Positions 1-64,000 of a stretch of 64,000 bases of DNA are shown piece by piece. Source of the stretch: Minisyncoccota bacterium (lineage in GTDB: Bacteria > Patescibacteriota > Minisyncoccia > Phycocordibacterales > UBA2100). The DNA is taken from positions 1,279 through 65,278 of the forward strand of contig DATDWX010000006.1 of NCBI GenBank assembly GCA_036517335.1. The letters are read 5' to 3'. Numbering within the stretch: position 1 is the stretch's first letter; every line of letters begins with the position of its first letter. The position numbers and the translations under genes were made by a program. Under the pieces are notes generated by a model. The model was given only the letters and a program-made list of their open reading frames with translations, made no database searches and was not told the DNA's origin.

Positions 1-874
1 GCGCTCGGCAATGGAGAAACCCTGTCGCTCTACATTGGTCGAGTCCATCATGAGGAGAAGGACCTTACGGTCTTTAAATATGGAGAATTCGCGCATCTCT
101 TCTTCGGTCGGGATGCCGTCCACGTGATCGAGCTTGATATCGCCCGTGTGCACCACATCGCCCCACGGAGTCTCGATGATGACCCCCATCGAGTCTGGCA
201 CCGTGTGGGTCACATTGAAGAAGCGTACCGAAGAGGAGCCGAGCTTGATCACTTCGCCCTCTTCGACCTCGCGGATCATGAGAGGCGATTGGGTAAATTC
301 CTCTTGACGCTTTTTGATGATCTCGGCGGTGAGCTTGCGGGTGTAGATCGTCGGATTGCCGATCTTCTCGATGATGTACGGGATACCACCAACGTGATCG
401 AGATGGCCGTGGGTGATGATGAGCCCGCGAATTTTGTTTCGGCGCTCTTCGAGGTAGCTCGTATTGGGTAGGATGTAATCAATGCCGGGTGTTTCGACTT
501 CGGAAAATTGGAATCCACAATCGATGATGAAGATGTCATCGTTGTATTCCACAGCGACCATATTGCGGCCGATCTCTTCGACGCCACCGAAGGCGATCAC
601 GCGCACCGTGTCGGGAGCGAGAGCAGGAATAACGTCCGCACGTCCGCGCCGCTCCGAAGACGGCCCTTGATGTTCGAGCCGCAGCTTGGAGGGACGACGC
701 GGTGCCCGCGCTTGGCCTCCAAAGGATCGCCGCCCCGGCCGCGAGGATGGCCGACCCCTGGTGTCTCCCGATCCCCTTTGGTGCGGCCTCGTTCCGGCTC
801 CTGGAGGTCTTCCCCCGGTGCCAGGATGAGCCCCACGATGCGGTGGCCTCTGGTGTGGATTGTTGAAAGGTGTC
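1..874 (-). CDS. rnj: Ribonuclease J (MBL-fold/beta-CASP RNase), partial. The C-terminus lies outside the window, and the start is uncertain (ATG at 874, or internal GTG near 612, with an R/P/G-rich N-terminal extension).
   Basis: Minus-strand translation gives ...VIAFGGVEEIGRNMVAVEYNDDIFIIDCGFQFSEVETPGIDYILPNTSYLEERRNKIRGLIITHGHLDHVGGIPYIIEKI..., which matches the RNase J N-terminal MBL motif HxHxDH and its flanking blocks. No stop occurs before the window edge. Confidence 0.6.
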
Positions 875-968
875 ATAGGATGGAATGACCGTTGGTCTTG
901 AATTGTTATCAGTAATTATTTTGAGTTGCTTGAGGGGGCAAATCCCGTTAGAGGCCTACGGTCGACTT

Positions 969-2840
969 TCATATTGAACGGGATGAAGCCTCTAACGGGG
1001 CAAATAGTTCCCATACGCGTTCCGTTTCGGCGTACCATTGGTGGACATCTGCGAAGCGATCGGCGGGCGTAGTGAGCGCCCCAAGCTCGACGCCTTGCAA
1101 TGTGCTCGGAAGCACATACAAAAAGTTGGGCGCGTACAGAAAGATCGCTGGCCTATCTTTCACCAGAATATCGGCGAATTGTGCATAGAGCTTGTCACGC
1201 GCACCAGTGTCGGTCGTCGCGCGGGCCTCCGCGAGTAGTGCGTCCGTCCTTGTATTTGCATACATTGCGAGATTGAGGCCCGGGTCATTGCGCTGGCTCG
1301 AGTGCCAAAATGCATAGAGATCAAGCTCCGGCCCGACAACTTCCCCAAAGAGCAGCGCATCATAATTGCGCGGACGGATCACGCTCGTATTTAGTTCAGA
1401 AAGCGGGTATATCTGTACGGAGACCGTGATCCCTGCTGCCTTCCATGCACTCTCGAGCGATCGCGCGGTTGCCACGAGCTCCGGCTGATTCGCAGTCGCG
1501 AGCGTAAAGGAAAGAGTCCTCTTATCCTTTTTCCACCCCCCAGCAGGAGGAGCAGCAGAGTCGAATGTCCAACCGGCCCTCTGTAGAATCGCGCGCGCTT
1601 GCCCCGCTCGTGCGTTGTTTACTCCGTCCACGGCGCTCGTACCCACAGTGCTCGACGCTGCGGATCCACCAGGCGCACGCTTGAATAGCTGGGGCGTCGC
1701 CGGCTCTGTTTTTTCTAAAATTTCGGGGGGGATGGGCCCGGCGAGGCTCGCACCGAATCCGTTGAGGTTTTGGGTGATGATCGCCTGTTTGTCTATTGCC
1801 GTGTCCAGTGCCTCCCGCACCGATGCGTCGGCAAGGAGTGCGTTCCTCGATTGGTTAAAAAAGACGCCGAAGACGCGCGGCAGTGGCACCGAGGCAAGTG
1901 CAATATCGCTGCGATCGAGAGCTAAAAGATCGGCAGGAGTAATGCCCGCAACCGCGTCGATCTCTCCGGCACCGAGTGCCCCGACCAATTTGTCGGAATT
2001 ATCAAAAAACACAAACGAGATCCGCGAAAGATACGGACTCCCGAGCGCAAAATCCTTAAACGGGCTTAGATCGTAGCGCACGGCAGCACCGCTCTGATCC
2101 GTTGCGACCTTCCCGATCTTGTACGGGCCGCTTCCCACCGGACGCGTATTTAATGGACTAAACGGGAACTCTTCGGCTGACGTATGTTCCCACAATGCCT
2201 TTGGCAAGATGCCGAGAGTCGTGTTTTGGATGAACGGAGCATACGCGTGTGGGAGTGTGAAAACGACGGTTGAGGGATCAGGGCTGGAAGCGACCACGCC
2301 TACCCAATCAGCGCGACGAGGCGAATTGAGCGCCGGATCCTGCGCTTCTTGGATTGTAAAGAGCACATCGGCGGCAGTGACGCTCGAGCTGTCGTGGAAG
2401 CTAACCTCCGGACGGAGTTTGAAGGTATAGGTGCGTCCGTCGGCCGACACCGTATAGCTCTTTGCAAGATCGGGCACCAGCGTGCCATCCGGAAGCGCAC
2501 GCATGAGGCCGGAATATATCAATGCGGTCAAATCTTGATCGGGCTGTGAGATGGTGAGGAGGGGATTGATAAAGCGGGCGGGTCCGATCTCTCCTTCAAT
2601 GAGTGTGCCACCGTGCGCGGGGACCACCACGGACGCTGCCGTATTGAGACCTGCGAGCAATATGAGCGTGGAAAGTCCGAGGATCGCGGAGAGCATATAC
2701 AAAAGGACCCGCTCGCTCGGGCTAAAACGCCGCAGCGTAGCTTCGACCGCGCCGAGCCTGTTCGCGCGGCGCTCTTTCATGAGAGCAGCTTTCCAACCGC
2801 CGCTCGTACTTTCAGCAACATCATCTGAGTATTCTTCCAT
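969..2840 (-). CDS. ABC transporter substrate-binding protein, family 5 (peptide/nickel, OppA/DppA-like)
   Basis: The 623-aa ORF has an N-terminal TM/signal segment followed by blocks typical of SBP_bac_5 proteins (GGTL..., YTFKLR, LDRS...). Confidence 0.65.
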   Translation of the reverse strand: MEEYSDDVAESTSGGWKAALMKERRANRLGAVEATLRRFSPSERVLLYMLSAILGLSTLILLAGLNTAASVVVPAHGGTLIEGEIGPARFINPLLTISQPDQDLTALIYSGLMRALPDGTLVPDLAKSYTVSADGRTYTFKLRPEVSFHDSSSVTAADVLFTIQEAQDPALNSPRRADWVGVVASSPDPSTVVFTLPHAYAPFIQNTTLGILPKALWEHTSAEEFPFSPLNTRPVGSGPYKIGKVATDQSGAAVRYDLSPFKDFALGSPYLSRISFVFFDNSDKLVGALGAGEIDAVAGITPADLLALDRSDIALASVPLPRVFGVFFNQSRNALLADASVREALDTAIDKQAIITQNLNGFGASLAGPIPPEILEKTEPATPQLFKRAPGGSAASSTVGTSAVDGVNNARAGQARAILQRAGWTFDSAAPPAGGWKKDKRTLSFTLATANQPELVATARSLESAWKAAGITVSVQIYPLSELNTSVIRPRNYDALLFGEVVGPELDLYAFWHSSQRNDPGLNLAMYANTRTDALLAEARATTDTGARDKLYAQFADILVKDRPAIFLYAPNFLYVLPSTLQGVELGALTTPADRFADVHQWYAETERVWELFAPLEASSRSI

Positions 2841-2924
2841 AATTCATGTTTTACCAATCTGCTCCAGGCCACCCTCATCGGTACCGATGTAGAGCGTTTG
2901 CAACCCTTACAACGACCACAGATC

Positions 2925-3185
2925 CTAAGCTACAGCATTCCCGATCAGCGCCACGAGCGCGGAGATGGCAAGAAGCACTCCGAGCACGATGGTCGCATTG
3001 AAAAGCGTCCTCTCCAACCCGCGGCGCGTGTGGAACCCAGATGAGAAATTATCCGCGCCAAACGCTCCGCCCAAGGATGCACCTGTGCGTTGCAGCAAAA
3101 TCGCCACCATCAGAAGGATAGCGAGAATAATCTGCACTATGGGCAGCAATCCCTGGAGAAAAGCCATGCCCCAGTATGCTAGCAC
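2925..3185 (-). CDS. secG: Preprotein translocase subunit SecG
   Basis: 86 aa with two TM segments and the glycine-rich LQRTGASLGGAFGA motif characteristic of SecG. Confidence 0.6.
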   Translation of the reverse strand: MLAYWGMAFLQGLLPIVQIILAILLMVAILLQRTGASLGGAFGADNFSSGFHTRRGLERTLFNATIVLGVLLAISALVALIGNAVA

Positions 3186-3290
3186 AGGGGATTTTCGGAT
3201 GCAATAGCCACACCCCTTGACCGTACCCCTACCACTCCTATATATTGAGCCTCCCTTAAGAACTCATTAGTAAGTTTTAGTCAAAAAAAC

Positions 3291-3605
3291 ATGGCGAATA
3301 AAAAAATGAACATCCAGCCCACCGGCGATCGCGTGCTCGTGCAGCGCGAAGATGTATCGGCCAAGAAATCTCCCGGCGGCATCATCATCCCCGATACGGC
3401 AACCAAAGAGAAATCCAAAGTGGGCGTCGTTCTTGCGGTCGGCCCGGGTCGCTACGGTGATGAGGGGGACCTTATCCCCATGACGGTGAGACCGGGCACG
3501 AAGGTCATTTTCAACGCGGGTTGGGACAACGAGATCCAGATGGGAGAAGCGGAAGAAGAATTTTTCCTTGTCAAAGAGAGCGATATCCTGGCAATTATTA
3601 AATAA
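3291..3605 (+). CDS. groES: Co-chaperonin GroES
   Basis: 104 aa reading MNIQPTGDRVLVQRE...GGIIIPDTAKEK..., a canonical GroES. It lies directly upstream of groEL. Confidence 0.95.
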   Translation: MANKKMNIQPTGDRVLVQREDVSAKKSPGGIIIPDTATKEKSKVGVVLAVGPGRYGDEGDLIPMTVRPGTKVIFNAGWDNEIQMGEAEEEFFLVKESDILAIIK

Positions 3606-3654
3606 AAAGGTTAAAAAGGGGTTTACGAAACCCCTTTGACGTTCAAAAAAAATT

Positions 3655-5304
3655 ATGGCAAAGCAGGTGATATTTGATCAAGAGGTGAGAAGCGCGCTCA
3701 AGCGCGGCGTGGACATAGTGGCAAACGCCGTGAAGGTGACGCTCGGGCCCAAAGGGCGCAACGTGGCACTCTCCAAATCATGGGGAAGCCCGACGATCAC
3801 GAATGACGGTGTCTCGATCGCAAAAGAGATCACCCTCGCCGACAAATTTGAAGACATGGGTGCTTCAATAGTTAAAGAAGTTGCGACCAAGACCAATGAT
3901 AAGGCGGGGGACGGCACCACGACAGCGGTCGTGCTTACACAGGCCATCATCCATGAGGGCCTGAAGAAGACCGCACTCGGCGCCAACGCAATGATGGTGC
4001 GCCGCGGTATCGAAGCAGCCGCGAAAGACGCCGTAAAGGCCCTTATAGATATGGCGAAGCCAGTGAAAGGCAAAGCAGAAATTCGCCAGGTTGCGACCGT
4101 TTCATCGGAGTCGGAAGAGCTTGGCAAGACGATCGCGGAAGTCGTGGAAAAGGTAGGCAAGGACGGGGTGGTCACGGTGGAAGAGGCGCAGACGACCGAG
4201 ATCGGCTACGAATATGTCGAAGGAATGGAATTTGATCGCGGCTACGTCTCGGCCTATATGATCACCAATGCCGATCGCATGGAAGCCATTGCTTCGGACG
4301 CTCCCATCCTCATCACCGACAAGAAGATCTCGACCATCAAAGACATTCTGCCAGTTCTCGAAAAAGTCGCGCAGTCGGGAAAGAAAGAGCTCGTCATCAT
4401 CGCCGACGATGTGGATGGTGAAGCGCTCGCGACGTTCGTCGTCAACAAACTGCGAGGAGTTTTCAACGTGCTAGCGGTCAAGGCACCCGGCTACGGCGAT
4501 CGCAAGAAAGAGATGCTCGCTGATATCGCGATCACCGTTGGCGGGCAGGTTATATCGGAAGACCTCGGGCTTAAGCTCGAAAACACGGAATTAAGCATGC
4601 TCGGCCGGGCGAATCGCGTGGTGGCCACTAAGGATTCTACGGTCATAGTGGGCGGCAAAGGCAAGAAAGCCGACATCGAGGAGCGCGTGGCACAGCTCCG
4701 CAAACAGCTCGAGCAAACCGACTCAAAGTTTGACAAAGAAAAATTGGAAGAGCGCATCGCCAAGCTCACAGGCGGCGTCGCCGTCATCCGCGTGGGCGCC
4801 GCGACGGAGACGGAGATGAAATACCTCAAAGATAAAATAGAGGACGCGGTAAACGCGACGAAAGCGGCGATCGCCGAAGGCATAGTCCCGGGCGGCGGCG
4901 CTGCGCTCGCTAAGGTCGCCGACAAGCTCGGAAAGAAAGTGGACGTGAAAGCACACGACGAATACACCGTGGGCTACCGCATACTCCTCACAGCGCTCTC
5001 TGCGCCACTTTTGCAGATCGCCAAGAACGCAGGCCGCGAAGATGGTGCCGTCATTCTGAAAGAAGTCGCATCGAAGGCAGCAGGCTGGGGATTCGACGCA
5101 TCAGCGGAATCCGCCGACCCGATGATGGTAGACATGTACGAAGCCGGTATCATCGACCCCGTGAAGGTCACCAGAAGCTGTGTAGAAAACTCCGCCTCCG
5201 CCGCAGCCGTGCTGCTCACGACCGAAGCGGCGGTAGCCGACATCCCCGAAGACAAAAAATCTGGTGGAGGCGGCATGGGCGGTGGAATGGGTGAGATGGA
5301 TTAA
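3655..5304 (+). CDS. groEL: Chaperonin GroEL (60 kDa)
   Basis: 549 aa. Canonical GroEL blocks ([22 protein letters not shown]) and a C-terminal GGM repeat tail. Confidence 0.97.
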
Positions 5305-5375
5305 TCCACTAAAAAAGCGACCCTCGGACATGATTAGTCCGAGGGTTCTCGCCTTCGGCTGTTGTCGCGGTGTCG

Positions 5376-5783
5376 CTACAGCGGGCGGAGAGGTTTGAGC
5401 CCCTCCTGGTATGGGCGGAAAAACTCCGGCGTGTACCAACCAAGAGGTCGCATTCTCCAGAACAGGTATCTACACACCGAGTTGTTCGGATCCGGTCCGC
5501 AGAAGTGAAACTTCTGGCCGTGACGTTCGAGCTCGAAGACGTCGAATGCCACGCGCATACACCAATCGCATCGAAACTGTGGTGTGCGGATATTCCGTAG
5601 ATACTCGTCGAATATCTGCGAGGATTCCCATGCGTTTGAACGAGCAGACCAATACGACCACCTGCAGATCGAATTGTTCGGATCCGGTCCGCAGAAATGG
5701 AACGTCTGCCCGTGCCGCTCAATTTCAAAAAGATCGGATGACGTGCGTCTGCACCAATCACAACGATGCCTCGTCTGTGCCAT
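5376..5783 (-). CDS. Hypothetical Cys-rich protein with two tandem copies of a CxxC...HFCGPDPNNSxC module (TRASH/YHS-like metal-binding zinc ribbon?)
   Basis: The 135-aa ORF contains two ~60-aa repeats (RCDWC...ERHGQxFHFCGPDPNNSxCR). The underlying DNA carries a 26-bp direct repeat (ttgttcggatccggtccgcagaa) at 5481 and 5672. Confidence 0.35.
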   Translation of the reverse strand: MAQTRHRCDWCRRTSSDLFEIERHGQTFHFCGPDPNNSICRWSYWSARSNAWESSQIFDEYLRNIRTPQFRCDWCMRVAFDVFELERHGQKFHFCGPDPNNSVCRYLFWRMRPLGWYTPEFFRPYQEGLKPLRPL

Positions 5784-5883
5784 TTTGAACCTCCGTCATA
5801 GGGTCTCAACCATTTACCCGGAAAATTGAAGGCCACCCCACCGCGACTCTAGCACTCTCTAGAAGAAATGCTACAATTGCTCC

Positions 5884-6441
5884 ATGATCACCTACATAGT
5901 TCTAGCAGTCGTCGTTATTATCATTATTTGGTTTGCCGCTACTTATAATCGTTTTGTCACACTTACCCAGCGGGTGAAAGAGGCATGGGCGGATATTGAT
6001 GTTCAGCTCAAACGGCGGTATGACTTGATACCGAATCTCGTGGAGACGGTCAAGGGATACGCGGCACACGAAGCGGGGACTCTGCAGAAGGTCACCGAGA
6101 TGCGCACGCGCGCTATGAACGCGACCGCTCCCGCAGAAAGAGCGGAGGCGGAAAATATGCTTACCGGCGCGCTCAAGACACTCTTTGCTGTGAGTGAAAA
6201 TTATCCCAATCTGAAGGCCAATGAGAATTTTGCAGAGCTCCAGCGCGAGCTCTCCGACACCGAAAACAAGATCCAAGCCGCCCGCCGCTTCTACAACGGC
6301 GTCGTCATGGACCTCAACACCAAGCTCCAATCCTTCCCGAGCAACTTTGTCGGCAACATGTTTGGATTCAAGCCGAGTGATTTCTTCCAGCTTGGCGACG
6401 CCGAAGCAGCCGCCCGCGAGCCGGTGAAGGTGAAGTTCTAG
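5884..6441 (+). CDS. LemA family protein
   Basis: 185 aa with an N-terminal TM helix followed by the conserved LemA block (YNRFVTLTQRVKEAWADIDVQLKRRYDLIPNLV...). Confidence 0.85.
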   Translation: MITYIVLAVVVIIIIWFAATYNRFVTLTQRVKEAWADIDVQLKRRYDLIPNLVETVKGYAAHEAGTLQKVTEMRTRAMNATAPAERAEAENMLTGALKTLFAVSENYPNLKANENFAELQRELSDTENKIQAARRFYNGVVMDLNTKLQSFPSNFVGNMFGFKPSDFFQLGDAEAAAREPVKVKF

Positions 6442-6442
6442 T

Positions 6443-6814
6443 ATGCTCACATACTTGCGAGTGCTTCGAATACTTAATTATGCAGGACTCATCTGGTTCG
6501 GGATTTTGGGTGTGGCATTTAGCACCACTTATTTTGTTATGCGATTTGTCTTCTTGGACACTGAGATGCCGGATTACATCGGTCTGCCGCTTGCCTACTT
6601 CCTCCTATTTGCGGTCTTTTCCGCAGTATTTTGGAGCGCCCTTCTGTTTATTCTTGCCACCATTTCATTCGTAGTTGAGAAAAGGTACTTCAGGAAGAAT
6701 AATTTGCAGGACAAGAGATTTTGGCAATACCCGGCGTTCTGGCTAGGTATCTTATCTGCGACGGTATTTATTGGGCAGGCATCACTTATCGCTTCTGGCT
6801 TTTACCTAGAATAG
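6443..6814 (+). CDS. Hypothetical membrane protein (4 predicted TM segments)
   Basis: 123-aa hydrophobic ORF immediately downstream of lemA; its start overlaps the lemA stop. Confidence 0.4.
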   Translation: MLTYLRVLRILNYAGLIWFGILGVAFSTTYFVMRFVFLDTEMPDYIGLPLAYFLLFAVFSAVFWSALLFILATISFVVEKRYFRKNNLQDKRFWQYPAFWLGILSATVFIGQASLIASGFYLE

Positions 6815-6888
6815 ATATTTTTGATTGGCTGTGGCGCCGCCTTGCGAATTCATTTGCCCATCATGCGCACGGCGGGTACAATGGAACC

Positions 6889-7137
6889 ATGAGATCGAAA
6901 ACAACTGCGACAAAAAGGAAGGTGGTCCCCGGATACGATTTCTCCTATTTGTACCCGAAATATAGGGGGAAATGGGTTGCACTCACGCGCGATGCAAAGC
7001 GCGTGCTGGCCGTAAGTGATACTCTTGCCGGATTGGATCGGGATGCTGGAAAAGCTCTCGACGACGGAAAGGCGACTGTATATAGAGTGCCTGATACAGA
7101 TGCGTATTTTGTTGGCGGCTATGCGTTATTCATATAG
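6889..7137 (+). CDS. Small hypothetical protein upstream of the retropepsin-like protease
   Basis: 82-aa ORF (MRSKTTATKRKVVPGYDF...). It is the internal ATG of a longer ORF whose frame begins with TTG. Confidence 0.3.
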   Translation: MRSKTTATKRKVVPGYDFSYLYPKYRGKWVALTRDAKRVLAVSDTLAGLDRDAGKALDDGKATVYRVPDTDAYFVGGYALFI

Positions 7138-7183
7138 CATTGCGTTTCCTCCAAGAGAGGACGGTTCGTACATAATCCGCCCA

Positions 7184-7540
7184 ATGGTCGACATAAGAAT
7201 TTTTGGTCCCCAAGGTGAAAGAAATGCTAAGGCGCTTATCGATTCCGGGGCAGACTTTTCCATTGCACATGCAGAATACGCCGAAAAGCTCGGCGTTGAA
7301 AAGCAGCGCGACATTGAAATCGTTGGAGTAAACCGGCAACCTTTGAAAGGCTTTGTCGGAGTTATGGCACTGCATATTGAAGGTATTCCTGGCATGCGCG
7401 ACGTTCCATTCGTGTTTGTCGATCGGCCCTCGGAACACATAATTCTCGGTCAAGAAGGCTTTTTCGATATGCATCAAATACGGTTTGCACGACACCAGCG
7501 AATGTTCGAGATCACGAAGGTCCGCAATAAAAGCTCATAA
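7184..7540 (+). CDS. Retropepsin-like (retroviral-type) aspartic protease domain protein. The start is uncertain, with possible upstream starts at 7016 or 7100.
   Basis: Contains ALIDSGADFSIAH (the D-S/T-G-A catalytic motif of the retropepsin clan) followed by ILGQEGFF. Confidence 0.55.
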   Translation: MVDIRIFGPQGERNAKALIDSGADFSIAHAEYAEKLGVEKQRDIEIVGVNRQPLKGFVGVMALHIEGIPGMRDVPFVFVDRPSEHIILGQEGFFDMHQIRFARHQRMFEITKVRNKSS

Positions 7541-7542
7541 TT

Positions 7543-8439
7543 ATGGCAACACTATATACGCAACAAGGCCGGAATGTCTTCCGCACATGGGTGCTGATGG
7601 GCAGTTTTTTGGTGTTTGTCATCCTGATCGGCTGGGGCGCTTCGTACTACTTCAACAGTTCGGCCGTTCTTTATGGCGCGGTTGTGTTTGCTTTTTTCAT
7701 GAACATTTGGGCGTACTGGTTTTCCGATAAAGTCGCCATTCGCTCGACGGGCGCCAAGCCGGCCGACGAGCAGGAGTATCGTGAATTGCACCGCATCGTG
7801 GAGAATCTAGCCATCACTGCAGGATTGCCGAAGCCTAGGGTATACATCATTGAAGACCCCGCACCGAATGCCTTTGCCACGGGGCGCGACAAAGATCATG
7901 CGGTAATCGCTGTCACGACCGGACTTCTGGCTACGATGGAGCGCGCTGAATTGGAGGGAGTGCTGGCCCATGAGCTTTCGCACGTGGGCAATCGCGATAT
8001 TTTGGTCATGACGGTCGTGGTGGTGCTGGTGGGATTCATTTCGGTGCTTGCCAACATAGCGATGCATATGAGCGCGTTTGGAAGTGGGAGAGACCGGGAA
8101 CGCAATAACAATCCCATCATCTTGATTGCGGTCATTGCTGCCATGATACTTGCGCCGATCGCAGCACAACTCATCCAACTCGCCATTTCCCGTCGCCGAG
8201 AATTCCTTGCGGACGCCTCTGGTGCACTCCTCACGCGCTATCCGGAAGGATTGGCATCGGCCTTGCAAAAGATCGGTCGCTACAGCGCACCGATGCAACG
8301 GGCTTCTCCCACGACCGCGCACCTCTTCATCTCAAATCCTTTTGGCGCGCGTCAAGCAGGGGCTTGGATGCAGAAGCTATTCAGCACACACCCGCCGGTA
8401 GCCGAGCGCGTCGCCGCTCTGCAGGGTATGAACGTATGA
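7543..8439 (+). CDS. htpX: Zinc metalloprotease HtpX
   Basis: 298 aa. HELSHV (HExxH), TM segments and the overall HtpX architecture (AHELSHVGNRDIL). Confidence 0.9.
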   Translation: MATLYTQQGRNVFRTWVLMGSFLVFVILIGWGASYYFNSSAVLYGAVVFAFFMNIWAYWFSDKVAIRSTGAKPADEQEYRELHRIVENLAITAGLPKPRVYIIEDPAPNAFATGRDKDHAVIAVTTGLLATMERAELEGVLAHELSHVGNRDILVMTVVVVLVGFISVLANIAMHMSAFGSGRDRERNNNPIILIAVIAAMILAPIAAQLIQLAISRRREFLADASGALLTRYPEGLASALQKIGRYSAPMQRASPTTAHLFISNPFGARQAGAWMQKLFSTHPPVAERVAALQGMNV

Positions 8440-9131
8440 GTGAAGGGCTTAGTGGCGCGCCGCGCCCACCTTGGCGAGACAAATTGGAAATCGTGCGGCA
8501 AAATATTAAACGCACACAAGCAGAGACAAGTCTTGAACAAGAGCGGGAAATAAGCAATGCATTAAGAGATCGGGCCGAGGATGACAAACGAGATTTCGAC
8601 TCTCTTACGGGTCTTTTGCGACGAGACAGATTCGAGGCTGGAGTACAAGCGATTCTCTCACCCTCAGACGAACAGAATACGATCCGTCAGAAGCGCTTGA
8701 GCTTGCTCTTTGTCGACATCGATAATTTCAAAGCGGTGAACGACACATTCGGGCATGACAAGGCCGATGACGTGCTGCGCGCCGTCGCAGACGTGCTCAA
8801 AAAAGGCGTGCGTGAAGATGACATCGTTGCGCGTTGGGGTGGTGAAGAATTGGTCGTTGCGCTTCCGGGTGCGACAGAGCGGATGGCCGCTGAAATAGCC
8901 GAGGAGTTGCGGAAGAAAATAGAGCAGCTTCGGTTTGGCGAAGCAAAACTTCGCGTCACCGCAAGCGTCGGGGTTGCGGCATCAGACGGCGAAAATCCGC
9001 GTGCTCTCCCGGAACTAATGAAATCTGCCGATGATGCGATGTATTTTTCCAAAGAAAGCGGACGCAATCGCGTGACCACCGAGTCCGGGCGAGAAACAGA
9101 AGTAAGGAGGCAGGGAGAACTTAATGTTTAA
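8436..9131 (+). CDS. GGDEF-domain protein (diguanylate cyclase-like) with a degenerate GGEEL signature
   Basis: LLFVDIDNFKAVNDTFGH...RWGGEELVV...SVGVA blocks of a GGDEF domain. The ATG overlaps the htpX stop (ATGA). Confidence 0.8.
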   Translation: MSEGLSGAPRPPWRDKLEIVRQNIKRTQAETSLEQEREISNALRDRAEDDKRDFDSLTGLLRRDRFEAGVQAILSPSDEQNTIRQKRLSLLFVDIDNFKAVNDTFGHDKADDVLRAVADVLKKGVREDDIVARWGGEELVVALPGATERMAAEIAEELRKKIEQLRFGEAKLRVTASVGVAASDGENPRALPELMKSADDAMYFSKESGRNRVTTESGRETEVRRQGELNV

Positions 9132-9218
9132 GGACGTGAATAGAGCGATATATCGCTCTATTTGCAGGTGATCCACAATCATTTTGTGGATATATATTCG
9201 CTGACATATACTAAACAC

Positions 9219-9303
9219 GGAGGCGTCGCATAGTGGTCTAGTGCGCGCGCTTGGAAAGCGCGTGTGCCGCAAGGCACCGAGAGTTCGAATCTCTCCGCCT
9301 CCG
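9219..9303 (+). tRNA. tRNA-Ser (anticodon GGA), long variable arm
   Basis: Cloverleaf readable by eye: 7-bp acceptor ggaggcg/cgcctcc, anticodon loop ttGGAaa, long extra arm, T-loop gttcgaatc. Confidence 0.8.
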
Positions 9304-9370
9304 TTTTATACTCAGCATATCCCAGAAATAACTGGCACAGGAGAAAGATGTCTGATAAAACTAGTCCCTA

Positions 9371-10792
9371 ATGACCGACTCGCAAAAATGGTGGGCGCTG
9401 GTGTTCTTGGTGCTCGCACAATTCATGATCGTCTTGGACGTGTCGATTTTAAATGTTGCGCTGCCTTCAATCGAGCGACAATTCTCACTTACTGTCAGTG
9501 ACCTGCAATGGATGGTGACCGCATACACGCTCTGCTTCGGCGGCTTCCTGCTCCTCGGCGGTCGCGCAGCGGATTTATACGGCCGCAAACGCGTTTTTAT
9601 TTCAGGCGTCATTGGCTTCACTGTCATATCTCTTCTGATCGGAATCGTGGATTCAGCTTCGTTCATGGTGCCGCTGCGCGCGCTGCAAGGCCTCTCCGCA
9701 GCATTCATGTCGCCCTCGGCGCTTTCTATAATCCTCACGCTTTTTCATGAGCAGCGCGAGCGAACAAAAGCACTTTCCATCTGGGGCGTGGTCTCCGCGG
9801 GCGGCGCGACCGCGGGACTCCTCCTCGGCGGCTTGCTCACGACTTATTTGAACTGGCGATGGAATTTTTTCGTCAATGTGCCGGTGGGCATCGTCGTAAT
9901 TATCGCGGCGCTGCGCCTCTTACCAGCGCGCGAGCAAGAGGAAAGCGATAAGACGCTCGATCTTCCCGGCGCCGTTCTCATCACCTCGGCGCTTCTCCTC
10001 CTCGTCTATACGCTCTCGCAGGCCAATACGTGGGGCTGGACTTCGGGCCCGACTTTCGTCCTTCTGATGTGCGCGTTCTTCCTTCTCGGCGGATTTTTCA
10101 TCAACGAAGCGCGCGCTGCGCACCCACTTACGCCACTCTCGATATTCAAAATCGGCAATGTCGTGGCGGCCGATCTGGTGCAGCTGCCCATCACCGCCAG
10201 TATGTTCTCCATGTTCTTCTTCCTCACACTCTATGTGCAAAATATTCTGCACTATTCACCGCTTCAGGCGGGACTCGCATTTGTCCCGTCTTCGATCATG
10301 ATCGGCATTTCCGCAACACTTGCGCCTCGTCTCATAGCGCGTATCGGCTACAAACCCATCCTTGTCATTGCGCCGCTTTTTCTCGTGGGCGGACTCTTCA
10401 GCTTCACGCAGCTCGCCGCGGACGGCACGTATTTCGATTTTCTCCCGGGACTACTCTTGATGGCGGTGGGGCTCGGCTCGTGTTTCGTTGCGATCGCGGT
10501 TGCGGCTACTTCCGGCATTCCAGGGGCGCAATCCGGCCTCGCCTCTGGCCTCCTCAATACCGCCCAACAGATCGGCGGCTCTCTCGGCCTCGCCATCCTC
10601 TCGAGCGTCGCGGCAGCGACGACGGCTGGCGCTCTCGTTGCAACACAAGACGACAAAGTGGGCGCACTCCTTTCAGGATTCCACAGCGCTTTCTACACTG
10701 GCATGGCCTTCGGTCTCACCGCATCTTTCTTGGCGTTCCTTTTGATCAAGCAAACCAAAGTGAGCCCAGTTCAAATTCCTCCGAGTGCTTGA
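9371..10792 (+). CDS. MFS transporter, 14-TM drug:H+ antiporter (DHA2/EmrB-QacA-like)
   Basis: 473 aa. MFS signature GxLaDxxGRkR (GGRAADLYGRKR) and ~14 hydrophobic segments. Confidence 0.85.
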   Translation: MTDSQKWWALVFLVLAQFMIVLDVSILNVALPSIERQFSLTVSDLQWMVTAYTLCFGGFLLLGGRAADLYGRKRVFISGVIGFTVISLLIGIVDSASFMVPLRALQGLSAAFMSPSALSIILTLFHEQRERTKALSIWGVVSAGGATAGLLLGGLLTTYLNWRWNFFVNVPVGIVVIIAALRLLPAREQEESDKTLDLPGAVLITSALLLLVYTLSQANTWGWTSGPTFVLLMCAFFLLGGFFINEARAAHPLTPLSIFKIGNVVAADLVQLPITASMFSMFFFLTLYVQNILHYSPLQAGLAFVPSSIMIGISATLAPRLIARIGYKPILVIAPLFLVGGLFSFTQLAADGTYFDFLPGLLLMAVGLGSCFVAIAVAATSGIPGAQSGLASGLLNTAQQIGGSLGLAILSSVAAATTAGALVATQDDKVGALLSGFHSAFYTGMAFGLTASFLAFLLIKQTKVSPVQIPPSA

Positions 10793-10882
10793 AAATTGAA
10801 TTGACGCGAGGGGCGTAGAAGCGTACGCTTTCAATATCCGACGCAACCCGCGTTCGGAAAAGCCCAAAATAGGGAGGAAGCG

Positions 10883-11104
10883 ATGGTTCGCAAAACGATT
10901 GATTCTGGTGCCCGCGTGCCCGAGGTGGTCAGCGGCCATGACGACCACCCGCGTTACCCTTCCACCGATCAACCATCGTGGTGGGATGCGCTGTGGGAAG
11001 GGTCGGCATACCCGCCCCACGGCGCCGTCGGCGTTCTCGTGCCGAGGACAAAGGCGGCAAGCGATGCTGTCGACGCCACTTTGCCGTACGATCCCCATCC
11101 ATAG
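10883..11104 (+). CDS. Hypothetical small protein (73 aa)
   Basis: Strong Shine-Dalgarno (gggagg) 6 nt upstream of the ATG, sitting in an otherwise ORF-poor 460-bp gap. No recognisable domain. Confidence 0.3.
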   Translation: MVRKTIDSGARVPEVVSGHDDHPRYPSTDQPSWWDALWEGSAYPPHGAVGVLVPRTKAASDAVDATLPYDPHP

Positions 11105-11263
11105 CCGTATGGCGCGATAGGCAGACCCCGAGACTCGCGAGCTTGCCCGCGGGTCTCGGGTGCCTCGCCCCCATGTTCTTCAGCACAAATGATTTTGTGC
11201 TCCGCGTCCGCTTGATCGCTGCCGATCAGGCGGCGTTTACTTTTTTCATGCGATAATGTTGGG

Positions 11264-11668
11264 ATGATGTACGGAAGCATCTGGCCCATCGTCGCTGCAG
11301 CGATTGCGGCGACGCTCATTGGGTATGTGTGGTACCATCCGCAGGTTTTTGGAGCGCGGTGGATGCGATTGAATGCCGTGACGCCCGAGAGAGCAGAGCT
11401 AGGAGCGAGCCGCCGGCATGCGTATACCGCGCTTGGCCTCGTGGCGAATCTCGTCATTGCGACCATCTTGCGCATGTTTCTCGGGGAGAGTGGTATGACG
11501 AGCGTGGCAGAGGCGGCGCGCATCGGTTTTTTCATCTGGGTCGGATTTGTTGCTACCATTTTGCTCGGCACGGTGCTTTGGGAGCATCGCCCCTTCTCCT
11601 TATACCTCATCAATGCGGGGTATTGGCTCTTGGCCCTCACCTCGATGGCGATTATTTTAGTGCTATGA
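11264..11668 (+). CDS. Hypothetical membrane protein (DUF1761-like, 4 TM)
   Basis: 134-aa hydrophobic ORF beginning MMYGSIWPIVAAAIAATLIGYVWY... Confidence 0.4.
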   Translation: MMYGSIWPIVAAAIAATLIGYVWYHPQVFGARWMRLNAVTPERAELGASRRHAYTALGLVANLVIATILRMFLGESGMTSVAEAARIGFFIWVGFVATILLGTVLWEHRPFSLYLINAGYWLLALTSMAIILVL

Positions 11669-11675
11669 CACGGCC

Positions 11676-12140
11676 ATGAGAGCACTTTTTTGGTTTGGAG
11701 CTCTTGTCGTGCTCTTCGGAGCAATCGTTGGGTTTGAACTTCTGCATTTCGGCGACCTTTTTGATTCAGGGCAGGTTCCCGGACCCCATTACACCCTCAC
11801 GCTTGCTGGCGCGAGCGTTCATGTGGATCTAGCCCAGACTCCAGCAGAGCTCAAAAAGGGCTTGAGTGGCCGAGCGTCGCTTCCACAGGGTGAGGGCATG
11901 CTCTTTGTCTTTGAGAATGACGACAAGCATAGCTTCTGGATGAAGGACATGTACTTTTCCATTGATATTATCTGGCTTGCAGCTGATGGCAAGGTTGTCC
12001 ACATAGCGTCGAATCTTTCCCCTGACACGTATCCACGCAATTTCACTTCGCCGAAGCCCGCCCGCTTCGTTTTAGAGGTACCGGCAGGCTGGGCAGCCGC
12101 GCACCAAGTACATATAGGCGACACGGCGCAGCTTCCATGA
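11676..12140 (+). CDS. DUF192 (COG1430) family protein
   Basis: N-terminal TM segment followed by PLxxGxMLFVFxxDxxHSFWMKDMYFSIDIIWL, which is conserved in DUF192. Confidence 0.6.
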   Translation: MRALFWFGALVVLFGAIVGFELLHFGDLFDSGQVPGPHYTLTLAGASVHVDLAQTPAELKKGLSGRASLPQGEGMLFVFENDDKHSFWMKDMYFSIDIIWLAADGKVVHIASNLSPDTYPRNFTSPKPARFVLEVPAGWAAAHQVHIGDTAQLP

Positions 12141-12162
12141 AGCGTTTACAATTTCTGCTAAT

Positions 12163-12498
12163 ATGAATTTTCTACTTTCCATTCCGTACATCGTATGGCT
12201 CATTATCTCGGCCGTTCTTTTCGCTGGCGTCGAGTACTTTTCGAAAAAATTCGCTCTCTCGCCAAGCTGGACATACATCGCACTTCTCTTTGCCGTTGAT
12301 ATTCTTGCAGTCCTAGCGTGGCTGCCCGCTATTCTTCAAAAGAATCAGTTGTCCATCGTAGGTGCCATGTGGGCAGTTCTTAGTCTAGCCGCCACTGTAT
12401 TGATCGGCACTGTCATATTCAAAGAAGCGTTGAGTACGGTCGGCATTATCGGTCTTGTATTTGCATTAATTTCGGTCGTCCTTCTCTCTATTGCTTGA
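12163..12498 (+). CDS. Small 4-TM transporter-like protein (SMR/EamA-like)
   Basis: 111 aa with four hydrophobic helices. Size and topology resemble small multidrug resistance proteins. Confidence 0.45.
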   Translation: MNFLLSIPYIVWLIISAVLFAGVEYFSKKFALSPSWTYIALLFAVDILAVLAWLPAILQKNQLSIVGAMWAVLSLAATVLIGTVIFKEALSTVGIIGLVFALISVVLLSIA

Positions 12499-12701
12499 CG
12501 TATACTCGTTTCGTGAAATTTGGTGAGCGACCCCCCTACCCATTGCAACACGAGTTAAAGAAAACGCCGCCCTCGCGGACGGTGTCTTCATATTCCATGA
12601 GCCAGTTCGGGTTCCTAGTTCAGGACTTGGTACAGGCATACTATCAGTTCGTAGATGAATGTCAAGTGAATGAAACTTGGGGAAAAACTTGGGGATTACA
12701 G

Positions 12702-12769
12702 CCGGTGATGGGAATCGAACCCACTGTTCATGGAATACCAAGTCCCGAACAGAACCATTCCACCGGCTG
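12702..12769 (-). other. tRNA-like element. It has a perfect 7-bp acceptor stem and a canonical T-arm, but a non-canonical D/anticodon region. It could be a tRNA remnant or att-site fragment, or a structural RNA.
   Basis: Minus strand reads gccggtg...gtgggTTCGATTcccat-caccggc-tg: a T-loop TTCGATT with a 5-bp stem, immediately followed by the acceptor 3-prime strand that is complementary to gccggtg 36 nt upstream. The total of 69 nt is too short for a standard cloverleaf. Confidence 0.3.
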
Positions 12770-12927
12770 ACGAGGATGGTATCACGATGATAGCTCTGGC
12801 CATGACCGAAATCCTATTAAGGTCGGACTCCGACCGCCCCGCGCGTCGGAGTTATCAACACCTCTCCCCTAACGGGGTAATTAACAGGAAGACGACATGA
12901 ACAAAAACCCAAGCGTATACTGCCGTT

Positions 12928-13461
12928 ATGCAAGAAGCCATATCTCCGTTCTGGACGGCAATTGTTTCTGTCTGGGTTTGGTACTGGAAGCTACCAACAG
13001 ACGCAAAAATTCAGTTCTGGGTATTGTTTACACTCGTTCTTACGCTTATTGTGGCTATGCTCTTTGAGTTCCTTAAGCTCCGCAAGGATATAAAATTTCT
13101 TACCTTTCAGACGTTGGAGTCAGACACACCATTAACCATTAGGATTGAATTCTCTAACGATTGCAGACGAGTAATAATTATCTCAAGCTTTTACGCAGTC
13201 TCGGTTATAGGATTAAAATCACACGATTATAAGTATTCTATTGTGCTCCAAGAAGCAGAGGCAGGATCAGCTCGGACATGGTTTGCAAAGCGCATAAGTA
13301 TTGATGATGTATACTCACTTGTGCTAACTGATTCTGTAAATAAGCCTTATATTACTTATTTATATAAGGGGAGGATTACGAGTAAATGGGTAGCTCGCTT
13401 TCACTGGTTTAGAAACTCTCTATGGACAAGAATAAAATCCTATTACCCTGCCAAGGGATAG
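12928..13461 (+). CDS. Hypothetical membrane protein in an AT-rich islet
   Basis: 177-aa ORF in a conspicuously AT-rich stretch (about 12900-13500), flanked by the tRNA-like element and the GC-rich nrdJ. Confidence 0.35.
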   Translation: MQEAISPFWTAIVSVWVWYWKLPTDAKIQFWVLFTLVLTLIVAMLFEFLKLRKDIKFLTFQTLESDTPLTIRIEFSNDCRRVIIISSFYAVSVIGLKSHDYKYSIVLQEAEAGSARTWFAKRISIDDVYSLVLTDSVNKPYITYLYKGRITSKWVARFHWFRNSLWTRIKSYYPAKG

Positions 13462-13545
13462 GCGTTGAGTTATCCACTTTTCATGTTCAGTGGCGCATCA
13501 TGTTTGCGGGAGTACAATAAATCTCCCGTTAATAACTAATCGAAG

Positions 13546-15966
13546 TTGCGCATGACTAAGACCATCACTCGACCGCGTCAGGCGCGGCCGGCAGGAGAAG
13601 CGGCCCCTCGACCGAGCGGTGAGCGAGGAAGTACTGAGCTCACCAGAGCGAACGTGCGACCGAACATCAGCTCGGCCCAGCGGGTGTACCAGAAATACCT
13701 GCCGCAGATACAGAAACGTGATGGGCGCATTGTGGAGTTTGGATTTCCGAAGATCGTCGAGGCGATCCACAAATCCATGCTCGCTTCTGCCGAAGGTTCG
13801 GCAGACGAGGCGCAGGTCATTGCTCACAAGGTGGCGGGGGAGATGATGCGCATTGCAAAGATCTACAAAAATTTCATGCCCACGGTGGAGGGCTGCCAAG
13901 ATGAGGTAGAGCGGCAGCTGATACTCTCGGATTACGTCGCGACCGCCAAAGCATACATCCTCTACCGCGCGGAGAGAGCTAAATTCCGCAAAGAGCAGGG
14001 GAGCGTGCCCGAGCATGTCAGGAAACTGGCCGACGAATCCAAAAAGTATTTCAAGAACAATCCGCTCGGTGAGTTCGTTTACTTGCGCACCTACGCGCGG
14101 TGGATAGAAAGCGAACAGCGCCGTGAAACTTGGATCGAGACCGTGGATCGGTACGTGGATTTTATGAAAGAGAACCTCGGCGACAAATTGACCAAGCGCG
14201 AATATGCCGAGGTGCGCGAAGCTATTCTGAATCAAGAGATCATGCCATCAATGCGTGCGATGCAATTTTCCGGTGCGCCAGCCAGGAAGTGCAATACCTG
14301 TTTCTACAATTGCTCATTTACCGCACCGGTGAAGCTCGAGGACTTCGCCGAGATCATGTACCTCTCGATGCAGGGCACGGGAGTGGGCTTCGCGGTGGAG
14401 AGCCAAAATATCGAGCAGCTGCCACAGATCCAAAAACAGAGCGGCGAAAAATTGGGGGTACACGTTGTCGTTGATTCGAAAGAGGGTTGGTGCGATGCAC
14501 TCACGCTTGGCCTACGTACGTGGTACGCAGGAAAGGATATCGCGTTTGATTTTTCTATGATCCGCCCCGCCGGGGCACGCCTCAAGACGATGGGTGGCAA
14601 AGCGAGCGGACCCGAGCCGCTGCGCTCTCTCTTAGAATTCGCACGCGAGCGCATCCTCAAGCGGCAAGGAAGGAGGCTCCGCACCATTGATGCCCACGAC
14701 ATCATCTGCAAGATCGGCGAGTGTGTGGTCGCGGGCGGCGTGCGTCGCTCGGCAATGATCTCGCTTTCTGACTTGGATGATCTGGAGCTGCGCGATGCCA
14801 AGAAAGGCCAGTTCTACCTCACTGCGCCGCATCGCGCAATGGCCAATAATTCGGCCGTGTACGAGACCAAGCCGACCAATGCGGAGCTCATGGATGAGTG
14901 GGTGGCCTTGATGAAATCAGGCAGCGGTGAGCGCGGGATTTTCAACCGTGGCTCCCAGCAAAAGACCATGCCAAAGCGACGGTCCAAGTTTCTCGAGAAG
15001 AAATACGGCGCCACAATGAAAGGCTACATCGGACAGATCGGCACGAATCCATGCGGTGAAATTTTGTTGCAATCCAAACAGTTCTGCAATCTCTCGGAAG
15101 TCATCGCGCGTGCCGACGACACCGAGAAATCCTTGCTGCGGAAGGCAAAATTGGCCTCACTCGTCGGCACGTACCAATCCACCCTTACCAAATTCAACTA
15201 CATTGGTGAGGAATGGAAGAAAAACTGCGAAGATGAACGCTTACTCGGCGTTTCGATCACCGGACAATGGGATTCACCAGTGGTGCGTGATGCAAAAGTG
15301 ATGCGCAAAATGCGCGACGCGACGATCACGACCAACGAGAAATATGCGAAGCGCTTCGGGGTGAATCCGTCGAATTCCATCACCTGCGTGAAGCCCTCCG
15401 GCACCGTCTCGCAGACCTTCGACTGCGCCTCCGGATTGCATCCGCGGCACTCGCAGTACTACATCCGCCGCATCCGCATCACCGCGACCGACTCGCTCTT
15501 CAAAATGGTGCGCGACCAAGGCATCCCGCATTATCCCGAAGTGGGACAAAGTGCGGCAGACGCCAACACTTACGTCTTGGAATTTCCGGTCAAAGCGCCA
15601 CAAGGTAGCGTATTCAAAAACGATCTCTCCGCACTGCAGCAGCTCGAATATTGGAAGATGGTCAAATTAAATTGGACGGAGCACAATCCTTCGGCGACCG
15701 TCTCCGTGGGCGAGGAAGAGTGGGTGGCGGTGGTCGCGTGGCTCTACGACAACTGGGACATTGTGGGAGGCCTCTCGTTCTTGCCGCGCGAAGCCCATGT
15801 GTATCGCCTCGCGCCGTACGAGACAATCGACAAAAAACGCTACGAGGCGCTCGCCGAAAATTTCCCGCAGATGGATTACTCCAAACTCTACATCTACGAA
15901 AAGACAGATGAGACCGAGCAGGCGAGGGAATTGGCTTGTGCTGGGGGGACGTGTGAAATAGTGTAA
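13546..15966 (+). CDS. nrdJ: Ribonucleotide reductase, class II (adenosylcobalamin-dependent, monomeric NrdJ-type) with an N-terminal ATP-cone
   Basis: 806 aa. ATP-cone block (RDGRIVEFGFPKIVEAI), the catalytic NPCGEI motif, and the C-terminal Cys pair CAGGTCEIV typical of class II RNR. Confidence 0.85.
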   Translation: MRMTKTITRPRQARPAGEAAPRPSGERGSTELTRANVRPNISSAQRVYQKYLPQIQKRDGRIVEFGFPKIVEAIHKSMLASAEGSADEAQVIAHKVAGEMMRIAKIYKNFMPTVEGCQDEVERQLILSDYVATAKAYILYRAERAKFRKEQGSVPEHVRKLADESKKYFKNNPLGEFVYLRTYARWIESEQRRETWIETVDRYVDFMKENLGDKLTKREYAEVREAILNQEIMPSMRAMQFSGAPARKCNTCFYNCSFTAPVKLEDFAEIMYLSMQGTGVGFAVESQNIEQLPQIQKQSGEKLGVHVVVDSKEGWCDALTLGLRTWYAGKDIAFDFSMIRPAGARLKTMGGKASGPEPLRSLLEFARERILKRQGRRLRTIDAHDIICKIGECVVAGGVRRSAMISLSDLDDLELRDAKKGQFYLTAPHRAMANNSAVYETKPTNAELMDEWVALMKSGSGERGIFNRGSQQKTMPKRRSKFLEKKYGATMKGYIGQIGTNPCGEILLQSKQFCNLSEVIARADDTEKSLLRKAKLASLVGTYQSTLTKFNYIGEEWKKNCEDERLLGVSITGQWDSPVVRDAKVMRKMRDATITTNEKYAKRFGVNPSNSITCVKPSGTVSQTFDCASGLHPRHSQYYIRRIRITATDSLFKMVRDQGIPHYPEVGQSAADANTYVLEFPVKAPQGSVFKNDLSALQQLEYWKMVKLNWTEHNPSATVSVGEEEWVAVVAWLYDNWDIVGGLSFLPREAHVYRLAPYETIDKKRYEALAENFPQMDYSKLYIYEKTDETEQARELACAGGTCEIV

Positions 15967-16018
15967 AAACGAAGCCGCCCGGCGAGGCTCAATGCTCGCC
16001 GGGGGCTTTGCTTCGTTC
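15967..16018. terminator. Nested GC-rich hairpin downstream of nrdJ (putative terminator)
   Basis: aaacgaagc-cgcccggcgag-gctcaatg-ctcgccgggg-gctttgcttcgtt: a double inverted repeat that begins right after the nrdJ stop. Confidence 0.4.
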
Positions 16019-16045
16019 GCACGAACGGCAATTAAGCGAAGCTCC

Positions 16046-16282
16046 TTATCGAGAATCGTTGGCCCACATCTCGCGCTGGAATCTCAGCACCTGTTCCCGC
16101 CATTGCTGGAACGAGAGAGCCACCTCTTTTGAGCCGAAAATCTCAACGAGAAATTCATCACTGCACGAGTCAGAGCCGAATGGCATGTGCTCCTCAGCGC
16201 GCCGTCGAATCTTATTTTTCATTGCATTCGACATTGCGTGAGGTCTCAAAAAATCGCGCAAATCATCTCGATGGATACGCAT
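16046..16282 (-). CDS. Hypothetical small protein (78 aa)
   Basis: ORF on the minus strand between the nrdJ terminator and rnpB. A longer upstream extension is rejected because it would overlap rnpB. Confidence 0.25.
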   Translation of the reverse strand: MRIHRDDLRDFLRPHAMSNAMKNKIRRRAEEHMPFGSDSCSDEFLVEIFGSKEVALSFQQWREQVLRFQREMWANDSR

Positions 16283-16355
16283 GTGCTTTCTCCTGTTGCC
16301 ACAGCCTAGTGGTTTATAAGTCAATTTTACTCTCAATGGCAAGTATGATACATTG

Positions 16356-16795
16356 AAGGCCTGCGCAAGGCAGCCGCTCCTACGAAAGTAGGGGAGGAAA
16401 GTCCGGACACGCCCCGGCACTTTCTAGAGCTTAAATTTCCGACTAGAGGTAAACGTTTGTTTATAGTTGGGAGTAGGGAACTTTAGAAAGTGCCGGGAGG
16501 ACGGTAGCGGGTAACGCCCGTCGTGCGCGAGCATAGGGATGCGAACAGAGACGCCCGAGCAGAGATGCAAAGGCCCGTGTAAGAGGACTCCCCTCGTACA
16601 TGGTGAACTCGGCCGAAAGGTCGAGGTGCAACGGCAAAATTCCTACCTGCGTGCAAGGCCGTGTTCGTGGAGAACCAATTGGACTTCACGAAAGTGCCGC
16701 TTGACTCCGAGAGTAATCAAGGAGCTAGATGAATGGCTGCTCATGCCGAAAGGCAAGACAGAATCCGGCTTACAAGCGCAGTGCAGCGAGCGAAG
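16356..16795 (+). ncRNA. rnpB: RNase P RNA (bacterial type), with an extended AT-rich P3 insertion
   Basis: Conserved rnpB blocks: ggggaggaaagtccggac (P4 5-prime strand), ggtaacgcccg, and acagaatccggcttacaag (P4 3-prime strand). The long P3 stem is ccggcactttctagag...ctttagaaagtgccgg. Confidence 0.75.
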
Positions 16796-16998
16796 CAGAA
16801 ATGCTTCGCTTTTCTGCTTCCGAGCAAACAAGCTTGAATGAGCGAAGCGACTATCAGCGCAGCGAAGGCGAGCAAAGCGAAAGCGATGCTCGCTTTCGCT
16901 TTAGAGCGGGCACAGCTGCCTTCGGCGAGGCCGAAGCCTAAGCGCAGTACACAACCCTGCCTTTTTGGCGGGGTTGTGCTTTGTGATACTATCCTTGC

Positions 16999-19350
16999 AT
17001 GCATATGCGGAACATCGCTGATTTGATCGCGCGCTGGTCGCTTATCCTTCTTGCGGGTCTCTCACCACTTTTCGTCATTCCTGCCGCATGGGCTGGCGTC
17101 GGGCAAGGGAAGGCGTTGCTCACGGTGTTGCTCGTCGCCGTGGCGCTCGTGGCGTGGCTCGGTGCCCGCCTTATGGAAGGCATCCTCCCGATCCCACGGA
17201 ATGTGATACTTTTTGCGGCCGCGCTTCTGCCGCTCGCATACTTGGTATCAGCTATTGCAGCAGGAGCTCCAGCGGATTCATATGCAAGCGGCGGAGGTGG
17301 TCAGGACACTGTCGCAGCAGCAGCGATCCTTTTTGCGATCACGGCGCTTTATGCGTGCGTGTTTTATCCGGCGGCTCCAGCACACGGGGGACAAGCAGAG
17401 GCGCGGCCTGCGCTCGCACCGTTCGTCGCTTTTTTGATCGGAGCTGGTGCGGTGATTATTTTTCAAGTACTTCGGCTCGTCATTCCTTCGTGGCTCTCAC
17501 TGAATGGCGCCATGGCAGGGAACGCGTCCTCCGTTTTCGGTAGCTGGCATGACCTTGCGATCCTTGCCGCGCTCCTCGTCTTTTTTGCGTCAGTGCTTTG
17601 GAGCTCGCCTGCGGTAGCGCGCGGGCCGTATCGGGGTCCCATCGCGCTGCTCATGCTCGTGCTCGGAATCCTCTCCTTCGCGCTCCTCATTGTGATCGGC
17701 ATGGCTGATGTATGGTACGGACTCGGTGCGCTTATGCTCCTTTGTGCCTGCTATCAATGGTGGAGCGCTCGCATGCGTGAGGGACGCCCGCACAGCGATG
17801 CGCTCCTCCGTGCCACCATCTCAATCGTAATCGGTGTCCTAGCGCTCCTCGGCGGATTCGGCGGTAGCTTCATCTACGACCATCTGCCGAAGAATTTTCA
17901 GATTTCGCAATTTGAGGTACGGCCATCATGGCAAGGGACGTACGCAATCGGCGAAAAGGTGCTGGGCGGTGGGAGCGGACTCATTTTCGGCTCTGGTCCC
18001 AACACGTTCCCCCGCGCGTGGGGACTCTTCAAGCCTGCAGGCGTGAATCAAACCGATTATTGGAACGTTGATTTTCAGACGGGTGTCGGTCTTGTGCCCA
18101 CGTCATTGGTGACGTCGGGCGTTTTGGGAGCGCTTGCCTGGGTCCTACTTCTTTGCGCACTGCTGTGGCGCGCGTGGCGCTTTGTCGCCAGCGAGAAGAG
18201 TGGCAGCACTCGTGGATTGCATAGTGCCCTGGTGGGAGGCGCGCTCTTCCTCGCCGCGTATCACATCCTCTATTCACCGGGGATCGCTGTCTCGGTATCA
18301 CTCTTTTTATTGATAGGCCTCACCCTTGCTCTTGGTATCGGCGAGCGGGAAATCCGTGCCGTGCGGATCCCTCTTGATCTCCGTGCCTACCGGGGTATGC
18401 TCGGCATCGCTGCTTTCGTCGTGGTGGCGGGTCTGATCACTCTCTCAGGGGCAAGCATCGCCCGCGCGACGACCTCGAATCTCTTTGTCGGTAAGAGCTC
18501 GCTCGACTACCAACGCGGTGGCACGCTCGCACACTCGCTCGAGCTTGTCCAGAGGGCGCTCGTGGTGTATCAGGGCAACGATATGGCGCATCGTGCGAGC
18601 GTTGAGCTAGGGCTTCTACAAATGCAGCAGCTGGTCGCATCGGGCGACGAAACGAGCGCAGATGAGCTCCAAGCGGCCCTCTCCCGCACGATCCAAGAGG
18701 GGTTGAAAGCAGTATCTATCAATTCAAGCAATTATCAGAATTGGCTTTCTCTTGCGACGCTCTATCAGAGCTTGGGTGGCGCGGGGGTTGCTGGAGCGTA
18801 TGACAATGCGCTCGCCGCCTACCAAAAAGCCGCCACCGCAAACCCCACCAATCCGATACCTTTGATCGGATCAGCGCAGATCGCGATCGCTCAAAACAAT
18901 TCCTCGTCCTCCATGAGCTATTTGGACGCTGCCGTCATTTTGAAACCCAATCTCGCCATCGCGTACTATCTGCGGTCGCAGGTGGAGGCGCGTGAGAGTC
19001 GCTTTAGCGAGGCGATAGAGGATGGAAAAATGGCTGTCTCGCTCGCGCAGCAAGACCCACTCGGCTGGTACAATCTTGGCGTTATTTTCTATACGGCGGG
19101 AGACCACCAGAGCGCGGCTCTGGCACTCCAGCAAGCGGTATCGCTGAACAACGACTACGCCAACGCCCTCTTCGTACTCTCGCTTGTCTTTGAAAAACTA
19201 GGCGATCACCCGGACGCGATCATCGCGATGCGACGGGTCGTGGCACTAAACCCCTCTGATGAGACCGCATTGCAGGCACTCGCAAACCTGGAAGCAAGCG
19301 AGGGTGCTACGTCTCCCGCAAAAACAGTAACACCCCCGAGCACGCGATGA
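16999..19350 (+). CDS. O-antigen ligase/polymerase-like (Wzy_C-type) polytopic membrane protein with C-terminal TPR repeats
   Basis: 783 aa. About 12 TM segments in the first 450 aa, then TPR-like repeats (AYQKAATANPTN..., AIAYYLRSQ..., LGWYNLGVIFY..., ANALFVLSLVFEKLGD...). Confidence 0.65.
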   Translation: MHMRNIADLIARWSLILLAGLSPLFVIPAAWAGVGQGKALLTVLLVAVALVAWLGARLMEGILPIPRNVILFAAALLPLAYLVSAIAAGAPADSYASGGGGQDTVAAAAILFAITALYACVFYPAAPAHGGQAEARPALAPFVAFLIGAGAVIIFQVLRLVIPSWLSLNGAMAGNASSVFGSWHDLAILAALLVFFASVLWSSPAVARGPYRGPIALLMLVLGILSFALLIVIGMADVWYGLGALMLLCACYQWWSARMREGRPHSDALLRATISIVIGVLALLGGFGGSFIYDHLPKNFQISQFEVRPSWQGTYAIGEKVLGGGSGLIFGSGPNTFPRAWGLFKPAGVNQTDYWNVDFQTGVGLVPTSLVTSGVLGALAWVLLLCALLWRAWRFVASEKSGSTRGLHSALVGGALFLAAYHILYSPGIAVSVSLFLLIGLTLALGIGEREIRAVRIPLDLRAYRGMLGIAAFVVVAGLITLSGASIARATTSNLFVGKSSLDYQRGGTLAHSLELVQRALVVYQGNDMAHRASVELGLLQMQQLVASGDETSADELQAALSRTIQEGLKAVSINSSNYQNWLSLATLYQSLGGAGVAGAYDNALAAYQKAATANPTNPIPLIGSAQIAIAQNNSSSSMSYLDAAVILKPNLAIAYYLRSQVEARESRFSEAIEDGKMAVSLAQQDPLGWYNLGVIFYTAGDHQSAALALQQAVSLNNDYANALFVLSLVFEKLGDHPDAIIAMRRVVALNPSDETALQALANLEASEGATSPAKTVTPPSTR

Positions 19351-21053
19351 TAGCGAGAGGACGATACCTGACCGAGGCGGCATTCCGGATGCTCGCCTCC
19401 GAGGTACTCGGGCTCCAATCAGCGGTCTACGTACTCGCGCTTTTTGCGATCCTCTCTTCCGTCCTTGCTCTCGTGCGGGATCGTCTCCTCGCGCACGCCT
19501 TTGGAGCTGGTCTCACACTCGATCTCTACAACGCCGCATTCCGCATTCCCGATCTCATTTTTGTCGGTATCGGTGCGCTCGTGTCAGTCTACATATTGAT
19601 CCCCGAACTCTCACGCCGCACAGAGGAGGAGCGCAAAACGTATATCGACACGATCATCAGCGGGTTTTCACTTCTTGCGATCGTGGTTTGTGGTGTTGCG
19701 TTTGTCTTCGCTCCGCAGGTGTTCGCCCTGTTCTTTCCCAAGCTCGCTGCGGGAGGGCAATTAGATACGCTCACGACACTCTCGCGGATCATGTTGCTCC
19801 AACCTATACTGCTGGGTTTTTCGAATATCCTTGCGGCTATCACACAGTCGCGCCACCGCTATTTTCTCTACGCACTCTCACCACTTCTCTATAATGTGGG
19901 TATTATTGTCGGGATCACGGTCTTGTATCCGATGCTTGGGATCGCTGGACTTGCCTGGGGCGTTGTCGTGGGCGCCGCCTTGCATGCCGGTATACAAGTA
20001 CCCTCTATTGTGAAAGATGGTTATTTGAAAAACATCCCGCGACTTCACGATGTCAAGGCGCTCTTCGATACCGTGGTGATTTCGATACCGCGCGCGCTCA
20101 CACTCTCGATGAACCAACTTACGTACCTTGGTCTTGCTATTTTCGCCGGACTGCTCGCGCCCGGCTCGATCGCGATCTTTACCTTTGCATTCAATTTACA
20201 GGCAGTGCCCCTTTCGATCATTGGTGCTTCATATTCAGTCGCCGCGTTTCCGACACTCGCGGCAGCTCTCGCGAGGGGTGAGCGAAGCGCCTTTATCTCC
20301 CATGTCGGGACCGCAGCGCGGCACGTTGTCTTCTGGTCGCTGCCCACAGTGGCGCTCATGATCATTTTGCGAGCGCATGTGGTGCGAGTGATACTTGGCT
20401 CCGGCGCTTTTACATGGACTGATACGCGCCTTACGGCAGCGGCCTTTGCCCTCTTTTCACTCTCGCTCGTTGCGCAAGGCTTGATGCTCCTGATCGTGCG
20501 CGCGTACTATGCCGCTGGGCGCACATTTATCCCGTTTTTTGTGGCTGCGCTTGTCGCGGCAGCGACGCTCATTCTGGCTGCAGCAACGGTAGGCGCGCTC
20601 AACATCCCGTTCGTCCTTCACTTCACCGAGGTGATCCTGCGCGTGGTGGATGTGCCGGGTACGGGCGTCCTTGCGCTCGCATTTGCGTATGCGATCGTCT
20701 CTGTTGCCGGGACGATCCTGCTCCTCATACATTTTGAGCGCCGGTTCGGTGGATTTTTGAGATCAGTGCTCCCATCATGGGGTCAGAGCCTCCTTGCTGC
20801 GCTTGCATGTGGGGCCGCCACCTACGGCGTCTTGCAACTTGTGGGACCGATCACGCTCTCTTCGACGTTGCTCACGGTGTTTGTGCGCGGATTCACCGCA
20901 GGGGCCGTGGGTATCGCCACCTGCGCTGCTGCGTATCATCTGCTTGGTAGTCGCGAATATGGGGAAACCATGGCCACGATCCGCGGACGTTTACAGCGCG
21001 CGCCGCTTCCCCCATCGGTCGTCACTGCGGCCGAGGAGCAGGCAGTGCCGTGA
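19347..21053 (+). CDS. murJ: Lipid II flippase MurJ (MviN)
   Basis: 568 aa, polytopic. MurJ-like blocks (DAFxxAFRIPDLIF, LSxxxLLQP) and 14 TM segments. It is translationally coupled to the upstream gene (ATGA overlap). Confidence 0.85.
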   Translation: MIARGRYLTEAAFRMLASEVLGLQSAVYVLALFAILSSVLALVRDRLLAHAFGAGLTLDLYNAAFRIPDLIFVGIGALVSVYILIPELSRRTEEERKTYIDTIISGFSLLAIVVCGVAFVFAPQVFALFFPKLAAGGQLDTLTTLSRIMLLQPILLGFSNILAAITQSRHRYFLYALSPLLYNVGIIVGITVLYPMLGIAGLAWGVVVGAALHAGIQVPSIVKDGYLKNIPRLHDVKALFDTVVISIPRALTLSMNQLTYLGLAIFAGLLAPGSIAIFTFAFNLQAVPLSIIGASYSVAAFPTLAAALARGERSAFISHVGTAARHVVFWSLPTVALMIILRAHVVRVILGSGAFTWTDTRLTAAAFALFSLSLVAQGLMLLIVRAYYAAGRTFIPFFVAALVAAATLILAAATVGALNIPFVLHFTEVILRVVDVPGTGVLALAFAYAIVSVAGTILLLIHFERRFGGFLRSVLPSWGQSLLAALACGAATYGVLQLVGPITLSSTLLTVFVRGFTAGAVGIATCAAAYHLLGSREYGETMATIRGRLQRAPLPPSVVTAAEEQAVP

Positions 21054-21146
21054 TGTCAGGTAGTCATTAGAGAGCGGCTAGGGTAGAGTGGTGCGATGCA
21101 AATCAGCCCCGTAAAAGCGCATGCGCTCACGGGGTAAAAAATTTTT

Positions 21147-22925
21147 ATGAACATTCGGAACTTCAGCATCATCGCGCATATCGATCATGGTAAATCCACT
21201 CTCGCCGACCGGATGCTTGAACTCACCGGCACTATAGAACCGCGACGAATGCAGGAACAAGTGCTCGACCGGATGGACCTTGAGCGTGAACGGGGAATTA
21301 CCATAAAAATGGCGCCCGTGCGCATGCAGTGGAAAAAAGGTGGCGAGGAATATATTCTCAACTTGATCGATACTCCAGGGCATGTGGACTTTTCATACGA
21401 AGTTTCTCGCGCGCTTACCGCCGTAGAAGGAGTGATCTTGCTCGTTGATTCCACACAGGGGGTGGAGGCGCAGACCTTGAGTGTGCTCTCCGTCGCCCGG
21501 GCGCTTGATCGCGTTGTCATCCCGGTCGTCTCCAAGATAGATGCACCGCACGCACGCGTGGCAGAAACGAAAGCAGAACTCGCGCGCCTCCTCGGATGTC
21601 CCGAATCCGAAGTGCTCGGCGCTTCGGGGAAAACGGGTGAGGGAGTGAGTGAGATTCTTGATGCGATCGTCGCGCGCATTCCCGCTCCTACGGCAGATTC
21701 GAGCGATCCGCAAGGGCTCATTTTCGATTTTGGTTACTCCGAGCATCGCGGCATCATCGTGTACCTGCGCGTCTTTGGTGGCTCGTTTGCAAAGGGGGAT
21801 AAATTGCGTTTCGTGGCGGCGAACGCGGATTTTACTGCGCTTGAAGTGGGTGTGCTCATTCCTGATGAGAAGGCGTACCCTCGGCTTGCCGAGGGAGAAA
21901 TAGGCTACATCGTAACCGGTATCAAAAAACCAGGCATCGCCTCCGTGGGAGACACGATCACGTCAGTCAAACATCCGGCCTCCACCATGCACGGGTATTC
22001 CAAACCCACCCCGGTCATATGGGCGAGCGTGTATCCAGAATCACAAGATGACCTCCTTCTCCTGCGCCAGTCGCTCGACAAGCTCCGCCTTTCGGACTCG
22101 TCGCTTTCATACGAAGAAGAAAGCTCCGGCGTTATGGGTAGGGGATTCCGCTGCGGATTCTTAGGCATGCTTCACCTTGAGATCATCATCGAACGATTGC
22201 GCCGCGAATTTAATCTCGATCTTGTGGTCACGCAGCCGACGACCGTATATGAGATCACCAAGATGAATGGCACAGTCGAGAATATCTACGCGCCAGCGCG
22301 TTTTCCCGACGAGGGGCAAGCAAAACTCGTGCGCGAAATGTGGGCATCCATCGCGCTCATCACGCCGCCTGCATACATCGGTGCGCTCTCGAAGCTCCTC
22401 TATGACCACGAGGCAGAGGTGGGAGATACCGAGACGTTGCCCGATGGCAAGGTGTGTCTCAATGCGAAGATGCCACTGCGTGAACTTATGCGCGGATTTT
22501 TTGACCGGCTCAAGAGCGCATCTTCAGGATTCGCCTCACTTTCGTATGAATTGATCGGTATGCGTGATGCCAATTGCGTCCGGCTCGATATCCTTGTCGC
22601 CGAGGAGTCGGTGCCAGCATTCGCGCGCATCGTGAGCAAGCGGCGTCTCCAGACGGAGGCAGAGGCGCTCGTGGAAAAGCTGGAGCAGCTCTTACCCAAG
22701 CAGATGTTTGAGCTCAAGATCCAAGCGAAAGCCGACGGCCGCATTCTCGCCTCGCGTCGCAAATCGGCGATGAAGAAAGACGTGACGCAGCACATGTACG
22801 GCGGCGACATCACGCGTAAGATGAAACTCCGCGAGAAGCAAAAAAAGGGGAAAAAGAAAATGCTTGCGCGCGGTAAGGTGGATATCCCGCACGAAGTGTT
22901 TTTGAAAGTAGTACGCGAATCCTAA
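21147..22925 (+). CDS. lepA: Elongation factor 4 (LepA)
   Basis: 592 aa beginning IRNFSIIAHIDHGKSTLADR, with GTPase motifs DTPGHVDF and the LepA-specific C-terminal domain. Confidence 0.95.
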   Translation: MNIRNFSIIAHIDHGKSTLADRMLELTGTIEPRRMQEQVLDRMDLERERGITIKMAPVRMQWKKGGEEYILNLIDTPGHVDFSYEVSRALTAVEGVILLVDSTQGVEAQTLSVLSVARALDRVVIPVVSKIDAPHARVAETKAELARLLGCPESEVLGASGKTGEGVSEILDAIVARIPAPTADSSDPQGLIFDFGYSEHRGIIVYLRVFGGSFAKGDKLRFVAANADFTALEVGVLIPDEKAYPRLAEGEIGYIVTGIKKPGIASVGDTITSVKHPASTMHGYSKPTPVIWASVYPESQDDLLLLRQSLDKLRLSDSSLSYEEESSGVMGRGFRCGFLGMLHLEIIIERLRREFNLDLVVTQPTTVYEITKMNGTVENIYAPARFPDEGQAKLVREMWASIALITPPAYIGALSKLLYDHEAEVGDTETLPDGKVCLNAKMPLRELMRGFFDRLKSASSGFASLSYELIGMRDANCVRLDILVAEESVPAFARIVSKRRLQTEAEALVEKLEQLLPKQMFELKIQAKADGRILASRRKSAMKKDVTQHMYGGDITRKMKLREKQKKGKKKMLARGKVDIPHEVFLKVVRES

Positions 22926-23163
22926 CCGAAGATATTCAGCAATCCGCCCGAGAAGAAAAAGACCATGCCAAGACTTACGAGAACGGCGACAACGCCCCAG
23001 ACCCACTGCATGATCTTTCTTGTTCGTTTGTGAAATAGGAAGCTCATAGTTTTGCTCGGGAAATGTTTTTTGCCGTCGCTGTCTGGCGCTGCTGCGCCAG
23101 CGCTGCCTCTCGGCTCGTCAGCCTGCGAGACACGGCAAAAAACATTTCCGCTCGCCCCTCAGG

Positions 23164-23559
23164 TTGGTGGTACGATTATACCCTATGGCTGCATTACGCG
23201 AAAGGAACAGTCCTCTGCGTCTGATGGGCCGCCGTCTTATTTTGGTCGCACTCCTCATCTTGGCGATCAGCGCGTCGTGGGGAGTGTGGAATATCTACCA
23301 CAAAGATCGTGAATCGGCTCGGCTCAACAAGGAGGCGCAAACCCAGCTGGCCGACCTTAGAACTCGGCAAACGAAATTGGAAGCCGACCTCGGCAGATTG
23401 CAGACCAACCGCGGCGTGGAAGCAGCGCTCCGCGCGCAATATGGGCTCGGGAGGGATGGCGAGGGCCTCATCGTCATCGTGGAGCCTGAAAGGCCAGCAC
23501 CAGTACAGGCTACTTCGTCCGCCCTGCAGTGGCTGAAGGATATTTTTTGGCATTTGTGA
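23164..23559 (+). CDS. Septum formation initiator family protein (FtsB/DivIC-like); start uncertain
   Basis: Single TM segment followed by a coiled-coil (AQTQLADLRTRQTKLEADLGRLQ) and the RAQYGLGRDGE tail typical of the FtsB/DivIC family. Confidence 0.5.
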   Translation: MVVRLYPMAALRERNSPLRLMGRRLILVALLILAISASWGVWNIYHKDRESARLNKEAQTQLADLRTRQTKLEADLGRLQTNRGVEAALRAQYGLGRDGEGLIVIVEPERPAPVQATSSALQWLKDIFWHL

Positions 23560-23630
23560 TGCGCACCCTTTGTCTCATCACATAATACGTATCATTGGCC
23601 GGGGGGGGGCGCAATGTGCTATAAAGCTCG

Positions 23631-25193
23631 GTGATGCAGAAAATAATTGCCCTTTTCTCTGGACGGTTTGTGTGGGGTTTGGCCGTCGTTATTGTGGTGG
23701 CTGGGGGCGCATGGTATCTCTTTGCCGCTCGCGCGAATTCCGACCTGCAAACCCTCGTAGTACGTCCTGTCGACTTCGCCGAGTTGGTAGCTGTATCGGG
23801 CTCGGTCGTTGCGGCGCACGATGTGGATCTGGGGTTTGCGCAGAGCGGACGCATCACTGGAGTGTACGCACCGGTAGGCGCGCACGTTGGTGCCGGGACA
23901 CTTTTGGCGCAAACGGAGAATGGTGATCTGCGCGCGACCCTTGCCCAAAAAAAAGCTGCACTGCAATCGCAGCAGGCAAAGCTCGCATCGCTGAAGAGTG
24001 GTACGCGTCCCGAAGAGCTTGCCGTTTCGCGCGCGACGGTGGCGAGCGATGAAGCCGCGCTTGAGCAGGCAAAAGCGGGTGTTGTGAACGCGATACGAAC
24101 AGCCTACACCCAATCCGATGATGCCATCCACAATAAAGTAGACCAATTTTTCAATGATCCCCGCAGTGGACTCCCGAAGCTCTCTTTCTCCACGGGAGCA
24201 CAGGCAGAGATCACTCTCGCAAATGATCGCGCCGCTATGGAGGCGCTTCTATCGGAATGGCAAAAGCATGTGAGCGGGCTCTCCGCTGCGAGCGATCTTC
24301 CGCCTTCGCAAGCGGAGGCGCAGACTAATCTCGCGAGGATCAGCACATTCTTGTCGGACACCAACGCGGTTTTAAACAACACCACATCGAGCTCGGTGAG
24401 CCAGGCCACCATAGCGGGTTACATTACTGATGTTGCGACCGCGCGCGCGAATCTCAACACGGCGTCCGGTGCACTCACGACAGCGATAAGTACTCAATCA
24501 GCTGCTATCACGCTTCTTGACCGTGATAAGAAGTCTCTCGCGCTCAAGCTCGCTGGCACGACAGCTGACGATATTGCGGAGCAAGAGGCACTGGTCGCAG
24601 CCGCCGCAGCCGAGGTGGAGAGTGCGCAGGCGCAGCTAAGCAAAACCATCATCACCGCACCCTTTACCGGCACGATAACGCGCATGGACGCCAAGGTTGG
24701 GGAGATTACTTCACCGACCGAACCGCACATATCCATGATCTCCGACGGACTTTTCCAGATAGACTGTTACATTCCCGAGGTAGAAATAGCGAATCTTGCG
24801 GTCGGGAATGCTGCCACGACCACGCTCGATGCCTATGGTGCGGAGACCTTCTTTCGCGCAAAGATCGTCGCAATAGACCCCGCAGAGACGGAGGTCGGTG
24901 GCGTGTCCACGTACAAAACAACGCTCCAATTCCTCGCACCCGACCCGCGTATTCGCCAGGGAATGACGGCGAGCGTGGTTATCACGACCCGCGAGATCGA
25001 GGGTGCGCTCGTGGTGCCGCAGGGCGCAGTGTTCCAGAAAAACGGTCATGCGATGATCCAGCTCTTGCGCGCGGGCACGCCTGAAGACGTAGTCGTGCAG
25101 ACAGGTGCATCTTCGTCTGTCGGCAACGTACAGATCATCTCTGGTCTGCAAGACGGGGACACAGTCATTCTCAATCCCGATACGTCACTCTGA
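23631..25193 (+). CDS. Efflux transporter periplasmic adaptor (HlyD/membrane-fusion protein family)
   Basis: 520 aa with an N-terminal TM segment, a long coiled-coil, and biotinyl/lipoyl-like and beta-barrel segments (ITAPFTGTITRMDAKVGE). It lies upstream of the ABC permease and ATPase. Confidence 0.7.
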   Translation: MMQKIIALFSGRFVWGLAVVIVVAGGAWYLFAARANSDLQTLVVRPVDFAELVAVSGSVVAAHDVDLGFAQSGRITGVYAPVGAHVGAGTLLAQTENGDLRATLAQKKAALQSQQAKLASLKSGTRPEELAVSRATVASDEAALEQAKAGVVNAIRTAYTQSDDAIHNKVDQFFNDPRSGLPKLSFSTGAQAEITLANDRAAMEALLSEWQKHVSGLSAASDLPPSQAEAQTNLARISTFLSDTNAVLNNTTSSSVSQATIAGYITDVATARANLNTASGALTTAISTQSAAITLLDRDKKSLALKLAGTTADDIAEQEALVAAAAAEVESAQAQLSKTIITAPFTGTITRMDAKVGEITSPTEPHISMISDGLFQIDCYIPEVEIANLAVGNAATTTLDAYGAETFFRAKIVAIDPAETEVGGVSTYKTTLQFLAPDPRIRQGMTASVVITTREIEGALVVPQGAVFQKNGHAMIQLLRAGTPEDVVVQTGASSSVGNVQIISGLQDGDTVILNPDTSL

Positions 25194-25199
25194 TCGACT

Positions 25200-26462
25200 A
25201 TGTTTACGCCGCTCGATGCAAAGGTCGGCTGGTATCTTGCACAGCGGCAAGTGAAGCGTGCCAGCCGGTGGACGACCGGACTCGTCGTATTCGTGATGGT
25301 GCTGACCTTCCTTAACCTTGTCGTTGTGACGGGCATTTTGGTCGGACTCATCCAAGGCATCTCCAATCTATACAGAGAACAACAAACAGGCGATGTGATA
25401 GTGACAACACTAAACAGTAAGAATTACATCGAAAGCAGTCAGCAGATCATAAGCTTCATTCGCGAACTTCCGCAGGTGGAGCGACTGTCTGCGCGCTACC
25501 TCGCTGGCGGTACACTGGAAGCCAATTACAAAACGCGCACTGACCAGAGTGAAAAGGCAAACCAAACAGGCGCGAATGTGTTTGGTGTAGATACCGTCGC
25601 GGAAGACGCATTTTCCAAACTTGGATCGTACGTGGGCGAAGGCAGTTATTTGGATCCCAACGACTATGACCAGGTGCTCATCGGATCGCAGCTCATTGAC
25701 CGCTATTCTTTCGGTGGCGACGTACCTGGACTCACGCCGCTCAAGGACATCCATCCGGGCAGCAAGATAAGAGTGACGATCAACGGCTCGACGCGTGAGA
25801 TGACCGTAAAGGGAATCATCGTTACCACGGCGAATTCACCGCTGGCGGTCGGCGTCTTTATGCCAGAGGGCGAGGTGCGCGAACTCATGGGGCGTACGGA
25901 TTTCAATGTCAATCAGATCGCGATCCGTCTCAAATCCGGCGTGGATCCTGCGGCGTTCCGCGATCTCCTGAAACGCAGCGGTGTTGCGCGCGTGGCGAGC
26001 GTGCAGACTTTTGAAGACGCTATCCCCAATGGCGTGGAAGAGATCAAGCAAACGTTCGCCATGCTCGGCAACGCCATCAGCTCGGTCGGGCTTGTCGTCG
26101 CTTCCATCACCATTTTTATCGTTATTTTCATCAACGCCGTCACGCGCCGCAAATTTATCGGTATCTTAAAGGGCATCGGTATCAGCGGTGAGGCGATCGA
26201 GCTCTCCTACATGTTCCAGTCGCTCTTTTATGCGCTCATCGGCTCTGCTATTGGCCTTGCGATCCTCTACGGCTTTCTCGTGCCGTATATTTCGGCGCAT
26301 CCGATCGTGCTCCCCATAAGCAACGTCATTCTCGTTGCGCCGCTTCCCGACACCTTTGTGCGCATCGCGCTCTTGGTTGCCGCGACCGTGATCGCCGGAT
26401 ATATTCCGGCGCGCATGATCGTGCGCAAGAATACGCTTGAGTCTATTCTCGGAAGAAATTAA
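25200..26462 (+). CDS. ABC transporter permease, FtsX/MacB-type
   Basis: 420 aa: N-terminal TM segment, large periplasmic domain, then three C-terminal TM segments (the FtsX-like fold). Confidence 0.8.
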   Translation: MFTPLDAKVGWYLAQRQVKRASRWTTGLVVFVMVLTFLNLVVVTGILVGLIQGISNLYREQQTGDVIVTTLNSKNYIESSQQIISFIRELPQVERLSARYLAGGTLEANYKTRTDQSEKANQTGANVFGVDTVAEDAFSKLGSYVGEGSYLDPNDYDQVLIGSQLIDRYSFGGDVPGLTPLKDIHPGSKIRVTINGSTREMTVKGIIVTTANSPLAVGVFMPEGEVRELMGRTDFNVNQIAIRLKSGVDPAAFRDLLKRSGVARVASVQTFEDAIPNGVEEIKQTFAMLGNAISSVGLVVASITIFIVIFINAVTRRKFIGILKGIGISGEAIELSYMFQSLFYALIGSAIGLAILYGFLVPYISAHPIVLPISNVILVAPLPDTFVRIALLVAATVIAGYIPARMIVRKNTLESILGRN

Positions 26463-26464
26463 TT

Positions 26465-27130
26465 ATGGCTACGATCGAAGTGAAGAATTTGGTCAAGACG
26501 TTTGGGACCGGTGAGCTCGAAACCAAGGTCTTGAAGGGCATTAATCTCTCCATCAAGAAAGGTGAGTGGGTCGCGATCATGGGTAGAAGCGGCGCAGGCA
26601 AATCCACGCTCATGTATCAAATGAGCCTGCTCGATGATCCGACAAGCGGTGAAGTGATCATCGAGGGCCAGGCGACGTCAGAGATGTCTGATCGCGAGAA
26701 GATCCGCATGCGCCTCTTCAAATTCGGTTATGTATTCCAGGATTACGCTCTTTTGCCGGAGCTTACCGCACTCGAGAATGTGGTGTTGCCACTTTTGATG
26801 GAAAAGTACTCACGCGCGGATGCCATCCAGCATGCCGAGGGGGCGCTGAAGAAAGTCGGACTTGGCCACCGCTTCCCCAACCTCCCGAGCCAACTCTCCG
26901 GCGGTGAGCAGCAGCGGGTCTCGGTGGCGCGGGCGATCGCCGAGACGCCCGACATCCTCTTTGCCGACGAGCCCACCGCCAATTTGGACAGAGAATCCTC
27001 CCAAACGGTAATGGACATTTTCAGCGCCCTGCACACAGAAGGTCAAACCATCATCATGGTGACGCACGAAGAGGAATACGGCCGCCTCGCCGACCGCACC
27101 ATCCAGCTCGACGACGGCAGGATCGTTTAG
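26465..27130 (+). CDS. ABC transporter ATP-binding protein (MacB/LolD-type)
   Basis: Walker [10 protein letters not shown], signature [14 protein letters not shown], Walker B ILFADEPT. Confidence 0.9.
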
Positions 27131-27140
27131 GGTGCGCCGC

Positions 27141-27284
27141 CTACTTTTTGATAATTGGAGTAAAGTCGGACCACTGCTCGATACGGAACGCGCGGATGTC
27201 TCGCACCGACGGCGCGAACCACGCAAGTGCTTTCAATGCCATGATTGCCTGAAACAAATTCGCCAGGTCTTCGCTTTTGAACAT
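27141..27284 (-). CDS. Hypothetical small protein (47 aa)
   Basis: Minus-strand ORF (MFKSEDLANLFQAIMALKALAWFAPSVRDIRAFRIEQWSDFTPIIKK) found by manual translation. It sits adjacent to the DUF4926-like ORF. Confidence 0.25.
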   Translation of the reverse strand: MFKSEDLANLFQAIMALKALAWFAPSVRDIRAFRIEQWSDFTPIIKK

Positions 27285-27286
27285 GA

Positions 27287-27478
27287 TTATTCGATAGGAT
27301 CTTGGAGAATATCGACAATCGGATAAGCCGTCAGCTCACCAGTTTCGATTACGCGGATCATCACAGAGGAATCGTCAACCGGCCTCACCACTTCATACAG
27401 CACACCCTTGGCCCCGAATCGGTGTACGCTACCTACGAGTGATTGCGAAGAAACTCTCTCGCGTACTTCAACTTTCAT
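27287..27478 (-). CDS. Hypothetical small protein, DUF4926-like
   Basis: 63 aa (KVEVRERV...GAKGVLYEVV...VMIRVIETGELTAYPI), with a pattern like DUF4926 small proteins. Confidence 0.3.
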   Translation of the reverse strand: MKVEVRERVSSQSLVGSVHRFGAKGVLYEVVRPVDDSSVMIRVIETGELTAYPIVDILQDPIE

Positions 27479-27568
27479 GATCGAATTGTATCATCTGCAC
27501 ATCCCTCCGCAATGCCATATCGGCACCAGTTTGGCACACGGGAGTGGGAGATATAGAATTGAGCCCTT

Positions 27569-27639
27569 GCGGGATTAGTTTAGTGGTAGGACGACTGCTT
27601 CCCAAGCAGTAAGCGCGAGTTCGATTCTCGCATCCCGCA
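27569..27639 (+). tRNA. tRNA-Gly (anticodon CCC)
   Basis: Acceptor gcgggat/atcccgc, anticodon stem actgc/gcagt, loop ttCCCaa, T-loop gttcgattc. Confidence 0.85.
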
Positions 27640-27640
27640 T

Positions 27641-28758
27641 ATGTTTTTAAAAGAAAAGGAAACAGTCGAAAAGATACTCTATAAGGTTGGAGTTGAGATA
27701 AATGGTAGGGAGGCGTGGGATATTCAAGTACATAACGAAAGATTGTATAGACGCGTTTTGGCGCAGGGTTCACTGGGACTGGGCGAAGCGTACATGGAAA
27801 AGTGGTGGGACTGTGAGCGCGTCGATTTATTTATTGAGAAACTGTTGCGTTCAGGAAAATATGCTAACGAAATAAACCTGCCACTCATCCTGCTCGGCAT
27901 CAAAGCTCGCCTCTTAAATCTCCAATCGAGGACAGGAGCCCGGAAAGTCATCGAGAAGCACTACGACCTCAGTAACGAGTTATACATGTCTTTTTTGGAT
28001 CCCTATAACCAATACACATGTGGATTTTTTCAAGAAACCAGCGACCTCGACGAAGCCCAAGTAAAGAAACTTGAGCTTATCTGCAAGAAACTTCAATTAA
28101 AGGAAACCGACAGAGTTCTTGATATTGGATGCGGCTGGGGGGGTTCGCCAAATACGCTGCGGAACATTACGGATGCAAGGTAGTAGGGATTACTATTTCT
28201 GATGAGCAAATTAAGTATGCGCAAAAATATGTAGCAGGATTACCTGTAGATATCCGCAAGCAAGATTACAGAGACTTATCGGATGAGAAGTTCGACAAGA
28301 TAACCATGATTGGAATGATTGAGCATGTCGGTTATAAAAATTATAGAAAGGTAATGGAGGTGGTAGGTGGATGTTTGGCAGACAACGGACTTTTTCTTTT
28401 GCATACGATCGGCCAAAATATATCTTCAACGACAGGAAACCCTTGGTCAGATAGATACATCTTTCCCAACGGCATGCTTCCATCCATTAAGCAACTGGGG
28501 CAAGCAAGTGAGGGGCTATTCGTCATGGAGGATTGGCACAACTTTGGCCCCTACTACGCTGATACATTGCTAGCATGGGATGCCAATTTCCAGAAGAACT
28601 GGCCGACAATACAGGAGCAGTATTCGGAAACTTTCTACCGCATATTCAGGTATTATTTCAATAGTTTTGCTGGAGCCTTTAAGGCAAGGCACATTCAGTT
28701 GTGGCAAATTGTTTTTAGCAAAGGGGCAAGCAACCATGTCTATGAGCGCGTGAGGTAG
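27641..28758 (+). pseudogene. cfa: Cyclopropane-fatty-acyl-phospholipid synthase, interrupted by a frameshift in a G7 homopolymer (split into ORFs 27641..28183 and 28129..28758)
   Basis: The first ORF ends ...VLDIGCGWGG. The second continues FAKYAAEHYGCKVVGITIS... in another frame. One extra G in ctggggggg (about 28133-28141) would fuse them into an intact CFA synthase. Confidence 0.7.
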
Positions 28759-28828
28759 GACAAATGGGCCATTGCAAGAAAATGAGTATGATATACTAAC
28801 CATCCTTAATTACTAAACGCACATTCTT

Positions 28829-29071
28829 ATGGCTGCACAAAAAGAGGTTAGCATTTACACCACCCCCACCTGCCACTTTTGTCATGCGGCCAAAGAGTTT
28901 TTCGGCGAGCACGGCGTGAAGTATAGCGAATACAATGTGGCGACCGACCTCGAAAAACGCAAAGAGATGATCACCAAGAGCGGGCAGATGGGCGTACCGG
29001 TCATCTACGTGGGCGATGATCTAGTCGTCGGCTTCGACGAGTCGAGGTTGAAGGAATTGCTTGCTGTCTAG
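28829..29071 (+). CDS. Glutaredoxin-like protein (NrdH/YruB-type)
   Basis: 80 aa with the CHFC active site (TPTCHFCHAAKEFF) and a glutaredoxin fold (GVPVIYVGDDLVVGFD). Confidence 0.8.
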   Translation: MAAQKEVSIYTTPTCHFCHAAKEFFGEHGVKYSEYNVATDLEKRKEMITKSGQMGVPVIYVGDDLVVGFDESRLKELLAV

Positions 29072-29105
29072 GCATTGTCGTGCAGGCGCGCTAAAGTATT
29101 TCTGC

Positions 29106-29177
29106 GCCTCCGTAGCTCAATGGATAGAGCAATCCCGTCCTAAGGGAGAGATGTGGGTCCGATTCCTGCCGGGGGCA
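29106..29177 (+). tRNA. tRNA-Arg (anticodon CCU)
   Basis: Acceptor gcctccg/cgggggc (one G-U pair), D-stem gctc/gagc, anticodon loop gtCCTaa. Confidence 0.7.
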
Positions 29178-29197
29178 TGAAATAGATGTGGTAAAAT

Positions 29198-29527
29198 TTG
29201 CCTATGCCCCCGACCTCTCATCAGCCTCTGCTCGAAGAGATCCACCGCCTCACGCAGGATAATAATCGCTTGCTCCACAAATTGCGCCGCGGCGCGATCT
29301 GGGGGAGGTTGTTCACCCTCCTGTTCTACGCTGCACTCCTCTTGGCGCCGATCTGGTTCTACCTCACGTATCTCAATGGCACCGTCCAACAGCTCCTCCA
29401 GGCTTATCAGAAGGCGCAGGGAACAGGCCAGCAAGCGCAGGGTCAGTTCCAGGCTTTCCAGCAGGCATTCAACGATTTTCGCTCCAAAATTCCAGGCATG
29501 GGAGCAACCTCCTCGCCACCGCAATAG
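29198..29527 (+). CDS. Hypothetical small membrane protein with a Gln-rich C-terminus
   Basis: 109-aa ORF between tRNA-Arg and tRNA-Phe. Confidence 0.3.
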   Translation: MPMPPTSHQPLLEEIHRLTQDNNRLLHKLRRGAIWGRLFTLLFYAALLLAPIWFYLTYLNGTVQQLLQAYQKAQGTGQQAQGQFQAFQQAFNDFRSKIPGMGATSSPPQ

Positions 29528-29567
29528 CATAGAAGCGAGATTGCGTTTGTGTTAAAGTGGCGGCATT

Positions 29568-29641
29568 GCCCAGATAGCTCAGGTAGTTAGAGCATCCGCC
29601 TGAAGAGCGGGGGGTGGTCAGTGCAAGTCTGACTCTGGGCA
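29568..29641 (+). tRNA. tRNA-Phe (anticodon GAA); the T-loop is atypical (G at position 55)
   Basis: Acceptor gcccaga/tctgggc, D-stem gctc/gagc, anticodon loop ctGAAga, T-arm gtcag-tgcaagt-ctgac. Confidence 0.55.
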
Positions 29642-29687
29642 CACATTCCTTGCCTCACGGCGTGATTCGTGCGAAAAATAGGGCGAC

Positions 29688-29759
29688 GGCCTCATCGTCT
29701 AGCGGCTAGGACACAAGCTTCTCAAGCTTGGAACCGGGGTTCGATTCCCCGTGAGGTCA
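29688..29759 (+). tRNA. tRNA-Glu (anticodon CUC)
   Basis: Acceptor ggcctca/tgaggtc, anticodon stem caagc/gcttg with loop ttCTCaa, T-loop ggttcgattcc. Confidence 0.8.
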
Positions 29760-29765
29760 AAAAAT

Positions 29766-30254
29766 ATGAATCTATCCGATAGAAAATTAAGACGGAGCGC
29801 CGAGCATGTTTGCTATGAAATCTCAATGCTTCATTTTACAACACAGTACATGTCGGAAATTCCCTCGCACGCGCTGTCCGTAAATCGATATCTGCCGAAT
29901 GCATTATTGGAATCATGGTGTGTACATTTAAGAAACTTATTAGATTTTTTCTATACACAGGCAGCAGAAAGATACAACGATGACATGGTTGCAGAAGATT
30001 ACGTTTCTGATTTAAGACAGTTTAAGCGCCAGCGAGCAAAGGTAAAACTGCCAGCCCTTAAAAAGCGGATAGCCAAACAAATTGCCCACCTGACGTATCA
30101 TCGCAATGTATACAACAAGAAAACCAAGCCGTGGCACTATCGAGACATATACGGAAAGCTCAAACCGACGATTAGTGCTTTCTATGACGCATTGCCAGAC
30201 CACCGAAAAAAATGGCCTCACTTTGTTCAGTTAAAGAGGATGATAGATGCCTAA
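29766..30254 (+). CDS. Hypothetical protein in an AT-rich segment immediately downstream of tRNA-Glu
   Basis: About 163-aa ORF with markedly lower GC than its neighbours; no recognisable motif. Confidence 0.4.
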   Translation: MNLSDRKLRRSAEHVCYEISMLHFTTQYMSEIPSHALSVNRYLPNALLESWCVHLRNLLDFFYTQAAERYNDDMVAEDYVSDLRQFKRQRAKVKLPALKKRIAKQIAHLTYHRNVYNKKTKPWHYRDIYGKLKPTISAFYDALPDHRKKWPHFVQLKRMIDA

Positions 30255-30760
30255 ATCAACTTGATCGGGGATATAATGCTCGTGTGAAAGCCCCCCAACA
30301 ATCCCAAGATTTTCCCGACAGCTTCTATCGCGTTTCGGTGAAGGGCTTGTATGTGCGCGAGGGGAAGATTTTGCTTTGCGAGGATTGGACAGCCAACAAT
30401 TTATTCAAGGGGGAAAAAGCCGCTTGGGAATTGCCTGGGGGTGGTTTGGATTTTGGCGAGACACCGCAAGAAGGTATCAAGAGGGAAGTGCGAGAGGAGA
30501 TGGGGGTGGAAGTGGCATGGATCGCTGACAAGCCGACCTATGCGTGGACCCGCAGGCGAGAGCACTCGCGCGGGATGGATTGGTTCTATTCGATAATCAT
30601 CGCGTATCGTTTTGAGTTGAGGGACCTGAACATCACCCCGAGTGAGGAGTGTCGCTCTATCAAGTTTTTCACACAAGAGGAGCTCAAGGTCGAACCCGAC
30701 CTCAACAGCCAAACGGAAGCGTTTCGGGACATTTTCAACCCTGCCGATTTTAAGGAGTGA
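30212..30760 (+). CDS. NUDIX hydrolase
   Basis: Nudix box GGGLDFGETPQEGIKREVREEMGV (Gx5Ex7REUxEExGU). Confidence 0.75.
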   Translation: MASLCSVKEDDRCLNQLDRGYNARVKAPQQSQDFPDSFYRVSVKGLYVREGKILLCEDWTANNLFKGEKAAWELPGGGLDFGETPQEGIKREVREEMGVEVAWIADKPTYAWTRRREHSRGMDWFYSIIIAYRFELRDLNITPSEECRSIKFFTQEELKVEPDLNSQTEAFRDIFNPADFKE

Positions 30761-30902
30761 ATACTGGAGGAACTGGACTGTTGGTTTTGAGTTGTGTATC
30801 TTTTTGGGGAAAAAAGTTCCGAAACCTGGCAAGACCCTCTCGTATTTAAAGTGGTGTGGCCCGCCTCACAGGGAGGCGGGCGCACGTGGCGGGAGAACAG
30901 CG

Positions 30903-31427
30903 TCAATCGAGCGACAATTGCGAGACGTACCATCTGCTGTTCTCACTGCCCCTCCTGTTCTTGTAGCTGACCCGCTGACCTTCAACGAGATCCTGGAGAC
31001 CAGCCCTCTCCAGCGTTGAAAGTGGTACAAAAACATCAGCACCACCTGACATTGGCCGTATAAATCCGTAGCCCTTATCTACCCGGAACCATTGGACGAC
31101 GCCGTGCTGCCACTCCACCAAAGCAGCGCGCGGATCTTCTAGCATGATCCGCAGGTTCACAGCCGACGATTTGTTTCCGACGATTTCGATCTCGTATTCA
31201 ACGGGAAGGCCTTCGGCCAAGGTCGACAGCCCCAAAGGTGTAACAGCAGTCCAGTGAAGGAAAAGGTCCTTCTCCCCAGAGTCCGGTATTATAAATCCGT
31301 ACCCTTTATCGGGATTGAACCATTTTACGATACCGCACCAACGGCCGGGTGATTGAGTAGCAAGCACAGCAGACCTCCTCAACGTGAAGCGAGTGTGATT
31401 GGGCAGTGTTCTGAAAGAACCCCCCAC
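30903..31427 (-). CDS. Tandem cold-shock domain protein (two CspA-like domains)
   Basis: GIVKWFNPDKGYGFIIPDSGEKDLFLH and GVVQWFRVDKGYGFIRPMSGGADVFV: two RNP1-containing cold-shock domains in one 174-aa ORF. Confidence 0.8.
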   Translation of the reverse strand: MGGSFRTLPNHTRFTLRRSAVLATQSPGRWCGIVKWFNPDKGYGFIIPDSGEKDLFLHWTAVTPLGLSTLAEGLPVEYEIEIVGNKSSAVNLRIMLEDPRAALVEWQHGVVQWFRVDKGYGFIRPMSGGADVFVPLSTLERAGLQDLVEGQRVSYKNRRGSENSRWYVSQLSLD

Positions 31428-31519
31428 TCTCCAGCTATGGCCGAATGCTCATGCTTGAGCACGCGACTGACAAGAGAGAAGGATGGGCATAGTAGCACGC
31501 AGCAGAGGAACACTGAAAC

Positions 31520-32089
31520 ATGAGGGCCGCCGCGATGATAGAATACGGCGAAGCCATGGATGCAATGCCGATGTCGGTCATTCTCGTTATTGCGGTTGCG
31601 ACCGTCTTTTTGTCGGTTGCGGTGGGGCTCACCTATGGGGTGCGGAGCAAGTTCGTGCGCACGCGCTTCATCATGACGGGCTTTTTTATCTACATCGTCT
31701 TTACGCTGACCGCATCATTCTGGCAATTCGCCCTTGCCACGCTCCCATACACCATCCCCGCGGCGCTGCTGGGGGTAGCGATCGGTTACTTCGTGGGCGT
31801 GCGAGCCGCGAGTGAAAAGCTGAAGATGCAAGGGGTGCAATACTATATGGAGCACTTTGCGCACGTGCACATACACGAGGTCAAAGCGCTCAATTGGTGG
31901 AGCCTCATTAATTATTATTCGGTCATGGGCGTGCTCGTGCTGATCAATTTAGTGGGGTTGAGTAACGTCATTTTCGACGGGTCGCGGCTCTGGGCCATCA
32001 TCACCAGTACGGTGGGGGCGCTCTTGATAGGGTCTATCGTCCCGTACCTCATACACTTGTGGAGTATCAGAGCTACAGGAATGCATTAA
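31520..32089 (+). CDS. Hypothetical membrane protein (5-6 TM)
   Basis: 189-aa hydrophobic ORF. Confidence 0.4.
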   Translation: MRAAAMIEYGEAMDAMPMSVILVIAVATVFLSVAVGLTYGVRSKFVRTRFIMTGFFIYIVFTLTASFWQFALATLPYTIPAALLGVAIGYFVGVRAASEKLKMQGVQYYMEHFAHVHIHEVKALNWWSLINYYSVMGVLVLINLVGLSNVIFDGSRLWAIITSTVGALLIGSIVPYLIHLWSIRATGMH

Positions 32090-32921
32090 ATCCTACAAGG
32101 GAAAGAGCAAAGGATACGAGCACTATCACAACAAGCGAGAAGAGAAACATCCGCCGCGCCCAGCGCCCGCTGCTTGCCGTCCAAAACCCAAGTATGGCGT
32201 ACAGAAGCCACAGGAGCGAAACGCCGAGGATGACAAAGCCCGCGCGCGGTGCGACAGGAATGACGAGCATAGAGAAGGCGGCGGCGAATGCTCCGATAAA
32301 GAGTACAATCTCTACTTTCGTGCGGACGAGTCCTTTTTGGAGCGGCAGTACCGGAATGCCTGCTACGGCGTATTCCTTTGCTCGATAGATCGAGATGGCA
32401 TAAAAGTGCGCCATCTGCCAGAAGACAAGGATGGCGTAGAGGAGGAGTGCAGAAGTATCGAGGGCACCCGAAACAGCTGTGTAGCCCACGACCGGTGGCA
32501 CAGCGCCCGCGAGCGCTCCCGCATAGGTGAAATAAACAGTGCGACGTTTTGCAAGCGTGTAAACGATAAGGTACATGCAGTACCCAAAGAGGAGCACACC
32601 GAGCGCCACCAGATTCGTCGCAAAGAAAAGCACCAGCGTACCGGCCAGCCCAAGTATCGAGCCGAAAATCGCCGCATGTCTTACCGAAATACGGCCTGAA
32701 GGTATTTCGCGCTCCTTCGTTCTTTCCATTCGCGCATCTATATCACGGTCAAGAATGTTGTTGATGACACACGCGCTCGCAGTGACCAGTGCAAAGCCAA
32801 TGAGCGTGTAGAACATAAGCAGCCAGTCGATCGAATCACGCGATGCAAAGAGAAATCCGGCGGCTGCGGTGATCGTATTGCCGTAGATGATGCCAGGCTT
32901 TGTGAGATTGTAGTAGTGCAT
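32073..32921 (-). CDS. cyoE: Protoheme IX farnesyltransferase (heme O synthase)
   Basis: UbiA-family blocks (NxxxDxxIDxxMxRT: NNILDRDIDARMERT) and 8-9 TM segments. Start set at MHYYNLTKPGI; the longer upstream ORF is rejected. Confidence 0.85.
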   Translation of the reverse strand: MHYYNLTKPGIIYGNTITAAAGFLFASRDSIDWLLMFYTLIGFALVTASACVINNILDRDIDARMERTKEREIPSGRISVRHAAIFGSILGLAGTLVLFFATNLVALGVLLFGYCMYLIVYTLAKRRTVYFTYAGALAGAVPPVVGYTAVSGALDTSALLLYAILVFWQMAHFYAISIYRAKEYAVAGIPVLPLQKGLVRTKVEIVLFIGAFAAAFSMLVIPVAPRAGFVILGVSLLWLLYAILGFWTASSGRWARRMFLFSLVVIVLVSFALSLVGFNAFL

Positions 32922-32938
32922 GCGAAGTGTTTGCGCCG

Positions 32939-33342
32939 TTAGTCGGCCTGCGTGGATGGAGAAATGACACCGCCGATATACATTTCCTCCACTGAAGTGT
33001 GCGTGAGGTTGCTCATGATCCACAGCGATCCCCCCACTACGATCACGACGATGAGGACGGCGAAGGCAAGCACCGTCGCATTCCAACCCGACTGTGAGCC
33101 CTTACCAAGATGGAGGAAGAAGATGAGCTGCGCCATGAGCTGCGCTATTGCGAGGACTAAAATGACGAGAATCAGCATCCCGTGCGGGAGGATCTCGTGG
33201 TGGGTAACGAGGTCCCACTGCACGAGGCCAAAGGCTAATCCAGTACACAGTATAGAAAATAAGAAACCAAAGATGTATGAGTGGATCGATCCATACGCAG
33301 ACTCGGCTCGCGCGTGAGGGGTGTTGTGATAATCGGTGCGCA
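32939..33342 (-). CDS. cyoD: Cytochrome o ubiquinol oxidase subunit IV
   Basis: 134-aa 3-TM protein (MRTDYHNTPHA...SYIFGFLFSILCTGLAFGLV...) downstream of cyoC. The longer listed ORF overlaps cyoC and is rejected. Confidence 0.7.
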
Positions 33343-33348
33343 TAGAAC

Positions 33349-33915
33349 TCACAAAAGTGCGAATAAATAGACGAACGTAAAAATAAAGATCCACACGATA
33401 TCGAGAAAGTGCCAGAACAAAGTCAAACACATGAGCTTGCTTCTGGTACCAGGAGTGAGCCCTTTGTAGAGGAGGTGAAAGAGGAGCACTAGCATCCAAA
33501 GTGAACCAAGAAAGATGTGAAGCCCATGCGTCCCCACGAGCGTGAAGAATGACGAGAGGAACGCGCTCTGCTGCCACCCGTGACCTTCGCGCACGAACTG
33601 CGCGAATTCGCTCACCTCCATTGCGAGAAAGGCACACCCGAGCGCGAATGTCGCAAGCAGGAGAATGATGACTTCTTTTTTCTTCTTGTGATGTGCAGCG
33701 AGCATCGCGAGCCCGATCGTGGCGCTCGACACGAGCAGAATGATGGTCTCGGCGAGCACAAAGGGGAGGCTGAAGAGTTCTGCCCCGGAAGGCCCGCCAA
33801 AGGTTTCCCCACGCAAGACCGCATAGGTAGCAAACAACGCCGCGAATAAGACACAGTCGCTCATCAGGTACACCCAAAACCCGAATGGCACCCTGTCGTT
33901 CGTGTGTTCGTTCAT
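33349..33915 (-). CDS. cyoC: Cytochrome o ubiquinol oxidase subunit III
   Basis: 188 aa with 5 TM segments and the conserved subunit III blocks ([37 protein letters not shown]). Confidence 0.9.
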
Positions 33916-35870
33916 ACGAGTTTACGCAGTCCGTGTTCGATCCGCGCTATTTCTGCCGCGGGCACCGTGTACTCGATATCCTCCCCGAAAGAGCGCGCGA
34001 CGACACATATGAAGATCGCAAGAAGCGCCAGCACTACGAGCCACCATATGTGCCAGACCATAGCAAAGCCGAACGCAAAACTACACGCTGCGATAATGAA
34101 GCCCATTCCCGTATTTTTCGGCATCACAATGTCTTCGTATTGTGTGCTCGCATGATTGAGGCCCGCTTGCTTCATTATCCAGAAGGCGTCGCGTCCCGCT
34201 ATGCGCGGAATGATAGCGAAATTGTAAAAAGGCACCGGCGAAGGCGTGGACCACTCAAGCGTACGACCATTCCACGAATCTCTGGGCGCAACATTGTGGT
34301 GGCGCTGGATAATACTCACGATGAGTTGCAGCGCTTGGAAGGCGAGCGCGAGCGCGATGATGCACGCGCCGATCGCAGCCACAACGAGTAGCGAATGCCA
34401 TTCGGTGGACGTGCCTATGGAAGAGAGCCGTCGCGTCATGCCCATGATGCCGAGAATATAGAGCGGGATAAATGCCGTGCAGAAGCCAACAAGCCACAAC
34501 CAAAAGGCCCATTTACCAAGCCGCTCGTTGAGGGTGAAGCCAAAGATCTTCGGGAACCAATACGTGAGGCCGGCAAAAAAACCAAAGAGCACACCGCCGA
34601 TGATCATGTTGTGGAAGTGAGCGACGAGAAAGAGGCTGTTATGAAATTGAAAATCCACACCCGGCACCGACATAAGAACGCCGCTCATTCCACCCAGCAT
34701 GAAGGTCGTGATGAATCCCAAGAACCACAGCATCGGCGTAGGAAATACGATGCGGCCGCGGAACATCGTAAAGAGCCAATTGAATACCTTGACGCCAGTG
34801 GGGATAGCGATCGCCATTGTGGCGATGCCGAAAAAAGCATTTACATCCGCCCCCGCGCCCATCGTGAAGAAGTGATGCAACCACACGAGGAATGACATCA
34901 CAACGATAAGCAAGGTCGCGATCACCATCGAGACGTACCCGAACAACTTTTTTTGCGCAAACACAGGCACGATCTCCGAAAAGATCCCGAAGGCAGGTAG
35001 AATGAGTATATAGACTTCCGGATGTCCCCACGCCCAAATGAGATTCACGTACATCATCGCGTTTCCCCCAAGGTCGGTTGTAAAAAAGTGCATGCCCATC
35101 GTGCGGTCCAGTGAGAGGAGCGCCAAGGTCGCGGTAAGGATGGGGAATGCAAAAATGACGAGCGCCATCGAGCCAAGAGATGTCCATACAAAGATCGGCA
35201 TACGCATCAGCTTCATACCAGGGGCGCGCATCTTGATGATGGTCACGAGGAAGTTGATACCAGAGAGTAGGGTGCCGACGCCGGCTATCTGCAAGGCCCA
35301 GATATAATAATCAACGCCGACACCAGGACTGTATTGCAATTCCGAGAGCGGCGGATAGCCGAGCCAGCCCGTAGCCGCAAATTGTCCTACGACGAGCGAG
35401 CAGTTGATGAGCATGGCACCAGCCGCCGTGAGCCAGAAGCTCATTGAGTTGAGAAAGGGAAAGGCGACGTCGCGCGCACCGATCTGCAGCGGTACCACAA
35501 GATTGAGAAGCCCAAACATAAGCGGCATGGCGACGAAAAAGATCATAATGACGCCGTGCGCGGTAAATATCTGCGAGAAATGCTCGCCGTTCAAAAAACC
35601 GACGTTGTCGCCTACCGCAACTGCTTGCTGGCCGCGCAGCATGAGCGCATCAATGAATCCGCGCGCGACCATTGCGAGCGACAGCAGAATATACATGATG
35701 CCTATTCTTTTTGCGTCCACCGTGGTGATCCACTCATCCCAAAGCCATCGCCAGCGTTTGAAATAAAAGAGTGCAATGATAACAGCGGATGCGCTTCCCA
35801 ATACGACCAGTTGCCCGATCGTCTCTACAAGTCCATGCTTCAATGCTTCGAGTGTTAATTTTCCGAACAT
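33912..35870 (-). CDS. cyoB: Cytochrome o ubiquinol oxidase subunit I (heme-copper oxidase)
   Basis: 652 aa. Heme-copper oxidase subunit I blocks ([20 protein letters not shown]-like HHFFTMG, His ligands). Confidence 0.95.
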
Positions 35871-35874
35871 AGAT

Positions 35875-36825
35875 CTATTCCTCCCGAGGCGCCTGCCCGT
35901 ACTGAAGTACGTTCGGGCGGGGATCCGCCTCCCTAGGAATTCCGTGCATGGGCATCCCGCGGGAGGGCTGCATAAATTTCATCAAGATCGTAGTATAAAG
36001 GTTGTCTTCCACCGTTCCATAAAAGCTCGGCGGATCTGCAGTGCTTGGATCTGCAAGCGAAGAGTATTCGTGAAGCGTGAGCGTACCTGAAGAAGTTTGC
36101 ACACCACGCACCCAGGCATCGAATGCATCCTCTGAAGTGGCGATGACCTTGAATTTCATCTGCGCAAATCCGTCGCCACTATAATTGGCCGAGCCGCCCG
36201 CGTACGTGCCCGCTTTGCTTGCAACGAGGTGGAGCTTGGTAGACATGCCAGCCATCGCATATATTTGTCCCCCAAGCTGCGGGATCCAGAATGAATTCAT
36301 CGGTGCGTCGGAGGTGATATGAAATTCGACGGGTCGGTCAATGGGCAGCGCTAAGAAATTGACCGTCGCGATGTGCTGCTCCGGATAGATAAACAACCAC
36401 TTCCACTGCAAAGCGACCACTTGAACAGTGAGTGGATGCCCGAGGACAGCGAGCTTTTTGTATGGATCGAGCTCGTGTGTACTCGTCCACGTCAGGGCGC
36501 CGAGCACCAGCACGATCTCGAAGGGAATTGCCCACCACACGAGCTCTGCCATAGCGCCGTGCTCTTCGTTCGGTGTGTACCGTGCGCCTTTGTTGCCCGC
36601 TCGATACCACCAAGCGAAAAAAAACGTAAGCGCGAGTATTGGAATGACGACTATGAGTGTAAGGAGTGTCGCCGTGATCAAAAGTGAGCGCTCTTGTGCA
36701 GCAATGAGGCCCGCCGGCTCGAGTACCGCGAATGTGTGACCTTGAAGCAGCAGTACTACAGCCAGGATCGCTCCAGCGCCAAGCGTAAAAATAATCGCAA
36801 ATATAATAGAGGGCTTCATTGGCAA
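35875..36825 (-). CDS. cyoA: Cytochrome o ubiquinol oxidase subunit II (no CuA site, quinol-oxidase type)
   Basis: 316 aa with two N-terminal TM segments and a cupredoxin-like periplasmic domain ([26 protein letters not shown]). Confidence 0.9.
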
Positions 36826-36888
36826 ATCTAGTATATCAGCCGTCGAGCGGTCCCATGGACGGCCATCAAACTAGTGTAGAATATCCAC

Positions 36889-37146
36889 ATGCTGCTCATC
36901 ATGCACGTAGGAGTCGCGCTCGCGAGTGTGGGGTATACGGCGTATGTATTTTTCTATCCCTCCCGTACAAAGCTCTACAGCGCCTATGTCCTGATCGCAG
37001 GCACCCTCCTCACCGGCACGGTGCTCGTCGTGCAGAATCCGGCGCATTTGCCGGGGGCGTGTTCGACGGGGCTTCTTTACATCGCGGTCATGTTCGTTGG
37101 TATCGCCTCCATTCGCACCAAACTGACCCGCATTCTGTCGGAGTAG
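36889..37146 (+). CDS. Hypothetical small membrane protein
   Basis: 85-aa, 2-TM ORF in the cyoA/kinase intergenic region. Confidence 0.3.
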   Translation: MLLIMHVGVALASVGYTAYVFFYPSRTKLYSAYVLIAGTLLTGTVLVVQNPAHLPGACSTGLLYIAVMFVGIASIRTKLTRILSE

Positions 37147-37220
37147 GAGGTCTTGTAGGCGGGGCGAAATCGCCGCTTTGCAACTTCTACTTTCGGATGG
37201 ATTTGGTGTATACTTTCCCC

Positions 37221-39418
<2,198 letters not shown>

Positions 39419-39525
39419 CGTCAAAAGACACAGCTTCTTAGCGCTAAAATGAAGGTTGCATGAGGCCACATATTGGTATTGACAGCAAGCTTTGGGTATG
39501 TTAATATTGCAGACACAAGAGATTA

Positions 39526-40095
39526 GTGCTCTTGTATTACATGACACCACTTGCTATGGCCCTTATGGGGCTTTTTATTTTGCCGGGTACTGCCACGAGC
39601 TGGGCGACCGCTTCGGAGGTTCCCGAGCTACCTACTGCGCCCGCCTACGTCGTCACGATGACGGGGTACAACGCCGTCGAAGGTCAGACTGATGGCGATC
39701 CACTCACTACCGCGAGCGGCGCTTTTTCAAACCCAGACATCGTCGTTGCGAGGTCTGTGGATCTTGCCGATGAGCTGCCATTTGGCACTGTTATCGAAAT
39801 CGATCACGCAAGTACGACTTCTGATTGTGGATATTCTTCCGTCGAAGATCATATTGGCCTGCGGGTCGTAGCCGACTCGATGCACTCGCGTATGCGCAAT
39901 AAGATAGACGTGCTCTTCGGCAATGACGAAACGGTGATTCAAGGCGAAAGGCGTCGGAATGCGGCAAACGCGATAGGATTTTGCCGAGGGACCCGCATCC
40001 ACGTAGTCGGGCGTATAGATATGGCACGTATGCCAAAGACCCAACTGCAACTCGCGGCCATGATCGGTCGTGGCACATTCGCAGTCCGCAATTAG
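39526..40095 (+). CDS. Secreted 3D-domain protein (MltA/RlpA-like lytic transglycosylase fold)
   Basis: Signal peptide followed by a 3D-domain-like block (VVARSVDLADELPFGTVIEIDH...VADSMHSRMRNKIDVLF). Confidence 0.5.
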   Translation: MLLYYMTPLAMALMGLFILPGTATSWATASEVPELPTAPAYVVTMTGYNAVEGQTDGDPLTTASGAFSNPDIVVARSVDLADELPFGTVIEIDHASTTSDCGYSSVEDHIGLRVVADSMHSRMRNKIDVLFGNDETVIQGERRRNAANAIGFCRGTRIHVVGRIDMARMPKTQLQLAAMIGRGTFAVRN

Positions 40096-40113
40096 TCTTG
40101 CTATCATCGCCGC

Positions 40114-40992
40114 ATGACCCCATGCTTTGCGGTGGAGTTTGAGACACCAAAGAAATATATTTTGCGTGGGCTATGGTTCGGTCCGCCTGCCCGCCGTGGA
40201 GGGAAAAAACCCAGGCGCACGGTGCTCTGGGTGCACGGGCTCGGCTCCTCCGCTTTCAGCATGCATCACGTCACTAAGTCGCTTTTAAACAAAAACACAG
40301 GGGTCCTCACATTTAACAACCGTGGACACGATATTGTCAGCAAGACGCATTGCAGCGTCGGAAAAAGAGGGATCCTGGGAGGCACCGCCCATGAGAAGTT
40401 TACCGATTGCGTTGACGATATTCAGGGCGCGATCAATTTCGCACGCAAGCAAGGCGTGAAAAATATCTACCTTGCCGGGCACTCAACCGGCTGCCAGAAA
40501 TCCATCTATTGGGCATATAGAAAGAAGTCGCGCGTGGTGAAAGGAATAATTCTCCTTGCTCCCATCAGCGACTGGTCGGCCGAGATGCATTTGCAGGGCA
40601 AGAAAAAAATAGACCGCGCTACGAAGATTGCCCGACAGATGGTGCAACGAGGAAAGAAGCACGAACTACTGCCACCAGGGCTTTGGCACCAAGCACTTGA
40701 TGCGCAGCGATTTTTGAGTTTGTGCACACCTGATTCTGTGGAGGAAATATTTTCATACGCCCAACCGAACAAGAATCCGCGAACTTTACGCTCTGTTAGG
40801 AAACCCCTACTCGTTCTCTTGGCCGAAAAAGATGAATACGCCGACCGACCCGCAAAGGAAATCGCTGCGTGGTTTGAAAAAAATCTGACCAATAAACATA
40901 AAGTGGTGATTATCTCCGGCGTGAAGCATAGTTTTAAAGGCGCGGAGAAGCGGGTGGCGAAAGCTATAAAAGAATTCATTGCGGTACAATAA
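40114..40992 (+). CDS. Alpha/beta hydrolase fold protein
   Basis: Nucleophile elbow GHSTG and HGLGSS near the N-terminus. Confidence 0.7.
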   Translation: MTPCFAVEFETPKKYILRGLWFGPPARRGGKKPRRTVLWVHGLGSSAFSMHHVTKSLLNKNTGVLTFNNRGHDIVSKTHCSVGKRGILGGTAHEKFTDCVDDIQGAINFARKQGVKNIYLAGHSTGCQKSIYWAYRKKSRVVKGIILLAPISDWSAEMHLQGKKKIDRATKIARQMVQRGKKHELLPPGLWHQALDAQRFLSLCTPDSVEEIFSYAQPNKNPRTLRSVRKPLLVLLAEKDEYADRPAKEIAAWFEKNLTNKHKVVIISGVKHSFKGAEKRVAKAIKEFIAVQ

Positions 40993-41012
40993 CTTTCTAT
41001 GATGCATTTTAC

Positions 41013-41033
41013 TCTCTCTCTCTCTCTCTCGTA
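41013..41033. repeat. (TC)10 dinucleotide microsatellite
   Basis: ctctctctctctctctctctc lies between the hydrolase stop and the 3-prime end of the DGR RT gene. Confidence 0.9.
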
Positions 41034-41067
41034 TTCGCGCCTGACCTTTTGAAGGCGGAAGCAACAA

Positions 41068-42111
41068 TCACTTTCTTACCCAGTATCTGTTTTTCAGAGT
41101 TTTGCTCAACCGATGCGCGTCGGCGTGTTTCAGTGCGCCCAAATAGGATTGGAGAACCGCGTTCATTTCAGCGTCTTCGATGGCTCCGTTCCGGTAAAAA
41201 TAATAAGCATGTCTGATCTTGCGAAACATCCGCTGTTTGCTTTTCTCGCGCATCAGCCGATGATGCGGGAACTGAACGTACCCGAGAAAGTCTACTCCCT
41301 TGTGGTACTTAATTATTTCCACTTTATCCGGATGCAACCCAAGCTTGAGTTTTTCTTGCAGGAACTGTTCGATGGGGGCGAGCAGTTTTTCAAGTCCCGC
41401 TTTGTCGCTGGAAACGAGAATAAAATCGTCGGTGTAGCGGACGTAATGCTTTATCTTCAATTCTTGTTTAACAAACTGGTCAAACTCGTTCATGTACACG
41501 TTGGCAAAGAGTTGCGAAGTCAGATTGCCGATGGGCACGCCTCGCGCGTGAAAGAGGTCAGGGCGGCCGGACTCAAAGCTGTCAACGATTTCTTTCAGCA
41601 ACTGCATTACTTCCGGATCCTTGATCCGCCGCGCCAGTATTGCAAGCAATATCTCGTGATCGATGCTGTCAAAAAACTTCCGGACATCGCACTTCAAGGC
41701 ATAACACTCTCGTGTGCCGTTGCGGCTCACAGCGCGAAGCATCTGCGCCAGTCGCCCCACGCCCCTGTGCGTGCCCTTGCCAATGCGGCACGAAAAGGAG
41801 TCGGCAATGAAGCCTGGTTCGAAAATCGGATTGAGCATTTTGAAAATCGCGTGATGCAGCACACGGTCGCGCACCGTAGCTTTGTGAATATGTCTGCGTT
41901 TCGGATCAGTGATGTAGAAGCCGGTATACGGCCCATGCTTGTATATTTTGTTTCTAAGGTCTCGGTGCAACTGAAAAATATACTGCTCCACCTTTTGCTC
42001 GAAATTCATTACGTCTGCCTTGTTTCGCTTCTCGCTTTTAAATATGTCCCATGCCACGAACAGATGTTCGGCCGAGGTCATTCTCTCGAATATTCGCTTG
42101 TACGTTTTCAT
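41068..42111 (-). CDS. Diversity-generating retroelement (DGR) reverse transcriptase
   Basis: 347 aa. RT motifs include the catalytic YTDD (RYTDDFILV) and the DGR-specific IGNxxSQ motif (GVPIGNLTSQLFANVYMNEF) in place of the QGxxxSP of group II intron and retron RTs. Confidence 0.85.
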   Translation of the reverse strand: MKTYKRIFERMTSAEHLFVAWDIFKSEKRNKADVMNFEQKVEQYIFQLHRDLRNKIYKHGPYTGFYITDPKRRHIHKATVRDRVLHHAIFKMLNPIFEPGFIADSFSCRIGKGTHRGVGRLAQMLRAVSRNGTRECYALKCDVRKFFDSIDHEILLAILARRIKDPEVMQLLKEIVDSFESGRPDLFHARGVPIGNLTSQLFANVYMNEFDQFVKQELKIKHYVRYTDDFILVSSDKAGLEKLLAPIEQFLQEKLKLGLHPDKVEIIKYHKGVDFLGYVQFPHHRLMREKSKQRMFRKIRHAYYFYRNGAIEDAEMNAVLQSYLGALKHADAHRLSKTLKNRYWVRK

Positions 42112-42117
42112 ATATGA

Positions 42118-42464
42118 ATGACGCTGACATTCCCATTCTCAAAAAGTCCTACGACCTCTATCGCACTTTCAACGAGTACCGAAGGGTGGTGCCCAAGGCC
42201 GACCGCCATACGATCTACGAGCGTAGCGAGAATGCGATCCTCGACATGGTCGAGTACATACTCGAAGCCGGATACAGCAAGAGCGGCGACAAGGTAGCAA
42301 TTCTTGAACGCGCGAGCGTGAAGCTCAACCTATTGCGCTTTTTTGTACGGCTCATGAAAGAGACGCGTTCTATCGACACGAAGAAATATACCGTTCTGCA
42401 AGCTCACATCGATGAGATTGGCAGGATGCTCGGCGGGTGGATACGCTCGCAGGGGAGTAAGTAA
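42118..42464 (+). CDS. avd: DGR accessory variability determinant (Avd; four-helix-bundle protein, 23S rRNA-intervening-sequence protein family)
   Basis: About 115 aa (MNDADIPILKKSYDLYRTFNEY...LLRFFVRLMKETR...AHIDEIGRMLGGWIRSQ) with Avd-like helical segmentation and a basic C-terminus. It is divergent from the RT gene. Confidence 0.7.
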
Positions 42465-42513
42465 GCGAAAGGGCATCCTCTCGGATGCCCCAACGCCCGG
42501 TGAGGAGTGACTT

Positions 42514-42643
42514 CGGGACGGACACCGACACGGAGCCATAGTTCTCATTCGGCTTGTCGACGTCGTTCATGTCGAACTTCAGCTTGTCGTCGTTGAAGTT
42601 GAGGTACGGCGAGTTCGAGAACTCGGCCTCGTCGTCCGGACGT
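42514..42643 (-). repeat. DGR template repeat (TR), 130 bp, minus-strand sense
   Basis: The reverse complement aligns over 130 bp with the target gene 3-prime end (43964..44093). The 21-22 mismatches all fall at TR adenines (for example AAC to AGC/GGC/CGC/GTC, GAC to GGC, AAG to AGG/GGG). The last 27 bp are identical. Confidence 0.85.
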
Positions 42644-43169
42644 ATGCCTTCGCCCGTCCGTGGCACCGAAGCTCGAACGTCTTTCCTGTTGGCAACAGGC
42701 GGCGCTCTCACTCCTGAATTTTATCCGGCAGCAGGGGCTCCAAATAATTACATTGAGCTCAATCCTCTGCCTTGAACGAAGGCAAGCAGTATCTCCTCAC
42801 ACCGGCACTCTCTCGCGAACCGTGATCCGCAAAACTCTGGCCTGTTTCTCATCCAGCAGGATGACCTACTGGGTCGGAAGAGAAAGAGTTCGGCGACGGC
42901 AATCCGTGAACGGCCGTGCATTAGCCTAGACTCGTAATAAAGTATACCCTAGGAAGTCCTTGACCTATATCGTGATTTTGCCCACCACAAGTCGCTCCGC
43001 TCTTGACTAGGTGGCTCAATCCTGATATAGTGCCAGGCGGTCTTTGAAAACATGGATCACTAGTTGAGGCGAGCTTTTTGATGCTTGAATAATGTAGGCA
43101 CTAAAAAGCCCGCCTCACAAACGAGGCAGCCGCAACTGCTGAAGCGGATTCAGCGCAACCTGAGAAAGG

Positions 43170-44099
43170 ATGGCTCCGATGGTAACATTGGCTCCGTCTG
43201 TTACCCACAGCGATGACAAGGGCCGCAAGTTCATGGACATCGTCGGGACGGCATACGACAAGGCAAAGCTCCCCGAAGATGAAGCGCAAAACGTCAACGA
43301 CGCACCCGGTCTTGCCGAGGTGGTCGCCGGCTTCATCGCCGACAATCGGTCTTCCAACAAGTACAAGAAGGAGGAGGTCAAGCCGCGCTGGCCCTATCCG
43401 GCCAGCTACAAGCGCGAAGCGATCGAGCGGCAGATCGACATCCTGCGCTCGGCGGCGAACTTCCCGTTCATCGATCCGGATCCGGCGATCAAGTACTACC
43501 GCGAGGTGTACGGGTCGCTCCGGCAGCCGGAATGGGTGGAGGGGCCGTTCATCATCATGCCGACCTCGACCTTGGCCAAGCACTTCTTCCCCGAAATCAC
43601 CGACGTGGCCGATCAGCATTGCCGCGCCGTCAACATCGGGATCGAGAAGCTCGGCGCGTCGCGTCCGTTCCACAACTGGCGTGCAGGCGAAATCACGACG
43701 GATCGTTTCCGGCGGAAAGCCCGCTACGTCCCGATGTACGACCGGCTCTATGCGACACAGCCGAACAGCGACCTGATCGTCGTGGGCGGCCAGTACGGCA
43801 AGTTCCACGGTGGCCAGCCGATGCGTCGTGCGCTGGAGCGGATGCAAGGCCAAGTGAGCGAGCTTCCCGCCGGTGCGCTCGAGGGTGTCGTCATGGCACT
43901 CGCGAACCCGACCCGGTACTCCAAGTGGGAAGAGCTGGACACCGACCTTCCGGCGGACGAATTCCGTCCGGGCGACGAGGCCGGGTTCTCGGTCTCGCCG
44001 TACCTCAGCTTCGGCGGCGACAGGCTGAGGTTCGGCATGCGCGGCGTCGGCGGGCCGCTTGAGCGCTATGGCTCCGTGTCGGTGTCCGTCCCGCAGTGA
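43170..44099 (+). CDS. DGR target (variable) protein. The N-terminal ~265 aa are of unknown function, and the C-terminal VR is presumably C-type-lectin/FGE-like. No obvious signal peptide.
   Basis: 309-aa ORF whose last ~43 codons form the variable repeat. The C-terminus ...RPGDEAGFSVSPYLSFGGDRLRFGMRGVGGPLERYGSVSVSVPQ matches the TR-encoded ...RPDDEAEFSNSPYLNFNDDKLKFDMNDVDKPNENYGSVSVSVP. Confidence 0.8.
   Translation: MAPMVTLAPSVTHSDDKGRKFMDIVGTAYDKAKLPEDEAQNVNDAPGLAEVVAGFIADNRSSNKYKKEEVKPRWPYPASYKREAIERQIDILRSAANFPFIDPDPAIKYYREVYGSLRQPEWVEGPFIIMPTSTLAKHFFPEITDVADQHCRAVNIGIEKLGASRPFHNWRAGEITTDRFRRKARYVPMYDRLYATQPNSDLIVVGGQYGKFHGGQPMRRALERMQGQVSELPAGALEGVVMALANPTRYSKWEELDTDLPADEFRPGDEAGFSVSPYLSFGGDRLRFGMRGVGGPLERYGSVSVSVPQ
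43964..44093 (+). repeat. DGR variable repeat (VR) at the 3-prime end of the target gene
   Basis: See the TR entry: 130-bp match with only adenine-specific differences and a conserved 27-bp 3-prime end (the presumed IMH region, tatggctccgtgtcggtgtccgtcccg). Confidence 0.85.
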
Positions 44100-44196
44100 T
44101 CCTCGCATCTCGAATCCTCGGATCTTTTGATTTCTTGATCCCTGGGTTCGAAAATTTTTCAGGGCTGTCTACTCGCTGGGCAGCTCTGCTTTCTTT

Positions 44197-44229
44197 AAAA
44201 CCCGCAAGGCGACGCCTTGCGGGTTTTTT
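44197..44229 (+). terminator. Rho-independent terminator downstream of the DGR target gene
   Basis: aaaacccgcaaggc-gac-gccttgcgggtttttt: a perfect 12-bp stem followed by a T-run. Confidence 0.7.
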
Positions 44230-44264
44230 ACGAAACGCCAAGTAGCTATGCTAAACTTGCGCTC

Positions 44265-45008
44265 ATGAACGAGGGGATCAAGGTTATTTTGGCGCCAGAG
44301 CAGTTGGGGACCTTTTTTGGGATTCCCATTACGAATACTTTGCTGATGAGCTGGGTGGTCGTGGCACTCCTACTCGTCGTTGCCGTTCTCGTAGGTAAGC
44401 GCTTGCAGCTCACGCCGTCTCGCCCCCAGGTGCTCTTCGAGTGGCTCGTCGAATTCGTGTACGACTATATTGCCGAGATTTTGGAGAGCCGGGAGCTTGC
44501 GCGCAAATTCTTTCCATATCTCTGTACCGTCTTCCTGTTTATTTTCGTCTCAAATCTCATTGAATTCACGCCCGGCATTGGCTCCATCGGATTGTTTGCG
44601 CATGACGGGGAATTTTTTCCGCTCTTGCGCAGTGTAAACACCGACCTAAACGTCACTTTGATGCTCGCCATCCTTTCCTTCCTCGTCATCGAGATCACGG
44701 GCATCCTTGTCATCGGCGCTGCAAAATACGCCGGCAAATTTCTCAATTTCCGCCACGGCTTTGTTGGATTTTTCGTCGGTATTTTCGAATTTCTCTCCGA
44801 ACTCTCGCGCATCGTTTCGTTTTCGTTCCGTCTGTTTGGCAATGTATTCGCTGGCGAAGTGCTGATACTCGTCGTCATTTTCTTCCTGCCGGTCGTCGCG
44901 CCCGTGCCGGTCATGATGTTTGAGCTCTTTGTGGGCTTCGTGCAGGCCGCTATCTTCGCGCTTCTGACGCTCTTTTTCATCAAAATAGCCATCATGGACC
45001 CGCATTGA
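44265..45008 (+). CDS. atpB: F-type ATP synthase subunit a
   Basis: 247 aa from MNEGIKVILAPEQLG, with 5-6 TM segments and the conserved Arg region (LSRIVSFSFRLFGNVFAGEVL). Confidence 0.9.
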   Translation: MNEGIKVILAPEQLGTFFGIPITNTLLMSWVVVALLLVVAVLVGKRLQLTPSRPQVLFEWLVEFVYDYIAEILESRELARKFFPYLCTVFLFIFVSNLIEFTPGIGSIGLFAHDGEFFPLLRSVNTDLNVTLMLAILSFLVIEITGILVIGAAKYAGKFLNFRHGFVGFFVGIFEFLSELSRIVSFSFRLFGNVFAGEVLILVVIFFLPVVAPVPVMMFELFVGFVQAAIFALLTLFFIKIAIMDPH

Positions 45009-45011
45009 TCG

Positions 45012-45311
45012 TTGAATATAAGAGTCATGATGCGTTTTGAATCTCCATACGGCCACATTGTGCTCACCGACGAACGCAAGCAACATATCCTTGCGTATCA
45101 TCCCGACATGGCCGACTGTTTTCGGCACTTCGCATTGACGCTTGCAAAGCCGGAGCGCGAGATCCGCTCGGTGCATGATCCATTGGCCATCATCTGCTAC
45201 AAATTTCTTCCACATCGTAAGAAATACCTTGCAATCGTGGTCAAAACGGGCGTACACCCGTTCGTATTAACCGCGTATTTGGTAAAAAGGCTGAGGGGCG
45301 CTACACTTTGA
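45012..45311 (+). CDS. DUF4258-family protein (toxin component of the DUF4258/DUF2283 type II TA pair)
   Basis: 99 aa (...HIVLTDERKQHILAYHP...KYLAIVVKTGVHPFVLTAYLVKRL), a pattern typical of DUF4258. The stop overlaps the start of the next ORF (ATGA). Confidence 0.55.
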   Translation: MNIRVMMRFESPYGHIVLTDERKQHILAYHPDMADCFRHFALTLAKPEREIRSVHDPLAIICYKFLPHRKKYLAIVVKTGVHPFVLTAYLVKRLRGATL

Positions 45312-45535
45312 ACATGCTTAGATACTTCTATGACAAAGAGGCCGATGTGTTTTATTTCTCGCAGGGCGTTCCGAGCGCATCGGATGAGACAATCGAAGCA
45401 GGAGATGACGTGCTTCTGCGCATTGCTCCGCGCTCAAAGAAAGTTCGCGGCTTCACGCTCCTCAACGCCTCACGCCGTTTGCGCGGCACCTCGCGCTCGG
45501 CGGTGCTTCCATTCATACTCGCCCCTACAAGATGA
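45308..45535 (+). CDS. DUF2283-family protein (antitoxin partner of DUF4258)
   Basis: 75 aa beginning MLRYFYDKEADVFYFS, which matches the DUF2283 hallmark YDxEADxLYI. Confidence 0.6.
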   Translation: MNMLRYFYDKEADVFYFSQGVPSASDETIEAGDDVLLRIAPRSKKVRGFTLLNASRRLRGTSRSAVLPFILAPTR

Positions 45536-45584
45536 TCGGCTTCGTGCCGACCAAAATCGCGTTCGACGCGACACCCTCCTCACA

Positions 45585-45643
45585 CTCTTCTTCATCAAAA
45601 TCGCCATCATGGACCCGCATGGGGAGACGCATTGAGCAAATGC
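45585..45643 (+). repeat. Duplicated copy of the atpB 3-prime end (displaced gene end at the cassette junction)
   Basis: ctcttcttcatcaaaatcgccatcatggacccgcat repeats atpB 44968..45005 with one mismatch in a 31-bp core. In frame it reads LLTLFFIKIAIMDPHGETH-stop. Confidence 0.8.
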
Positions 45644-45690
45644 ATTTTTAGTGGTAGCTTTTAAAAATCACATCGACGCGGGAGGCTGCA

Positions 45691-46062
45691 ATGTGTCATG
45701 GTTCTTTGAACGAATCCAACCCTCATTCGGTCTGGTTTAGCAGATTACTCATAGCGGTGGCTGCGATTTTGATGTTCGCGGTCGTGGTCTCGATAAGTGA
45801 AATCATCAGTCCATCAGCCGGGGTATTCAGTCGCGTTATGTACACCCCCGAGCAGAGAGCAGACAACATTGCTGCGAATCGCGAGTGGAATGAGGCCGTT
45901 GCTGTGCACACTCGCTTACTATCTCGCAAAACAATCCTTTGTGCGGATCCTCAGAAATGGGCAACCGCAAAAGAGCAAGACAAGCAACGATGGCACGACT
46001 ATATGCTGCGGTCGAACTATAGGACGTTCCGCTCGGAGGATCCGAGTTGCTACAATCCATAG
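45691..46062 (+). CDS. Hypothetical single-TM protein between the TA cassette and atpE
   Basis: 123-aa ORF with one hydrophobic helix; no recognisable motif. Confidence 0.3.
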   Translation: MCHGSLNESNPHSVWFSRLLIAVAAILMFAVVVSISEIISPSAGVFSRVMYTPEQRADNIAANREWNEAVAVHTRLLSRKTILCADPQKWATAKEQDKQRWHDYMLRSNYRTFRSEDPSCYNP

Positions 46063-46199
46063 CGTGGACCGTTATTGTGCCGACGGAGCGACTGCTTCGT
46101 CGGCCGCTCTGTTTTATCCGCATTGAATTGACGATTTTTGATGCTATTATGGGGCAGTCGAATTCATTTTTACTAAAACCTATAACCTAATCTATATAA

Positions 46200-46436
<237 letters not shown>

Positions 46437-46544
46437 TTTTGGCGCGATGCGTCGTTGGACATCAATTGCCCGCACTCGCCGTATATGCATACGTCTCGCT
46501 TGGCAATCTCGTCCGCCTAGCCTCGCATCCAAAATAACGTAAAC

Positions 46545-47006
46545 TTGGAAATCAACATGTCCGACTTATTCGCAGCATTCGGTGTCAACTGGAAACTCCT
46601 GCTCATCCAGGCGGTGAATTTTGGGCTGCTACTTGCGGCACTCTCATACTTCCTCTACAAACCCATCCTGAAAATAATTGACGAGCGACGCGAGAAGATC
46701 GCGGAAGGTGTGCGGATAGCAAACGCGGCAGCAAAGAAGCTCGAGGATGCCAAGGGGGAGAGTGATTCGATGATAGGAGCTGCGGCCAAAGAGGCGGAGG
46801 AGCTTGTGGCCACCGCGCGCATGCGCGCCGATGAAAAGGGCAGCGAGATGATGAAGCAGGCACAATCCCGCTCCGATGCGCTTCTCTCGGAGGCACAGGC
46901 GCGCGCCGAAGAGGCGAAACGACAGGCCATCCAAGAGAGTGAGCGTGAGATCGCGCGCGCAGCGATGCTCGCGGCAGAGAAAATTATGAAGCAAAAATCC
47001 GCATAA
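46545..47006 (+). CDS. atpF: F-type ATP synthase subunit b
   Basis: N-terminal TM segment followed by a long charged coiled-coil (ILKIIDERREKIAEGV...), in atpF position. Confidence 0.85.
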   Translation: MEINMSDLFAAFGVNWKLLLIQAVNFGLLLAALSYFLYKPILKIIDERREKIAEGVRIANAAAKKLEDAKGESDSMIGAAAKEAEELVATARMRADEKGSEMMKQAQSRSDALLSEAQARAEEAKRQAIQESEREIARAAMLAAEKIMKQKSA

Positions 47007-47008
47007 AT

Positions 47009-47395
47009 ATGGAACAAGCGTACGCAAAAGTGTTGTGTGAGCTTATCAAAAACGGTAAGAAACCCACCGATGCAGTTCGTGCGCTGAAGGAGTTGTTGGA
47101 GATCCGTGGTCGCATAGCGCTTTTGCCCAAGATAGCGCGGGCGTTTGCGAGGCTGGCGGCTCGCGAAGAAGCTCGCGGCAAGCTCACACTTACCGTGGCG
47201 CGGCGGGGGGACGCAAAACATGCGATCAAGGAGGTAGAGAAATTTTTGACCACACAGAAGATCAGTGATACGGATCTCTGTGAAGAAGTAGACGAGACCC
47301 TCATCGGTGGCTGGCGTTTGGAGGGGCAGGGAGTGCTCGTAGACGCGAGCTGGAAAAAGAGCCTACTTTCAATATATACTGCCTCTACTCAATAA
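47009..47395 (+). CDS. atpH: F-type ATP synthase subunit delta (short form)
   Basis: 128 aa with the OSCP/delta-like C-terminus ([22 protein letters not shown]). Position between atpF and atpA. Confidence 0.75.
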
Positions 47396-47400
47396 CTGGT

Positions 47401-48987
47401 ATGGCCCAATCAAGCATCGTCGAGAAGATCATCAAAGAGATAGAGGGGCACGTGGGTGCACAGCTGTCCGAGCACGTAGGCAAGGTCACGTCAGTGGGCG
47501 ATGGTGTGGTCGCTATAGATGGCCTTGCGCGCGCAGTGATGAGCGAAGTCGTGGAGTTTGAAGAAGCTAAGGGAAAAAAGTTGGCTGATGCGATCGATTC
47601 GCCAGCAAGCGGAAAAGGGAAACTGTACGGACTCGTCCTCAATCTCGAAGAAGATAGCGTGCGTGCCACGATCCTCGGCGATACGTCGCGGGTACACGAA
47701 GGTATGACGGTGAAATCCACCGGCAACGTGCTGATGGTACCATCGGGAGAAGAACTCTTGGGCCGCGTTGTCAATGCGCTTGGTGAGCCGCTCGATGGCA
47801 AAGGTCCATTCAAAAACGCTGCGATGATGCCGATCGAGCGCCAAGCTGCCGGGGTGATAGATCGCAAATCGGTCTCTGTGCCGCTGGCAACTGGCATCGT
47901 CGCGATAGACGCGATGATCCCCATCGGCCGCGGCCAGCGCGAGCTCATCATTGGTGATCGCGCGACTGGCAAGACCACCGTCGCGATAGATACCATCATC
48001 AACCAGCGGTATGAGCCCGAAGAGAGTCGTCCGATTTGTATCTACGTAGCGATAGGTCAGAAGGAAAGTAAGACAGCGCGCATTGTGGAGCAGCTGCGGC
48101 AGGAAGGCGCACTCGGCTATACCATCATCGTGGATGCGCCCGCCTCCGCGCCCGCCGCGCTCCAATTCCTTGCCCCGTTCGCTGGGGTGGCGATCGGCGA
48201 GTATTTTATGGATGCTGGCCGCGATGTGCTGATCATCTACGACGACCTCTCCAAGCAAGCGGTCGCATACCGAGAACTGAGCCTTCTCTTGCGTCGTCCG
48301 CCGGGCCGCGAGGCGTACCCGGGCGATATTTTCTACTTACACTCGCGCCTCCTGGAGCGCGCGTGCCGCTTGAGCGAAGAAAAAGGCGGTGGCTCCATCA
48401 CCGCGCTCCCCATCATCGAGACGCAAGAAGGCGATGTGTCCGGCTACATTCCGACCAATGTCATCTCCATCACCGACGGGCAGATCTTCCTCACGAGCAA
48501 CCTCTTCAACAAAGGTGTGCGACCTGCCATCGATGTGGGTATTTCCGTTTCGCGCGTCGGCTCGTCGGCGCAGACCAAGGCGATGAAATCGGTGGCAGGT
48601 ACTCTCAAACTCACACTCGCACAGTTCCGCGACCTGGAGGCATTTATGCAATTTGCACAGGATCTTGACAAGGTGACCGCTGATCAGATCGCGACCGGTC
48701 AGCGTATGGTAGAGCTCCTGAAGCAGAAAAATGGCGCACCAATCCCGATGGAAAAGCAAGTGGTCATGCTTTTTGCTGCGATGAGCAAACTTTTTGCCGA
48801 AACACCGATCGCGCGCGTGCAGGAAGCAGCGCGCGGCTTCGCCGAATTCATCGACACCGAACACGCTGGTGAACTAAAGGAAATCAATGCTACGGGCGTA
48901 CTTTCTGATGATCTCAAGAAAACCCTCACACATGCGATGGAAGAATTCCGACTTGGACACAAAGAATTCTTCGCGGAAGTCAAGTAG
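47401..48987 (+). CDS. atpA: F-type ATP synthase subunit alpha
   Basis: 528 aa with Walker [10 protein letters not shown] and canonical alpha-subunit blocks. Confidence 0.97.
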
Positions 48988-48990
48988 GGT

Positions 48991-49908
48991 ATGGCCAGCT
49001 TGAAGGAGATCAAGTTAAAGATCCAATCGTACAAAAAGACGGGAACGGTCACACATGCGATGGAGGCGGTGTCGGCGGTAAAAATGCGCAAAGGCCAAGA
49101 GCGCGCACTCTCGAGCCGCGCGTATGCCGCCGCAGCGCTCTCGGTATTGGAGCGGCTCGCTGGTACAGTCGACGTGTCGCGGCATCCGCTTATGCAAACG
49201 CGCACAGGCAAGGCGTGTTATATCGTTGTGACGAGCGATAAGGGCCTTGCGGGTTCTCTCAACAGCGGCGTCATCCGCCAAGTCGAACAAGCCATATCAA
49301 GGACGGTCCGTAAACAGAAAGATGTGGTGATGATCGCGCTCGGACGCCGCGGCGGCGATTATTTTGGGAGCCGCGGATATGATGTGCGCGCCAAGCACGA
49401 GAACGTGAGCGACAGTGTTTCGGAAGAACAAGTACGTGCCATTACCGACGAAGTGCTGAAATGGCACCAGACGGGGGGAATCACCGATGTATTTGTGGTA
49501 TACCAAAACTTCATCTCCACATTTGAACAACAACCAACGGTTCGTAAGATAGTTCCGATACTACCCGAAAAGATGAAAGAAATTGTTGCTGGTATCCGCC
49601 CCGCACGCGGCAGGTATGCACCTGTCCAAGGGGAGTCCTTGGACAAACCGGCGGCGTATACTATTGAGCCGGATGCAGATACGGTACTTGCAGAGCTTTT
49701 GCCGCGTCTCCTCAACATCGCCGTCTTCCACGCACTCCTCGAGAGTAAAGCTTCCGAACACAGCGCGCGTATGGTAGCGATGAAAAGCGCGACCGACAAG
49801 GCCAAAGAAATGGCCGGCAATCTCACCCGCACGTTCAACAAAGTCCGCCAAGCCGCGATCACCCGCGAAGTCTCCGAGATCACCAGCGGCATCGAAGCGA
49901 TGCGGTGA
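48991..49908 (+). CDS. atpG: F-type ATP synthase subunit gamma
   Basis: 305 aa. N-terminal KEIKLKIQSYKKT and C-terminal ...LTRTFNKVRQAAITREVSEITSGIEAMR, as in gamma subunits. Confidence 0.9.
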   Translation: MASLKEIKLKIQSYKKTGTVTHAMEAVSAVKMRKGQERALSSRAYAAAALSVLERLAGTVDVSRHPLMQTRTGKACYIVVTSDKGLAGSLNSGVIRQVEQAISRTVRKQKDVVMIALGRRGGDYFGSRGYDVRAKHENVSDSVSEEQVRAITDEVLKWHQTGGITDVFVVYQNFISTFEQQPTVRKIVPILPEKMKEIVAGIRPARGRYAPVQGESLDKPAAYTIEPDADTVLAELLPRLLNIAVFHALLESKASEHSARMVAMKSATDKAKEMAGNLTRTFNKVRQAAITREVSEITSGIEAMR

Positions 49909-49921
49909 AATCCAAAGGATC

Positions 49922-50371
49922 ATGAATGTTTTCGATGAGTGGAACGCGCAGAAAAAGCGAGCGGACGAAACAGAAATCATTTTGGGATTCAAAGAACGCG
50001 AGTTGTGGTTCATAAAAATGGGCAAGAATGTCGGGTTTGAGCAAGATGGCAAGGGCGATGAATTTCTTCGCCCCGTCCTTATATTCAAAAAATTCAATAC
50101 GCGCGTCTTCTGGGGAATACCGCTCACGAGGACTGAAAAGAAAGGACCCTTCTATTATCAACTTGCCAACATAGGTCAGCGACGCAATACCGCAATCTTG
50201 TCGCAGATCCGACTCTTTGATGCCAAGCGCCTCAAATATAAAATCGGTACATCCACAGCGGCGGATTTTGAGGATCTCAAAAAGTCATTCCAAGCGCTCG
50301 TTGAGTCGGCGGGGAAGCCCCGGAATGCTAAACCCCCGCACAAGACGGGGGAGGCCCGAAGGCGTTTGTAG
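49922..50371 (+). CDS. MazF/PemK-family toxin-like protein (endoribonuclease fold) with no antitoxin ORF in the cassette
   Basis: ELWFIKMGKNVGFEQDGKGDEFLRPVLIFKKFNTRVFWGIPLTRTEK...TAILSQIRLFDAKRLKYKIG parallels the conserved MazF/Kid blocks (DxxGxExxxxRPxVV, PxTS, CDQIRTxDKxRL). The segment is AT-richer than the flanking atp genes. Confidence 0.6.
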   Translation: MNVFDEWNAQKKRADETEIILGFKERELWFIKMGKNVGFEQDGKGDEFLRPVLIFKKFNTRVFWGIPLTRTEKKGPFYYQLANIGQRRNTAILSQIRLFDAKRLKYKIGTSTAADFEDLKKSFQALVESAGKPRNAKPPHKTGEARRRL

Positions 50372-50417
50372 GTCCATGATAACGGAGTACAATGAAAAGT
50401 CAATGAACACTTATACA

Positions 50418-50477
50418 CAAGCCGCGATCACCCGCGAAGTCTCCGAGATCACAAGCGGCATCGAAGCGATGCGTTGA
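50418..50477 (+). repeat. Duplicated copy of the atpG 3-prime end (58/60 identical to 49849..49908)
   Basis: caagccgcgatcacccgcgaagtctccgagatcacaagcggcatcgaagcgatgcgttga. In frame it encodes QAAITREVSEITSGIEAMR-stop, identical to the atpG C-terminus. Confidence 0.85.
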
Positions 50478-50706
50478 ACTGTTGTATACTTCACGCAGTC
50501 TGTGAAGGGAGATGCTGGTGATAAAGCAAATTCTCGCGGAGATCAAATCTCCAAATGCCTCAGCAATCAGACCGATCGGCCCCGGCGAAGTGTTATTCGG
50601 GCTCTTCGTTGCCGTCGCGATGCTCCTTGCCATCTTGGCGGCAGCCGGGAAATTATAGGGCCTTTTGGCGCAGTGGGGGTGGCTTAGCCAACCTTCACTT
50701 TTGCTA

Positions 50707-51567
50707 TCAGGCTCCGCGGACGACACCGAGTGATTCGACGATCAACCCCTTCAGCTCCATAGTAGAAAGCAGCACGTTGACTTCTGTTGTGGGGAGCTCA
50801 AGGGCGCGTATGAGTTCGTCGCGCGACAGCGGTGAGGCGATGAGATGCAGCACGCGGATCTCGCTTTCGGATAGATCGGTGCGCAATTCTAATGCGGCGG
50901 AGGTGCGCTCTTCGAGGCCGAGCGTCTGCAAAATATCAGCAGGCGAGGTAGCCGCCTGCGCGCCGAGGCGCAGGAATTGATGCGTGCCCTTGCTCGATTC
51001 GCTGAATATCGAGCCGGGCACAATGAGCAGGTCGCGATTGTATTCGGTCGCCAATTTCGCGGTGATGAGTGAGCCGCTCTTTTCTTTTGCTTCGATAACG
51101 AGTGTCGCATGAGAGAGCCCCACCATGATGCGATTGCGCTTGGGGAAGGTCCAGTCGGCGGCCGCGGTCTCTGGCTCTTCTTCGGAGAGCAGTGCGCCGC
51201 CTCGGGCCAATATCTCGCGCGCGAGCCCATGATTGGCCTTGGGATATAGCACATTCCAATCCAATCCGCTGCCCGGCACCGCGACCGTCTGCAATCCATA
51301 CTTGAGTGCCGCTTTGTGCGCCTCGGCGTCAATGCCGTATGCAAGGCCGGACACGATGACCACAGGGTAGCCAGCAAGCCCGCCGATAAGGTATTCGACC
51401 GCCTGACGACCGTAGGGCGTGCAGGCGCGCGAGCCCACCACCGCAAGCCATTTTTTGTCGGCACTCGGCAGCTCACCCCGAAGGTACAGGCGTTTGGGTG
51501 CGTCCGGTATCTCTCGCAAGAGCGGTGGAAAATCAGAAGGAAAAAGCTGTTTGAGGTCGTCGGCCAT
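50707..51567 (-). CDS. dprA: DNA processing protein A
   Basis: 286 aa with a Rossmann-like DprA domain (VVSGLAYGIDAEAHKAAL, GTPY, the SGSLITA region). Confidence 0.85.
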   Translation of the reverse strand: MADDLKQLFPSDFPPLLREIPDAPKRLYLRGELPSADKKWLAVVGSRACTPYGRQAVEYLIGGLAGYPVVIVSGLAYGIDAEAHKAALKYGLQTVAVPGSGLDWNVLYPKANHGLAREILARGGALLSEEEPETAAADWTFPKRNRIMVGLSHATLVIEAKEKSGSLITAKLATEYNRDLLIVPGSIFSESSKGTHQFLRLGAQAATSPADILQTLGLEERTSAALELRTDLSESEIRVLHLIASPLSRDELIRALELPTTEVNVLLSTMELKGLIVESLGVVRGA

Positions 51568-51587
51568 GTAGTGCTATCATACTATCA

Positions 51588-52865
51588 ATGCTCGATATCA
51601 AATTTATCCGTGAGAACAAAGACATCGTCGCTGCGGGAGCGAAGAAAAAACATATCCAAGTTGATCTGGATCGATTGATCGAGCTTGACGACCAGCGCCG
51701 CGCGCTGCAAGCCAAGATTGATGAAAAACGCTCGGAGCAAAATGTCGCGTCGGAAGAATTTTCGAAACTGCACGATGCAGGCATGAGAGGCCCTCTTATC
51801 GAGCGAATGCGGCCTGTAAAAGAGGAGCTACAAAAAAGGGAGAAAGAATTTGAAGATATTATAAAGGAGTGGCGGACGCTCATGCTGCAAGTGCCCAACA
51901 TCCCAGACATTTCCGTGCCGGAAGGGGAGTCGGATGAGGACAACAAAGAGGTCAGGAAGTGGGGCAACATTCCCGAGTTTGCCTTTGAGCCGAAAAGTCA
52001 TAGCGAGCTGATGCTCGAGAGCGGTATGGCCGATTTCGAGCGCGGCGCTAAGGTCGCGGGCTTCCGCGGGTATTTTCTCAAAAACGACGGCGCGCGTCTC
52101 GTGTGGGCACTCGAGAGATTCGTGCAGGACAAGTTTATGAACAAGGGTGGGTTCACGCCGATGATCGTGCCCTCGCTCGCACGCCGCGAGCCATTCATGG
52201 GCACTGGTTTTTTGCCCCAGTCAGAAGAAGATCTGTACAAGACACAAGATGGCGACTACTTGGCGGGTACCGGCGAGGTCGCAAGCATGGGCTACTACCA
52301 AGACGAGATCGTGGATAAAAAAGACTTACCCATCAAATTTTTCTCATTCAGCCCATGCTTCCGCCGTGAAGCAGGGAGCCACGGCAAGGATACAAAGGGC
52401 CTCTTCCGCATACACGAGTTTGTAAAATACGAGCAGGTGGTCTTGTGCGAGGCTTCACATGAAGCCTCCGTCGCTATGCACGAAGAATTGACCGCAAATT
52501 CGGAGCAATTGCTGCAAGAGCTGAACTTGCCATACCGTGTGGTCTTGAATTGCGGAGGCGATCTCGGCCTCGGACAAGTGAAGAAGTACGATATCGAAGC
52601 GTGGATGCCGAGCGAGCAGAAGTATCGCGAGACCCACTCGTCCTCATACTTTCACGATTTTCAGACGCGCCGCCTCAACATCAGATACCGGGGAGAAGAT
52701 GGCACCTTGCGCTACGCGCACTCGCTCAACAACACCGCGCTTGCGATGCCTCGCATCCTCTGTCAGATCGTGGAGAACTACCAGCGCTCCGACGGCTCAA
52801 TCGTAATACCCAAATTGCTGCAGGGGTATATTGGAAAGGATGTTATCGAAAAAAGGAATCGTTGA
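51588..52865 (+). CDS. serS: Seryl-tRNA synthetase
   Basis: 425 aa with an N-terminal coiled-coil arm and class II motifs (FRREAGSHGKDTKGLFRIHEF; the NNTALA region). Confidence 0.95.
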   Translation: MLDIKFIRENKDIVAAGAKKKHIQVDLDRLIELDDQRRALQAKIDEKRSEQNVASEEFSKLHDAGMRGPLIERMRPVKEELQKREKEFEDIIKEWRTLMLQVPNIPDISVPEGESDEDNKEVRKWGNIPEFAFEPKSHSELMLESGMADFERGAKVAGFRGYFLKNDGARLVWALERFVQDKFMNKGGFTPMIVPSLARREPFMGTGFLPQSEEDLYKTQDGDYLAGTGEVASMGYYQDEIVDKKDLPIKFFSFSPCFRREAGSHGKDTKGLFRIHEFVKYEQVVLCEASHEASVAMHEELTANSEQLLQELNLPYRVVLNCGGDLGLGQVKKYDIEAWMPSEQKYRETHSSSYFHDFQTRRLNIRYRGEDGTLRYAHSLNNTALAMPRILCQIVENYQRSDGSIVIPKLLQGYIGKDVIEKRNR

Positions 52866-53754
52866 TTTACGGAAACGCAAGCTGGGTGCCCCGCTTCGGA
52901 ACGTTTTGCCGCTGCGTTTCTCTGAACGCAAAAAGCCGACCCCCCTGCGCGTTCGCAGGAGGCGGACGCGCGCCCTCTTCGCACTGGGAGGGCTCGTTCT
53001 TCTTGCTGGCTCCGCCTCCGCGATCAGCTATGTCTCATATTTGCCGCGTTTCAACGTAAGCTCTATCTCCATTGTGGGTACTACCAATGTGTCGCCGAAT
53101 CTCGTCGAAGTGTACGCACAAACGCAGCTCCACGATGGTACACACCCCTACCTTTCGCCAGAAAACATTTTTCTTTACAACCCCGACCACCTCGCGCGCG
53201 CGATTGTCGGCTTCTTCCCGCGGATAAAATCGGCAAACGTTGACCGCTCCTCGATGCTCGCGACAGCCGTCATGATTACTATTGCCGAGCGGCAGCCCTT
53301 CGCACTATGGTGCAGAACAACCGATTGTTATCAGATGGATGATAGTGGGTTTATATTTGCACAGACAGACGGTTCAGCCGTTTCCACAACGCAATATGTT
53401 TTCCAAGGCGACGTATCTGCGGCATCCTCTAGTAGTGCTATCGGCCAATCGTTTGTTCCCGCGCACCTACCCGGCCTTCTTGTCCTGCTGCAATCACTCG
53501 CGCAGGCCGGCTTTCCACCGCAAGGTGCCAGCGTCGAGGGCGATCAAGATTTTACCGTACCGCTGAAAGACAGTTTCTATATTAAGGCGTCGTTTGGTGC
53601 AGACTCCGATACACTCGTCAAAAATCTGCAGCTCATCCTCACGTCAGAGGCACTGCAGGGCAATCTCGCCAGAATAGAATACGTGGACCTCCGCTTCGGC
53701 GACAAGGTGTATTACAAGTTGAAAGGCGGAAACGAGACAAAGGCTCCACAGTGA
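52831..53754 (+). CDS. Cell division protein FtsQ/DivIB-like (POTRA domain); the start may lie slightly downstream
   Basis: Basic N-terminus, a single TM segment (LFALGGLVLLAGSA), then a POTRA-like block (FNVSSISIVGTTNVSP). Confidence 0.55.
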   Translation: MERMLSKKGIVDLRKRKLGAPLRNVLPLRFSERKKPTPLRVRRRRTRALFALGGLVLLAGSASAISYVSYLPRFNVSSISIVGTTNVSPNLVEVYAQTQLHDGTHPYLSPENIFLYNPDHLARAIVGFFPRIKSANVDRSSMLATAVMITIAERQPFALWCRTTDCYQMDDSGFIFAQTDGSAVSTTQYVFQGDVSAASSSSAIGQSFVPAHLPGLLVLLQSLAQAGFPPQGASVEGDQDFTVPLKDSFYIKASFGADSDTLVKNLQLILTSEALQGNLARIEYVDLRFGDKVYYKLKGGNETKAPQ

Positions 53755-54327
53755 TCAAAACCCCATCGTGAAGGTCATGGGCTTCGCGCTCTCGTCGAGC
53801 CACTTTGAGGTGTCGAGTTTTACTTCGCGGAGTTTGCCGAGCTCTTTGTATTTCACGTGACCCTTTTGTAGCGCATAGTCGAATATCTTTTTGGTGAGCT
53901 CCACGTCTTTGAGGCAGTAGCTCCTCACTTTTTCTATTTCACCGTCGCGCCACCATCGCACCGATTGCGCGCCGCCGGCGCTTTTATTCTCCCCGAGCGT
54001 ACCCTCGGCGACGGCATCCAATTTTACGCGGCGACCGAGCGAGGTGTAAATTTCTTTGAGCAAGTCCACTGATTTAATGCGCGAGAGATCGCCGGGGTAG
54101 TATTTGTTCAAGAGCGGAATGTCGAAATGATCAGAGTTGTAGCCCACAAGCAGATCAGTTTGCTCAAGGATTTTCCACAATTTTGGCAACTCCGGTTCGA
54201 GGAAGCTGGCATAGCCTACTTCGGAGTCGTGGATCCCGATGAGCGCGATCTTCAAATCTGCCGGATCACTACCGCCGACTTCAGAAAACCAATTAGCCGT
54301 TTCAATGTCAAACGTTAGCACGCGCAT
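53755..54327 (-). CDS. DEDD-family 3-prime to 5-prime exonuclease (DnaQ/RNase T-like)
   Basis: Exo I motif LTFDIETA, Exo II YNSDHFDIPLL, Exo III YCLKDVELT. Confidence 0.7.
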   Translation of the reverse strand: MRVLTFDIETANWFSEVGGSDPADLKIALIGIHDSEVGYASFLEPELPKLWKILEQTDLLVGYNSDHFDIPLLNKYYPGDLSRIKSVDLLKEIYTSLGRRVKLDAVAEGTLGENKSAGGAQSVRWWRDGEIEKVRSYCLKDVELTKKIFDYALQKGHVKYKELGKLREVKLDTSKWLDESAKPMTFTMGF

Positions 54328-54330
54328 AGG

Positions 54331-55608
54331 TTATCCAAGCGCGCTGAACAAATGCCCCGCTATCGCATCACCCGCGAGCGTGATCTCATGCCCCGTCGCA
54401 AGATTCTTTATGGTGTAGCGGCCGGAGTCACGCTCTTTCTGACCGACGGTGATGATGAAGGGGATGCGCAACTTGTCGGCCACTCTGATCTGGTCGCCCA
54501 CCTTTTTTGAAGAGAAGTTGACAGCAACCGCCACGTCTTCACGCCGCAGATCCTGCGCGAGCTTGACCGCGTGGGTCGTTGCACTGTCCTCCACTACGCA
54601 GATCATCAGCTCGCTTGCGGGCACGTACTCTGGCATGAGGTTGTGCGCCTCGAGAAAATGCCGTGCGGTCACGTCGCCCATCCCAAATCCCACCGCTGGG
54701 ATTGAGCCTCCTCCACCCGAAGAGAATTGTGCCAAAAGATTGTCGTAGCGGCCCCCGCCAAAGAGCGAGCGGCTGTTGTCTTCATGTGTGTCGAATACCT
54801 CGAAGACCATCCCAGTGTAATAATCAAATCCCCGCGTGATCTTGGTATCCACGACCATATTGTGGATGCCCATGTGCCCGAGACGCACCCGCAAATCTTC
54901 GAGGTAGGCGGTCGAGGTGGTGCGGTCGAGCTCCTCGACAAGCGCGGTAGCCGCCGCTTCGCCCACGACCTCTGTGAGTTCACTTGCGAACTTCTCTGAC
55001 TTTGCGCGGCGGTCTAAAAGCCGCGTCACCCCAGCGCGCGCACCCTCCTCTATAGCAAGACGATCGTACAGGGTGTCCAAAATGCGTCGGTCGGACACGC
55101 GTATCTCAAAATCGCGCTCGTCGGCTCCAAGACTACGCAGCACACCGTGCGCGACCGCAATAATCTCGGCATCAGCTTCCACCCCTTCGACGCCCAAGAT
55201 ATCGGCGTTGAGCTGCCAGTGTTCGCGGAGCCGCCCTCGCTGCGGCCGCTCGTAGCGGAAAACATTGGCGATTGTGTACCAGCGCGCGGGAAAGGGTATA
55301 TCGCGAGATCGTGCAGCCACCATACGCGCCAAGGTCGGCGTCATCTCCGGGCGCAGCACCACCTCGCGCCCGCCGCGGTCGGTAAATTGGTAGGTCTGTT
55401 CACTTACGATTTCCTCGGAGGTTTTTGCACGGTACAGCTCGGCATGCTCGAGGATCGATGCGCCATATTCTTCGTAGCCGAAGAGCTCGCACACCCGCTC
55501 CATGTGTTCAAAGATGTAGCGCAAGACAAACTGGTCTTCCGGATAAAAATCCCGCACGCCCTTATACGGTTCGAGCGATACTCCTTCGCGCTTTGCCATT
55601 CCGCTCAT
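54331..55608 (-). CDS. hisS: Histidyl-tRNA synthetase
   Basis: About 426 aa starting near MAKREGVSLEPYKGVRDFYPED. Class II motifs and a HisS anticodon-binding C-terminus. The 98-aa upstream extension in the listed ORF is rejected. Confidence 0.9.
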   Translation of the reverse strand: MSGMAKREGVSLEPYKGVRDFYPEDQFVLRYIFEHMERVCELFGYEEYGASILEHAELYRAKTSEEIVSEQTYQFTDRGGREVVLRPEMTPTLARMVAARSRDIPFPARWYTIANVFRYERPQRGRLREHWQLNADILGVEGVEADAEIIAVAHGVLRSLGADERDFEIRVSDRRILDTLYDRLAIEEGARAGVTRLLDRRAKSEKFASELTEVVGEAAATALVEELDRTTSTAYLEDLRVRLGHMGIHNMVVDTKITRGFDYYTGMVFEVFDTHEDNSRSLFGGGRYDNLLAQFSSGGGGSIPAVGFGMGDVTARHFLEAHNLMPEYVPASELMICVVEDSATTHAVKLAQDLRREDVAVAVNFSSKKVGDQIRVADKLRIPFIITVGQKERDSGRYTIKNLATGHEITLAGDAIAGHLFSALG

Positions 55609-55654
55609 TATGCCTGCTGCAAAAATTTGAGCAAACGTATGTCCCGCTTTCTTT

Positions 55655-56077
55655 TTGCTATACTCGTTTTCTATGCGACTCACCGCCGACTCGCGCTTTG
55701 CTATCCGCTCATCCATGCCCGGTGTGGGGGAGGGACTTTTTGCTGTGTACCGAATAGCGGAAGGTGAATTCGTTCTCGAATATACGGGCGAGCGCTTACC
55801 CACAGGTACGGCAGAAGACGCAGGCTCACGGTATTTGTTTGTTCTCGACAAGGAATGGACAATTGATGGCTCGGTGCCAGACAATACGGCGGGATTCATC
55901 AATCACGCCTGCGAGCCCAACTGTGAAGCGAGCGTCGAGGATGGCCACATCATGATCTACGCCGTGCGCGATATTCGCTCGGGCGAAGAACTCACGATTG
56001 ATTACGGCGAAGAATATTTCAAAGAATTCATCGAGCCGGTAGGATGCAAGTGTGATAGTTGCGTACATGTACACTAA
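55655..56077 (+). CDS. SET-domain protein (putative protein lysine methyltransferase) with a Cys-rich post-SET tail; start uncertain
   Basis: GEGLFA, EYTGERL, NHACEPN (the SET pseudoknot motif), ELTIDYG, and a C-terminal CKCDSC. Confidence 0.75.
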   Translation: MLYSFSMRLTADSRFAIRSSMPGVGEGLFAVYRIAEGEFVLEYTGERLPTGTAEDAGSRYLFVLDKEWTIDGSVPDNTAGFINHACEPNCEASVEDGHIMIYAVRDIRSGEELTIDYGEEYFKEFIEPVGCKCDSCVHVH

Positions 56078-56488
56078 GTGTTTTATGATATACTCGTCGG
56101 GATGAAGAAAGGCGTACTCATCTTTTGGGGGATCATTATTGCGCTCATTGTGACCGGCGTTGCGGCGTCGCTCGTCTCTTCTGCTCAACCCAACAAGCTC
56201 GACTCGTTTGCACAGTGTTTGGAAGAAAGCGGCACCATCTTTTATGGCGCATTTTGGTGTCCGCACTGCCAGAAGACCAAGGCGATGTTTGGCTCCGCCG
56301 CCAAATACCTGCCGTATGTCGAGTGTTCCACTTCCGACGGCCAGGGGCAGACGCAAATTTGCAAGGACAAGGGCATTCAGAGCTACCCCACATGGATATT
56401 TCCCGATGGCAGCACCTTGAACGGCGAGCACACGCTCACGGAACTTTCGCAAGCAAGCAAGTGCCCGCTTCCGGCAGGCGTGCAATAG
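56078..56488 (+). CDS. Membrane-anchored thioredoxin-fold protein (DsbA-like/VKOR-associated thioredoxin-like)
   Basis: N-terminal TM segment and a CPHC active site (GAFWCPHCQKTKAMFG) in a ~100-aa thioredoxin-like domain. Confidence 0.65.
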   Translation: MFYDILVGMKKGVLIFWGIIIALIVTGVAASLVSSAQPNKLDSFAQCLEESGTIFYGAFWCPHCQKTKAMFGSAAKYLPYVECSTSDGQGQTQICKDKGIQSYPTWIFPDGSTLNGEHTLTELSQASKCPLPAGVQ

Positions 56489-56489
56489 C

Positions 56490-57059
56490 ATGTACTCGGT
56501 GGAACAACTCAACTATTTTTTGGCACTCGGCACCGTGGCGTTGCAGATCTTGGCGCTTGCCTTTTTGGCACTGTTTTTTCTACAAAAGCGGTTTCCAGAT
56601 CTGAAAGTCATCGCATCCTTCCTGAACAGGAGGGGATTGTGGCTCGGATTTTTCCTAGCGCTCGGCGCGACCAGCATGACATGGTACTACTCCGATGTCT
56701 TGGGCTTCATACCCTGTGGCTGGTGCTGGGTGCAGCGCGTTTTCCTCTGGTCGCAAGTCCCACTCTTCGGCGTTGCCCTCTGGAAATGTTCGACATCGGA
56801 TGTCGAACATCCGATGTCGAACATCAGGCGGGATGTGGCGGATTATTCCATCGCGCTATCGATCCTCGGCGGCCTCGCCGCACTCTACCAACACTACATT
56901 CAAATGGGCGGCACCTCTGTCTTGCCATGCCCCGCTTCCGGCGCTGGCGATTGCGCGCAGCGCATCATATTCGAATTCGGCTACGTCACCTTCCCCCTCA
57001 TGGCCGCAACCCTCTTCGCATTTCTCATCGTGCTGATGCTTTTTGTCCGACACAAGTAG
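56490..57059 (+). CDS. Disulfide bond formation protein B-like (DsbB/BdbC family)
   Basis: 4 TM segments with two Cys pairs in predicted periplasmic loops (PCGWCW and PCPASGAGDC). It is adjacent to the thioredoxin-fold partner. Confidence 0.6.
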   Translation: MYSVEQLNYFLALGTVALQILALAFLALFFLQKRFPDLKVIASFLNRRGLWLGFFLALGATSMTWYYSDVLGFIPCGWCWVQRVFLWSQVPLFGVALWKCSTSDVEHPMSNIRRDVADYSIALSILGGLAALYQHYIQMGGTSVLPCPASGAGDCAQRIIFEFGYVTFPLMAATLFAFLIVLMLFVRHK

Positions 57060-57081
57060 CTCTGTGATATAATCGCCCCCT

Positions 57082-57399
57082 ATGGACAAGACAACAAAGG
57101 ATGCATTCGAAAAGCTCAATACAAACATCGAGAAAGGTTTCGCCGCCATTGCAGAAGATGCGACCGCCAACAAGGACGAACTAAAAGCAGACATCGCTCG
57201 CCTGGACCTGCGTACAGAGACTATGGCTACGCAGATACAAAGTATCGAGCAGGAAGTAAAGGGGATTCGGCGTGAACTCGAGGAGCTTCGAGTGAAAGTC
57301 GAGAACATCGAGGGCTACCGCAAGGAGATCGACCACGGATTGGAGCGCATCGCCGCGATAGAAAGGCGCCTCGGGATGAATCGTAAAGTCACTTCCTAA
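57082..57399 (+). CDS. Hypothetical coiled-coil protein
   Basis: 105-aa charged heptad-repeat ORF. Confidence 0.35.
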   Translation: MDKTTKDAFEKLNTNIEKGFAAIAEDATANKDELKADIARLDLRTETMATQIQSIEQEVKGIRRELEELRVKVENIEGYRKEIDHGLERIAAIERRLGMNRKVTS

Positions 57400-57697
57400 C
57401 AAACTTCTTCTGCTTGAAAGCGCCATCTGCTTGTCGAATGATGCACTCAAGTAGTGAGGCGATTCGAATCTTTCGATCCAGGCTCGCCTTAAGCCAAACA
57501 ATCTCACCTCAGTAGGTTCGCTACCAGGTAAGCAAACCAGTTCAGCAGCATTATTCCGACTGCAATGGCGAACGGAGTCATTAGCATGGCGAGGGCCAAG
57601 CAGGTACCCCCGTCGATTTCGTCGCGGAAAGAGCGGGCGCGGCACATTAACGCACACATTAGGGACATCCTATGCTTTGGATGAACGCGCAGTAAGA

Positions 57698-58726
57698 TTA
57701 TAATACCGGTTCGAGAAGGTGCTTTTTGAAATAGCGGCCTTCGATGGAATACTTGTCGTAGCCGTGGAGGAAAAACGCTGCATTGAGGCCGATCAAGATG
57801 AGATGCGGCCAGACGGCTTCGCCGAAGTAGATGAGTGAGAGAAAAAGCCAAAAGAGGAAGAAAAGCGCATTCCAGCGTATCTCAACGCCGATGATGAAGA
57901 AAATCCCGATGAGTGTCTCGATGATGAATGCACCCAAGACGATGAAGAGTGGGTCGAAATGGAAATAGTTGATCAGATGATATTTGTCGATCGTATCGAG
58001 CGCAAGATTAGAATGGAGGAATTTGGCGAAGAGCGCCGCGTAGACGATGGAGATACCAAACGCTATGCGTAGCAGAGGCCATGCGTATTTCCCGGCTTCG
58101 TGGAGGAGTTTGCGCATTGCTGTGGGAAGCCAGCGCGTGTCATCAAGCAGGGAATACATCCCGCCGCCAGCTAGGAGCACGAAGAGGACTTCGCCGTAAT
58201 AATTGGCGTAGGTCGGCGCGTAGTTGGCCCGCTCGACGAGAAAGAGCCACAGCGCGGGCAAAAGCACGATGGCGCCTAGTCGCGTCCATATGCCGAAGGT
58301 GATGAGGATTCCAGAGATGGTGAACATGATCCGAAGCCCGGTAACACCATTGGGGTCGAGCGCGTAAAAAGGGAGCTCCGGCCCAAAGAGCGCGCTCTGG
58401 TAGGCGCAGGCGAGCAGCGAGATGCCGAGCGTGATGCGCGCCACCGGCGCTGCATATTTTTTGAGTCGCGCGAAAGCGGGCGCGAAATGCTCCTCGAGCG
58501 AATGAAAGATAGACATGAAAAAAATCGTGGAAAAACCGACGAAACAAATAAAGCCCCAGAAGAAAAATTGGTATTTGTTGGAAAAGAATGCGTCGAGAGG
58601 GTTGGGAGAGATAGTGCCTATATCGCGCGCGATCGTAGCGCCGTCCAAGACGTATACTTCATGAGCGAGCGCAAAAACTGGTACAAAAAGTGAAAGACCG
58701 ATGATAACGAAAATTGCTCTACGCAT
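57698..58726 (-). CDS. Polytopic membrane protein of unknown function (8-9 TM; DoxX/HTTM-like?)
   Basis: 342 aa with an N-terminal signal/TM and many Trp/Phe-rich helices. It overlaps the downstream FAD oxidase gene by 8 bp. Confidence 0.4.
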   Translation of the reverse strand: MRRAIFVIIGLSLFVPVFALAHEVYVLDGATIARDIGTISPNPLDAFFSNKYQFFFWGFICFVGFSTIFFMSIFHSLEEHFAPAFARLKKYAAPVARITLGISLLACAYQSALFGPELPFYALDPNGVTGLRIMFTISGILITFGIWTRLGAIVLLPALWLFLVERANYAPTYANYYGEVLFVLLAGGGMYSLLDDTRWLPTAMRKLLHEAGKYAWPLLRIAFGISIVYAALFAKFLHSNLALDTIDKYHLINYFHFDPLFIVLGAFIIETLIGIFFIIGVEIRWNALFFLFWLFLSLIYFGEAVWPHLILIGLNAAFFLHGYDKYSIEGRYFKKHLLEPVL

Positions 58727-60368
58727 GGTGGATCATTGAGGTTTCGATATCCTTGATGGTGCCGCCGATCTTTTTGCCGGGATTGAGGATGTCCAATGGG
58801 TCGAAGATTTTTTTCACTTCCGCGAAGAGCCCGACCATTTTGTCGCCAAACATCATCGGTAAATACGGCGTGCGAACGATGCCGTCGTTGTGCTCACCGG
58901 TGATGGAGCCCCCGAATTGTTTGACAAGCGCGTACACCTTGGGCTGCAATTCCAGAATTTCTCTTCGGTCTTTTTCTTTCGATAGGTCCATGAGGGGAAT
59001 GATATGGAAATTACCATCACCCACATGGCCGGCGATGGTGTAGATGAGATGGTGCTGGTCGAGCACTTTGTAGAGTGCCGGAATAAATCGCGGACAATCC
59101 TCAGGCCTCACCACGAGGTCGTCTATGAAGGGGCAGGCGTAGAGGCCGTGCAGATTTTTGCGCAGCAAGGCAAAGCTCTCGCGGCGTATGGTCCAGTATT
59201 TTGCCGCGGCGATCTCACTCCCAGCGATCTTGGTGCGCACCGCGAGGCCTATAAGAGCGCCGCGCGCTTCTTCGGCTTTCTCAAGCGCTTTCTCTGGATG
59301 GTCTTCCGCAAATTCTGCCAAGAGCACGAGCTTGGGGACGCCGCCGGTTGCCACCATCCACGCTTCAGGGAGGAAGGCGAGGCCTAGCTGTATCATTTTG
59401 AACAATCCCAATTGCCCAATGATCTGGGGGATGAATCGCACGGCGAGTTTGAAGGTGTGATCGTCGTATGATTCGAAGGATTCTGGATCGTATTTGAGCA
59501 CGCGATGCACGATCTCGGGCAAAATGCCGATGTCGGAGAGAAAAACGACAAGCATTGCGCGATGCTCTTTGGTCTTCACGAGCCCGAGCGTCGCGCTCGT
59601 CACGATCGCGAGCGTGCCTTGCGAGCCGGTAATGAGCTGGGTGAGATCAAATGTGCCGCCAGCTCGATCGAGCACATTCCACAGCGCATAGCCGGCAGAA
59701 TTTTTACTGACTCTCGGACGCGCTGCCTCTATCGCCCCAGCGTTCCCTTCAATGAGCGCATGGATATCGCGGTAGATTTTTCCCTCAAGGGTTTGTGCAC
59801 CTTTCTTTACCGCAAGTTCGTGCATTGTGATCGGCTTTACCGTCGCGGGTGAGCCGTCGGATAAGACCACCTCGAGCGAGTGGATGTAGTCATTTGTCTT
59901 GCCATAGCGGAGCGTGAGCTCGCCACCGGAATTGTTGGAGACCATGCCGCCGATCGCACATAGCTCGCGCGAGGCGGGGTAGGAGGGGATGATCTTGCCC
60001 ACCGTGCGCAGCGTCGCCTTTTCAAAATCGCGGTAGTAGGCACCCGGTTCAGCGGTGGCCTGTTCGCCTTCGATAGGTCCGATGCCGTTCATGTATTTCG
60101 TAAAGACGAGTGCGATGGAATCCGTAAGCGGGCCGCCAGTCATGTCGGTGCCAGCAGAGCGCGCGGCGATCGAAATATCCTTGCCGGCTTTTCTTTCCTC
60201 GTGCACGAAGCGCACGATCGCCGCCACATCTTCGGCGTCTTTCGGAAATACCACCACTTTCGGCGCGCGCTCGAAGATGCTCGTGTCGCGAGAGTATTTT
60301 TTTATGGTATCCGCATCATCCACCGCATCACCTCGGATGAGGTGAGCGATCTGCTCGCGCAATGTCAT
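58719..60368 (-). CDS. FAD-binding oxidoreductase (FAD_binding_4/GlcD-D-lactate dehydrogenase family)
   Basis: 549 aa. PCMH-type FAD-binding N-terminal half (ARSAGTDMTGG) and an FAD-oxidase C-terminal domain. Confidence 0.75.
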   Translation of the reverse strand: MTLREQIAHLIRGDAVDDADTIKKYSRDTSIFERAPKVVVFPKDAEDVAAIVRFVHEERKAGKDISIAARSAGTDMTGGPLTDSIALVFTKYMNGIGPIEGEQATAEPGAYYRDFEKATLRTVGKIIPSYPASRELCAIGGMVSNNSGGELTLRYGKTNDYIHSLEVVLSDGSPATVKPITMHELAVKKGAQTLEGKIYRDIHALIEGNAGAIEAARPRVSKNSAGYALWNVLDRAGGTFDLTQLITGSQGTLAIVTSATLGLVKTKEHRAMLVVFLSDIGILPEIVHRVLKYDPESFESYDDHTFKLAVRFIPQIIGQLGLFKMIQLGLAFLPEAWMVATGGVPKLVLLAEFAEDHPEKALEKAEEARGALIGLAVRTKIAGSEIAAAKYWTIRRESFALLRKNLHGLYACPFIDDLVVRPEDCPRFIPALYKVLDQHHLIYTIAGHVGDGNFHIIPLMDLSKEKDRREILELQPKVYALVKQFGGSITGEHNDGIVRTPYLPMMFGDKMVGLFAEVKKIFDPLDILNPGKKIGGTIKDIETSMIHHA

Positions 60369-60680
60369 GCAGAAAGTATACAGTGAAAAAAGACGGAAGG
60401 CCGCAGCGATTATGCATGCGACCTTTTTTGAGGCGGCGTTCGTCCCTCATTCGGGACGTTCGTCAGACTCCTCGCCGTCCTCAATCCGCGGAGTGGGTTG
60501 AGGACGTATTGGTGGCGTGGGCTTGTTCCAGAAACTTCCGCCAATGTTTCCGGTCGCGACGTCATGCGTCTGCTTGTTCGCGAGACCAGCCCGCGTTTTT
60601 TCCGCTGCCATCACAGGTCCTCCCTCCAAGTCAAGGGCGATTATACCCTATAGCTTATAAATAGTCAATAAGTTACCCAC

Positions 60681-62465
60681 GTGCGCTACAATATCCTTAT
60701 GATCCTCCTTCTCATCTCATTCGTCGCGGGGGTGCTGACGGTGCTTGCGCCTTGCGTACTGTCGCTCCTTCCTGTCATCGTCGGCGGGTCGCTCGCAGGT
60801 GGCGGCAGGCGGCGCGCGCTCACCATCGTCGTCTCCCTCGGCGTATCCGTCATTCTATTCACCCTGCTCCTCAAAGTATCGAGCGCACTCATCAGTGTGC
60901 CGCCGGGGGCGTGGCAGTGGCTCTCTGGTGGCATCCTCGTACTTTTTGGCCTCACTATGCTCTTCCCGCGCCTTTGGGATTCGCTCGGGTTTGTCAATCT
61001 GCTCAATCGCTCTTCGAATCAGCTATTGGCGAGTGGTTACCAACGCAGCTCCTTCTGGGGCGACGCCCTGATGGGCGCTGCGCTCGGCCCCGTGTTTACG
61101 AGCTGTTCGCCGACGTATTTTGTCATTCTTGCCACGGTACTGCCTGCGAGCTTCGCGATGGGGTTTGCGGATCTGCTCGCGTACACACTCGGCCTTTGCG
61201 GTTTTCTTTTTATCATTGCGCTCGTGGGGCAGCGCTTGGTGGACAAGCTCGGTGTGACGATAGAACCCGGCGGATGGTTCCGTCGGGGCATCGGCATACT
61301 CTTCATCGTGGTGGGAGTGCTCGTCTTCACAGGTACGATGGCACGCGTGGAGCTCTGGCTTTTGGAAAGAGGTTTCGATGTCACGATGATCGAGCAGCGC
61401 TTGCTCAAAGACACGGCGCCCACTCCAGCACAGTGCACGACTCAAGAGTGCGTGGGCACCTCGACCGCGTCCCTCTCGGCAGAGATGAAAGCCGGAGCGT
61501 ATGCGAAAGCGCCGGAATTGAAGGGGATAGATGGGTATATAAATACTTTGGGGCAGCCGATTACCATCGAGCAATTCAGAGGCAAAAAAGTAGTACTCAT
61601 AGATATCTGGACGTACTCGTGTATCAACTGCCAGCGCACGCTACCGTATCTCAACATGTGGTACGACACCTACCACGATCAGGGCCTGGAGATTATCGGT
61701 GTGCACACGCCGGAATTCGCCTTCGAGAAAGTGCTGCAAAACGTGCAGCATGCCGTGAACAAAGAGGGTATCAAATACCCGGTGGTACTCGACAACGAGT
61801 ACGCAACATGGAACGCCTTTGGCAATCAATTCTGGCCGCGCAAATATCTCATCGATATAGACGGCTACATCGTCTACGACCACGCGGGGGAGGGCAACTA
61901 TGATGAGGCAGAGCGTGCCATACAAAAAGCGCTCGCCGAGCGGGCAGTGAGGTTAAACCTCAATGTTTCAATGCCCGCTACCGAGCGCACAGCGCCCGTG
62001 GGCGCTGTGGCGGTAGACCAATCCGAGCTCGGCTCTCCCGAAGTGTACTTCGGCGCGGCACGCAACGAGTATCTCGGCAACGGTGCGCAGAGAAAAGTGG
62101 GCGAGCAAACTCTTACGCTTCCGAGCGCGCTCCGCGCCAACACGCTCTACCTCGGTGGTGTGTGGAGTATGAGCGAGGAGTACGCAATGAATACAGCGGC
62201 AGGCGCGAAGATTCGATTTGTGTACAAAGCCAAGAATGTGTATTTCGTTGCAGCCGCGTCAGGCGCTGTGAAGATCACGATCACGCGCGACGGTGGCCAG
62301 CCGCTCGGCTCAGCGCGCGGCGCTGATGTGGGTGTGGGCGGTGAGGTAGAGATAGAGGCCAATCGCTTGTACCACCTCATCGGCGATTCAGCTTACGGCA
62401 TCCACACACTTGAGATAGAAATCCAAGCTCCCGGCCTGCAAGCCTACACCTTTACCTTCGGCTAG
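60681..62465 (+). CDS. DipZ-like fusion: CcdA/DsbD-type thiol-disulfide transporter TM domain, TlpA-like thioredoxin domain, and a C-terminal beta-rich domain
   Basis: 594 aa. N-terminal 6-8 TM segments with the CcdA Cys (LAPCVLSLLPV...FTSCSPTYF), then a thioredoxin CxxC (WTYSCINCQRT), then a ~170-aa C-terminal domain. Confidence 0.75.
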   Translation: MRYNILMILLLISFVAGVLTVLAPCVLSLLPVIVGGSLAGGGRRRALTIVVSLGVSVILFTLLLKVSSALISVPPGAWQWLSGGILVLFGLTMLFPRLWDSLGFVNLLNRSSNQLLASGYQRSSFWGDALMGAALGPVFTSCSPTYFVILATVLPASFAMGFADLLAYTLGLCGFLFIIALVGQRLVDKLGVTIEPGGWFRRGIGILFIVVGVLVFTGTMARVELWLLERGFDVTMIEQRLLKDTAPTPAQCTTQECVGTSTASLSAEMKAGAYAKAPELKGIDGYINTLGQPITIEQFRGKKVVLIDIWTYSCINCQRTLPYLNMWYDTYHDQGLEIIGVHTPEFAFEKVLQNVQHAVNKEGIKYPVVLDNEYATWNAFGNQFWPRKYLIDIDGYIVYDHAGEGNYDEAERAIQKALAERAVRLNLNVSMPATERTAPVGAVAVDQSELGSPEVYFGAARNEYLGNGAQRKVGEQTLTLPSALRANTLYLGGVWSMSEEYAMNTAAGAKIRFVYKAKNVYFVAAASGAVKITITRDGGQPLGSARGADVGVGGEVEIEANRLYHLIGDSAYGIHTLEIEIQAPGLQAYTFTFG

Positions 62466-62602
62466 ATCCATCGTACACAAAAAAGCCCGTATTCCAGGCT
62501 CTTTTTGGTGTTTGTCCTTTAGAATGTCCTTTAGAATTTTCTCCGTTTTTTGTTAGCATTTGCCTCGGTTCTCCATGCCATTTCCCTTATCTCGATTGGG
62601 GC

Positions 62603-62959
62603 ATGCTTTACTACAGGCTGTGGGATTCATTTGAGAGAGGGAGACCCATGGGACAAGTCGTACCCATAACCCTCGAGTGGCCGAAAGCCAAAGTCGAGGG
62701 CGTACCTATCGCCGAATTATCGGGTGATCCGTTCAACGTCAGCTCGTGGGTTGATCTGATCTCGGCGTGCACTGAGGGGAAGGTCACGTGTACGGTCGTC
62801 AACAAGAAAACCACGCTGCTCTTCGTCGGAAGCGAGAATCAGCGGGTGCAGATTATCCAATTGTTGTACCTCTGCTGTAGATCTCTCGAACCGCACAAGA
62901 TCCTGCGCATCGGCTCGAGGCATTCGCCCAATCTCTTGATATCGTTCCTTACAATATAA
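62603..62959 (+). CDS. Hypothetical protein
   Basis: 118-aa ORF upstream of the REP/RAYT region; no motif recognised. Confidence 0.25.
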   Translation: MLYYRLWDSFERGRPMGQVVPITLEWPKAKVEGVPIAELSGDPFNVSSWVDLISACTEGKVTCTVVNKKTTLLFVGSENQRVQIIQLLYLCCRSLEPHKILRIGSRHSPNLLISFLTI

Positions 62960-63040
62960 AGTGGATTGTGCCGTGCGCCCGCTTGCCACATCATGCCCTG
63001 GGGGAACCAAACCCTGGGGCAACTTTTTTCCCACCTGCGA

Positions 63041-63063
63041 CTGTCCAAGGGTTCCCCTTGGAC
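63041..63063. repeat. REP-like palindrome (tgtccaagggttccccttggaca)
   Basis: 23-bp near-perfect palindrome 24 bp upstream of the RAYT start. It shares its sequence with three other copies in the window. Confidence 0.8.
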
Positions 63064-63086
63064 AAAAAACAGGATACGATTAGGCA

Positions 63087-63752
63087 ATGGAGAGGGACTT
63101 CGTGTTTCAAGAGGAGTGCATCTATCACATATACAATCGCGGCGTTGAGAAACGTACAGTTTTCAACGACGACAACGATAAACTCCGATTCCAAAGAATG
63201 CTCTACCTCGCCAACGGCGATAAACCAATCGTCTTCAAACGTGTCCAAGGGGAACCCTTGGACAAGGATCGGGGCACGGCGAGCACGGCTATTCTTGCAT
63301 ACTCGCTCATGTCCAATCATTTTCATATCGTCGCCAAGGAGGTACATACTGGAGGCATCAGCAAGTTTATGGGAAAGCTCTCGACGTCGTATTCCATGTA
63401 CTTCAACATAAAGAATGATCGGAGCGGGCCTCTATTTTGCAGGCCCTTTCGCTCAAAACCTGTCGGTAGCGATGATTACTTGCGCTGGCTTATGTCGTAT
63501 GTGCATTTAAATCCTCTTGACCTTTTTCAGCCCGGCTGGAAGGAAAAGGGAATAGGCGACACATCTGAGGCAAAGAAATTCTTGGCCTCGTACCCATTCT
63601 CAAGTTATCCCGATTACTTTGGAAATAGGCTTGAAAGCAAAATCATAAGCAGGGATGCGCTTCCCTTTCACGTAAATGCTCTCGAAAGCGTGGATGAAAT
63701 GCTGAAAGACTTCAAAGCTCGCCCGGAGTTACCCACAATTGAGGTCTGGTAA
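63087..63752 (+). mobile_element. IS200/IS605-family Y1 (HUH) tyrosine transposase-like protein, REP-associated (RAYT-like)
   Basis: 221 aa. HUH motif SNHFHIVAKE, catalytic Tyr region YVHLNPL, and an N-terminal IYHIYNRGVEKRTVF block typical of IS200-like TnpA. Confidence 0.75.
63242..63264. repeat. REP-like palindrome in inverse orientation (tgtccaaggggaacccttggaca), located inside the RAYT coding sequence
   Basis: Same 23-mer as the flanking REPs. It encodes RVQGEPLDK within an insertion relative to typical IS200 TnpA proteins. Confidence 0.8.
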
Positions 63753-63782
63753 CGCCCCCAACTTTGTTTGCCCTGTCCAAGG

Positions 63783-63805
63783 GTTCCCCTTGGACAGGAT
63801 TCGGT
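63783..63805. repeat. REP-like palindrome (same orientation as 63041)
   Basis: tgtccaagggttccccttggaca, 31 bp downstream of the RAYT stop. Confidence 0.8.
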
Positions 63806-63833
63806 CCGGACTAGGTTTCGAGTTTGTCCAAGG

Positions 63834-63856
63834 GGAACCCTTGGACAAACGGAAGG
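63834..63856. repeat. REP-like palindrome (inverse orientation); with 63783 it forms a BIME-like inverted pair
   Basis: tgtccaaggggaacccttggaca, 28 bp from the previous copy. Confidence 0.8.
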
Positions 63857-64000
63857 GGAAGGGGGGGCGGGTGGGAGTTGAGGCGGGGAGTGGGGGTGGA
63901 CGAGCGCCGGGTATTTGACACGAGCGTCTACTGTACAGGATACTAGCAGCACAGTTTCATGAACTGGGCCGCTGGTCGGCGTGCGCACCTTATTCGATTA

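Follow-up and report, generated by a model that had tools for sequence, protein, structure and literature searches.

The locus described here raises two questions: whether it is a complete and working diversity-generating retroelement (DGR) and, if so, which RNA its reverse transcriptase (RT) would bind. It lies in a stretch of 64,000 nt (the window) from a Paceibacterota MAG, on the chromosome, with an alpha/beta-hydrolase gene on one side and the ATP synthase operon on the other. Work on DGR RNA has so far rested on the Bordetella phage element, in which the functional RNA lies 3′ of the template repeat (TR), and in one comparative survey of DGR RNA only 40 nt upstream and 100 nt downstream of the TR were examined. 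Taken simply as a DGR the locus brings little that is new: DGRs of exactly this architecture, with targets of unknown function, are known to abound in the genomes of the ultra-small Patescibacteria (CPR), and the DGR itself is of a known kind because the B3 order TR-(avd)-RT is typical of CPR DGRs. The core parts are as follows.

41068..42111, minus strand: DGR RT gene, 347 aa, intact, with IGNLTSQ and YTDD motifs in the ORF translation
42114..42464, plus strand: avd accessory gene, 116 aa, divergent from the RT gene
42510..42642, minus strand: TR, 133 nt with 33 adenines, from a scripted recount and an independent repeat search
43170..44099, plus strand: DGR target gene, 309 aa, a GC-rich island, with a helical N-terminal region and a C-type-lectin/FGE-like domain predicted
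43965..44097, plus strand: variable repeat (VR), the final 44 codons of the target gene, from the recount and repeat search
44067..44093, plus strand: IMH-like invariant GC-rich 27 bp at the 3′ end of the VR, with its TR counterpart at 42514..42540

An earlier note on this DNA had claimed a complete DGR (RT, Avd, TR and a target with a C-terminal VR), and all parts were found, with adenine-only differences between the repeats. The RT ORF that it described with IGNxxSQ and YTDD carries both motifs and matches Pfam RVT_1 (93 bits). The divergent avd gene was also present, but its start is at 42114, position 42118 belonging to another frame. The repeat that it had placed as 130 bp at 42514..42643 was likewise real with boundaries that shift by 1-4 nt to give 133 nt, such that position 43964 in its mismatch list falls just outside the repeat while an A>C change at the last codon (AAG/CAG) falls inside. 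TR and VR are 83% identical over 133 nt, the scripted recount and the independent repeat search agreeing, and when the mismatches were tabulated against the TR base, 22 of 22 were at TR adenines (16 A>G, 4 A>C and 2 A>T; hypergeometric P = 2.6e-17), in keeping with the 21-22 adenine-confined differences counted before. Twenty-two of the 33 TR adenines are thus changed. By codon position the 33 adenines fall 11 at position 1, 22 at position 2 and none at position 3, and the five AAC codons and one AAT previously noted in the TR were counted again. The identical 3′ 27 bp (TATGGCTCCGTGTCGGTGTCCGTCCCG) also held, being an exact match between TR and VR that occurs as two copies only in the window and in none of the shuffles; the TR and VR flanks diverge within 6 nt past it, an IMH versus IMH* arrangement in which the role of the IMH is putative. 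There is no third VR-like copy in the whole 64 kb.

This organization is shared with related loci. Among 21 related TR/VR pairs, 91-100% of differences are adenine-specific, the TR is always on the RT strand and avd lies antisense between TR and RT; the order TR, antisense avd, RT recurs in about 100 metagenome loci. The divergent avd/RT pair, with start codons 2 nt apart in the window, is kept in all related loci. Target and RT are on opposite strands in the window and in no fewer than 13 of about 140 related loci; most others have them on the same strand.

Between the TR and the antisense avd gene there is only about 50 nt of non-coding RNA, and therefore the RNA that binds the RT must be elsewhere. 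The features that bear on where it might lie are these.

42643..42933, minus strand: structured non-coding leader RNA, about 290 nt with 9 helices, directly 5′ of the TR
42941..42946, minus strand: TATACT box, putative −10 of the leader-TR transcript, 8 nt ahead of where conservation of the leader sets in
42793..42800, minus strand: leader segment GUGAGGAG, proposed 5′ strand of a long-range duplex (family consensus GAGGAGA)
42500..42509, minus strand: pyrimidine motif just 3′ of the TR, CACUCCUCAC, proposed 3′ strand of that duplex (family consensus UCUCUCCUC)
42470..42491, minus strand: stem-loop 3′ of the TR, GGGGCAUCC-GAGA-GGAUGCCCU, candidate Avd-binding stem-loop and possibly the avd terminator

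The leader was conserved in all of the 19 loci compared first, without a conserved ORF; a conserved small ORF between TR and target was rejected, since the frames differ and stop codons are present. RNAalifold predicted 59 pairs, 36 of them with compensatory changes, and 95.3% of leader cells were paired compared with 35-53% in slid controls. In alignment A7, 98.7% were paired with 23 of 30 pairs compensatory, slid controls over the leader tests ranged from 31 to 58% paired and shuffles reached the observed values in 0 of 500 cases. Covariation is very strong across more than 60 loci. The covariance model R1, a partial model of a leader that at full length spans more than 400 alignment columns, has a single match in the window (42783..42933, 112 bits) and matches 71 related loci. 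The RNA is placed on the TR strand because of its many G-U pairs. Helix 5 of the RNAalifold prediction was discarded, showing no compensatory change, and long-range pairing with the post-TR motif explains its bases better. No Rfam match was found over 40500-45000 at E<=1, other than a chance sRNA hit inside the VR. The TATA(C/A)T box aligns in most loci, with TG preceding several; no promoter for the leader was flagged by a consensus scan, and because that scan missed the TATACT box its assignment as the −10 is an inference.

Two elements 3′ of the TR complete the predicted transcript. The post-TR stem-loop, with a 9-bp stem and GAGA tetraloop, is predicted for the window RNA by the MFE as well as the centroid fold, and almost every related locus has a strong hairpin of another sequence in this position. 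Of 278 DGRs, 207 have been described as having a stem-loop 3′ of the TR, an Avd-binding element (Handa et al., bioRxiv 10.1101/2023.10.23.563531), and the hairpin in the window, a candidate for this role, matches it. In addition, the leader probably pairs with the sequence just 3′ of the TR, a proposal with moderate support from the alignments. In alignment A5 this duplex was 84% paired against 51-67% in slid controls, with 6 of 9 pairs changed on both sides, and it is retained in the MFE fold of the window RNA; 15 of 500 shuffles equalled the observed number of covarying pairs, both strands being highly conserved.

By analogy with the Bordetella phage DGR a mechanism can be proposed. What has been shown is that all its parts are there, that the repeats differ at adenines only, and that the RNA is structured and keeps its place in more than 100 loci. 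Transcription would start at the TATACT box near 42941 on the minus strand, giving an RNA made up of the folded leader of about 290 nt, the 133-nt TR, the pyrimidine motif and the GAGA-tetraloop stem-loop. The closing helix of the leader would stop just before the TR while GUGAGGAG in the leader would pair with CUCCUCAC after it, and thus both ends of the TR would be joined on an RNA scaffold with the TR looped out. RT and Avd would bind this RNA and make a cDNA of the TR with misincorporations opposite the 33 template adenines; this cDNA would take the place of the VR, 3′-terminal in the target gene, up to a 3′ boundary set by the invariant 27-bp IMH-like end. Up to 22 codons could be recoded in this way on the predicted C-type-lectin-like domain of the 309-aa target, with about 10^19 variants possible. 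The leader would then be the RT/Avd scaffold, taking the role of the Bordetella spacer 3′ of the TR.

A rival explanation is that the leader is a cis-regulatory 5′ UTR (riboswitch-like or protein-binding) for TR and RT, or an independent small RNA. Its position between a promoter-like box and the TR would fit, the essential RNA elements of Bordetella are 3′ rather than 5′ of the TR, and the post-TR hairpin is followed by a U-run in many loci and might terminate transcription ahead of the RT in a regulated way. However, the closing helix, which ends about 10 nt before the TR, abuts it in every locus, a leader segment pairs with the motif 3′ of the TR in a way that resembles the upstream/downstream duplex of the Bordetella DGR RNA, and the leader is found only with this DGR lineage. 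A purely regulatory or independent RNA is therefore considered rather unlikely, though it keeps appreciable weight. The scaffold reading, in which the DGR RNA is permuted relative to Bordetella with a 5′ leader clamping both TR ends, is taken here together with an RT gated by a (GA)n tract in about one third of relatives; the combined proposal is tentative, with nearly as good a prospect of holding as of failing. Its permuted-RNA part covers more than 120 loci and a target family of about 2,000 clusters, and in the window the leader is present and the RT uninterrupted.

The second part of that proposal concerns a repeat tract near the RT.

41012..41029, minus strand: (GA)9 tract, lying about 40 nt beyond the stop codon of the RT gene; no other run of (GA)>=5 occurs in the 64 kb

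The CGA(GA)nGTAA motif to which this tract belongs is found within the RT gene of one third of relatives, where it splits the gene out of frame; the RT gene in the window has no such interruption by a (GA)n tract. Programmed ribosomal frameshifting at the relatives' tract was rejected because the shift needed differs, being +1 in 9 loci and +2 in 15, which does not suit a frameshift of fixed direction. Slipped-strand variation in tract length fits better. If this is true, the (GA)n contingency tract in relatives would turn a hypermutation machinery on and off by phase variation.

On the recipient side, the region that follows the VR holds two further features, and a promoter-like site precedes the target gene.

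44100..44160, plus strand: periodic YTTG/CTCG motifs following the VR, spaced 7-9 nt apart in the family, which may act as a cis element on the recipient side
44160..44188, plus strand: hairpin of 12 pairs downstream of the VR; in relatives it carries a conserved TTATCCACA, from which the window copy has diverged
43003..43031, plus strand: promoter-like site for the target gene, TTGACT-17-TATAGT, TG-extended, with 10/12 matches, a consensus match only

The post-VR motif recurs past the stop codon in nearly all loci, including target loci that have no RT. Its periodicity was not detected by TRF (Tandem Repeats Finder) in the window alone and is visible only across the family. Pairing of the motif with the leader, TR or post-TR RNA was rejected as no locus scored above shuffles, the sole exceptions being overlap artefacts in three compact loci. 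The DnaA-box-like TTATCCACA hairpin, with at most 1 mismatch, was present in 25 of 72 relatives compared with 4% of random segments; as a feature of the window it was rejected, the copy there having 3 mismatches.

The target protein has no family match in PHROGs, Pfam or NCBIfam, in agreement with the claim that its N-terminus was unrecognisable, and it has no PF03781 match. The absence of a signal peptide had also been claimed, and neither a lipoprotein nor a signal sequence was found; the target is probably a non-membrane protein. Its start by the NCBI call is 43179 rather than 43170. In the predicted model it appears to fold as a divergent C-type-lectin/FGE-like domain, preceded by a helical N-terminal region that is conserved and family-specific. 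The family comprises 1,999 representatives at 50% identity, and nearly all of the genome loci recovered for it are labelled Patescibacteria. Near-identical proteins occur in related samples such as SRR3989344 and SRR3990167. Target genes are GC3-rich islands regardless of host GC. A target swap between the window and locus L035 (RT 82%, avd 91% and target 36% identical) was considered and rejected because nucleotide similarity reaches from the RT into the target as far as codon 90 and is found again at the VR; the central part of the target has only evolved faster.

The same family bears on whether the element still acts. It could be a fossil, in which the adenine-specific differences record past activity and the target is no longer diversified. 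Two close proteins, P0033 (98% identical) and P0035 (97%), share the exact VR of the window and differ elsewhere, and therefore either diversification is not rapid in the population or those VRs are under selection. Decay is also common in the lineage, since many relatives' RT genes are out of frame and several related loci retain leader and target having lost avd and RT. Against this, the window has an undamaged RT, avd, TR, leader and VR, the RT keeps its catalytic motifs, and all 33 TR adenines are still off third codon positions. Moreover, in the near-identical variant P0034 (94%), a read-level protein prediction in which adenine specificity is judged at the codon level only, 8 of 27 aligned VR residues differ, all at A-containing TR codons, compared with differences of about 4% of the protein outside the VR. 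A fossil element is thus improbable, and the locus is with high confidence a complete DGR of the Patescibacteria (CPR) lineage, chromosomal in Paceibacterota, which is probably functional, its activity being something that we infer.

The affiliation of the two proteins is in keeping with this. The best PDB relative of the RT is bRT (8ub7_A, E 2e-48, 169 bits over residues 2-344), with the best group II intron RT in the PDB comparison at 91 bits, and it matches phrog_1423 at 410 bits. Against NCBIfam, which holds no DGR RT model, it scored 157 bits to group_II_RT_mat (cut-off 300) and 61 bits to the Retron St85 RT (cut-off 235), reaching neither family cut-off. The avd product scores 87.3 bits to NCBIfam DivGenRetAVD (curated cut-off 80) and 65 bits to Pfam bAvd, and matches phrog_3206 'Avd protein of DGR'. 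That the RT is of group II intron, retron or defence type, with TR and VR an ordinary diverged duplication, is refuted, for although group_II_RT_mat is its best match in that NCBIfam library the score is far under the cut-off, bRT outscores every intron RT by a wide margin, the Rfam search gave no intron or retron RNA family, Avd is present and confinement of the mismatches to adenines has P ~3e-17 under a random model.

No mention of the 290-nt leader, the post-VR motif or the GC3 bias was found in the part of the CPR DGR literature covered. The leader is absent from Rfam, and what may be new here is a large conserved folded RNA preceding the template. It is a testable candidate for RNP assembly in DGRs with an antisense avd, and its covariance model can find such DGRs without protein searches. 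Together the leader, the target N-terminal region, the GC3 enrichment, the post-VR motif and the (GA)n tracts are leads on two questions, namely the function of CPR DGR targets and the control of diversification.

Among known systems the closest are the CPR DGRs, of which 90% have architecture B3, TR-(avd)-RT (Wu et al., 2018, PMC5758913), and of which clade 2 has targets without recognisable domains (Roux et al., 2021, PMC8144416). On gene order, host and target features the locus is a member of this CPR type, B3 (PMC5758913) and clade 2 (PMC8144416), the latter by description rather than RT phylogeny. It resembles these DGRs in its Patescibacteria host, chromosomal site, gene order and orientation, C-terminal VR, adenine-specific mutagenesis and a target without transmembrane or recognisable domain, and differs from their commoner arrangement in that its target is inverted relative to the RT. 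Unlike TvpA (Treponema denticola, 2y3c) and FGE-type targets, to which it has no sequence similarity, the target has a family-specific conserved N-terminal helical region and, unlike TvpA, no lipoprotein or signal sequence. Structured RNAs beside bacterial RT genes include the Rfam motif RT-10, which is the BPP-1 spacer RNA, and the RT-1 to RT-19 motifs (Weinberg et al., 2017, PMC5737381). Of these, RT-10 belongs to a DGR, where it lies between TR and RT, whereas the leader is 5′ of the TR and about 290 nt long; in contrast to RT-10 and the other RT-1 to RT-19 motifs, the window region has no Rfam match at E<=1.

With the DGR of Bordetella phage BPP-1 the locus shares an RT collinear with bRT (E 2e-48), a homologous Avd, a TR of about 130 nt with AAC codons, an invariant GC-rich IMH-like 3′ end and a tetraloop stem-loop 3′ of the TR. 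The target is not a phage tail fibre as in BPP-1, and after the VR there is a periodic YTTG motif where BPP-1 has a GC-rich cruciform immediately after the IMH. In BPP-1 (mtd-avd-TR-brt) all genes are on one strand whereas in the window avd is antisense between TR and RT. The RNA that wraps the RT in BPP-1 is the 140-nt spacer 3′ of the TR (bRT-Avd-RNA cryo-EM structure 8ub7; bioRxiv 10.1101/2023.10.23.563531) and only about 20 nt upstream of the TR are needed (Handa et al., bioRxiv 10.1101/2023.10.23.563531), whereas in the window about 50 nt of non-coding RNA follow the TR and the large structured RNA lies 5′ of it.

The adenine-specific repeat pair that the earlier note had read from the DNA is real, with a script recount and separate repeat detection both recovering template repeat (TR) and variable repeat (VR) arms of 133 nt at 83% identity. 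All 22 mismatches fall at TR adenines (16 A>G, 4 A>C, 2 A>T) and, with 33 adenines in the 133 nt, the probability of 22 random mismatches all landing on them is P = 2.6e-17. The TR adenines occupy codon position 1 (11) and position 2 (22) with 0 at position 3, and a codon recount upheld the five AAC codons plus one AAT reported before. The 27-bp 3′ end, likewise described as identical, is exact in TR and VR and occurs only twice in the window, where no third TR/VR-like copy was found when scoring non-adenine positions only. The earlier coordinates were correct to within 4 nt, the avd (accessory variability determinant) start being moved from 42118 to 42114. The features of the diversity-generating retroelement (DGR) are:

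41012-41029: (GA)9 tract about 40 nt past the RT stop codon, flanked by CGA...GTAA as in relatives
41068..42111, minus strand: reverse transcriptase (RT) gene, 347 aa, with IGNLTSQ and YTDD and a match to RVT_1
42114..42464, plus strand: avd gene, 116 aa, with NCBIfam, Pfam and PHROG matches
42470-42491, minus strand: stem-loop 3′ of TR, 9 bp with a GAGA tetraloop
42510-42642, minus strand: TR arm
42643..42933, minus strand: leader RNA, about 290 nt directly upstream of TR, structured and conserved
43170..44099, plus strand: target gene, 309 aa
43965-44097, plus strand: VR arm
44100-44188, plus strand: post-VR region, YTTG/CTCG motifs then a hairpin, compared over 72 loci

The DGR-type motifs claimed for the RT are present in its translation, and its closest solved structure is 8ub7_A (E 2e-48, 169 bits, residues 2-344 against 3-324), the Bordetella phage DGR RT within the bRT-Avd-RNA complex, with the best group II intron RT structure scoring 91 bits. 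The RT matched phrog_1423 at 410 bits, while its top match in NCBIfam, a collection without a DGR RT model, was a group II maturase at 157 bits, below the cut-off of 300. The divergent gene described as Avd-like matched curated Avd models, exceeding the NCBIfam DGR Avd equivalog cut-off (87.3 bits vs 80) and matching Pfam bAvd and phrog_3206. The divergent RT and avd start codons are separated by 2 nt (CAT AT ATG; window 42109-42116) such that the promoter and ribosome-binding site of each must be located within its partner gene or still further upstream. Any transcript spanning leader, TR and RT would run fully antisense to avd.

The target protein, in which no recognisable motif or signal peptide had been seen, matched no family in Pfam, NCBIfam or PHROG, and inspection of the translation by eye showed neither a hydrophobic stretch nor a signal sequence. 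Its sequence is shared, at 100% identity, with a hypothetical protein from a Candidatus Paceibacterota MAG, and a profile built from 28 relatives found 1,999 representatives at 50% identity (966 at E<=1e-30, nearly all of 230-320 aa), indicating a target family that is large but unnamed. In the family alignment conservation is strong over the first ~60 residues, and the hypervariable block coincides with the VR. The target genes are GC-rich islands at every locus (window 43170-44099; related loci L001-L035), with a GC3 of 0.65-0.85 in the target body, VR excluded, whatever the host GC, and of 0.27-0.72 in RT and avd, tracking the host; at L013 the values are 0.71 for the target vs 0.28.

Sequence search and translation identified an alpha/beta hydrolase and ATP synthase subunit a as neighbours, with S-adenosylhomocysteine hydrolase, assigned by eye from its translation, also adjoining; these housekeeping genes place the element on the chromosome. 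Between ATP synthase genes lie two small overlapping ORFs (45012-45535), one with DUF2283, that look like a small two-gene module set into the atp operon. A locus search of the genomes of species representatives returned 36 places, nearly all labelled as Patescibacteria (CPR) groups with a few generic or other. In relatives with an RT, avd is always head to head with RT, and TR lies past the avd 3′ end on the RT strand. The 21 TR/VR pairs in relatives carry 14-27 mismatches each, 91-100% of them at TR adenines. The target upstream of TR is on the same strand in most loci and on the opposite strand in the window and at least 13 others, with two targets per single TR at 3 loci. About 15 loci hold a target homologue with no RT within 6 kb. 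The homologues at L002, L011, L015-L017, L020, L021, L024, L027, L034 and L037 have RT, avd and leader all absent over 6 kb, and several of them retain the post-VR motif; a DGR at another site of the genome may act on them in trans, or they may be orphaned. At L056, L066, L093, L121, L137 and L147 leader and target are kept with avd and RT absent over more than 3 kb downstream, and L008 has a weak leader match (7078-7196, 57 bits) and no RT; these loci may represent decayed elements.

The leader, which the first reading of the window had not mentioned, is conserved at every DGR locus of the lineage (window; L001, L004-L159), at least 120 metagenome loci among them, and no conserved reading frame was found in it across related loci. 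RNAalifold analysis of 17 leader sequences gave 9 helices comprising 59 pairs, of which 36 have compensatory changes, and 95.3% of cells paired vs 35-53% when partners were slid along by 1-3 columns. Covariation scored 0.58 vs 0.12-0.19 in the slid controls, and 0/500 shuffles reached the observed values. The many conserved G-U pairs place the RNA on the TR/RT strand. A covariance model of the 5′ half only (125 positions) had a single match in the window (42783..42933, 112 bits, E 7e-24) and 71 matched places in 90 loci of relatives. Among 63 distinct leader sequences 98.7% of cells were paired vs 31-58% slid, with compensatory changes in 23 of 30 pairs and all four Watson-Crick pairs represented at some positions, figures that lean towards the model to which the alignment was fitted. 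A sequence pattern built from two conserved blocks occurred in at least 119 metagenome stretches and one viral contig; in nearly all sufficiently long loci avd, on the opposite strand, starts ~320 nt and RT ~670 nt downstream, with a target homologue upstream. On these sequence comparisons the leader RNA is strongly supported. Rfam 15, including its RT-1 to RT-19 motifs, of which RT-10 corresponds to the Bordetella spacer (PMC5737381), gave no match to the leader at E<=1, and literature searches found no published description of it; a comparative analysis of DGR RNA elements covered the stretch from 40 nt before TR to 100 nt after it.

The longest-range leader helix ends about 10 nt ahead of TR, and just 5′ of it lies GUGAGGAG (consensus GAGGAGA), complementary to the conserved CUCCUCAC (consensus UCUCCUC) immediately 3′ of TR. 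In 17 loci compared, the two segments pair in 84% of cells vs 51-67% slid, with 6 of 9 pairs changed on both sides, and the duplex is in both the minimum-energy and centroid folds of the window. Since both strands are conserved, support for pairing between leader and post-TR motif is moderate. The adjacent helices would hold both ends of TR with TR looped out, a geometry like that of the Bordetella DGR RNA, where cryo-EM has the spacer 3′ of TR paired with the TR end and a segment upstream of TR. With only about 50 nt between TR and the avd end, we infer by analogy that the leader provides the RT-binding scaffold for which Bordetella uses that 3′ spacer. A stem-loop 12-25 nt past TR in nearly all loci matches the ‘Avd-binding stem-loop’ reported in 207/278 DGRs (bioRxiv 10.1101/2023.10.23.563531). 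Upstream, a TATA(C/A)T box, often preceded by TG, lies 8-12 nt ahead of the first conserved leader base and suggests where transcription starts; a consensus promoter scan of the window did not flag it. Antisense transcription leaving the target gene could be kept from the leader by a terminator-like hairpin and T-run (43109-43129, minus strand), which lies between the start of the target and the promoter region of the leader.

Nearly all targets, including those with no nearby RT, carry past the stop codon a stretch of ~60 nt with YTTG/CTCG motifs at 7-9 nt spacing and then a hairpin. No complementarity of the post-VR motif to the DGR RNA was found. In 25 of 72 loci the hairpin holds TTATCCACA, the DnaA-box consensus, with no more than 1 mismatch, vs 4% of random segments; that of the window has diverged and lacks TTATCCACA.

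Of 78 related loci in which both halves of the RT are present, 26 have a (GA)4-23 tract that splits the gene after motif 3 and before IGNLTSQ (L004 3444-3461, L010 8439-8472, L014 6846-6877, L023 3452-3473, L025 2692-2715, L028 7873-7890, L031 4370-4381 and 19 more). At several of the loci examined, GTAA and a small hairpin come next. Past the tract the frame is lost in 24 of these RTs, by +1 in 9 and by +2 in 15, and kept in 2 (one sequence, seen twice), while all 52 tract-free RTs are in frame. The tract resembles a slipped-strand on/off switch, set to off in most cases, with assembly error a residual alternative for the frame shifts. Literature searches found no published account of such tracts in these RTs. 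The RT of the window is free of internal tracts; (GA)9, which is the one tract of (GA)>=5 anywhere in the 64 kb, sits in the gap of 75 nt leading to the convergent hydrolase gene.

All DGR parts are intact in the window. In P0034, a read-level protein 94% identical to the target, 8 of 27 aligned VR residues differ, every one at a TR codon with adenine, compared with ~4% of positions elsewhere; two other variants (97-98% identical) have exactly the VR of the window. The P0034 changes speak for activity, whereas the two unchanged VRs speak against rapid activity. Taken with the intact parts, this comparison leads us to consider the element functional, its current activity being putative.

The gene order of the window locus is that of architecture B3, ‘TR-(avd)-RT’, which 90% of CPR DGRs share and which is nearly absent outside the CPR (PMC5758913). 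The target agrees with the description by Roux et al. of CPR DGR clade 2 targets as lacking transmembrane or conserved domains and probably being novel C-Lec variants (PMC8144416). The window element is thus a CPR DGR of architecture B3 and an ordinary example of its kind, supporting the earlier interpretation. A DGR is expected in such hosts; the leader RNA and the other family-level features merit pursuit.

Follow-up and report, generated by a model that had tools for sequence, protein, structure and literature searches.

The window, by which we mean the whole stretch of 64,000 nucleotides that was analysed, carries a DGR whose genes and non-coding features are compiled in Table 1. A repeat search identified an inverted repeat of 133 nt whose two copies, the template repeat (TR) and the variable repeat (VR), are 83% complementary. 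Their base-by-base comparison revealed 22 mismatches, every one of which is an adenine in the minus-strand copy that corresponds to G at 16 sites, to C at 4, and to T at 2. Since the mismatches are adenine-specific in the minus-strand copy, the sense strand of the TR is the minus strand, the same as that of the RT gene, and the VR is on the plus strand. All 22 variable sites are first or second codon positions of the target gene, and the VR ends at the stop codon of this ORF. Read 5' to 3', the minus strand presents the TR, avd in antisense orientation, and the RT gene, in that order.

This geometry of TR, avd, RT, and VR is far beyond chance. Four of the elements by which membership in the DGRs is judged were found at the locus: an adenine-specific TR/VR pair, a target gene that ends in the VR, an RT of the DGR type nearby, and Avd. 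An earlier sequence-only reading of this DNA had placed avd on the plus strand between a TR and an RT gene that are both on the minus strand, which the ORFs, the Pfam matches, and the repeat and base comparisons bear out; its statement that TR and VR have opposite orientations is confirmed by the repeat comparison. It had also reported that the minus strand holds no avd-like ORF, and we likewise found none in the ORF listing or with Pfam.

Table 1. Genes, repeats, and candidate RNA and promoter elements of the DGR locus, with positions counted from the first nucleotide of the window.
Feature	Position	Strand	Description and basis
RT gene	41068-42111	-	347 aa; Pfam RVT_1 E=2.6e-26
avd	42114-42464	+	116 aa; Pfam bAvd PF22296 E=7.7e-18; divergent from RT, convergent with TR
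Candidate terminator and/or Avd-binding hairpin	42470-42491	-	Perfect stem; sequence and fold
TR 3' flank CUCCUCAC	42500-42507	-	Complementary to 42793-42800 in the 5' domain; suggestive only
Template repeat (TR)	42510-42642	- (sense)	133 nt; all 22 mismatches at TR adenines
Structured non-coding RNA domain directly 5' of the TR	42643-42933	-	10 helices, 56 pairs; covariation
-10-like element TATACT, putative DGR RNA promoter	42941-42946	-	TAnnnT conserved among loci
Sigma-70-like promoter TTGACT-17-TATAGT of the target gene	43003-43031	+	Promoter scan, 10/12 matches with TG
Target (variable protein) gene	43170-44099	+	ORF, 309 aa; preceded by Shine-Dalgarno-like GAAAGG
Variable repeat (VR)	43965-44097	+	3' end of the target gene; comparison with the TR

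The RT and avd genes

The RT carries motif 4 of the DGR type ([ILV]GxxxSQ), here PIGNLTSQ, as well as the YxDD motif in the form YTDD, and both are invariant in alignment A1. It has more than 8000 homologues, and those with a name belong to Patescibacteria/Paceibacterota. The N-terminal motif MKxYKxxF is conserved in the same alignment and supports a start at 42111. The start of P0001 (337 aa), which lies 10 codons further downstream, was ruled out for this gene on account of the family-wide conservation of this motif. For avd, a start at 42051, which would give an ORF of 137 aa, was also ruled out: the homologues have a length of 116 aa, and in the form of that length the match to the bAvd profile starts at residue 9. 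Genes for bAvd proteins of 116 aa are present in L161, L162, and L164, three of the closest relatives, at a position matching that of avd here.

The start codons of the two genes point away from each other with only 2 bp between them (CAT-AT-ATG, 42109-42116), and no Shine-Dalgarno sequence was found before RT or avd. Given this spacing and the lack of a Shine-Dalgarno sequence, the signals of each gene would have to lie inside the coding sequence of its partner, or else the mRNAs would be leaderless. A promoter scan returned no sigma-70-like site for RT or avd. In 36 RT/avd junctions inspected for promoters, the only motifs were those that also encode the conserved residues DIPI(F)KK and MKxYK, so that they do not identify a promoter of RT or avd. 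The two start codons also lie inside a palindrome, TTCATATATGAA (42109-42116), and a comparably tight junction, mostly within ~20 nt, is typical of the relatives.

Gene order in related loci

The order found here corresponds to architecture B3, TR-(avd)-RT, which was defined by Wu et al. 2018 (NAR 46:11; PMC5758913) and accounts for 90% of their CPR set. The locus agrees with B3 in that TR and RT are co-directional, avd lies between them on the opposite strand, and there is no further accessory gene. It also resembles B3 and CPR DGRs in its host, a Patescibacteria/Paceibacterota MAG, and in having a target without a recognisable domain, as reported for most CPR targets. Nothing essential is different, the inversion of the target relative to the TR being a minority sub-variant of B3, and TR and VR on opposite strands have already been recorded as a rare variant in the myDGR paper (PMC6602519).

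To place the locus among its relatives, we surveyed 165 related loci, of which 80 were taken from species-representative genomes by means of an RT alignment, 80 from metagenome contigs, and 5 from the contigs with the closest RTs (79-82% RT identity). RT and avd were detected by tblastn, and TR/VR pairs by adenine-biased self-similarity. The avd gene is immediately upstream of RT and divergent from it in 148 of the 165 loci, and the TR-(avd)-RT core is present in 99 (91%) of the 109 loci with a detectable TR/VR pair. The VR is inverted relative to the TR in 13 of these 99 B3 loci, which include all the closest relatives (L161, L162, L164, and L165). The distance between the avd and RT start codons clusters at about -20 to +20 nt in the surveyed loci, with a full range of -145 to +188, and the distance from the TR end to the avd stop codon is 45 nt here, compared with a median of ~20 nt in the relatives. 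Almost all of the related genome loci and of the named RT homologues come from Patescibacteria/CPR MAGs. CPR DGRs are said to be the subject of Paul et al. 2017 (Nat Microbiol 2:17045).

The locus is, then, a DGR of architecture B3 in the subform (target/VR)-TR-(avd)-RT, and this order is the rule in its RT clade. The sequence-only reading had flagged the layout as unusual, a claim that does not survive comparison with the published survey and with the relatives, where the gene order is both common and catalogued. Its suggestion of an architecturally distinct DGR subtype was correct insofar as the subtype is real; it is, however, the one already catalogued as B3. The flagged layout is already known, is the usual arrangement for CPR DGRs, and is recognisable to DGR specialists.

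The same reading had raised a local inversion as an alternative. Such an event, if it had recently affected avd or the target in this genome, would have disrupted a canonical avd-TR-RT cassette and left a non-functional or odd element. Nothing speaks for this other than the difference from the Bordetella phage prototype, and the synteny with the relatives contradicts it, as the divergent avd recurs across many CPR lineages and the closest relatives share the inverted target. The state of the element is equally hard to reconcile with such an event, since every ORF is intact and the TR/VR mismatches are without exception adenine-specific and confined to codon positions 1 or 2. Because the arrangement is common to relatives with RTs only 45-80% identical, we reject the local inversion and regard its probability as negligible.

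The genes flanking the closest relatives' elements all differ, and include Terminase_6C (terminase), a serine recombinase (resolvase) together with a DNA methylase/Vsr, and a transposase (L161, L162, and L164). As a shared (target)-TR-(avd)-RT cassette is found between unrelated flanks, the cassette appears to move as a unit, and the comparison of flanking genes indicates either mobility at the level of the cassette or its carriage on a mobile element.

A structured RNA domain directly 5' of the TR

In the alignment with the three closest relatives, conservation is higher in a non-coding block of ~280-290 nt that adjoins the TR on its 5' side than in the target gene. An nhmmer search with a profile of this 5' domain gave matches in 66 loci, each of them on the TR strand and extending up to the point where the TR begins, and 36 sequences make up the alignment used for its analysis (A2). 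The fold obtained from A2 with RNAalifold consists of 10 helices with 56 pairs, 46 of which show compensatory double changes. Paired cells amount to 95.9%, versus 76.9% in column shuffles, none of which reached the observed value in 500 trials, and 39-48% when the partners were slid. Double-change cells number 405, versus 118 in the shuffles and 49-73 with slid partners, and the covariation score is 0.662, versus 0.281 and ~0.13, respectively. The covariance model built for the domain (R1) scores 219 bits in the window (42639-42954, minus strand) and matches ~131 of the 165 loci, 65 of the 80 genome loci and 66 of the 85 others, always abutting the TR on the TR strand.

Three rare relatives (L035, L040, and L050) have a TR that is inverted relative to the RT, and in them the 5' domain is inverted along with the TR. 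Since the domain stays attached to the inverted TR, the two form one module that is independent of the RT gene.

The search of positions 41900-43300 against Rfam 15 gave no relevant match at E<=10, including RT-10 and the other RT motifs, and the search of the whole window at the gathering score returned tRNAs only. RT-1 to RT-19 are structured RNAs found beside bacterial RT genes, of which RT-10 belongs to a DGR and covers the BPP-1 Sp (Weinberg et al. 2017, PMC5737381). The 5' domain is like them in being a structured RNA that adjoins a bacterial RT, and unlike them in its lack of a match in Rfam 15 at that threshold. We did not find the domain described in Wu et al. 2018, in full-text searches of the literature, or in Rfam, and an earlier description, for example in Paul et al. 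2017, is possible.

The 5' domain also offers a possible contact with the other side of the TR. The TR 3' flank CUCCUCAC (42507 to 42500) and a loop of the domain, GUGAGGAG (42800 to 42793), have complementary sequences. Over the 36 loci, cognate flanks and loops are more complementary than non-cognate ones, with 11 of 5000 permutations reaching the observed value, and the pair AAAGACAU/AUGUCUUU in L116 provides a covarying example. RNAalifold applied to the full-length alignment predicted neither the pairing between 5' domain and 3' flank nor the terminal hairpin described below; it missed both because the flank aligns poorly, and the complementarity was therefore tested directly. The complementarity is modest but has statistical support; the pairing of the loop with the TR 3' flank is suggestive on these comparisons, and resembles the duplex that BPP-1 forms between the sequences on either side of its TR.

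It is plausible, although we hold this tentatively and would put it at somewhat less than an even chance, that the 5' domain represents an undescribed RNA family, present in at least ~131 related CPR DGR loci, and that it constitutes a rearranged DGR RNA whose docking, priming, and stop elements have moved to the 5' side. If this is true, the relocation of the RT- and Avd-docking, priming, and stop elements is what lets avd sit convergent against the TR, and the nearly invariant single-stranded GGAGAUACUGCUUG, which lies beside the loop pairing with the TR 3' flank, becomes a candidate for the priming region.

A hairpin between the TR and the avd stop codon

The TR strand contains, immediately ahead of the stop codon of avd, the hairpin (G)GGGCATCC-GAGA-GGATGCCC(U), followed by UUCGCUUA, which can also be written as GGGCAUCC-GAGA-GGAUGCCC followed by UUUCGCUU. 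A perfect hairpin of 9-15 bp lies in this interval, from the TR to the end of avd, in nearly all relatives with an RT identity of at least 53%, and its sequence differs by locus. Stems of at least 9 bp occur in 49% of 94 non-redundant loci, versus 4.9% of random segments of equal length.

As A and T tracts pair together, a count of T-rich tails anchored on the outermost G-C pair is too low, and we used instead a window of 8 nt after the G+C core, in which at least 5 T were required, together with base-composition controls. By this count, the tail on the TR/RT strand is T-rich in 51 of 57 hairpins (89%), compared with 0-2 windows rich in A, C, or G, and the tail on the avd strand is T-rich in 35 of the 57 (61%). 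In the window the T tail is weak (5/8), and the hairpin is not called by a generic terminator scan. Hairpins with T-rich tails on both strands are the signature of an intrinsic terminator common to convergent units, and the excess on the TR strand points to one that would mainly stop TR-sense transcripts.

A different role has been assigned to stem-loops at this position. The stem-loop right after the TR of BPP-1 (Sp3-33) binds Avd, and stem-loops were predicted after the TR in 207 of 278 DGRs that contain Avd, those of CPR among them, most commonly with 9 bp and tetraloops, which were read as Avd-binding rather than as terminators (Handa et al. 2024, bioRxiv 10.1101/2023.10.23.563531). The hairpin could accordingly be purely an Avd-binding stem-loop of the Sp3-33 kind, with no terminator role and only incidentally placed at the end of avd. 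Those predictions speak for this, as do the loops, which are mostly of four and five nt in the relatives and form a GNRA tetraloop (GAGA) in the window. The stems, however, are perfect and lack the flipped-out bases described for BPP-1, and the T-rich tails on the two strands speak for a terminator shared by convergent units. Binding and termination are, moreover, not mutually exclusive. We consider a purely Avd-binding hairpin rather unlikely, and the roles as terminator and as Avd-binding stem-loop are compatible.

Transcription of the template RNA

Upstream of the 5' domain, the motif TAnnnT lies 3-14 nt before helix 1 in 34 of the 36 loci, versus 17% at random positions, and it is TG-extended in 16 of the 36, versus 1.2% at random positions. 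The corresponding element of the window, TATACT, is without the TG extension and is located ~290 nt upstream of the TR.

We propose that the template RNA is its own minus-strand transcription unit. It would start at the conserved -10 element near 42941-42946, run through the covarying domain of ~290 nt (42933 to 42643) and then through the TR (42642 to 42510), and end at, or be anchored by, the hairpin at 42491-42470 just before the avd stop codon. An RNA that ends or is anchored at this hairpin need not run antisense through avd. The RT and Avd, produced from their divergent genes, would bind this RNA and copy the TR into adenine-mutagenised cDNA, which would then take the place of the VR in the target gene, whose orientation is opposite to that of the TR. 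The 5' domain would probably supply the structured elements that BPP-1 has downstream of the TR, in its 140-nt Sp, and its loop (42793-42800) could pair with the TR 3' flank (42500-42507). The succession of promoter, structured 5' domain, TR, ~20 nt, and hairpin suggests, on comparative sequence grounds, such a unit. We think it likely, with good confidence, that the locus is a complete and apparently functional CPR-type B3 DGR whose template RNA is a separate unit. The weak points of this model are the weak tail of the hairpin in the window, the -10 element without TG, and the lack of an identified RT or avd promoter, from which it follows that read-through from the TR into RT is possible.

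The sequence-only reading had held that any TR-RT co-transcript must run antisense through avd and that the spacer with the cDNA priming site lies inside antisense avd. In this alternative, TR and RT would be co-transcribed, the spacer and priming site would be located in antisense avd, and the antisense RNA would also regulate avd. It draws on the shared strand of TR and RT, which have nothing but avd between them, and on the failure to find an RT promoter, and the weak T tail in the window makes read-through plausible. A further point comes from BPP-1, whose primer lies downstream of the TR, past the Avd-binding stem-loop (Handa et al. 2024, bioRxiv 10.1101/2023.10.23.563531), and this counts against a separate unit.

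The avd sequence itself, however, gives this alternative no support. In a codon alignment of 36 sequences, the normalised third-position entropy of avd, measured at conserved amino-acid columns, is 0.95 over the last 40 codons, versus 0.96 elsewhere. Synonymous sites are thus saturated as far as the stop codon, which leaves no conserved sequence-specific RNA element in antisense avd, and RNAalifold detected no conserved structure there. The conserved, covarying RNA is on the opposite side of the TR, and it remains with the TR as one module in the relatives where both are inverted relative to RT. The T-tailed hairpin is, in addition, oriented to stop TR-sense transcripts in most of the loci that have it. 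Antisense co-transcription through avd therefore seems improbable to us. Neither the obligatory co-transcript nor the priming spacer in antisense avd is supported: the TR has a -10-like element of its own and a terminator-like hairpin after it, and the structured RNA is found 5' of the TR. A separate template RNA is the reading that we retain.

Comparison with BPP-1

The DGR of BPP-1 has the order mtd-avd-TR-brt, and its DGR RNA consists of 20 nt of avd, the TR, and the 140-nt Sp. The two elements have in common the RT and Avd, the adenine-specific transfer from TR to VR, the location of the VR at the 3' end of the target, and a GC-rich end of the homology, as well as a stem-loop shortly after the TR and a possible pairing of the sequences that flank the TR upstream and downstream. 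They differ in that avd is inverted here and convergent with the TR, and in that the stop codon of avd follows the TR after only ~45 nt, too short a distance to accommodate a non-coding Sp of 140 nt. The Sp of BPP-1 carries the primer, cPRT-stop, thumb-ring, and RT-binding elements, and an equivalent 3' spacer of ~140 nt is absent here. What is found here is a structured domain of ~280-290 nt on the 5' side of the TR.

The layout raises the question of how a B3 DGR assembles its RNP for reverse transcription if a spacer does not fit on the 3' side of the TR. The comparative data point to a concrete and testable RNA, made up of promoter, 280-nt structured 5' domain, TR, and hairpin, and the locus is a good entry point to how CPR DGRs assemble their template RNA. 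If confirmed, a separate template RNA would bring the largest reservoir of DGRs in nature within the scope of the priming model that is based on Bordetella.

The target gene and other features of the window

The target protein is 100% identical to P0121, a hypothetical protein from a Candidatus Paceibacterota MAG, and had no match among Pfam and PDB sequences. Its AF2 model is confident, with a pLDDT of 83, and the C-type-lectin-like structural matches of this model are marginal only. Over positions 43250-44150, the target gene has a G+C content of 62-67%, versus ~45-55% in RT, avd, and the flanking genes. The hexamers of its promoter (TTGACT and TATAGT) are conserved in L161, L162, and L164, and this promoter is divergent from the putative promoter of the DGR RNA, at a distance of ~55 bp. 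The leader of the target gene contains a long hairpin, at ~43057-43125, with compensatory changes between loci.

Outside the DGR, a second copy of the final 45 nt of atpB (44961-45005) is found at 45576-45620, with 89% identity. The two copies bracket two small ORFs, one at 45012-45311 that has no Pfam match and one at 45308-45535 with DUF2283, and, judging from this repeat, the segment 44961-45620 has the appearance of a small cassette that entered the 3' end of atpB and duplicated the terminal part of the gene.

Follow-up and report, generated by a model that had tools for sequence, protein, structure and literature searches.

How does a predicted toxin-antitoxin gene pair, which encodes no recombinase of its own, come to sit directly behind the ATP-synthase gene atpB, between two copies of the end of that gene? 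This question was raised by a stretch of 64,000 nt (hereafter the window; positions 1,279 to 65,278 of contig DATDWX010000006.1, assembly GCA_036517335.1) from a Minisyncoccota bacterium. The first-pass annotation, made from the sequence alone, described a cassette of a DUF4258-like and a DUF2283 protein inserted at the 3' end of atpB, and took the repeated gene end as the footprint of a small element that had brought a replacement end and left the original one behind. In the present study, we examined the repeat, the two genes and the corresponding loci of relatives, and we found that the observation is real and that this interpretation is supported by the data, although the label DUF4258 was not supported for the window protein and the mechanism of insertion remains inferred.

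The repeat and the gene pair behind atpB

The search for repeats returned a 45-nt direct repeat with 40 of 45 positions identical and a spacing of 615 nt, whose local-alignment score lies 22 sd above that of shuffled sequences, and the 31-nt core with one mismatch that had been noticed at first lies inside it. The repeat is, however, longer than first reported, since a second block, GGCTTCGTGC, occurs at 44934 and again at 45538, demonstrating that the downstream copy (about 100 nt, 45536..45635) starts 2 nt after the antitoxin stop and carries an 11-nt insertion. This remnant reads ...LLTLFFIKIAIMDPHGETH-stop, whereas the functional atpB is 4 aa shorter (Table 1). The arrangement is not an assembly artefact: six contigs from separate assemblies match positions 44900-46260, from the atpB end through the atpE start, at 99.9-100% over all 1361 nt, and two shorter contigs match part of it.

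Table 1. Features of the atpB and atpG regions, in coordinates of the window
Position	Strand	Feature	Remarks
44265..45008	+	atpB (F-type ATP synthase subunit a), functional	Pfam ATP-synt_A, E 4.6e-41; ends ...FFIKIAIMDPH-stop; relatives 74-86% identical
44934..45008	+	E1, upstream repeat copy, the working atpB end	Ungapped core 44961-45005; by analogy with locus L021, the stop codon TGA and everything after it are element-borne
45009..45026	+	Short spacer with an AAGAG ribosome-binding site	No promoter predicted, so the cassette is probably transcribed from atpB
45027..45311	+	Predicted toxin, 94 aa, BECR-fold RNase-like protein of the PBECR2/PBECR3 family	ORF 45012..45311, probable start ATG 45027; motif LTDERKxHIxxxHPD
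45314..45535	+	Predicted antitoxin, 73 aa, DUF2283	ORF 45308..45535, probable start ATG 45314; Pfam PF10049, 25.3 bits (gathering threshold 23.0), E 1.7e-5, profile positions 2-49 of 49
45536..45575	+	Arm, the decayed 5' part of the atpB-end remnant	11-nt insertion; small hairpin TCGCG-TTCGA-CGCGA at 45557-45571; shared with L018, L021, L019 and L094
45576..45620	+	E2 core, downstream repeat copy	All 5 mismatches to E1 are synonymous
45621..45635	+	Displaced original atpB tail, GGGGAGACGCATTGA (G-E-T-H-stop)	Functional ends of relatives read PHGSEAH, PHGEAH and PYGEAH
45691..46104	+	Unrelated 123-aa membrane-like ORF (45691..46062) and terminator hairpin (46079-46104)	Between the remnant and the atpE promoter; not part of the cassette; other genomes hold different ORFs in this slot
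46123..46436	+	Native atpE promoter (TTGAAT-16-TATTAT, 46123-46150) and atpE (46209..46436)	
49849..49909	+	E1', last 61 nt of atpG (48991..49908), including its stop codon	
49922..50371	+	149-aa PemK/MazF-like predicted toxin, starting 13 nt after the atpG stop	Pfam PF02452, E 3.6e-7; homologues found
50418..50478	+	E2', duplicate of the atpG end	59/61 identical, both mismatches synonymous; same architecture in L075-L078

The two small genes are adjacent and co-oriented, with 2 nt between the toxin stop and the antitoxin ATG, and the pair is conserved in more than 40 loci, the antitoxin being always paired with the toxin in relatives. For the toxin, Pfam gave no hit to the 99-aa ORF at E <= 0.1 and NCBIfam gave none to the 93-aa form; NCBIfam scans of the three small ORFs gave nothing useful. 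The toxin has 362 representative relatives; of 89 family members, 66 hit PBECR2, 27 hit PBECR3 and only 7 hit DUF4258, so that the DUF4258 label holds at the superfamily level only. The AlphaFold2 model (pLDDT 93.6) was best matched in the PDB by 7m5f_C, a chain of a contact-dependent inhibition system entry, at probability 0.98 and TM-score 0.60, albeit with a weak E-value of 0.09.

One correction concerns atpE, which does not follow the remnant directly, because the unrelated 123-aa ORF and its terminator lie in between. This ORF gave only a sub-threshold Pfam match (E 0.054), and the slot ORFs of the related loci L011 and L019 likewise had no significant Pfam hit. A 101-aa ORF at 45330..45635 proved to be an artefact of the open remnant frame, overlapping the antitoxin and lacking any family hit. 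An apparent third copy of the atpB end at 46119-46128 (CCGCATTGA) was rejected as well, as it overlaps the conserved -35 box of the atpE promoter, where L018, L019 and L021 have ATTGAATTG or ATTGAGTTG without the CGCA prefix. Translation of the remnant by readthrough from the antitoxin was ruled out by the reading frames, which differ in the window and in L011 and coincide only in L015. The arm hairpin was not supported as an intrinsic terminator, since it was not called by the terminator scan and folds no better than shuffled sequence in most loci.

Occupied and empty sites in related genomes

The first-pass annotation had named three tests, namely empty sites in relatives, profile searches of the two ORFs (given above) and a survey for other cassettes bounded by gene-end duplications. 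Empty sites were found: all 8 relatives from reference genomes have atpB followed by atpE after about 60-200 nt, and the closest ones end ...IMEPHGSEAH-stop and ...IMQPHGAEAH-stop, like the downstream remnant of the window and unlike its functional end. Relatives carrying the two genes at this position without a repeat, which would have spoken against the interpretation, were looked for and the opposite was found, as relatives with the cassette at atpB all carry the repeat.

In the survey, the same cassette family was flanked by a duplicate of the neighbouring gene's own 3' end at atpB (the window and, among the loci recovered from relatives, which we number with the prefix L, L011, L018/L021/L022 and L019), at efp (L015, L039) and at an RNase_H_2-like exonuclease gene (L028, L035, L041). 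Repeat scores lie 12-50 sd above shuffles for atpB, efp, L028 and the L037-L039 rpsR-end repeat, and 4.7 sd above for L041. About 60% of distinct loci carrying this toxin-antitoxin family, nevertheless, show no flanking repeat. The architecture also occurs with independent cargoes: a MazF-like toxin behind atpG, in the window itself and in L075-L078, and DUF5678 plus an aspartyl protease behind atpB in L094, with the same arm. MazF-like relatives behind ftsI (L079-L082) and in L083-L087 show no repeat, so the architecture is not universal for that family.

Lateral movement is evident from L021 and L018, whose flanks are about 79-80% identical, while a 649-nt block from the E1 core through the toxin-antitoxin pair to the E2 core has 1 mismatch, the identity ending inside the repeats. 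The element-borne tail is identical in three different flank combinations, while the host tails differ. Direct proof of the replacement end comes from a sister lineage, in which two AtpB proteins, P0286 and P0287, are identical except for their tails, and the P0286 contigs (L088-L093) are empty sites. The empty allele L089 matches the occupied allele L021 at 98.7% over 2562 nt downstream; in L021 the functional atpB ends in an element-borne tail (...PHGEAAH-stop), and the native tail (...PHPEAH-stop) sits after the cassette. The junctions show host-to-element and element-to-host switches within about 9-17 nt of a 56-nt shared core. L021 and the empty allele L088 come from the same metagenome (the polymorphic metagenomes are JGI 3300025323 / Ga0209542 and ENA ERZ27254845). 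L022 and L088, which have mixed flanks, could be assembly chimeras, although that arrangement recurs in independent assemblies. For the window's own population no empty allele was found, all contigs carrying the identical AtpE also carrying the cassette.

Of 55 mismatches between repeat copies, 47 fall at third codon positions, with 43 synonymous and 6 non-synonymous codon differences (binomial P = 4e-8 against 0.5), so the two copies are diverged functional alleles and not a decayed target duplication. The remnant of L078 has an in-frame stop, so remnants are not coding.

Only two ORFs lie between the repeats, neither of them a recombinase, and the same holds in all related loci. Within the window, Pfam scans of 25 ORFs and a reading by eye of the first 70 residues of the other ORFs of 90 aa or more revealed no recombinase either; the only transposase-like ORF is a RAYT-like Y1 transposase 17 kb away, and DprA, a competence gene, is adjacent. 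No copies or relatives were found on viral contigs, which gave no support to carriage by phage.

Competing explanations for the duplicated gene end

We consider that the region holds a 0.6-kb mobile cassette whose cargo is a type II toxin-antitoxin pair and whose address is a copy of the last few dozen bases of a conserved host gene, here atpB. In this view, recombination between the carried gene end and the chromosomal atpB end places the cassette directly behind the atpB stop codon, whereupon the working gene finishes in the element's version (...IMDPH-stop) and the host's original end (...IMDPHGETH-stop) is left behind the antitoxin as a non-functional remnant. The same logic would explain the MazF-like toxin behind atpG.

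The architecture and its lateral mobility are shown by the data, and we hold them with high confidence. What remains is inferred and only somewhat more likely than not: that recombination is carried out by the host's homologous recombination system (RecA) after DNA uptake, either as Campbell-type insertion of a circular form or as a double crossover in the two repeat cores; that one-sided, homology-facilitated illegitimate recombination may have founded each new gene-end association; and that the cargo, together with the position next to an essential gene end, then stabilises the insertion. Growth arrest by the toxin and its neutralisation by the antitoxin are likewise inferred, from family membership and gene arrangement. 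Taken as a whole, this explanation is held with moderate confidence. RecA-type recombination on 30-70 nt of imperfect homology is inefficient, no circular or tandem junction was observed (it would read arm, core and element tail, ...GACGCGACGCGCTCCTCACGCTCTTTTTCATCAAAATCGCCATCATGGAGCCACATGGGGAGGCC...), the short crossover interval in L021 would also suit a site-specific enzyme, and how a cassette first acquires a new gene end is left unexplained by the model. Moreover, the cassette of the window is about as diverged from its relatives (75-81% DNA identity) as the flanks are (75-78%), so here it may have been inherited vertically for a long time.

The best surviving alternative, though an unlikely one, is a miniature site-specific element similar to a CIME or to Xer-dependent modules, in which the repeats would be the attL and attR of an integrative element that has lost, or never had, its integrase and is moved by an integrase or host recombinase supplied in trans, the arm hairpin and core serving as the recognition site. 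Direct repeats at a gene's 3' end with a replaced gene end are indeed the classic footprint of integrase-mediated integration, CIMEs are defined as elements that keep attL and attR but have lost their integration genes (PMC5704250), the crossover in L021 is narrow, and the small hairpin is conserved in the arms of four lineages, even with a different cargo. However, none of the 46 metagenome loci, nor the loci from protein look-ups, shows a larger integrase-bearing relative between the repeats; the targets (atpB, efp, the exonuclease gene, atpG) share no evident motif, so several helper specificities would be needed; the remnant of L011 lacks the hairpin; and the hairpin folds no better than shuffled sequence in 3 of the 4 arms that carry it. 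No integrase was seen in the 64-kb window by the partial Pfam scans and the reading of ORF N-termini.

An ancestral, immobile arrangement, in which a local duplication of the atpB end arose once, the pair was inherited vertically and gene conversion keeps the remnant similar to the working end, is very unlikely. It would agree with the parallel divergence of cassette and flanks between the window and L011, L018 and L019, and with the decayed arm shared by several lineages, which indicates common descent of that part. It is contradicted, however, by the near-identical cassette in flanks only 80% identical, by empty alleles in near-identical backgrounds, by the same architecture at other genes and with other cargoes, and by the identical element-borne tail, and gene conversion would erase differences between the copies and not bias them toward synonymous sites.

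The weakest reading, a long target-site duplication made by staggered breaks or by reverse-transcriptase-mediated insertion and followed by decay of the downstream copy, could draw on the variable duplication lengths (about 27-100 nt) and on retroelement reverse transcriptases close to the cassette in the window, L018, L028, L035 and L041 (a diversity-generating retroelement lies 1-3 kb away in some loci), but a fresh duplication would start identical and decay at all codon positions, the functional tail differs from the native one and travels with the element, the atpB repeat mismatches (T/C, G/C, G/A, T/C and A/C) are not adenine-specific whereas the retroelement's own template/variable repeat pair shows 22 of 22 mismatches at adenines, and L011, L019 and L094 have no reverse transcriptase nearby. 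Nor is the cassette an insertion sequence or transposon, as there is no transposase, no inverted repeats lie at the cassette ends, and the duplications are 27-100 nt long and are diverged alleles.

Relation to described elements and meaning of the finding

Elements that replace a gene end are already known. Phage 21 and e14 at icd in E. coli, ICESt1/ICESt3 at fda, and many elements at tRNA or tmRNA genes integrate into a gene's 3' end, those in protein genes supplying a substitute end; the general description of att sites is given in PMC5704250. As in those cases, direct repeats flank the element, one of them reconstituting the 3' end of the target gene, the working gene ends in element-borne sequence that differs from the native end mostly at synonymous sites, and the native end is displaced to the far side; but those elements are 10-100 kb and encode a tyrosine or serine integrase, while this one is 0.6 kb, holds only a predicted toxin and antitoxin, and has related cassettes that address several different genes. 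CIMEs (cis-mobilizable elements, PMC5704250) are likewise bounded by att-like repeats at a gene's 3' end and carry no integration genes, yet they are decayed ICEs or IMEs that depend on a cognate ICE with the same att specificity, whereas no such parent or helper was seen among the 46 metagenome loci, the look-up loci or viral contigs, and the unit is uniform (toxin plus antitoxin) across dozens of loci.

In the C-terminal displacement of rhs/CDI loci and the sequential displacement of T6SS effector-immunity modules, proposed to occur by homology-facilitated illegitimate recombination (PMC5361080, citing Jackson et al. 2009), an incoming module carries a short stretch of the conserved gene plus a toxin and its immunity gene, recombines at the gene's 3' region without a recombinase and pushes the previous end downstream as an orphan. 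The displaced atpB end corresponds to this pattern, and the predicted toxin fold is best matched by a contact-dependent inhibition chain. In those systems, however, the toxin is the C-terminal domain of a carrier protein that is itself a weapon, while here the carriers are housekeeping genes (atpB, atpG, efp), the toxin is a separate cytoplasmic toxin-antitoxin gene starting 18 nt after the atpB stop, and the carrier protein changes by only a few residues. Toxin-antitoxin islets without mobility genes (PMC13617665) are also tiny toxin-antitoxin-only insertions between core genes, thought, as are the Neisseria minimal mobile elements, to spread by transformation and homologous recombination in flanking genes, but they carry no duplicated gene end and no replacement of the neighbouring gene's terminus.

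A more far-reaching reading, which we offer only tentatively as somewhat less likely than not, is that these are members of an undescribed class of homology-addressed mobile cassettes, each a sub-kilobase unit with a copy of the 3' end of a conserved housekeeping gene as its integration address, a swappable selfish cargo (PBECR2/DUF2283, MazF-like, or DUF5678 plus an aspartyl protease) and no recombinase. If true, this would give a general, testable mechanism for the long-noted mobility of toxin-antitoxin loci that lack mobility genes.

Toxin-antitoxin loci are patchily distributed and horizontally mobile, yet most chromosomal copies have no associated mobility genes, and how they insert is largely unknown. 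Here the footprint of insertion is explicit, with a replaced gene end and a displaced native end, with empty and occupied alleles coexisting in one environmental population, and with one near-identical 0.65-kb unit in genomes that are 20% diverged. It also shows that essential operons such as atp can be edited at their gene ends by such elements, and it gives annotators a simple signature, namely a gene-end duplicate 0.5-0.8 kb downstream. The recurrence of the same architecture with three unrelated cargoes and at four or more housekeeping genes points to a general route by which selfish genes colonise the streamlined genomes of Patescibacteria, a route that needs only a short stretch of homology.

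Gene order behind atpB and the duplicated gene end

The region analyzed here belongs to a Patescibacteria (candidate phyla radiation) genome close to Kaiserbacteria/Paceibacterota, and its features, together with those of the related loci for which positions matter, are collected in the table below. The first-pass annotation had described two small genes behind atpB followed by a second copy of the atpB end, and this observation proved to be correct. The second copy consists of a decayed stretch, here called the arm, a core, and a tail, GGGGAGACGCATTGA, so that the copy reads through LLTLFFIKIAIMDPHGETH to a stop codon. The repeat scores 22 sd above shuffled sequence. Moreover, six contigs from independent assemblies match positions 44900-46260 at 99.9-100% over the whole length, and two shorter ones match part of it, so the arrangement is not an assembly artefact.

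Coordinates of features in the window and in related loci (L numbers denote contigs recovered in the searches)
Sequence	Coordinates	Strand	Feature	Support
window	7016..7540		aspartyl-protease ORF, similar to that of L094	no repeat detected nearby
window	32073-36825	-	ORFs resembling haem-copper oxidase subunits (N-terminal sequences read by eye), next to a UbiA-family prenyltransferase	UbiA, Pfam E 2.6e-55
window	41068-44099		complete diversity-generating retroelement, just upstream of atpB	all 22 mismatches at template adenines
window	41068..42111	-	its reverse transcriptase
window	42051..42464	+	its bAvd
window	42510-42642		its template repeat (inverted)
window	43170..44099		its target gene
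window	43965-44097		its variable repeat, at the C-terminus of the target gene
window	44265..45008		atpB	Pfam ATP-synt_A, E 4.6e-41
window	45009..45026		18-nt spacer
window	45027..45311		toxin-like ORF, 94 aa
window	45314..45535		DUF2283 ORF, 73 aa	25.3 bits against a cutoff of 23
window	45536..45635		second copy of the atpB end, starting 2 nt after the antitoxin stop
window	45536-45575		decayed arm of that copy	11-nt insertion
window	45576-45620		45-nt core of that copy	40/45 identical to 44961-45005
window	45691..46062		unrelated 123-aa ORF, in the slot 45691-46104	no significant Pfam hit
window	46079-46104		terminator of the 123-aa ORF
window	46123..46150		native atpE promoter
window	46209..46436		atpE
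window	48991-50478		second gene-end duplication, at atpG
window	49849-49909		last 61 nt of atpG
window	49922..50371		PemK/MazF-like toxin, 149 aa, starting 13 nt after the atpG stop	Pfam E 3.6e-7
window	50418-50478		61-nt duplicate of the atpG end	59/61 identical, both mismatches synonymous
window	50707-51567	-	DprA, natural-transformation gene	Pfam DNA_processg_A, E 8e-68
window	53755-54327	-	homologue of the RNase_H_2/PolB-exonuclease-like gene	no cassette here
window	63042-63861		region of the RAYT-like transposase and its four REP-like units
window	63087..63752		RAYT-like Y1 transposase	Pfam Y1_Tnp, E 1.7e-7
L011	4643-4909	-	unrelated 88-aa ORF in the slot before the atpE promoter	no Pfam hit
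L019	3068-3454		unrelated 128-aa ORF in the same slot	no Pfam hit
L039	1334-2487		compound structure where efp and rpsR converge
L094	3203-4024		DUF5678 protein (66 aa) plus retropepsin-like aspartyl protease (141 aa) at the atpB site	51-nt atpB-end repeat

The toxin-like protein has no direct Pfam or NCBIfam hit. However, a profile search found 362 representative relatives, and of 89 aligned relatives 66 match PBECR2, 27 match PBECR3 and only 7 match DUF4258. An AlphaFold2 model is confident (pLDDT 93.6), and its best solved match is 7m5f_C, a chain of a contact-dependent inhibition system entry, at probability 0.98 and TM-score 0.60, though the E-value is weak at 0.09. We therefore take the pair, from sequence and predicted structure, to be a type II toxin-antitoxin module with a BECR-fold RNase-like toxin, and the earlier label of "DUF4258-like" is right only at the superfamily level.

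In an attempt to find empty sites, we examined relatives from reference genomes, and in all eight of them atpE follows atpB after about 60-200 nt; in the four closest, the atpB stop codon overlaps the -35 box of the atpE promoter. The closest relatives end in IMEPHGSEAH and IMQPHGAEAH. The downstream remnant in the window therefore looks like the native end, while the working end (IMDPH and stop) is the unusual one. In addition, the short slot between the atpB remnant and the atpE promoter holds a different unrelated ORF in the window, in L011 and in L019, but none in L018 and L021, and looks like a second variable spot next to the cassette.

Recurrence of the arrangement and exchange between lineages

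Word-based and metagenome searches recovered about 25 distinct loci with this toxin-antitoxin family, and flanking duplications of the neighbouring gene's own 3' end occur in three clear settings. The first is atpB, with a repeat of 72 nt in L011, of 57 nt in L018, L021 and L022, and of 37 nt in L019. The second is efp, with a 51-nt repeat in L015, both copies running through the stop codon, while L039 carries an efp remnant after the antitoxin. The third is a 190-aa RNase_H_2/PolB-exonuclease-like gene ending in THTLPF, with repeats of 27-35 nt in L028, L035 and L041, whereas L034 keeps the remnant. L039 also has a duplicated rpsR end on the opposite strand: after the antitoxin come the efp-end remnant and then the functional rpsR end, a 63-nt rpsR-end remnant lies upstream of the toxin, and an extra 94-aa ORF with a terminator sits between efp and that remnant. 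Nevertheless, about 60% of loci, mostly the more divergent cassettes, show no repeat.

Mobility is shown directly in a sister lineage. The flanks of L021 and L018 are only about 79-80% identical, and yet a 649-nt block, running from the core of the upstream repeat through both genes and the arm to the core of the downstream repeat, differs at a single base. The tail of the working atpB (PHGEAAH and stop) is identical in L018, L021 and L022, while the displaced tails differ with the host. Two AtpB proteins, P0286 (ending in PHPEAH) and P0287 (ending in PHGEAAH), are otherwise identical, and the contigs with P0286 (L088-L093) have atpE directly after atpB. Of these, L089 is 98.7% identical to L021 over 2562 nt downstream, and its empty site has one copy of the segment that is duplicated in L021. 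In L021 the upstream copy is host sequence up to ATGGAGCC and element sequence thereafter, whereas the downstream copy is element sequence up to about the same point and then host sequence; the exchange point lies within about 9-17 nt of a 56-nt near-identical core. L021 and the empty allele L088 come from the same metagenome. This is exactly what is expected of an element that brings a replacement end and displaces the original one, and the interpretation offered by the first-pass annotation is thus supported. Furthermore, L022, L088 and L091 have L021-like atpB upstream and L018-like atpE and onward downstream (95.6% identical), and they exist both with and without the cassette, so that the atpB 3' end looks like a recombination breakpoint between two diverged lineages, unless these are chimeric assemblies.

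The two copies of the gene end are diverged functional alleles. Across nine repeat pairs at atpB, efp and atpG, 47 of 55 mismatches lie at third codon positions, with 43 synonymous and 6 non-synonymous codon differences (P = 4e-8 against 0.5), and a duplication made at insertion and then left to decay would not give this pattern. The remnants themselves are not coding, since that of L078, a relative with the atpG arrangement, has an in-frame stop, those of L021 and L094 have non-synonymous changes, and their frames relative to the antitoxin are inconsistent. The arms are old and decayed, while the cores and tails look fresh. This fits an element-borne arm combined with a host-derived tail captured at the most recent integration, although we cannot rule out refreshment by recombination with empty alleles.

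Other cargoes and neighbouring features

The cargo is not what defines the element. In the same operon of the window, the PemK/MazF-like toxin sits behind atpG and is followed by the duplicate of the atpG end, with no antitoxin gene evident, and relatives L075-L078 repeat this arrangement, with 8 of 8 mismatches synonymous. L094, whose AtpB is 89% identical to that of the window, carries a third cargo at the atpB site, flanked by its atpB-end repeat and by the same arm as the toxin-antitoxin cassettes, including the same 11-nt insertion.

DprA lies directly downstream of the atpG cassette, and atpD and atpC do not follow atpG in this window. The diversity-generating retroelement upstream of atpB is present in L018 but absent from L011, L019 and L094. 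The RAYT-like transposase is flanked by four copies of a palindromic REP-like unit, TGTCCAAGGGnnCCCCTTGGACA. As for the oxidase-like ORFs, respiratory oxidases are uncommon in Patescibacteria, but in this case the resemblance was judged by eye and only the neighbouring UbiA assignment rests on a profile hit.

Inferred mechanism and comparison with known systems

The analysis itself establishes the architecture, the element-borne replacement tails, the lateral transfer of the unit, the coexistence of empty and occupied alleles and the absence of any recombinase between the repeats, whereas the enzymology of the exchange, like the toxicity of the one protein and its neutralization by the other, is inferred. 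We favour, with moderate confidence, host homologous recombination through the carried gene end, because each cassette carries homology to its own target, the targets share no visible motif, and no integrase-bearing relative appeared among dozens of loci or on viral contigs. In addition, Pfam scans of 25 window ORFs, together with reading by eye of the first 70 residues of the remaining ORFs, found no integrase but only the distant RAYT-like Y1 transposase, while DprA lies next door. Homology-facilitated illegitimate recombination, which has been proposed for the analogous displacement of T6SS effector-immunity modules and rhs tips (PMC5361080), could explain how a cassette first becomes linked to a new gene end. 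A site-specific recombinase acting in trans, as for a CIME-like element (PMC5704250), remains a serious rival, since the exchange interval is short and a small hairpin next to the core is conserved.

The footprint matches that of integrase-bearing elements that replace a gene's 3' end, but the present unit is 0.6 kb and has no integrase. It works like the C-terminal displacement of rhs/CDI loci, but on housekeeping genes and with a free-standing toxin-antitoxin pair. It extends the recently described toxin-antitoxin "islets" that lack mobility genes (PMC13617665) by adding a concrete insertion footprint.

Follow-up and report, generated by a model that had tools for sequence, protein, structure and literature searches.

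The segment at positions 49910-50417, inserted after atpG in the 64-kb window (the whole stretch of DNA that was analysed), appears on balance to be a compact two-gene toxin-antitoxin (TA) cassette. It would consist of a MazF-fold toxin gene and a gene for an RNA antitoxin, imported by recombination at the atpG end, a make-up not previously described. The initial annotation had called the toxin an orphan. This label no longer fits, as a convergent small-RNA gene with its own promoter is predicted at ~68 of 87 homologous loci, and with such a gene beside the toxin the unit is a two-gene toxin-plus-RNA module. The features, with the evidence for each in brackets, are as follows.

44961-45620, plus strand: sister cassette at atpB, with tail repeats at 44961-45005 and 45576-45620 and two open reading frames (repeat search; Pfam).
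48991-49908, plus strand: atpG, F1 gamma subunit, the host gene with the duplicated 3' end (TIGR01146, 267 bits, above cut-off; ORF list).
49849-49909, plus strand: repeat copy 1, i.e. the last 19 atpG codons, the stop codon and 1 nt; the functional copy (repeat search; translation).
49914-49919, plus strand: AAAGGA, putative ribosome-binding site 2 nt 5' of the toxin ATG (sequence).
49922-50371, plus strand: MazF/PemK-fold toxin gene, 149 aa (PF02452; PHROG 9567; AF2 model; Foldseek; conserved residues).
50279-50369, minus strand, ends approximate: predicted antisense RNA of ~91 nt, candidate RNA antitoxin (covariance model; covariation; strand asymmetry).
50376-50403, minus strand: sigma70-type promoter of the antisense RNA (promoter scan, 10/12 matches).
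50418-50478, plus strand: repeat copy 2, the displaced atpG tail with its coding sequence intact; right border of the cassette (repeat search; translation).

The insert and the repeated end of atpG

The atpG gene is the final atp gene at the locus; neither atpD nor atpC is found downstream, and tblastn detected no atpD in the window. The inserted segment was at first described as AT-richer, ~0.5 kb in length and bounded by copies of the atpG end identical at 58 of 60 positions. Measurement gives much the same picture: the inter-repeat segment is 508 bp with a GC content of 0.474 (0.556 in atpG, 0.541 in the whole window), and the two copies extend over 61 nt, are identical at 59 positions (97%) and are spaced 569 nt apart. 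Both differences between the copies are synonymous. Copy 2 starts 14 nt past the -35 box of the antisense promoter and, as had been stated, still codes for the atpG end, its translation being QAAITREVSEITSGIEAMR-stop.

Could the repeat be an artefact of assembly or of local duplication, an option raised with the initial annotation? Metagenome assemblers can be misled by short repeats. The atpG-toxin-repeat layout is found, however, in at least nine independent assemblies. On contigs from several ENA and JGI samples the identical toxin recurs with unaltered flanks and 61-nt repeat, which argues that the structure is not an assembly artefact, and it is present with diverged sequence in two further species (L010 and L026). 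An artefact can scarcely be credited.

The toxin gene

Judged by its sequence and its predicted structure, the 149-aa open reading frame is a bona fide MazF/PemK-fold protein and a candidate endoribonuclease, in agreement with the assignment first made. It matches the PF02452 PemK_toxin profile at 30.8 bits (cut-off 23.1) and PHROG 9567 ('MazF-like growth inhibitor') with an E-value of 7e-21. The toxin family profile also matches MazF chains of Bacillus subtilis, Bacillus anthracis and Staphylococcus aureus (E ~4e-5); NCBIfam gave no match for the toxin. The AF2 model (pLDDT 80, pTM 0.71) has the MazF/CcdB-type SH3-like barrel, and in a Foldseek search of the PDB the top 50 matches are all MazF, with target-normalised TM scores of 0.69-0.78 and a probability of 1.0. 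R50-P51 is invariant and T69 is conserved in at least 90% of members; these align with R25-P26 and T48 of B. subtilis MazF (MazF-bs), where R25 and T48, and thus R50 and T69 here, are what we take to be the catalytic Arg and Thr/Ser.

The protein can be divided into a family-specific N-terminal helix (residues 1-25), the MazF core (26-127) and a tail (128-149) that comes from translation through the antisense-RNA hairpins and is confined to the closest subfamily. The N-terminal extension of ~25 aa is conserved and carries an invariant W7; classical MazF proteins are without it. Members of the family are 127-150 aa in length. At a threshold of 50% identity they form 325 or more protein clusters, from Patescibacteria and Campylobacterota, among them proteins of the Campylobacter jejuni prophage CJIE4 and of Helicobacter suis plasmids.

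How is the toxin gene expressed? The promoter scan found no plus-strand promoter-like site upstream of the toxin open reading frame. With no promoter between atpG and the toxin, the gene is probably read from atp-operon transcripts by read-through.

Search for a protein antitoxin

The initial annotation saw no antitoxin-sized open reading frame in the cassette, and this holds: no second conserved open reading frame is present inside the cassette or at homologous loci. The left border lies at most 12 nt from the toxin start codon, and the cassette has no adjacent co-transcribed MazE/PemI or other DNA-binding antitoxin of the kind that defines type II MazEF systems. In the records of the C. jejuni prophage CJIE4 and the H. 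suis plasmids, no antitoxin is annotated beside the toxin homologues, and PADLOC matched no known defence system.

Several candidates for a peptide antitoxin were discarded. A mini-ORF of 24 codons shares the frame of copy 2, but its ATG (50403) is part of the -35 region (AGTCAATGAA), and loci L147 and L179 are without an equivalent start before copy 2. A peptide encoded by the small RNA would begin at the AUG of ACAAAUGGC, which is ACG in the window and in about half of the loci. Open stretches in the antisense direction are present in the cassette, but their length and position vary between loci.

A predicted convergent RNA gene

Comparison of homologous loci reveals, on the minus strand and facing the toxin gene, a promoter and an RNA structure that are both conserved. 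The initial annotation had suggested an antisense RNA as one solution, and in the right-hand part of the cassette such an RNA is indeed predicted: covariance model R1 matches the window at 50269-50372 on the minus strand, over its full length, with 33.1 bits (E 2e-7). The predicted RNA starts with 5'-ACAAACGCC, followed by a UUCG-capped hairpin (plus-strand positions 50353-50363) and a GC hairpin (50333-50351); an outer stem pairs 50322-50327 with 50286-50291, and a U-run (50278-50285) follows. It is complementary to the final ~31 codons of the toxin. The subfamily of the window has a degenerate form of the canonical terminator hairpin, and there the toxin open reading frame continues through the RNA gene.

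The promoter has a -35 box TTGACT (50403-50398), a 16-nt spacer and a -10 box TATCAT (50381-50376), and from it the RNA would be transcribed. Of 63 family loci, 42 have a minus-strand promoter at this fixed distance and 5 have one on the plus strand; the rate in shuffles is 6.7%. A TG extension is frequent among the minus-strand promoters.

At the ~68 of 87 homologous loci mentioned above, the R1 match is on the minus strand and coincides with the toxin 3' end. RNAalifold applied to 35 loci shows compensatory changes in 15 of 20 pairs. Over 84 R1 matches, 96.3% of the cells are paired (72% in shuffles) and double-change cells number 322 against 81, a figure reached by none of 500 shuffles, with the proviso that the long hairpin has one coding arm and that substitution patterns could be biased for this reason. 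The strand is indicated by the G·U pairs, with 55 wobbles on the minus strand and 6 if the sequence is read on the plus strand, and by the hairpin loops, which are UUCG or GNRA on the minus-strand reading only. The 5' part of the RNA is the best conserved in sequence, is mostly outside the overlap with the toxin mRNA among family members, and includes the invariant segment UACAAAYGGC.

Rfam, including its pemK motif, gave no match at E <=1 with the window region or with the element in eight representative loci. The fold energy of the window RNA is not better than that of shuffles (z -0.33), and thus the case for the RNA is built on cross-locus comparison. R1 found no significant match in the most distant homologues, those of Campylobacter, Helicobacter and Nitratiruptor, where analogous hairpins, promoter and terminator are seen by eye only. 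Two R1 matches are found without a toxin (L045, 5655-5744; L101, 2280-2370) and may be remnants.

Is the toxin nevertheless truly solitary, the hairpins being a mere bidirectional terminator and the promoter incidental? Restraint might then come from the N-terminal helix or from an unlinked factor (cf. MrpC and the solitary MazF of Myxococcus), or the protein could be a non-toxic RNase of narrow specificity, e.g. one with an anti-phage role. The conserved extension with W7, missing from classical MazF, is in keeping with this, as are the unremarkable fold energy of the window RNA and the occurrence of family members as morons in a C. jejuni prophage, together with the 'MazF-like growth inhibitor' match. 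There is also the precedent of a solitary MazF neutralised by an unlinked protein (PMC4803016). A terminator alone, however, would have no use for two extra hairpins whose UUCG and GNRA loops are minus-strand-specific, for an invariant 5' segment (UACAAAYGGC) or for a promoter that is close to consensus and at constant distance, and these RNA-gene features are retained over hundreds of diverged loci and in every unit of tandem arrays. A solitary toxin is considered unlikely.

How might the toxin be neutralised?

In the two-gene module favoured here, a promoterless gene for a MazF-fold endoribonuclease would be transcribed through from the atp operon, and the convergent gene, driven by a strong promoter of its own, would give rise to a structured RNA of ~90 nt with a body antisense to the toxin message 3' end. 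This RNA is proposed to be the antitoxin. By analogy with type I systems it would most likely pair with the toxin mRNA 3' end; by analogy with type III systems, its invariant 5' UACAAA-hairpin part may also, or instead, bind the RNase directly.

A purely type III-like variant would have the RNA antitoxin block the MazF-fold protein directly, with the single-stranded UACAAA as a pseudo-substrate and without mRNA pairing. ToxN has a Kid/MazF-like fold, and ACA/UACA is the kind of motif cleaved by characterised MazF enzymes. The non-overlapping 5' part of the RNA contains ACA/UACA and shows the highest sequence conservation, and type III toxins such as ToxN, which are endoribonucleases, are neutralised via direct RNA binding (PMC5772629). 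On the other side, the RNA here is convergent and single-copy, whereas type III antitoxins are upstream tandem repeats on the same strand, and obligatory overlap via a shared terminator is a hallmark of 3'-overlapping type I pairs. Direct blocking without pairing merits consideration but is rather unlikely.

Taken further, the data raise the prospect of a widespread and unrecognised TA class, in which a MazF-fold RNase is under a convergent RNA that both pairs with the mRNA 3' end and presents UACAAA to the enzyme. The cassettes would spread via homology handles in the ends of essential genes, creating reusable 'tail slots' that resemble an integron without an integrase. This wider scheme is put forward tentatively.

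Origin of the duplicated gene end

Duplicated gene tails recur at many TA cassettes of these small-genome (CPR) bacteria, with other TA cargo. The atpB insertion was originally regarded as having the same architecture but as an independent event with different cargo, and that view stands. Its repeats are 89% identical, all five codon differences are synonymous, and its cargo consists of a 99-aa open reading frame (45012-45311), which has no match in Pfam, NCBIfam, PADLOC, PHROG or PDB, and a DUF2283 open reading frame (45308-45535). MntA-HepT or PIN is the cargo of independent slots at the atpG tail (45, 54 and 76 nt), and a dprA-tail slot has PIN cargo. TA cassettes of the PIN, MntA-HepT and DUF2283 kinds occupy equivalent tail-duplication slots at atpG, atpB and dprA.

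What is the source of copy 2? Codon differences in eight tail-repeat pairs are synonymous in 39 cases and non-synonymous in one. The 60-bp repeat was initially interpreted as an insertion scar. It does flank an inserted cassette, but it is not a simple scar, as the copies differ almost only synonymously in the window and in seven analogous cases. By this codon comparison, copy 2 derives from a functional gene end, either the displaced resident tail or a donor/resident recombinant, and is not a drifting duplicate; nor is the atpG-tail duplication a neutral target-site duplication.

These sequences are best explained by recombination anchored in homology, in which the cassette comes in together with the gene end of a donor. 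The incoming DNA would consist of a donor atpG end plus the cassette, with recombination anchored in the conserved atpG end; one crossover would be homologous and the other end joined ~60 nt upstream of the resident stop. Alternatively, a circle of tail plus cassette might integrate in the manner of Campbell. Both routes would leave the resident tail as copy 2, and the tail slots could then be reused and exchanged among related genomes.

Several loci bear on this pathway. Between the window and L010, nucleotide identity is 83% in the cassette and 69% in atpG. L059 has a radC-toxin arrangement without a repeat; L057 has this arrangement together with a remnant of a radC tail, the C-terminus of which is different. 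Toward the cassette, identity between L059 and L057 climbs from ~70% to 91-96%. In L057 and in the atpB cassette alike, the C-terminal extension of the displaced tail is a different one, and in L036 a diverged copy of the neighbour's leader is found at the cassette end. The L036 repeat itself (92 nt, ~99% identical) is also compatible with a fresh duplication. At four loci (the window, L010, L026 and L147) the repeat has the same first codon. Random illegitimate joining does not account for this, and either one slot has spread or been reused or there is some preference for the site. No empty site of the same population came up in an exact-pattern scan of JGI metagenomes.

Might the 61-bp repeat instead be a target-site duplication or att pair made by an enzyme acting in trans, e.g. 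an IS1634-like transposase with long variable duplications or a tyrosine recombinase, with the element decayed to its TA core? The insert has flanking direct repeats, and gene 3' ends are common targets of integrative elements, which restore them on insertion. Repeats are 98-100% identical in L036, L098 and L147; the window and L147 carry different cargo and yet share the repeat start codon; and a Y1 transposase and a reverse transcriptase are encoded elsewhere in the window. However, terminal inverted repeats and shared end motifs are absent from the cassette ends, no recombinase lies within about 5 kb at any locus, and repeat length at a single target ranges from 45 to 76 nt. The ratio of 39 synonymous changes to one non-synonymous change is unattainable by neutral decay of a duplication, and the different C-terminal extensions on displaced tails (L057, atpB) and the diverged leader copy in L036 also speak against such an enzyme. 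Neither of the familiar element types is matched: transposons, MITEs and mobile insertion cassettes have terminal inverted repeats and a fixed short duplication, and the repeats here vary from 32 to 92 nt; islands and integrons have a linked recombinase, attC or an identical att core, and the repeats here are imperfect host coding sequence. An origin by transposase or integrase is judged quite improbable, and recombination anchored in the gene end is preferred.

The atpG-end copies were also considered as the variable and template repeats (VR/TR) of a diversity-generating retroelement and rejected, as the differences show no adenine specificity and atpG would be an implausible target. The reverse transcriptase gene is 8 kb from the cassette, and nothing ties the two together.

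Significance

A sizeable fraction of annotated TA genes are solo toxins, and how these are tolerated has long been a puzzle. If the RNA acts as proposed, an overlooked RNA partner would explain this tolerance for an entire MazF clade, a MazF-fold toxin would join the TA types under RNA control, and types I and III would be less sharply separated. The idea lends itself to direct testing, as cultivable Campylobacter and Helicobacter elements share the architecture. Tail slots would offer addictive cassettes a route into the middle of essential operons (atp, dcw) where, as in these genomes, intergenic space is all but absent and classical mobile elements are scarce. The slots also provide a signature for genome-wide searches, namely a duplicated gene end whose copies differ only synonymously.

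Comparison with known systems

In the open-access literature, no PemK/MazF family with a linked RNA antitoxin and no TA cassettes bounded by duplicated gene ends were found described. The closest relatives by protein are the type II MazEF/PemIK systems, which share the fold and Pfam family, presumably the same catalytic Arg and Thr, and the small, mobile, addictive type of cassette. Unlike these, the cassette here has no mazE/pemI-type gene or upstream antitoxin open reading frame, and its toxin has an extra N-terminal helix, lacks its own promoter and is followed by a convergent RNA gene.

Convergent, 3'-overlapping type I pairs such as txpA/RatA and bsrG/SR4 of B. subtilis (reviewed in PMC6562991) offer the nearest regulatory parallel. 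As in these, a small and presumably strongly expressed cis-encoded antisense RNA, here a predicted gene, overlaps the toxin message, and the two genes converge on a shared bidirectional terminator. Classical type I toxins, in contrast, are hydrophobic peptides of <60 aa, and the present toxin, at 149 aa in a family of 127-150 aa, is a soluble MazF-fold protein; the predicted RNA also has a conserved structured 5' domain beyond the overlap. SymE/SymR is an example of a normal-sized protein toxin under antisense RNA control (PMC1891008), but SymR covers its target at the 5' end and the predicted RNA at the 3' end.

Type III systems (ToxIN, CptIN, TenpIN) resemble the module in that an endoribonuclease toxin is partnered by an RNA and not by a protein. 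Their antitoxins are upstream, same-strand tandem repeats that the toxin processes; no tandem repeats were found here, and the RNA gene is single, downstream and convergent, with its own promoter. The solitary MazF-mx of Myxococcus xanthus, reportedly neutralised by an unlinked transcription factor (PMC4803016), is likewise a mazF homologue without an adjacent mazE, but it is a single domesticated gene, whereas the cassette is widespread and mobile and has a linked predicted RNA.

With respect to insertion, the cassette can be compared with Campbell-type insertion-duplication, homology-facilitated illegitimate recombination, 3'-end islands and integron cassettes. It differs from these in having no integrase, attC or inverted repeats, in its imperfect, variable, host-coding repeats and in its inserts of only 0.5-0.7 kb. 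In common with them, a duplicated piece of the target flanks the insert and the gene is kept intact; also shared are the compact promoterless units of one or two genes, the frequent TA cargo and the reuse of a site by different cargo.

The atpG locus and its repeat

The F-type ATP synthase operon of the window carries a toxin open reading frame directly after atpG:

44217-45008, atpB
between atpB and atpA, atpE, atpF and atpH
47401-48987, atpA
48991-49908, atpG
49922-50371, toxin open reading frame, 149 aa

The final 61 nt of atpG (49849-49909, copy 1) are repeated at 50418-50478 (copy 2) with 59/61 identities. Copy 2 keeps the reading frame and translates as QAAITREVSEITSGIEAMR-stop, and the 508 bp separating the copies have a GC content of 0.474, against 0.556 in atpG. 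The initial annotation had described an atpG end duplicated around an AT-richer insert; as the same protein, gene order and repeat recur on contigs of several independent ENA and JGI assemblies, this structure is genuine.

Between copy 2 and dprA lies a 48-aa open reading frame (50512-50658, +) with a hydrophobic C-terminal half, which gene callers report in all assemblies and which has no significant family match. The palindrome TGTCCAAGGGnnnCCCTTGGACA, present in four copies around an IS200-like/REP-associated tyrosine transposase gene (63087-63752; region 63042-63849), has one more copy, with 1 mismatch, within coding sequence of atpG (49623-49645), against a chance expectation of 0.01 matches, and looks like a REP-like element in frame within an essential gene.

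A MazF-like toxin without a protein antitoxin

The toxin belongs to the PemK/MazF family, as its conserved blocks had led one to expect. It scores 30.8 bits against Pfam PemK_toxin (gathering score 23.1) and matches PHROG 9567, 'MazF-like growth inhibitor' (E 7e-21). With 120 homologues as input, its AlphaFold2 model (mean pLDDT 80, pTM 0.71) has only MazF toxins among the best 50 Foldseek matches in the PDB, at a target-normalised TM of 0.69-0.78. Across alignments with 29 and 120 members of the family, R50 and P51 are invariant and T69 nearly so; a profile-to-PDB alignment places them on B. subtilis MazF R25-P26 and T48, the catalytic residues of that enzyme. The family differs from classical MazF in a conserved N-terminal helix of about 25 residues (W7 invariant; F4 and K11 nearly so), in having no neighbouring antitoxin gene and, in the closest subfamily (P0001-P0008) only, in a C-terminal tail (residues 128-149).

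Family members are found in Patescibacteria and Campylobacterota and form, at 50% identity, 325 clusters (E <= 1e-30) or 1870 clusters (E <= 1e-10). Some homologues are on mobile DNA, e.g. in the C. jejuni prophage CJIE4, on 5.8-kb plasmids of H. suis and on Nitratiruptor plasmids. In CJIE4-2 (L194 1480-2074) the toxin relative is flanked by the terminase and portal genes of the phage, and in an H. suis plasmid (L195 1489-1990) it follows the relaxase gene directly; neither has an antitoxin annotated beside it, and, coming from cultivable hosts, both are good systems for experimental tests.

How, then, is the toxin held in check? The cassette has no protein antitoxin: its left border is 12 nt 5' of the toxin ATG, the promoter scan gave no promoter-like site upstream of the open reading frame, and no second open reading frame is conserved. 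The early remark that none of antitoxin size was visible thus stands.

A predicted small RNA on the minus strand

At the 3' ends of the toxin homologues, strong nucleotide conservation begins exactly where protein alignability ends, and almost every homologous locus has the same order of elements on the minus strand:

-35 box, TTGAC(T/A)
spacer, ~17 nt
-10 box (TATACT, for example), frequently with TG just before it
UACAAA(U/C)GGC-UUCG-GCC, a short hairpin, 6-7 nt past the -10 box
second hairpin, variable in sequence, with a GNRA or UUCG cap
long hairpin, then a U-run, overlapping the last ~10 toxin codons and the stop codon

The long hairpin and U-run are in effect a bidirectional terminator. 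Several comparisons suggest that the conserved element is an RNA gene on the minus strand. Of the 20 pairs that RNAalifold predicts over 35 loci, 15 show compensatory changes. In 84 matches to R1, the covariance model built for the element, 96.3% of cells are paired and 322 have double changes, against 72% and 81 cells in shuffles, the alignment being fitted to R1 itself and so somewhat favoured; none of 500 shuffles equals these pairing and double-change values, and slid controls collapse. Wobbles point to the same strand, with 55 G·U pairs on the minus strand and only 6 A·C pairs, i.e. plus-strand wobbles, and stable UUCG or GNRA loops appear on the minus-strand reading only. A sigma70 match of at least 9/12 lies at a fixed 3-4 nt from the model start on the minus strand in 42/63 loci (with a TG extension in 21 of the 42), compared with 5/63 on the plus strand and 6.7% in shuffles. 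In about 68/87 loci R1 has a minus-strand match at the 3' end of the toxin gene, and no Rfam 15 covariance model matches the element.

A search of the cassette for an antisense RNA had been proposed, and R1 has one significant full-length match in the window, at 50269-50372 (-) (33.1 bits, E 2e-7; next best E 0.76), with a predicted minus-strand promoter (-35 TTGACT, 50403-50398; 16-nt spacer; -10 TATCAT, 50381-50376). In this subfamily the usual toxin stop codon is lost and the open reading frame reads through the two 5' hairpins of the putative RNA gene, which explains the extra tail of the toxin and the tail's odd conservation pattern. R1 detects no element at the most distant homologues. 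In CJIE4 a minus-strand terminator covers the stop codon of the toxin, and a TGATATAAT box lies upstream of it on the same strand.

Hairpin, promoter and terminator features are visible on the opposite strand downstream of the toxin in L194 and L195. At two loci, L045 (5655-5744, R1 44 bits) and L101 (2280-2370, nhmmer), the element has no detectable adjacent MazF-like gene; these could be remnants or could serve a more distant toxin. Diverged toxin paralogues also occur in tandem arrays of two or three (L075 1810-3263, L036 3219-4381, L044 3389-4387 and L064). Each of both copies in L036 and L044 has its own R1 match, so the arrays look like cassette arrays; R1 has no match in L075 and only one in L064.

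Proposed working of the module

The toxin gene sits co-directionally in essential operons, internally or at their ends: after atpG (window, L010, L026), before atpG (L110, L175), between ftsI and murE (L020) or before a mur ligase gene (L107, L111). With this placement and no promoter of its own, its transcription would follow the rate of the host operon. In-frame fusion with the initial codons of the gene into which they inserted is seen in some family members, e.g. at L027 (3956-4375), where a duplicate of the downstream gene's first 10 codons is fused to the toxin relative, and others are the C-terminal part of far longer predicted proteins (up to 461 aa); such fusions fit promoterless insertion into host transcription units.

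The predicted convergent RNA, served by a near-consensus promoter, is complementary to the toxin mRNA at its 3' end, the same layout as in 3'-overlapping type I pairs. We infer that it may be the antitoxin, which would lower the stability or translation of the toxin mRNA. The part of the RNA most conserved in sequence lies beyond the toxin overlap and begins with UACAAA. A serious alternative, or addition, to antisense action is that the RNA interacts directly with the RNase in a type III-like manner.

Other duplicated gene ends and the atpG hotspot

Duplication of gene ends is not limited to the MazF-like cassettes. A 99-aa and DUF2283 pair in the same operon lies between two copies of the atpB tail, the same architecture with different cargo, as first observed. 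On related contigs the dprA tail is duplicated around a 55-aa and PIN pair (L010 and L012), further toxin-antitoxin (TA) pairs flanked by repeats are found in L067 and L044, and 80 loci encoding atpG relatives hold three more atpG-tail duplications:

L147, 54 nt, around MntA-HepT
L186, 45 nt, around MntA-HepT
L179, 76 nt, around 63 aa and PIN

Within the MazF-like family, host-sequence repeats of 32-92 nt occur at about 6/80 species-level loci. At L057 the repeat comes from the radC 3' end, at L027 and L102 from the 5' start of the gene downstream, at L036 from a part of pheS close to the 5' end, and at L042 and L098 from intergenic or terminator sequence.

The ancestral arrangement in the clade is atpG, then atpD after about 42 nt. 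In relatives (loci L113-L192) atpD follows at ~42 nt or past 0.4-1.8 kb of inserted genes (RdgB-like, NUDIX, TA pairs); the junction downstream of atpG is a hotspot that also houses RdgB-like and NUDIX genes. The window's closest relatives, L114 and L117, have a MazG-like open reading frame and then dprA after atpG, without a repeat. In the window atpD and atpC are found neither after atpG (region 48991-51567) nor anywhere in the 64 kb, and the operon is broken precisely at the hotspot.

Origin of the duplicated end

Is the repeat a scar of insertion, as the initial annotation had it? The cassette is indeed bounded by a duplicated atpG end, but a simple target-site duplication is rejected: over eight repeat pairs 39/40 differing codons are synonymous, a pattern not expected of a displaced, untranslated copy in neutral drift. 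Some displaced copies differ in their C-terminal extension: ...MDPHGETH-stop against ...MDPH-stop for atpB copy 2, and ...KNQRVCF-stop against ...KEEGVL-stop for the L057 radC remnant. L059 has the radC-toxin unit of L057 without any repeat, the two being about 70% identical upstream, 80-87% over the 3' part of radC and 91-96% over the cassette; window and L010 share 83% nucleotide identity in the cassette and 69% in atpG upstream of the repeat. The cassette has no terminal inverted repeats and no recombinase near it. Taken together, these data fit a model in which the cassette arrived along with the end of the gene beside it in the donor.

Homologous recombination within this conserved gene would create one of the junctions, and illegitimate joining, a few dozen bases into the end of the resident copy, the other; a circle of tail and cassette integrating Campbell-style would be equivalent. 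By either route the resident tail would stay behind as copy 2. Neither an empty site in the same population nor a donor was found, so that we infer this pathway. The two tail copies are closer to each other than either is to orthologous copies in other species, and the repeat starts at the identical codon in the window, L010, L026 and L147 (with different cargo), which suggests that an existing tail slot may be used again, homogenised and transferred, its two tails serving as homology arms.

Other features of the window

About 2 kb upstream of atpB is a reverse transcriptase gene (41068-42111, -; RVT_1, E 2.6e-26), whose best NCBIfam match, a group II intron RT/maturase, is below cut-off, with Drt and retron RTs weaker. 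It adjoins a 309-aa open reading frame (43170-44099) that is GC-rich (up to 0.69) and has no family match. A cytochrome o ubiquinol oxidase cluster (32073-36825, -), here on a contig of Paceibacterota, is unusual for CPR bacteria, most of which lack respiratory chains:

32073-33086 (-), UbiA-family (heme O synthase-like) gene
32939-33877 (-), COX4_pro gene
33912-35870 (-), CyoB (TIGR02843, 1048 bits, above cut-off)
35875-36825 (-), COX2-like subunit II gene

Comparison with known systems

The module, whose small RNA and its role are predicted by sequence comparison, is of interest as it is widespread and directly testable. A solitary MazF is described in Myxococcus (PMC4803016), RNA antitoxins have been considered possible for solo toxins in general (PMC2701414), and E. 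coli mazEF is stimulated by an antisense RNA (PMC8749433). Searches of open-access literature gave no account of a family-wide RNA partner for this MazF-like family, or of TA cassettes bounded by duplicated gene ends. The module is not type II MazEF, as the defining protein antitoxin is absent. With type III systems it would share an endoribonuclease toxin and an RNA partner, without their repeat array; from SymE/SymR it differs by its 3'-end overlap. In its predicted working it most resembles a type I pair, although its toxin is not a small peptide.
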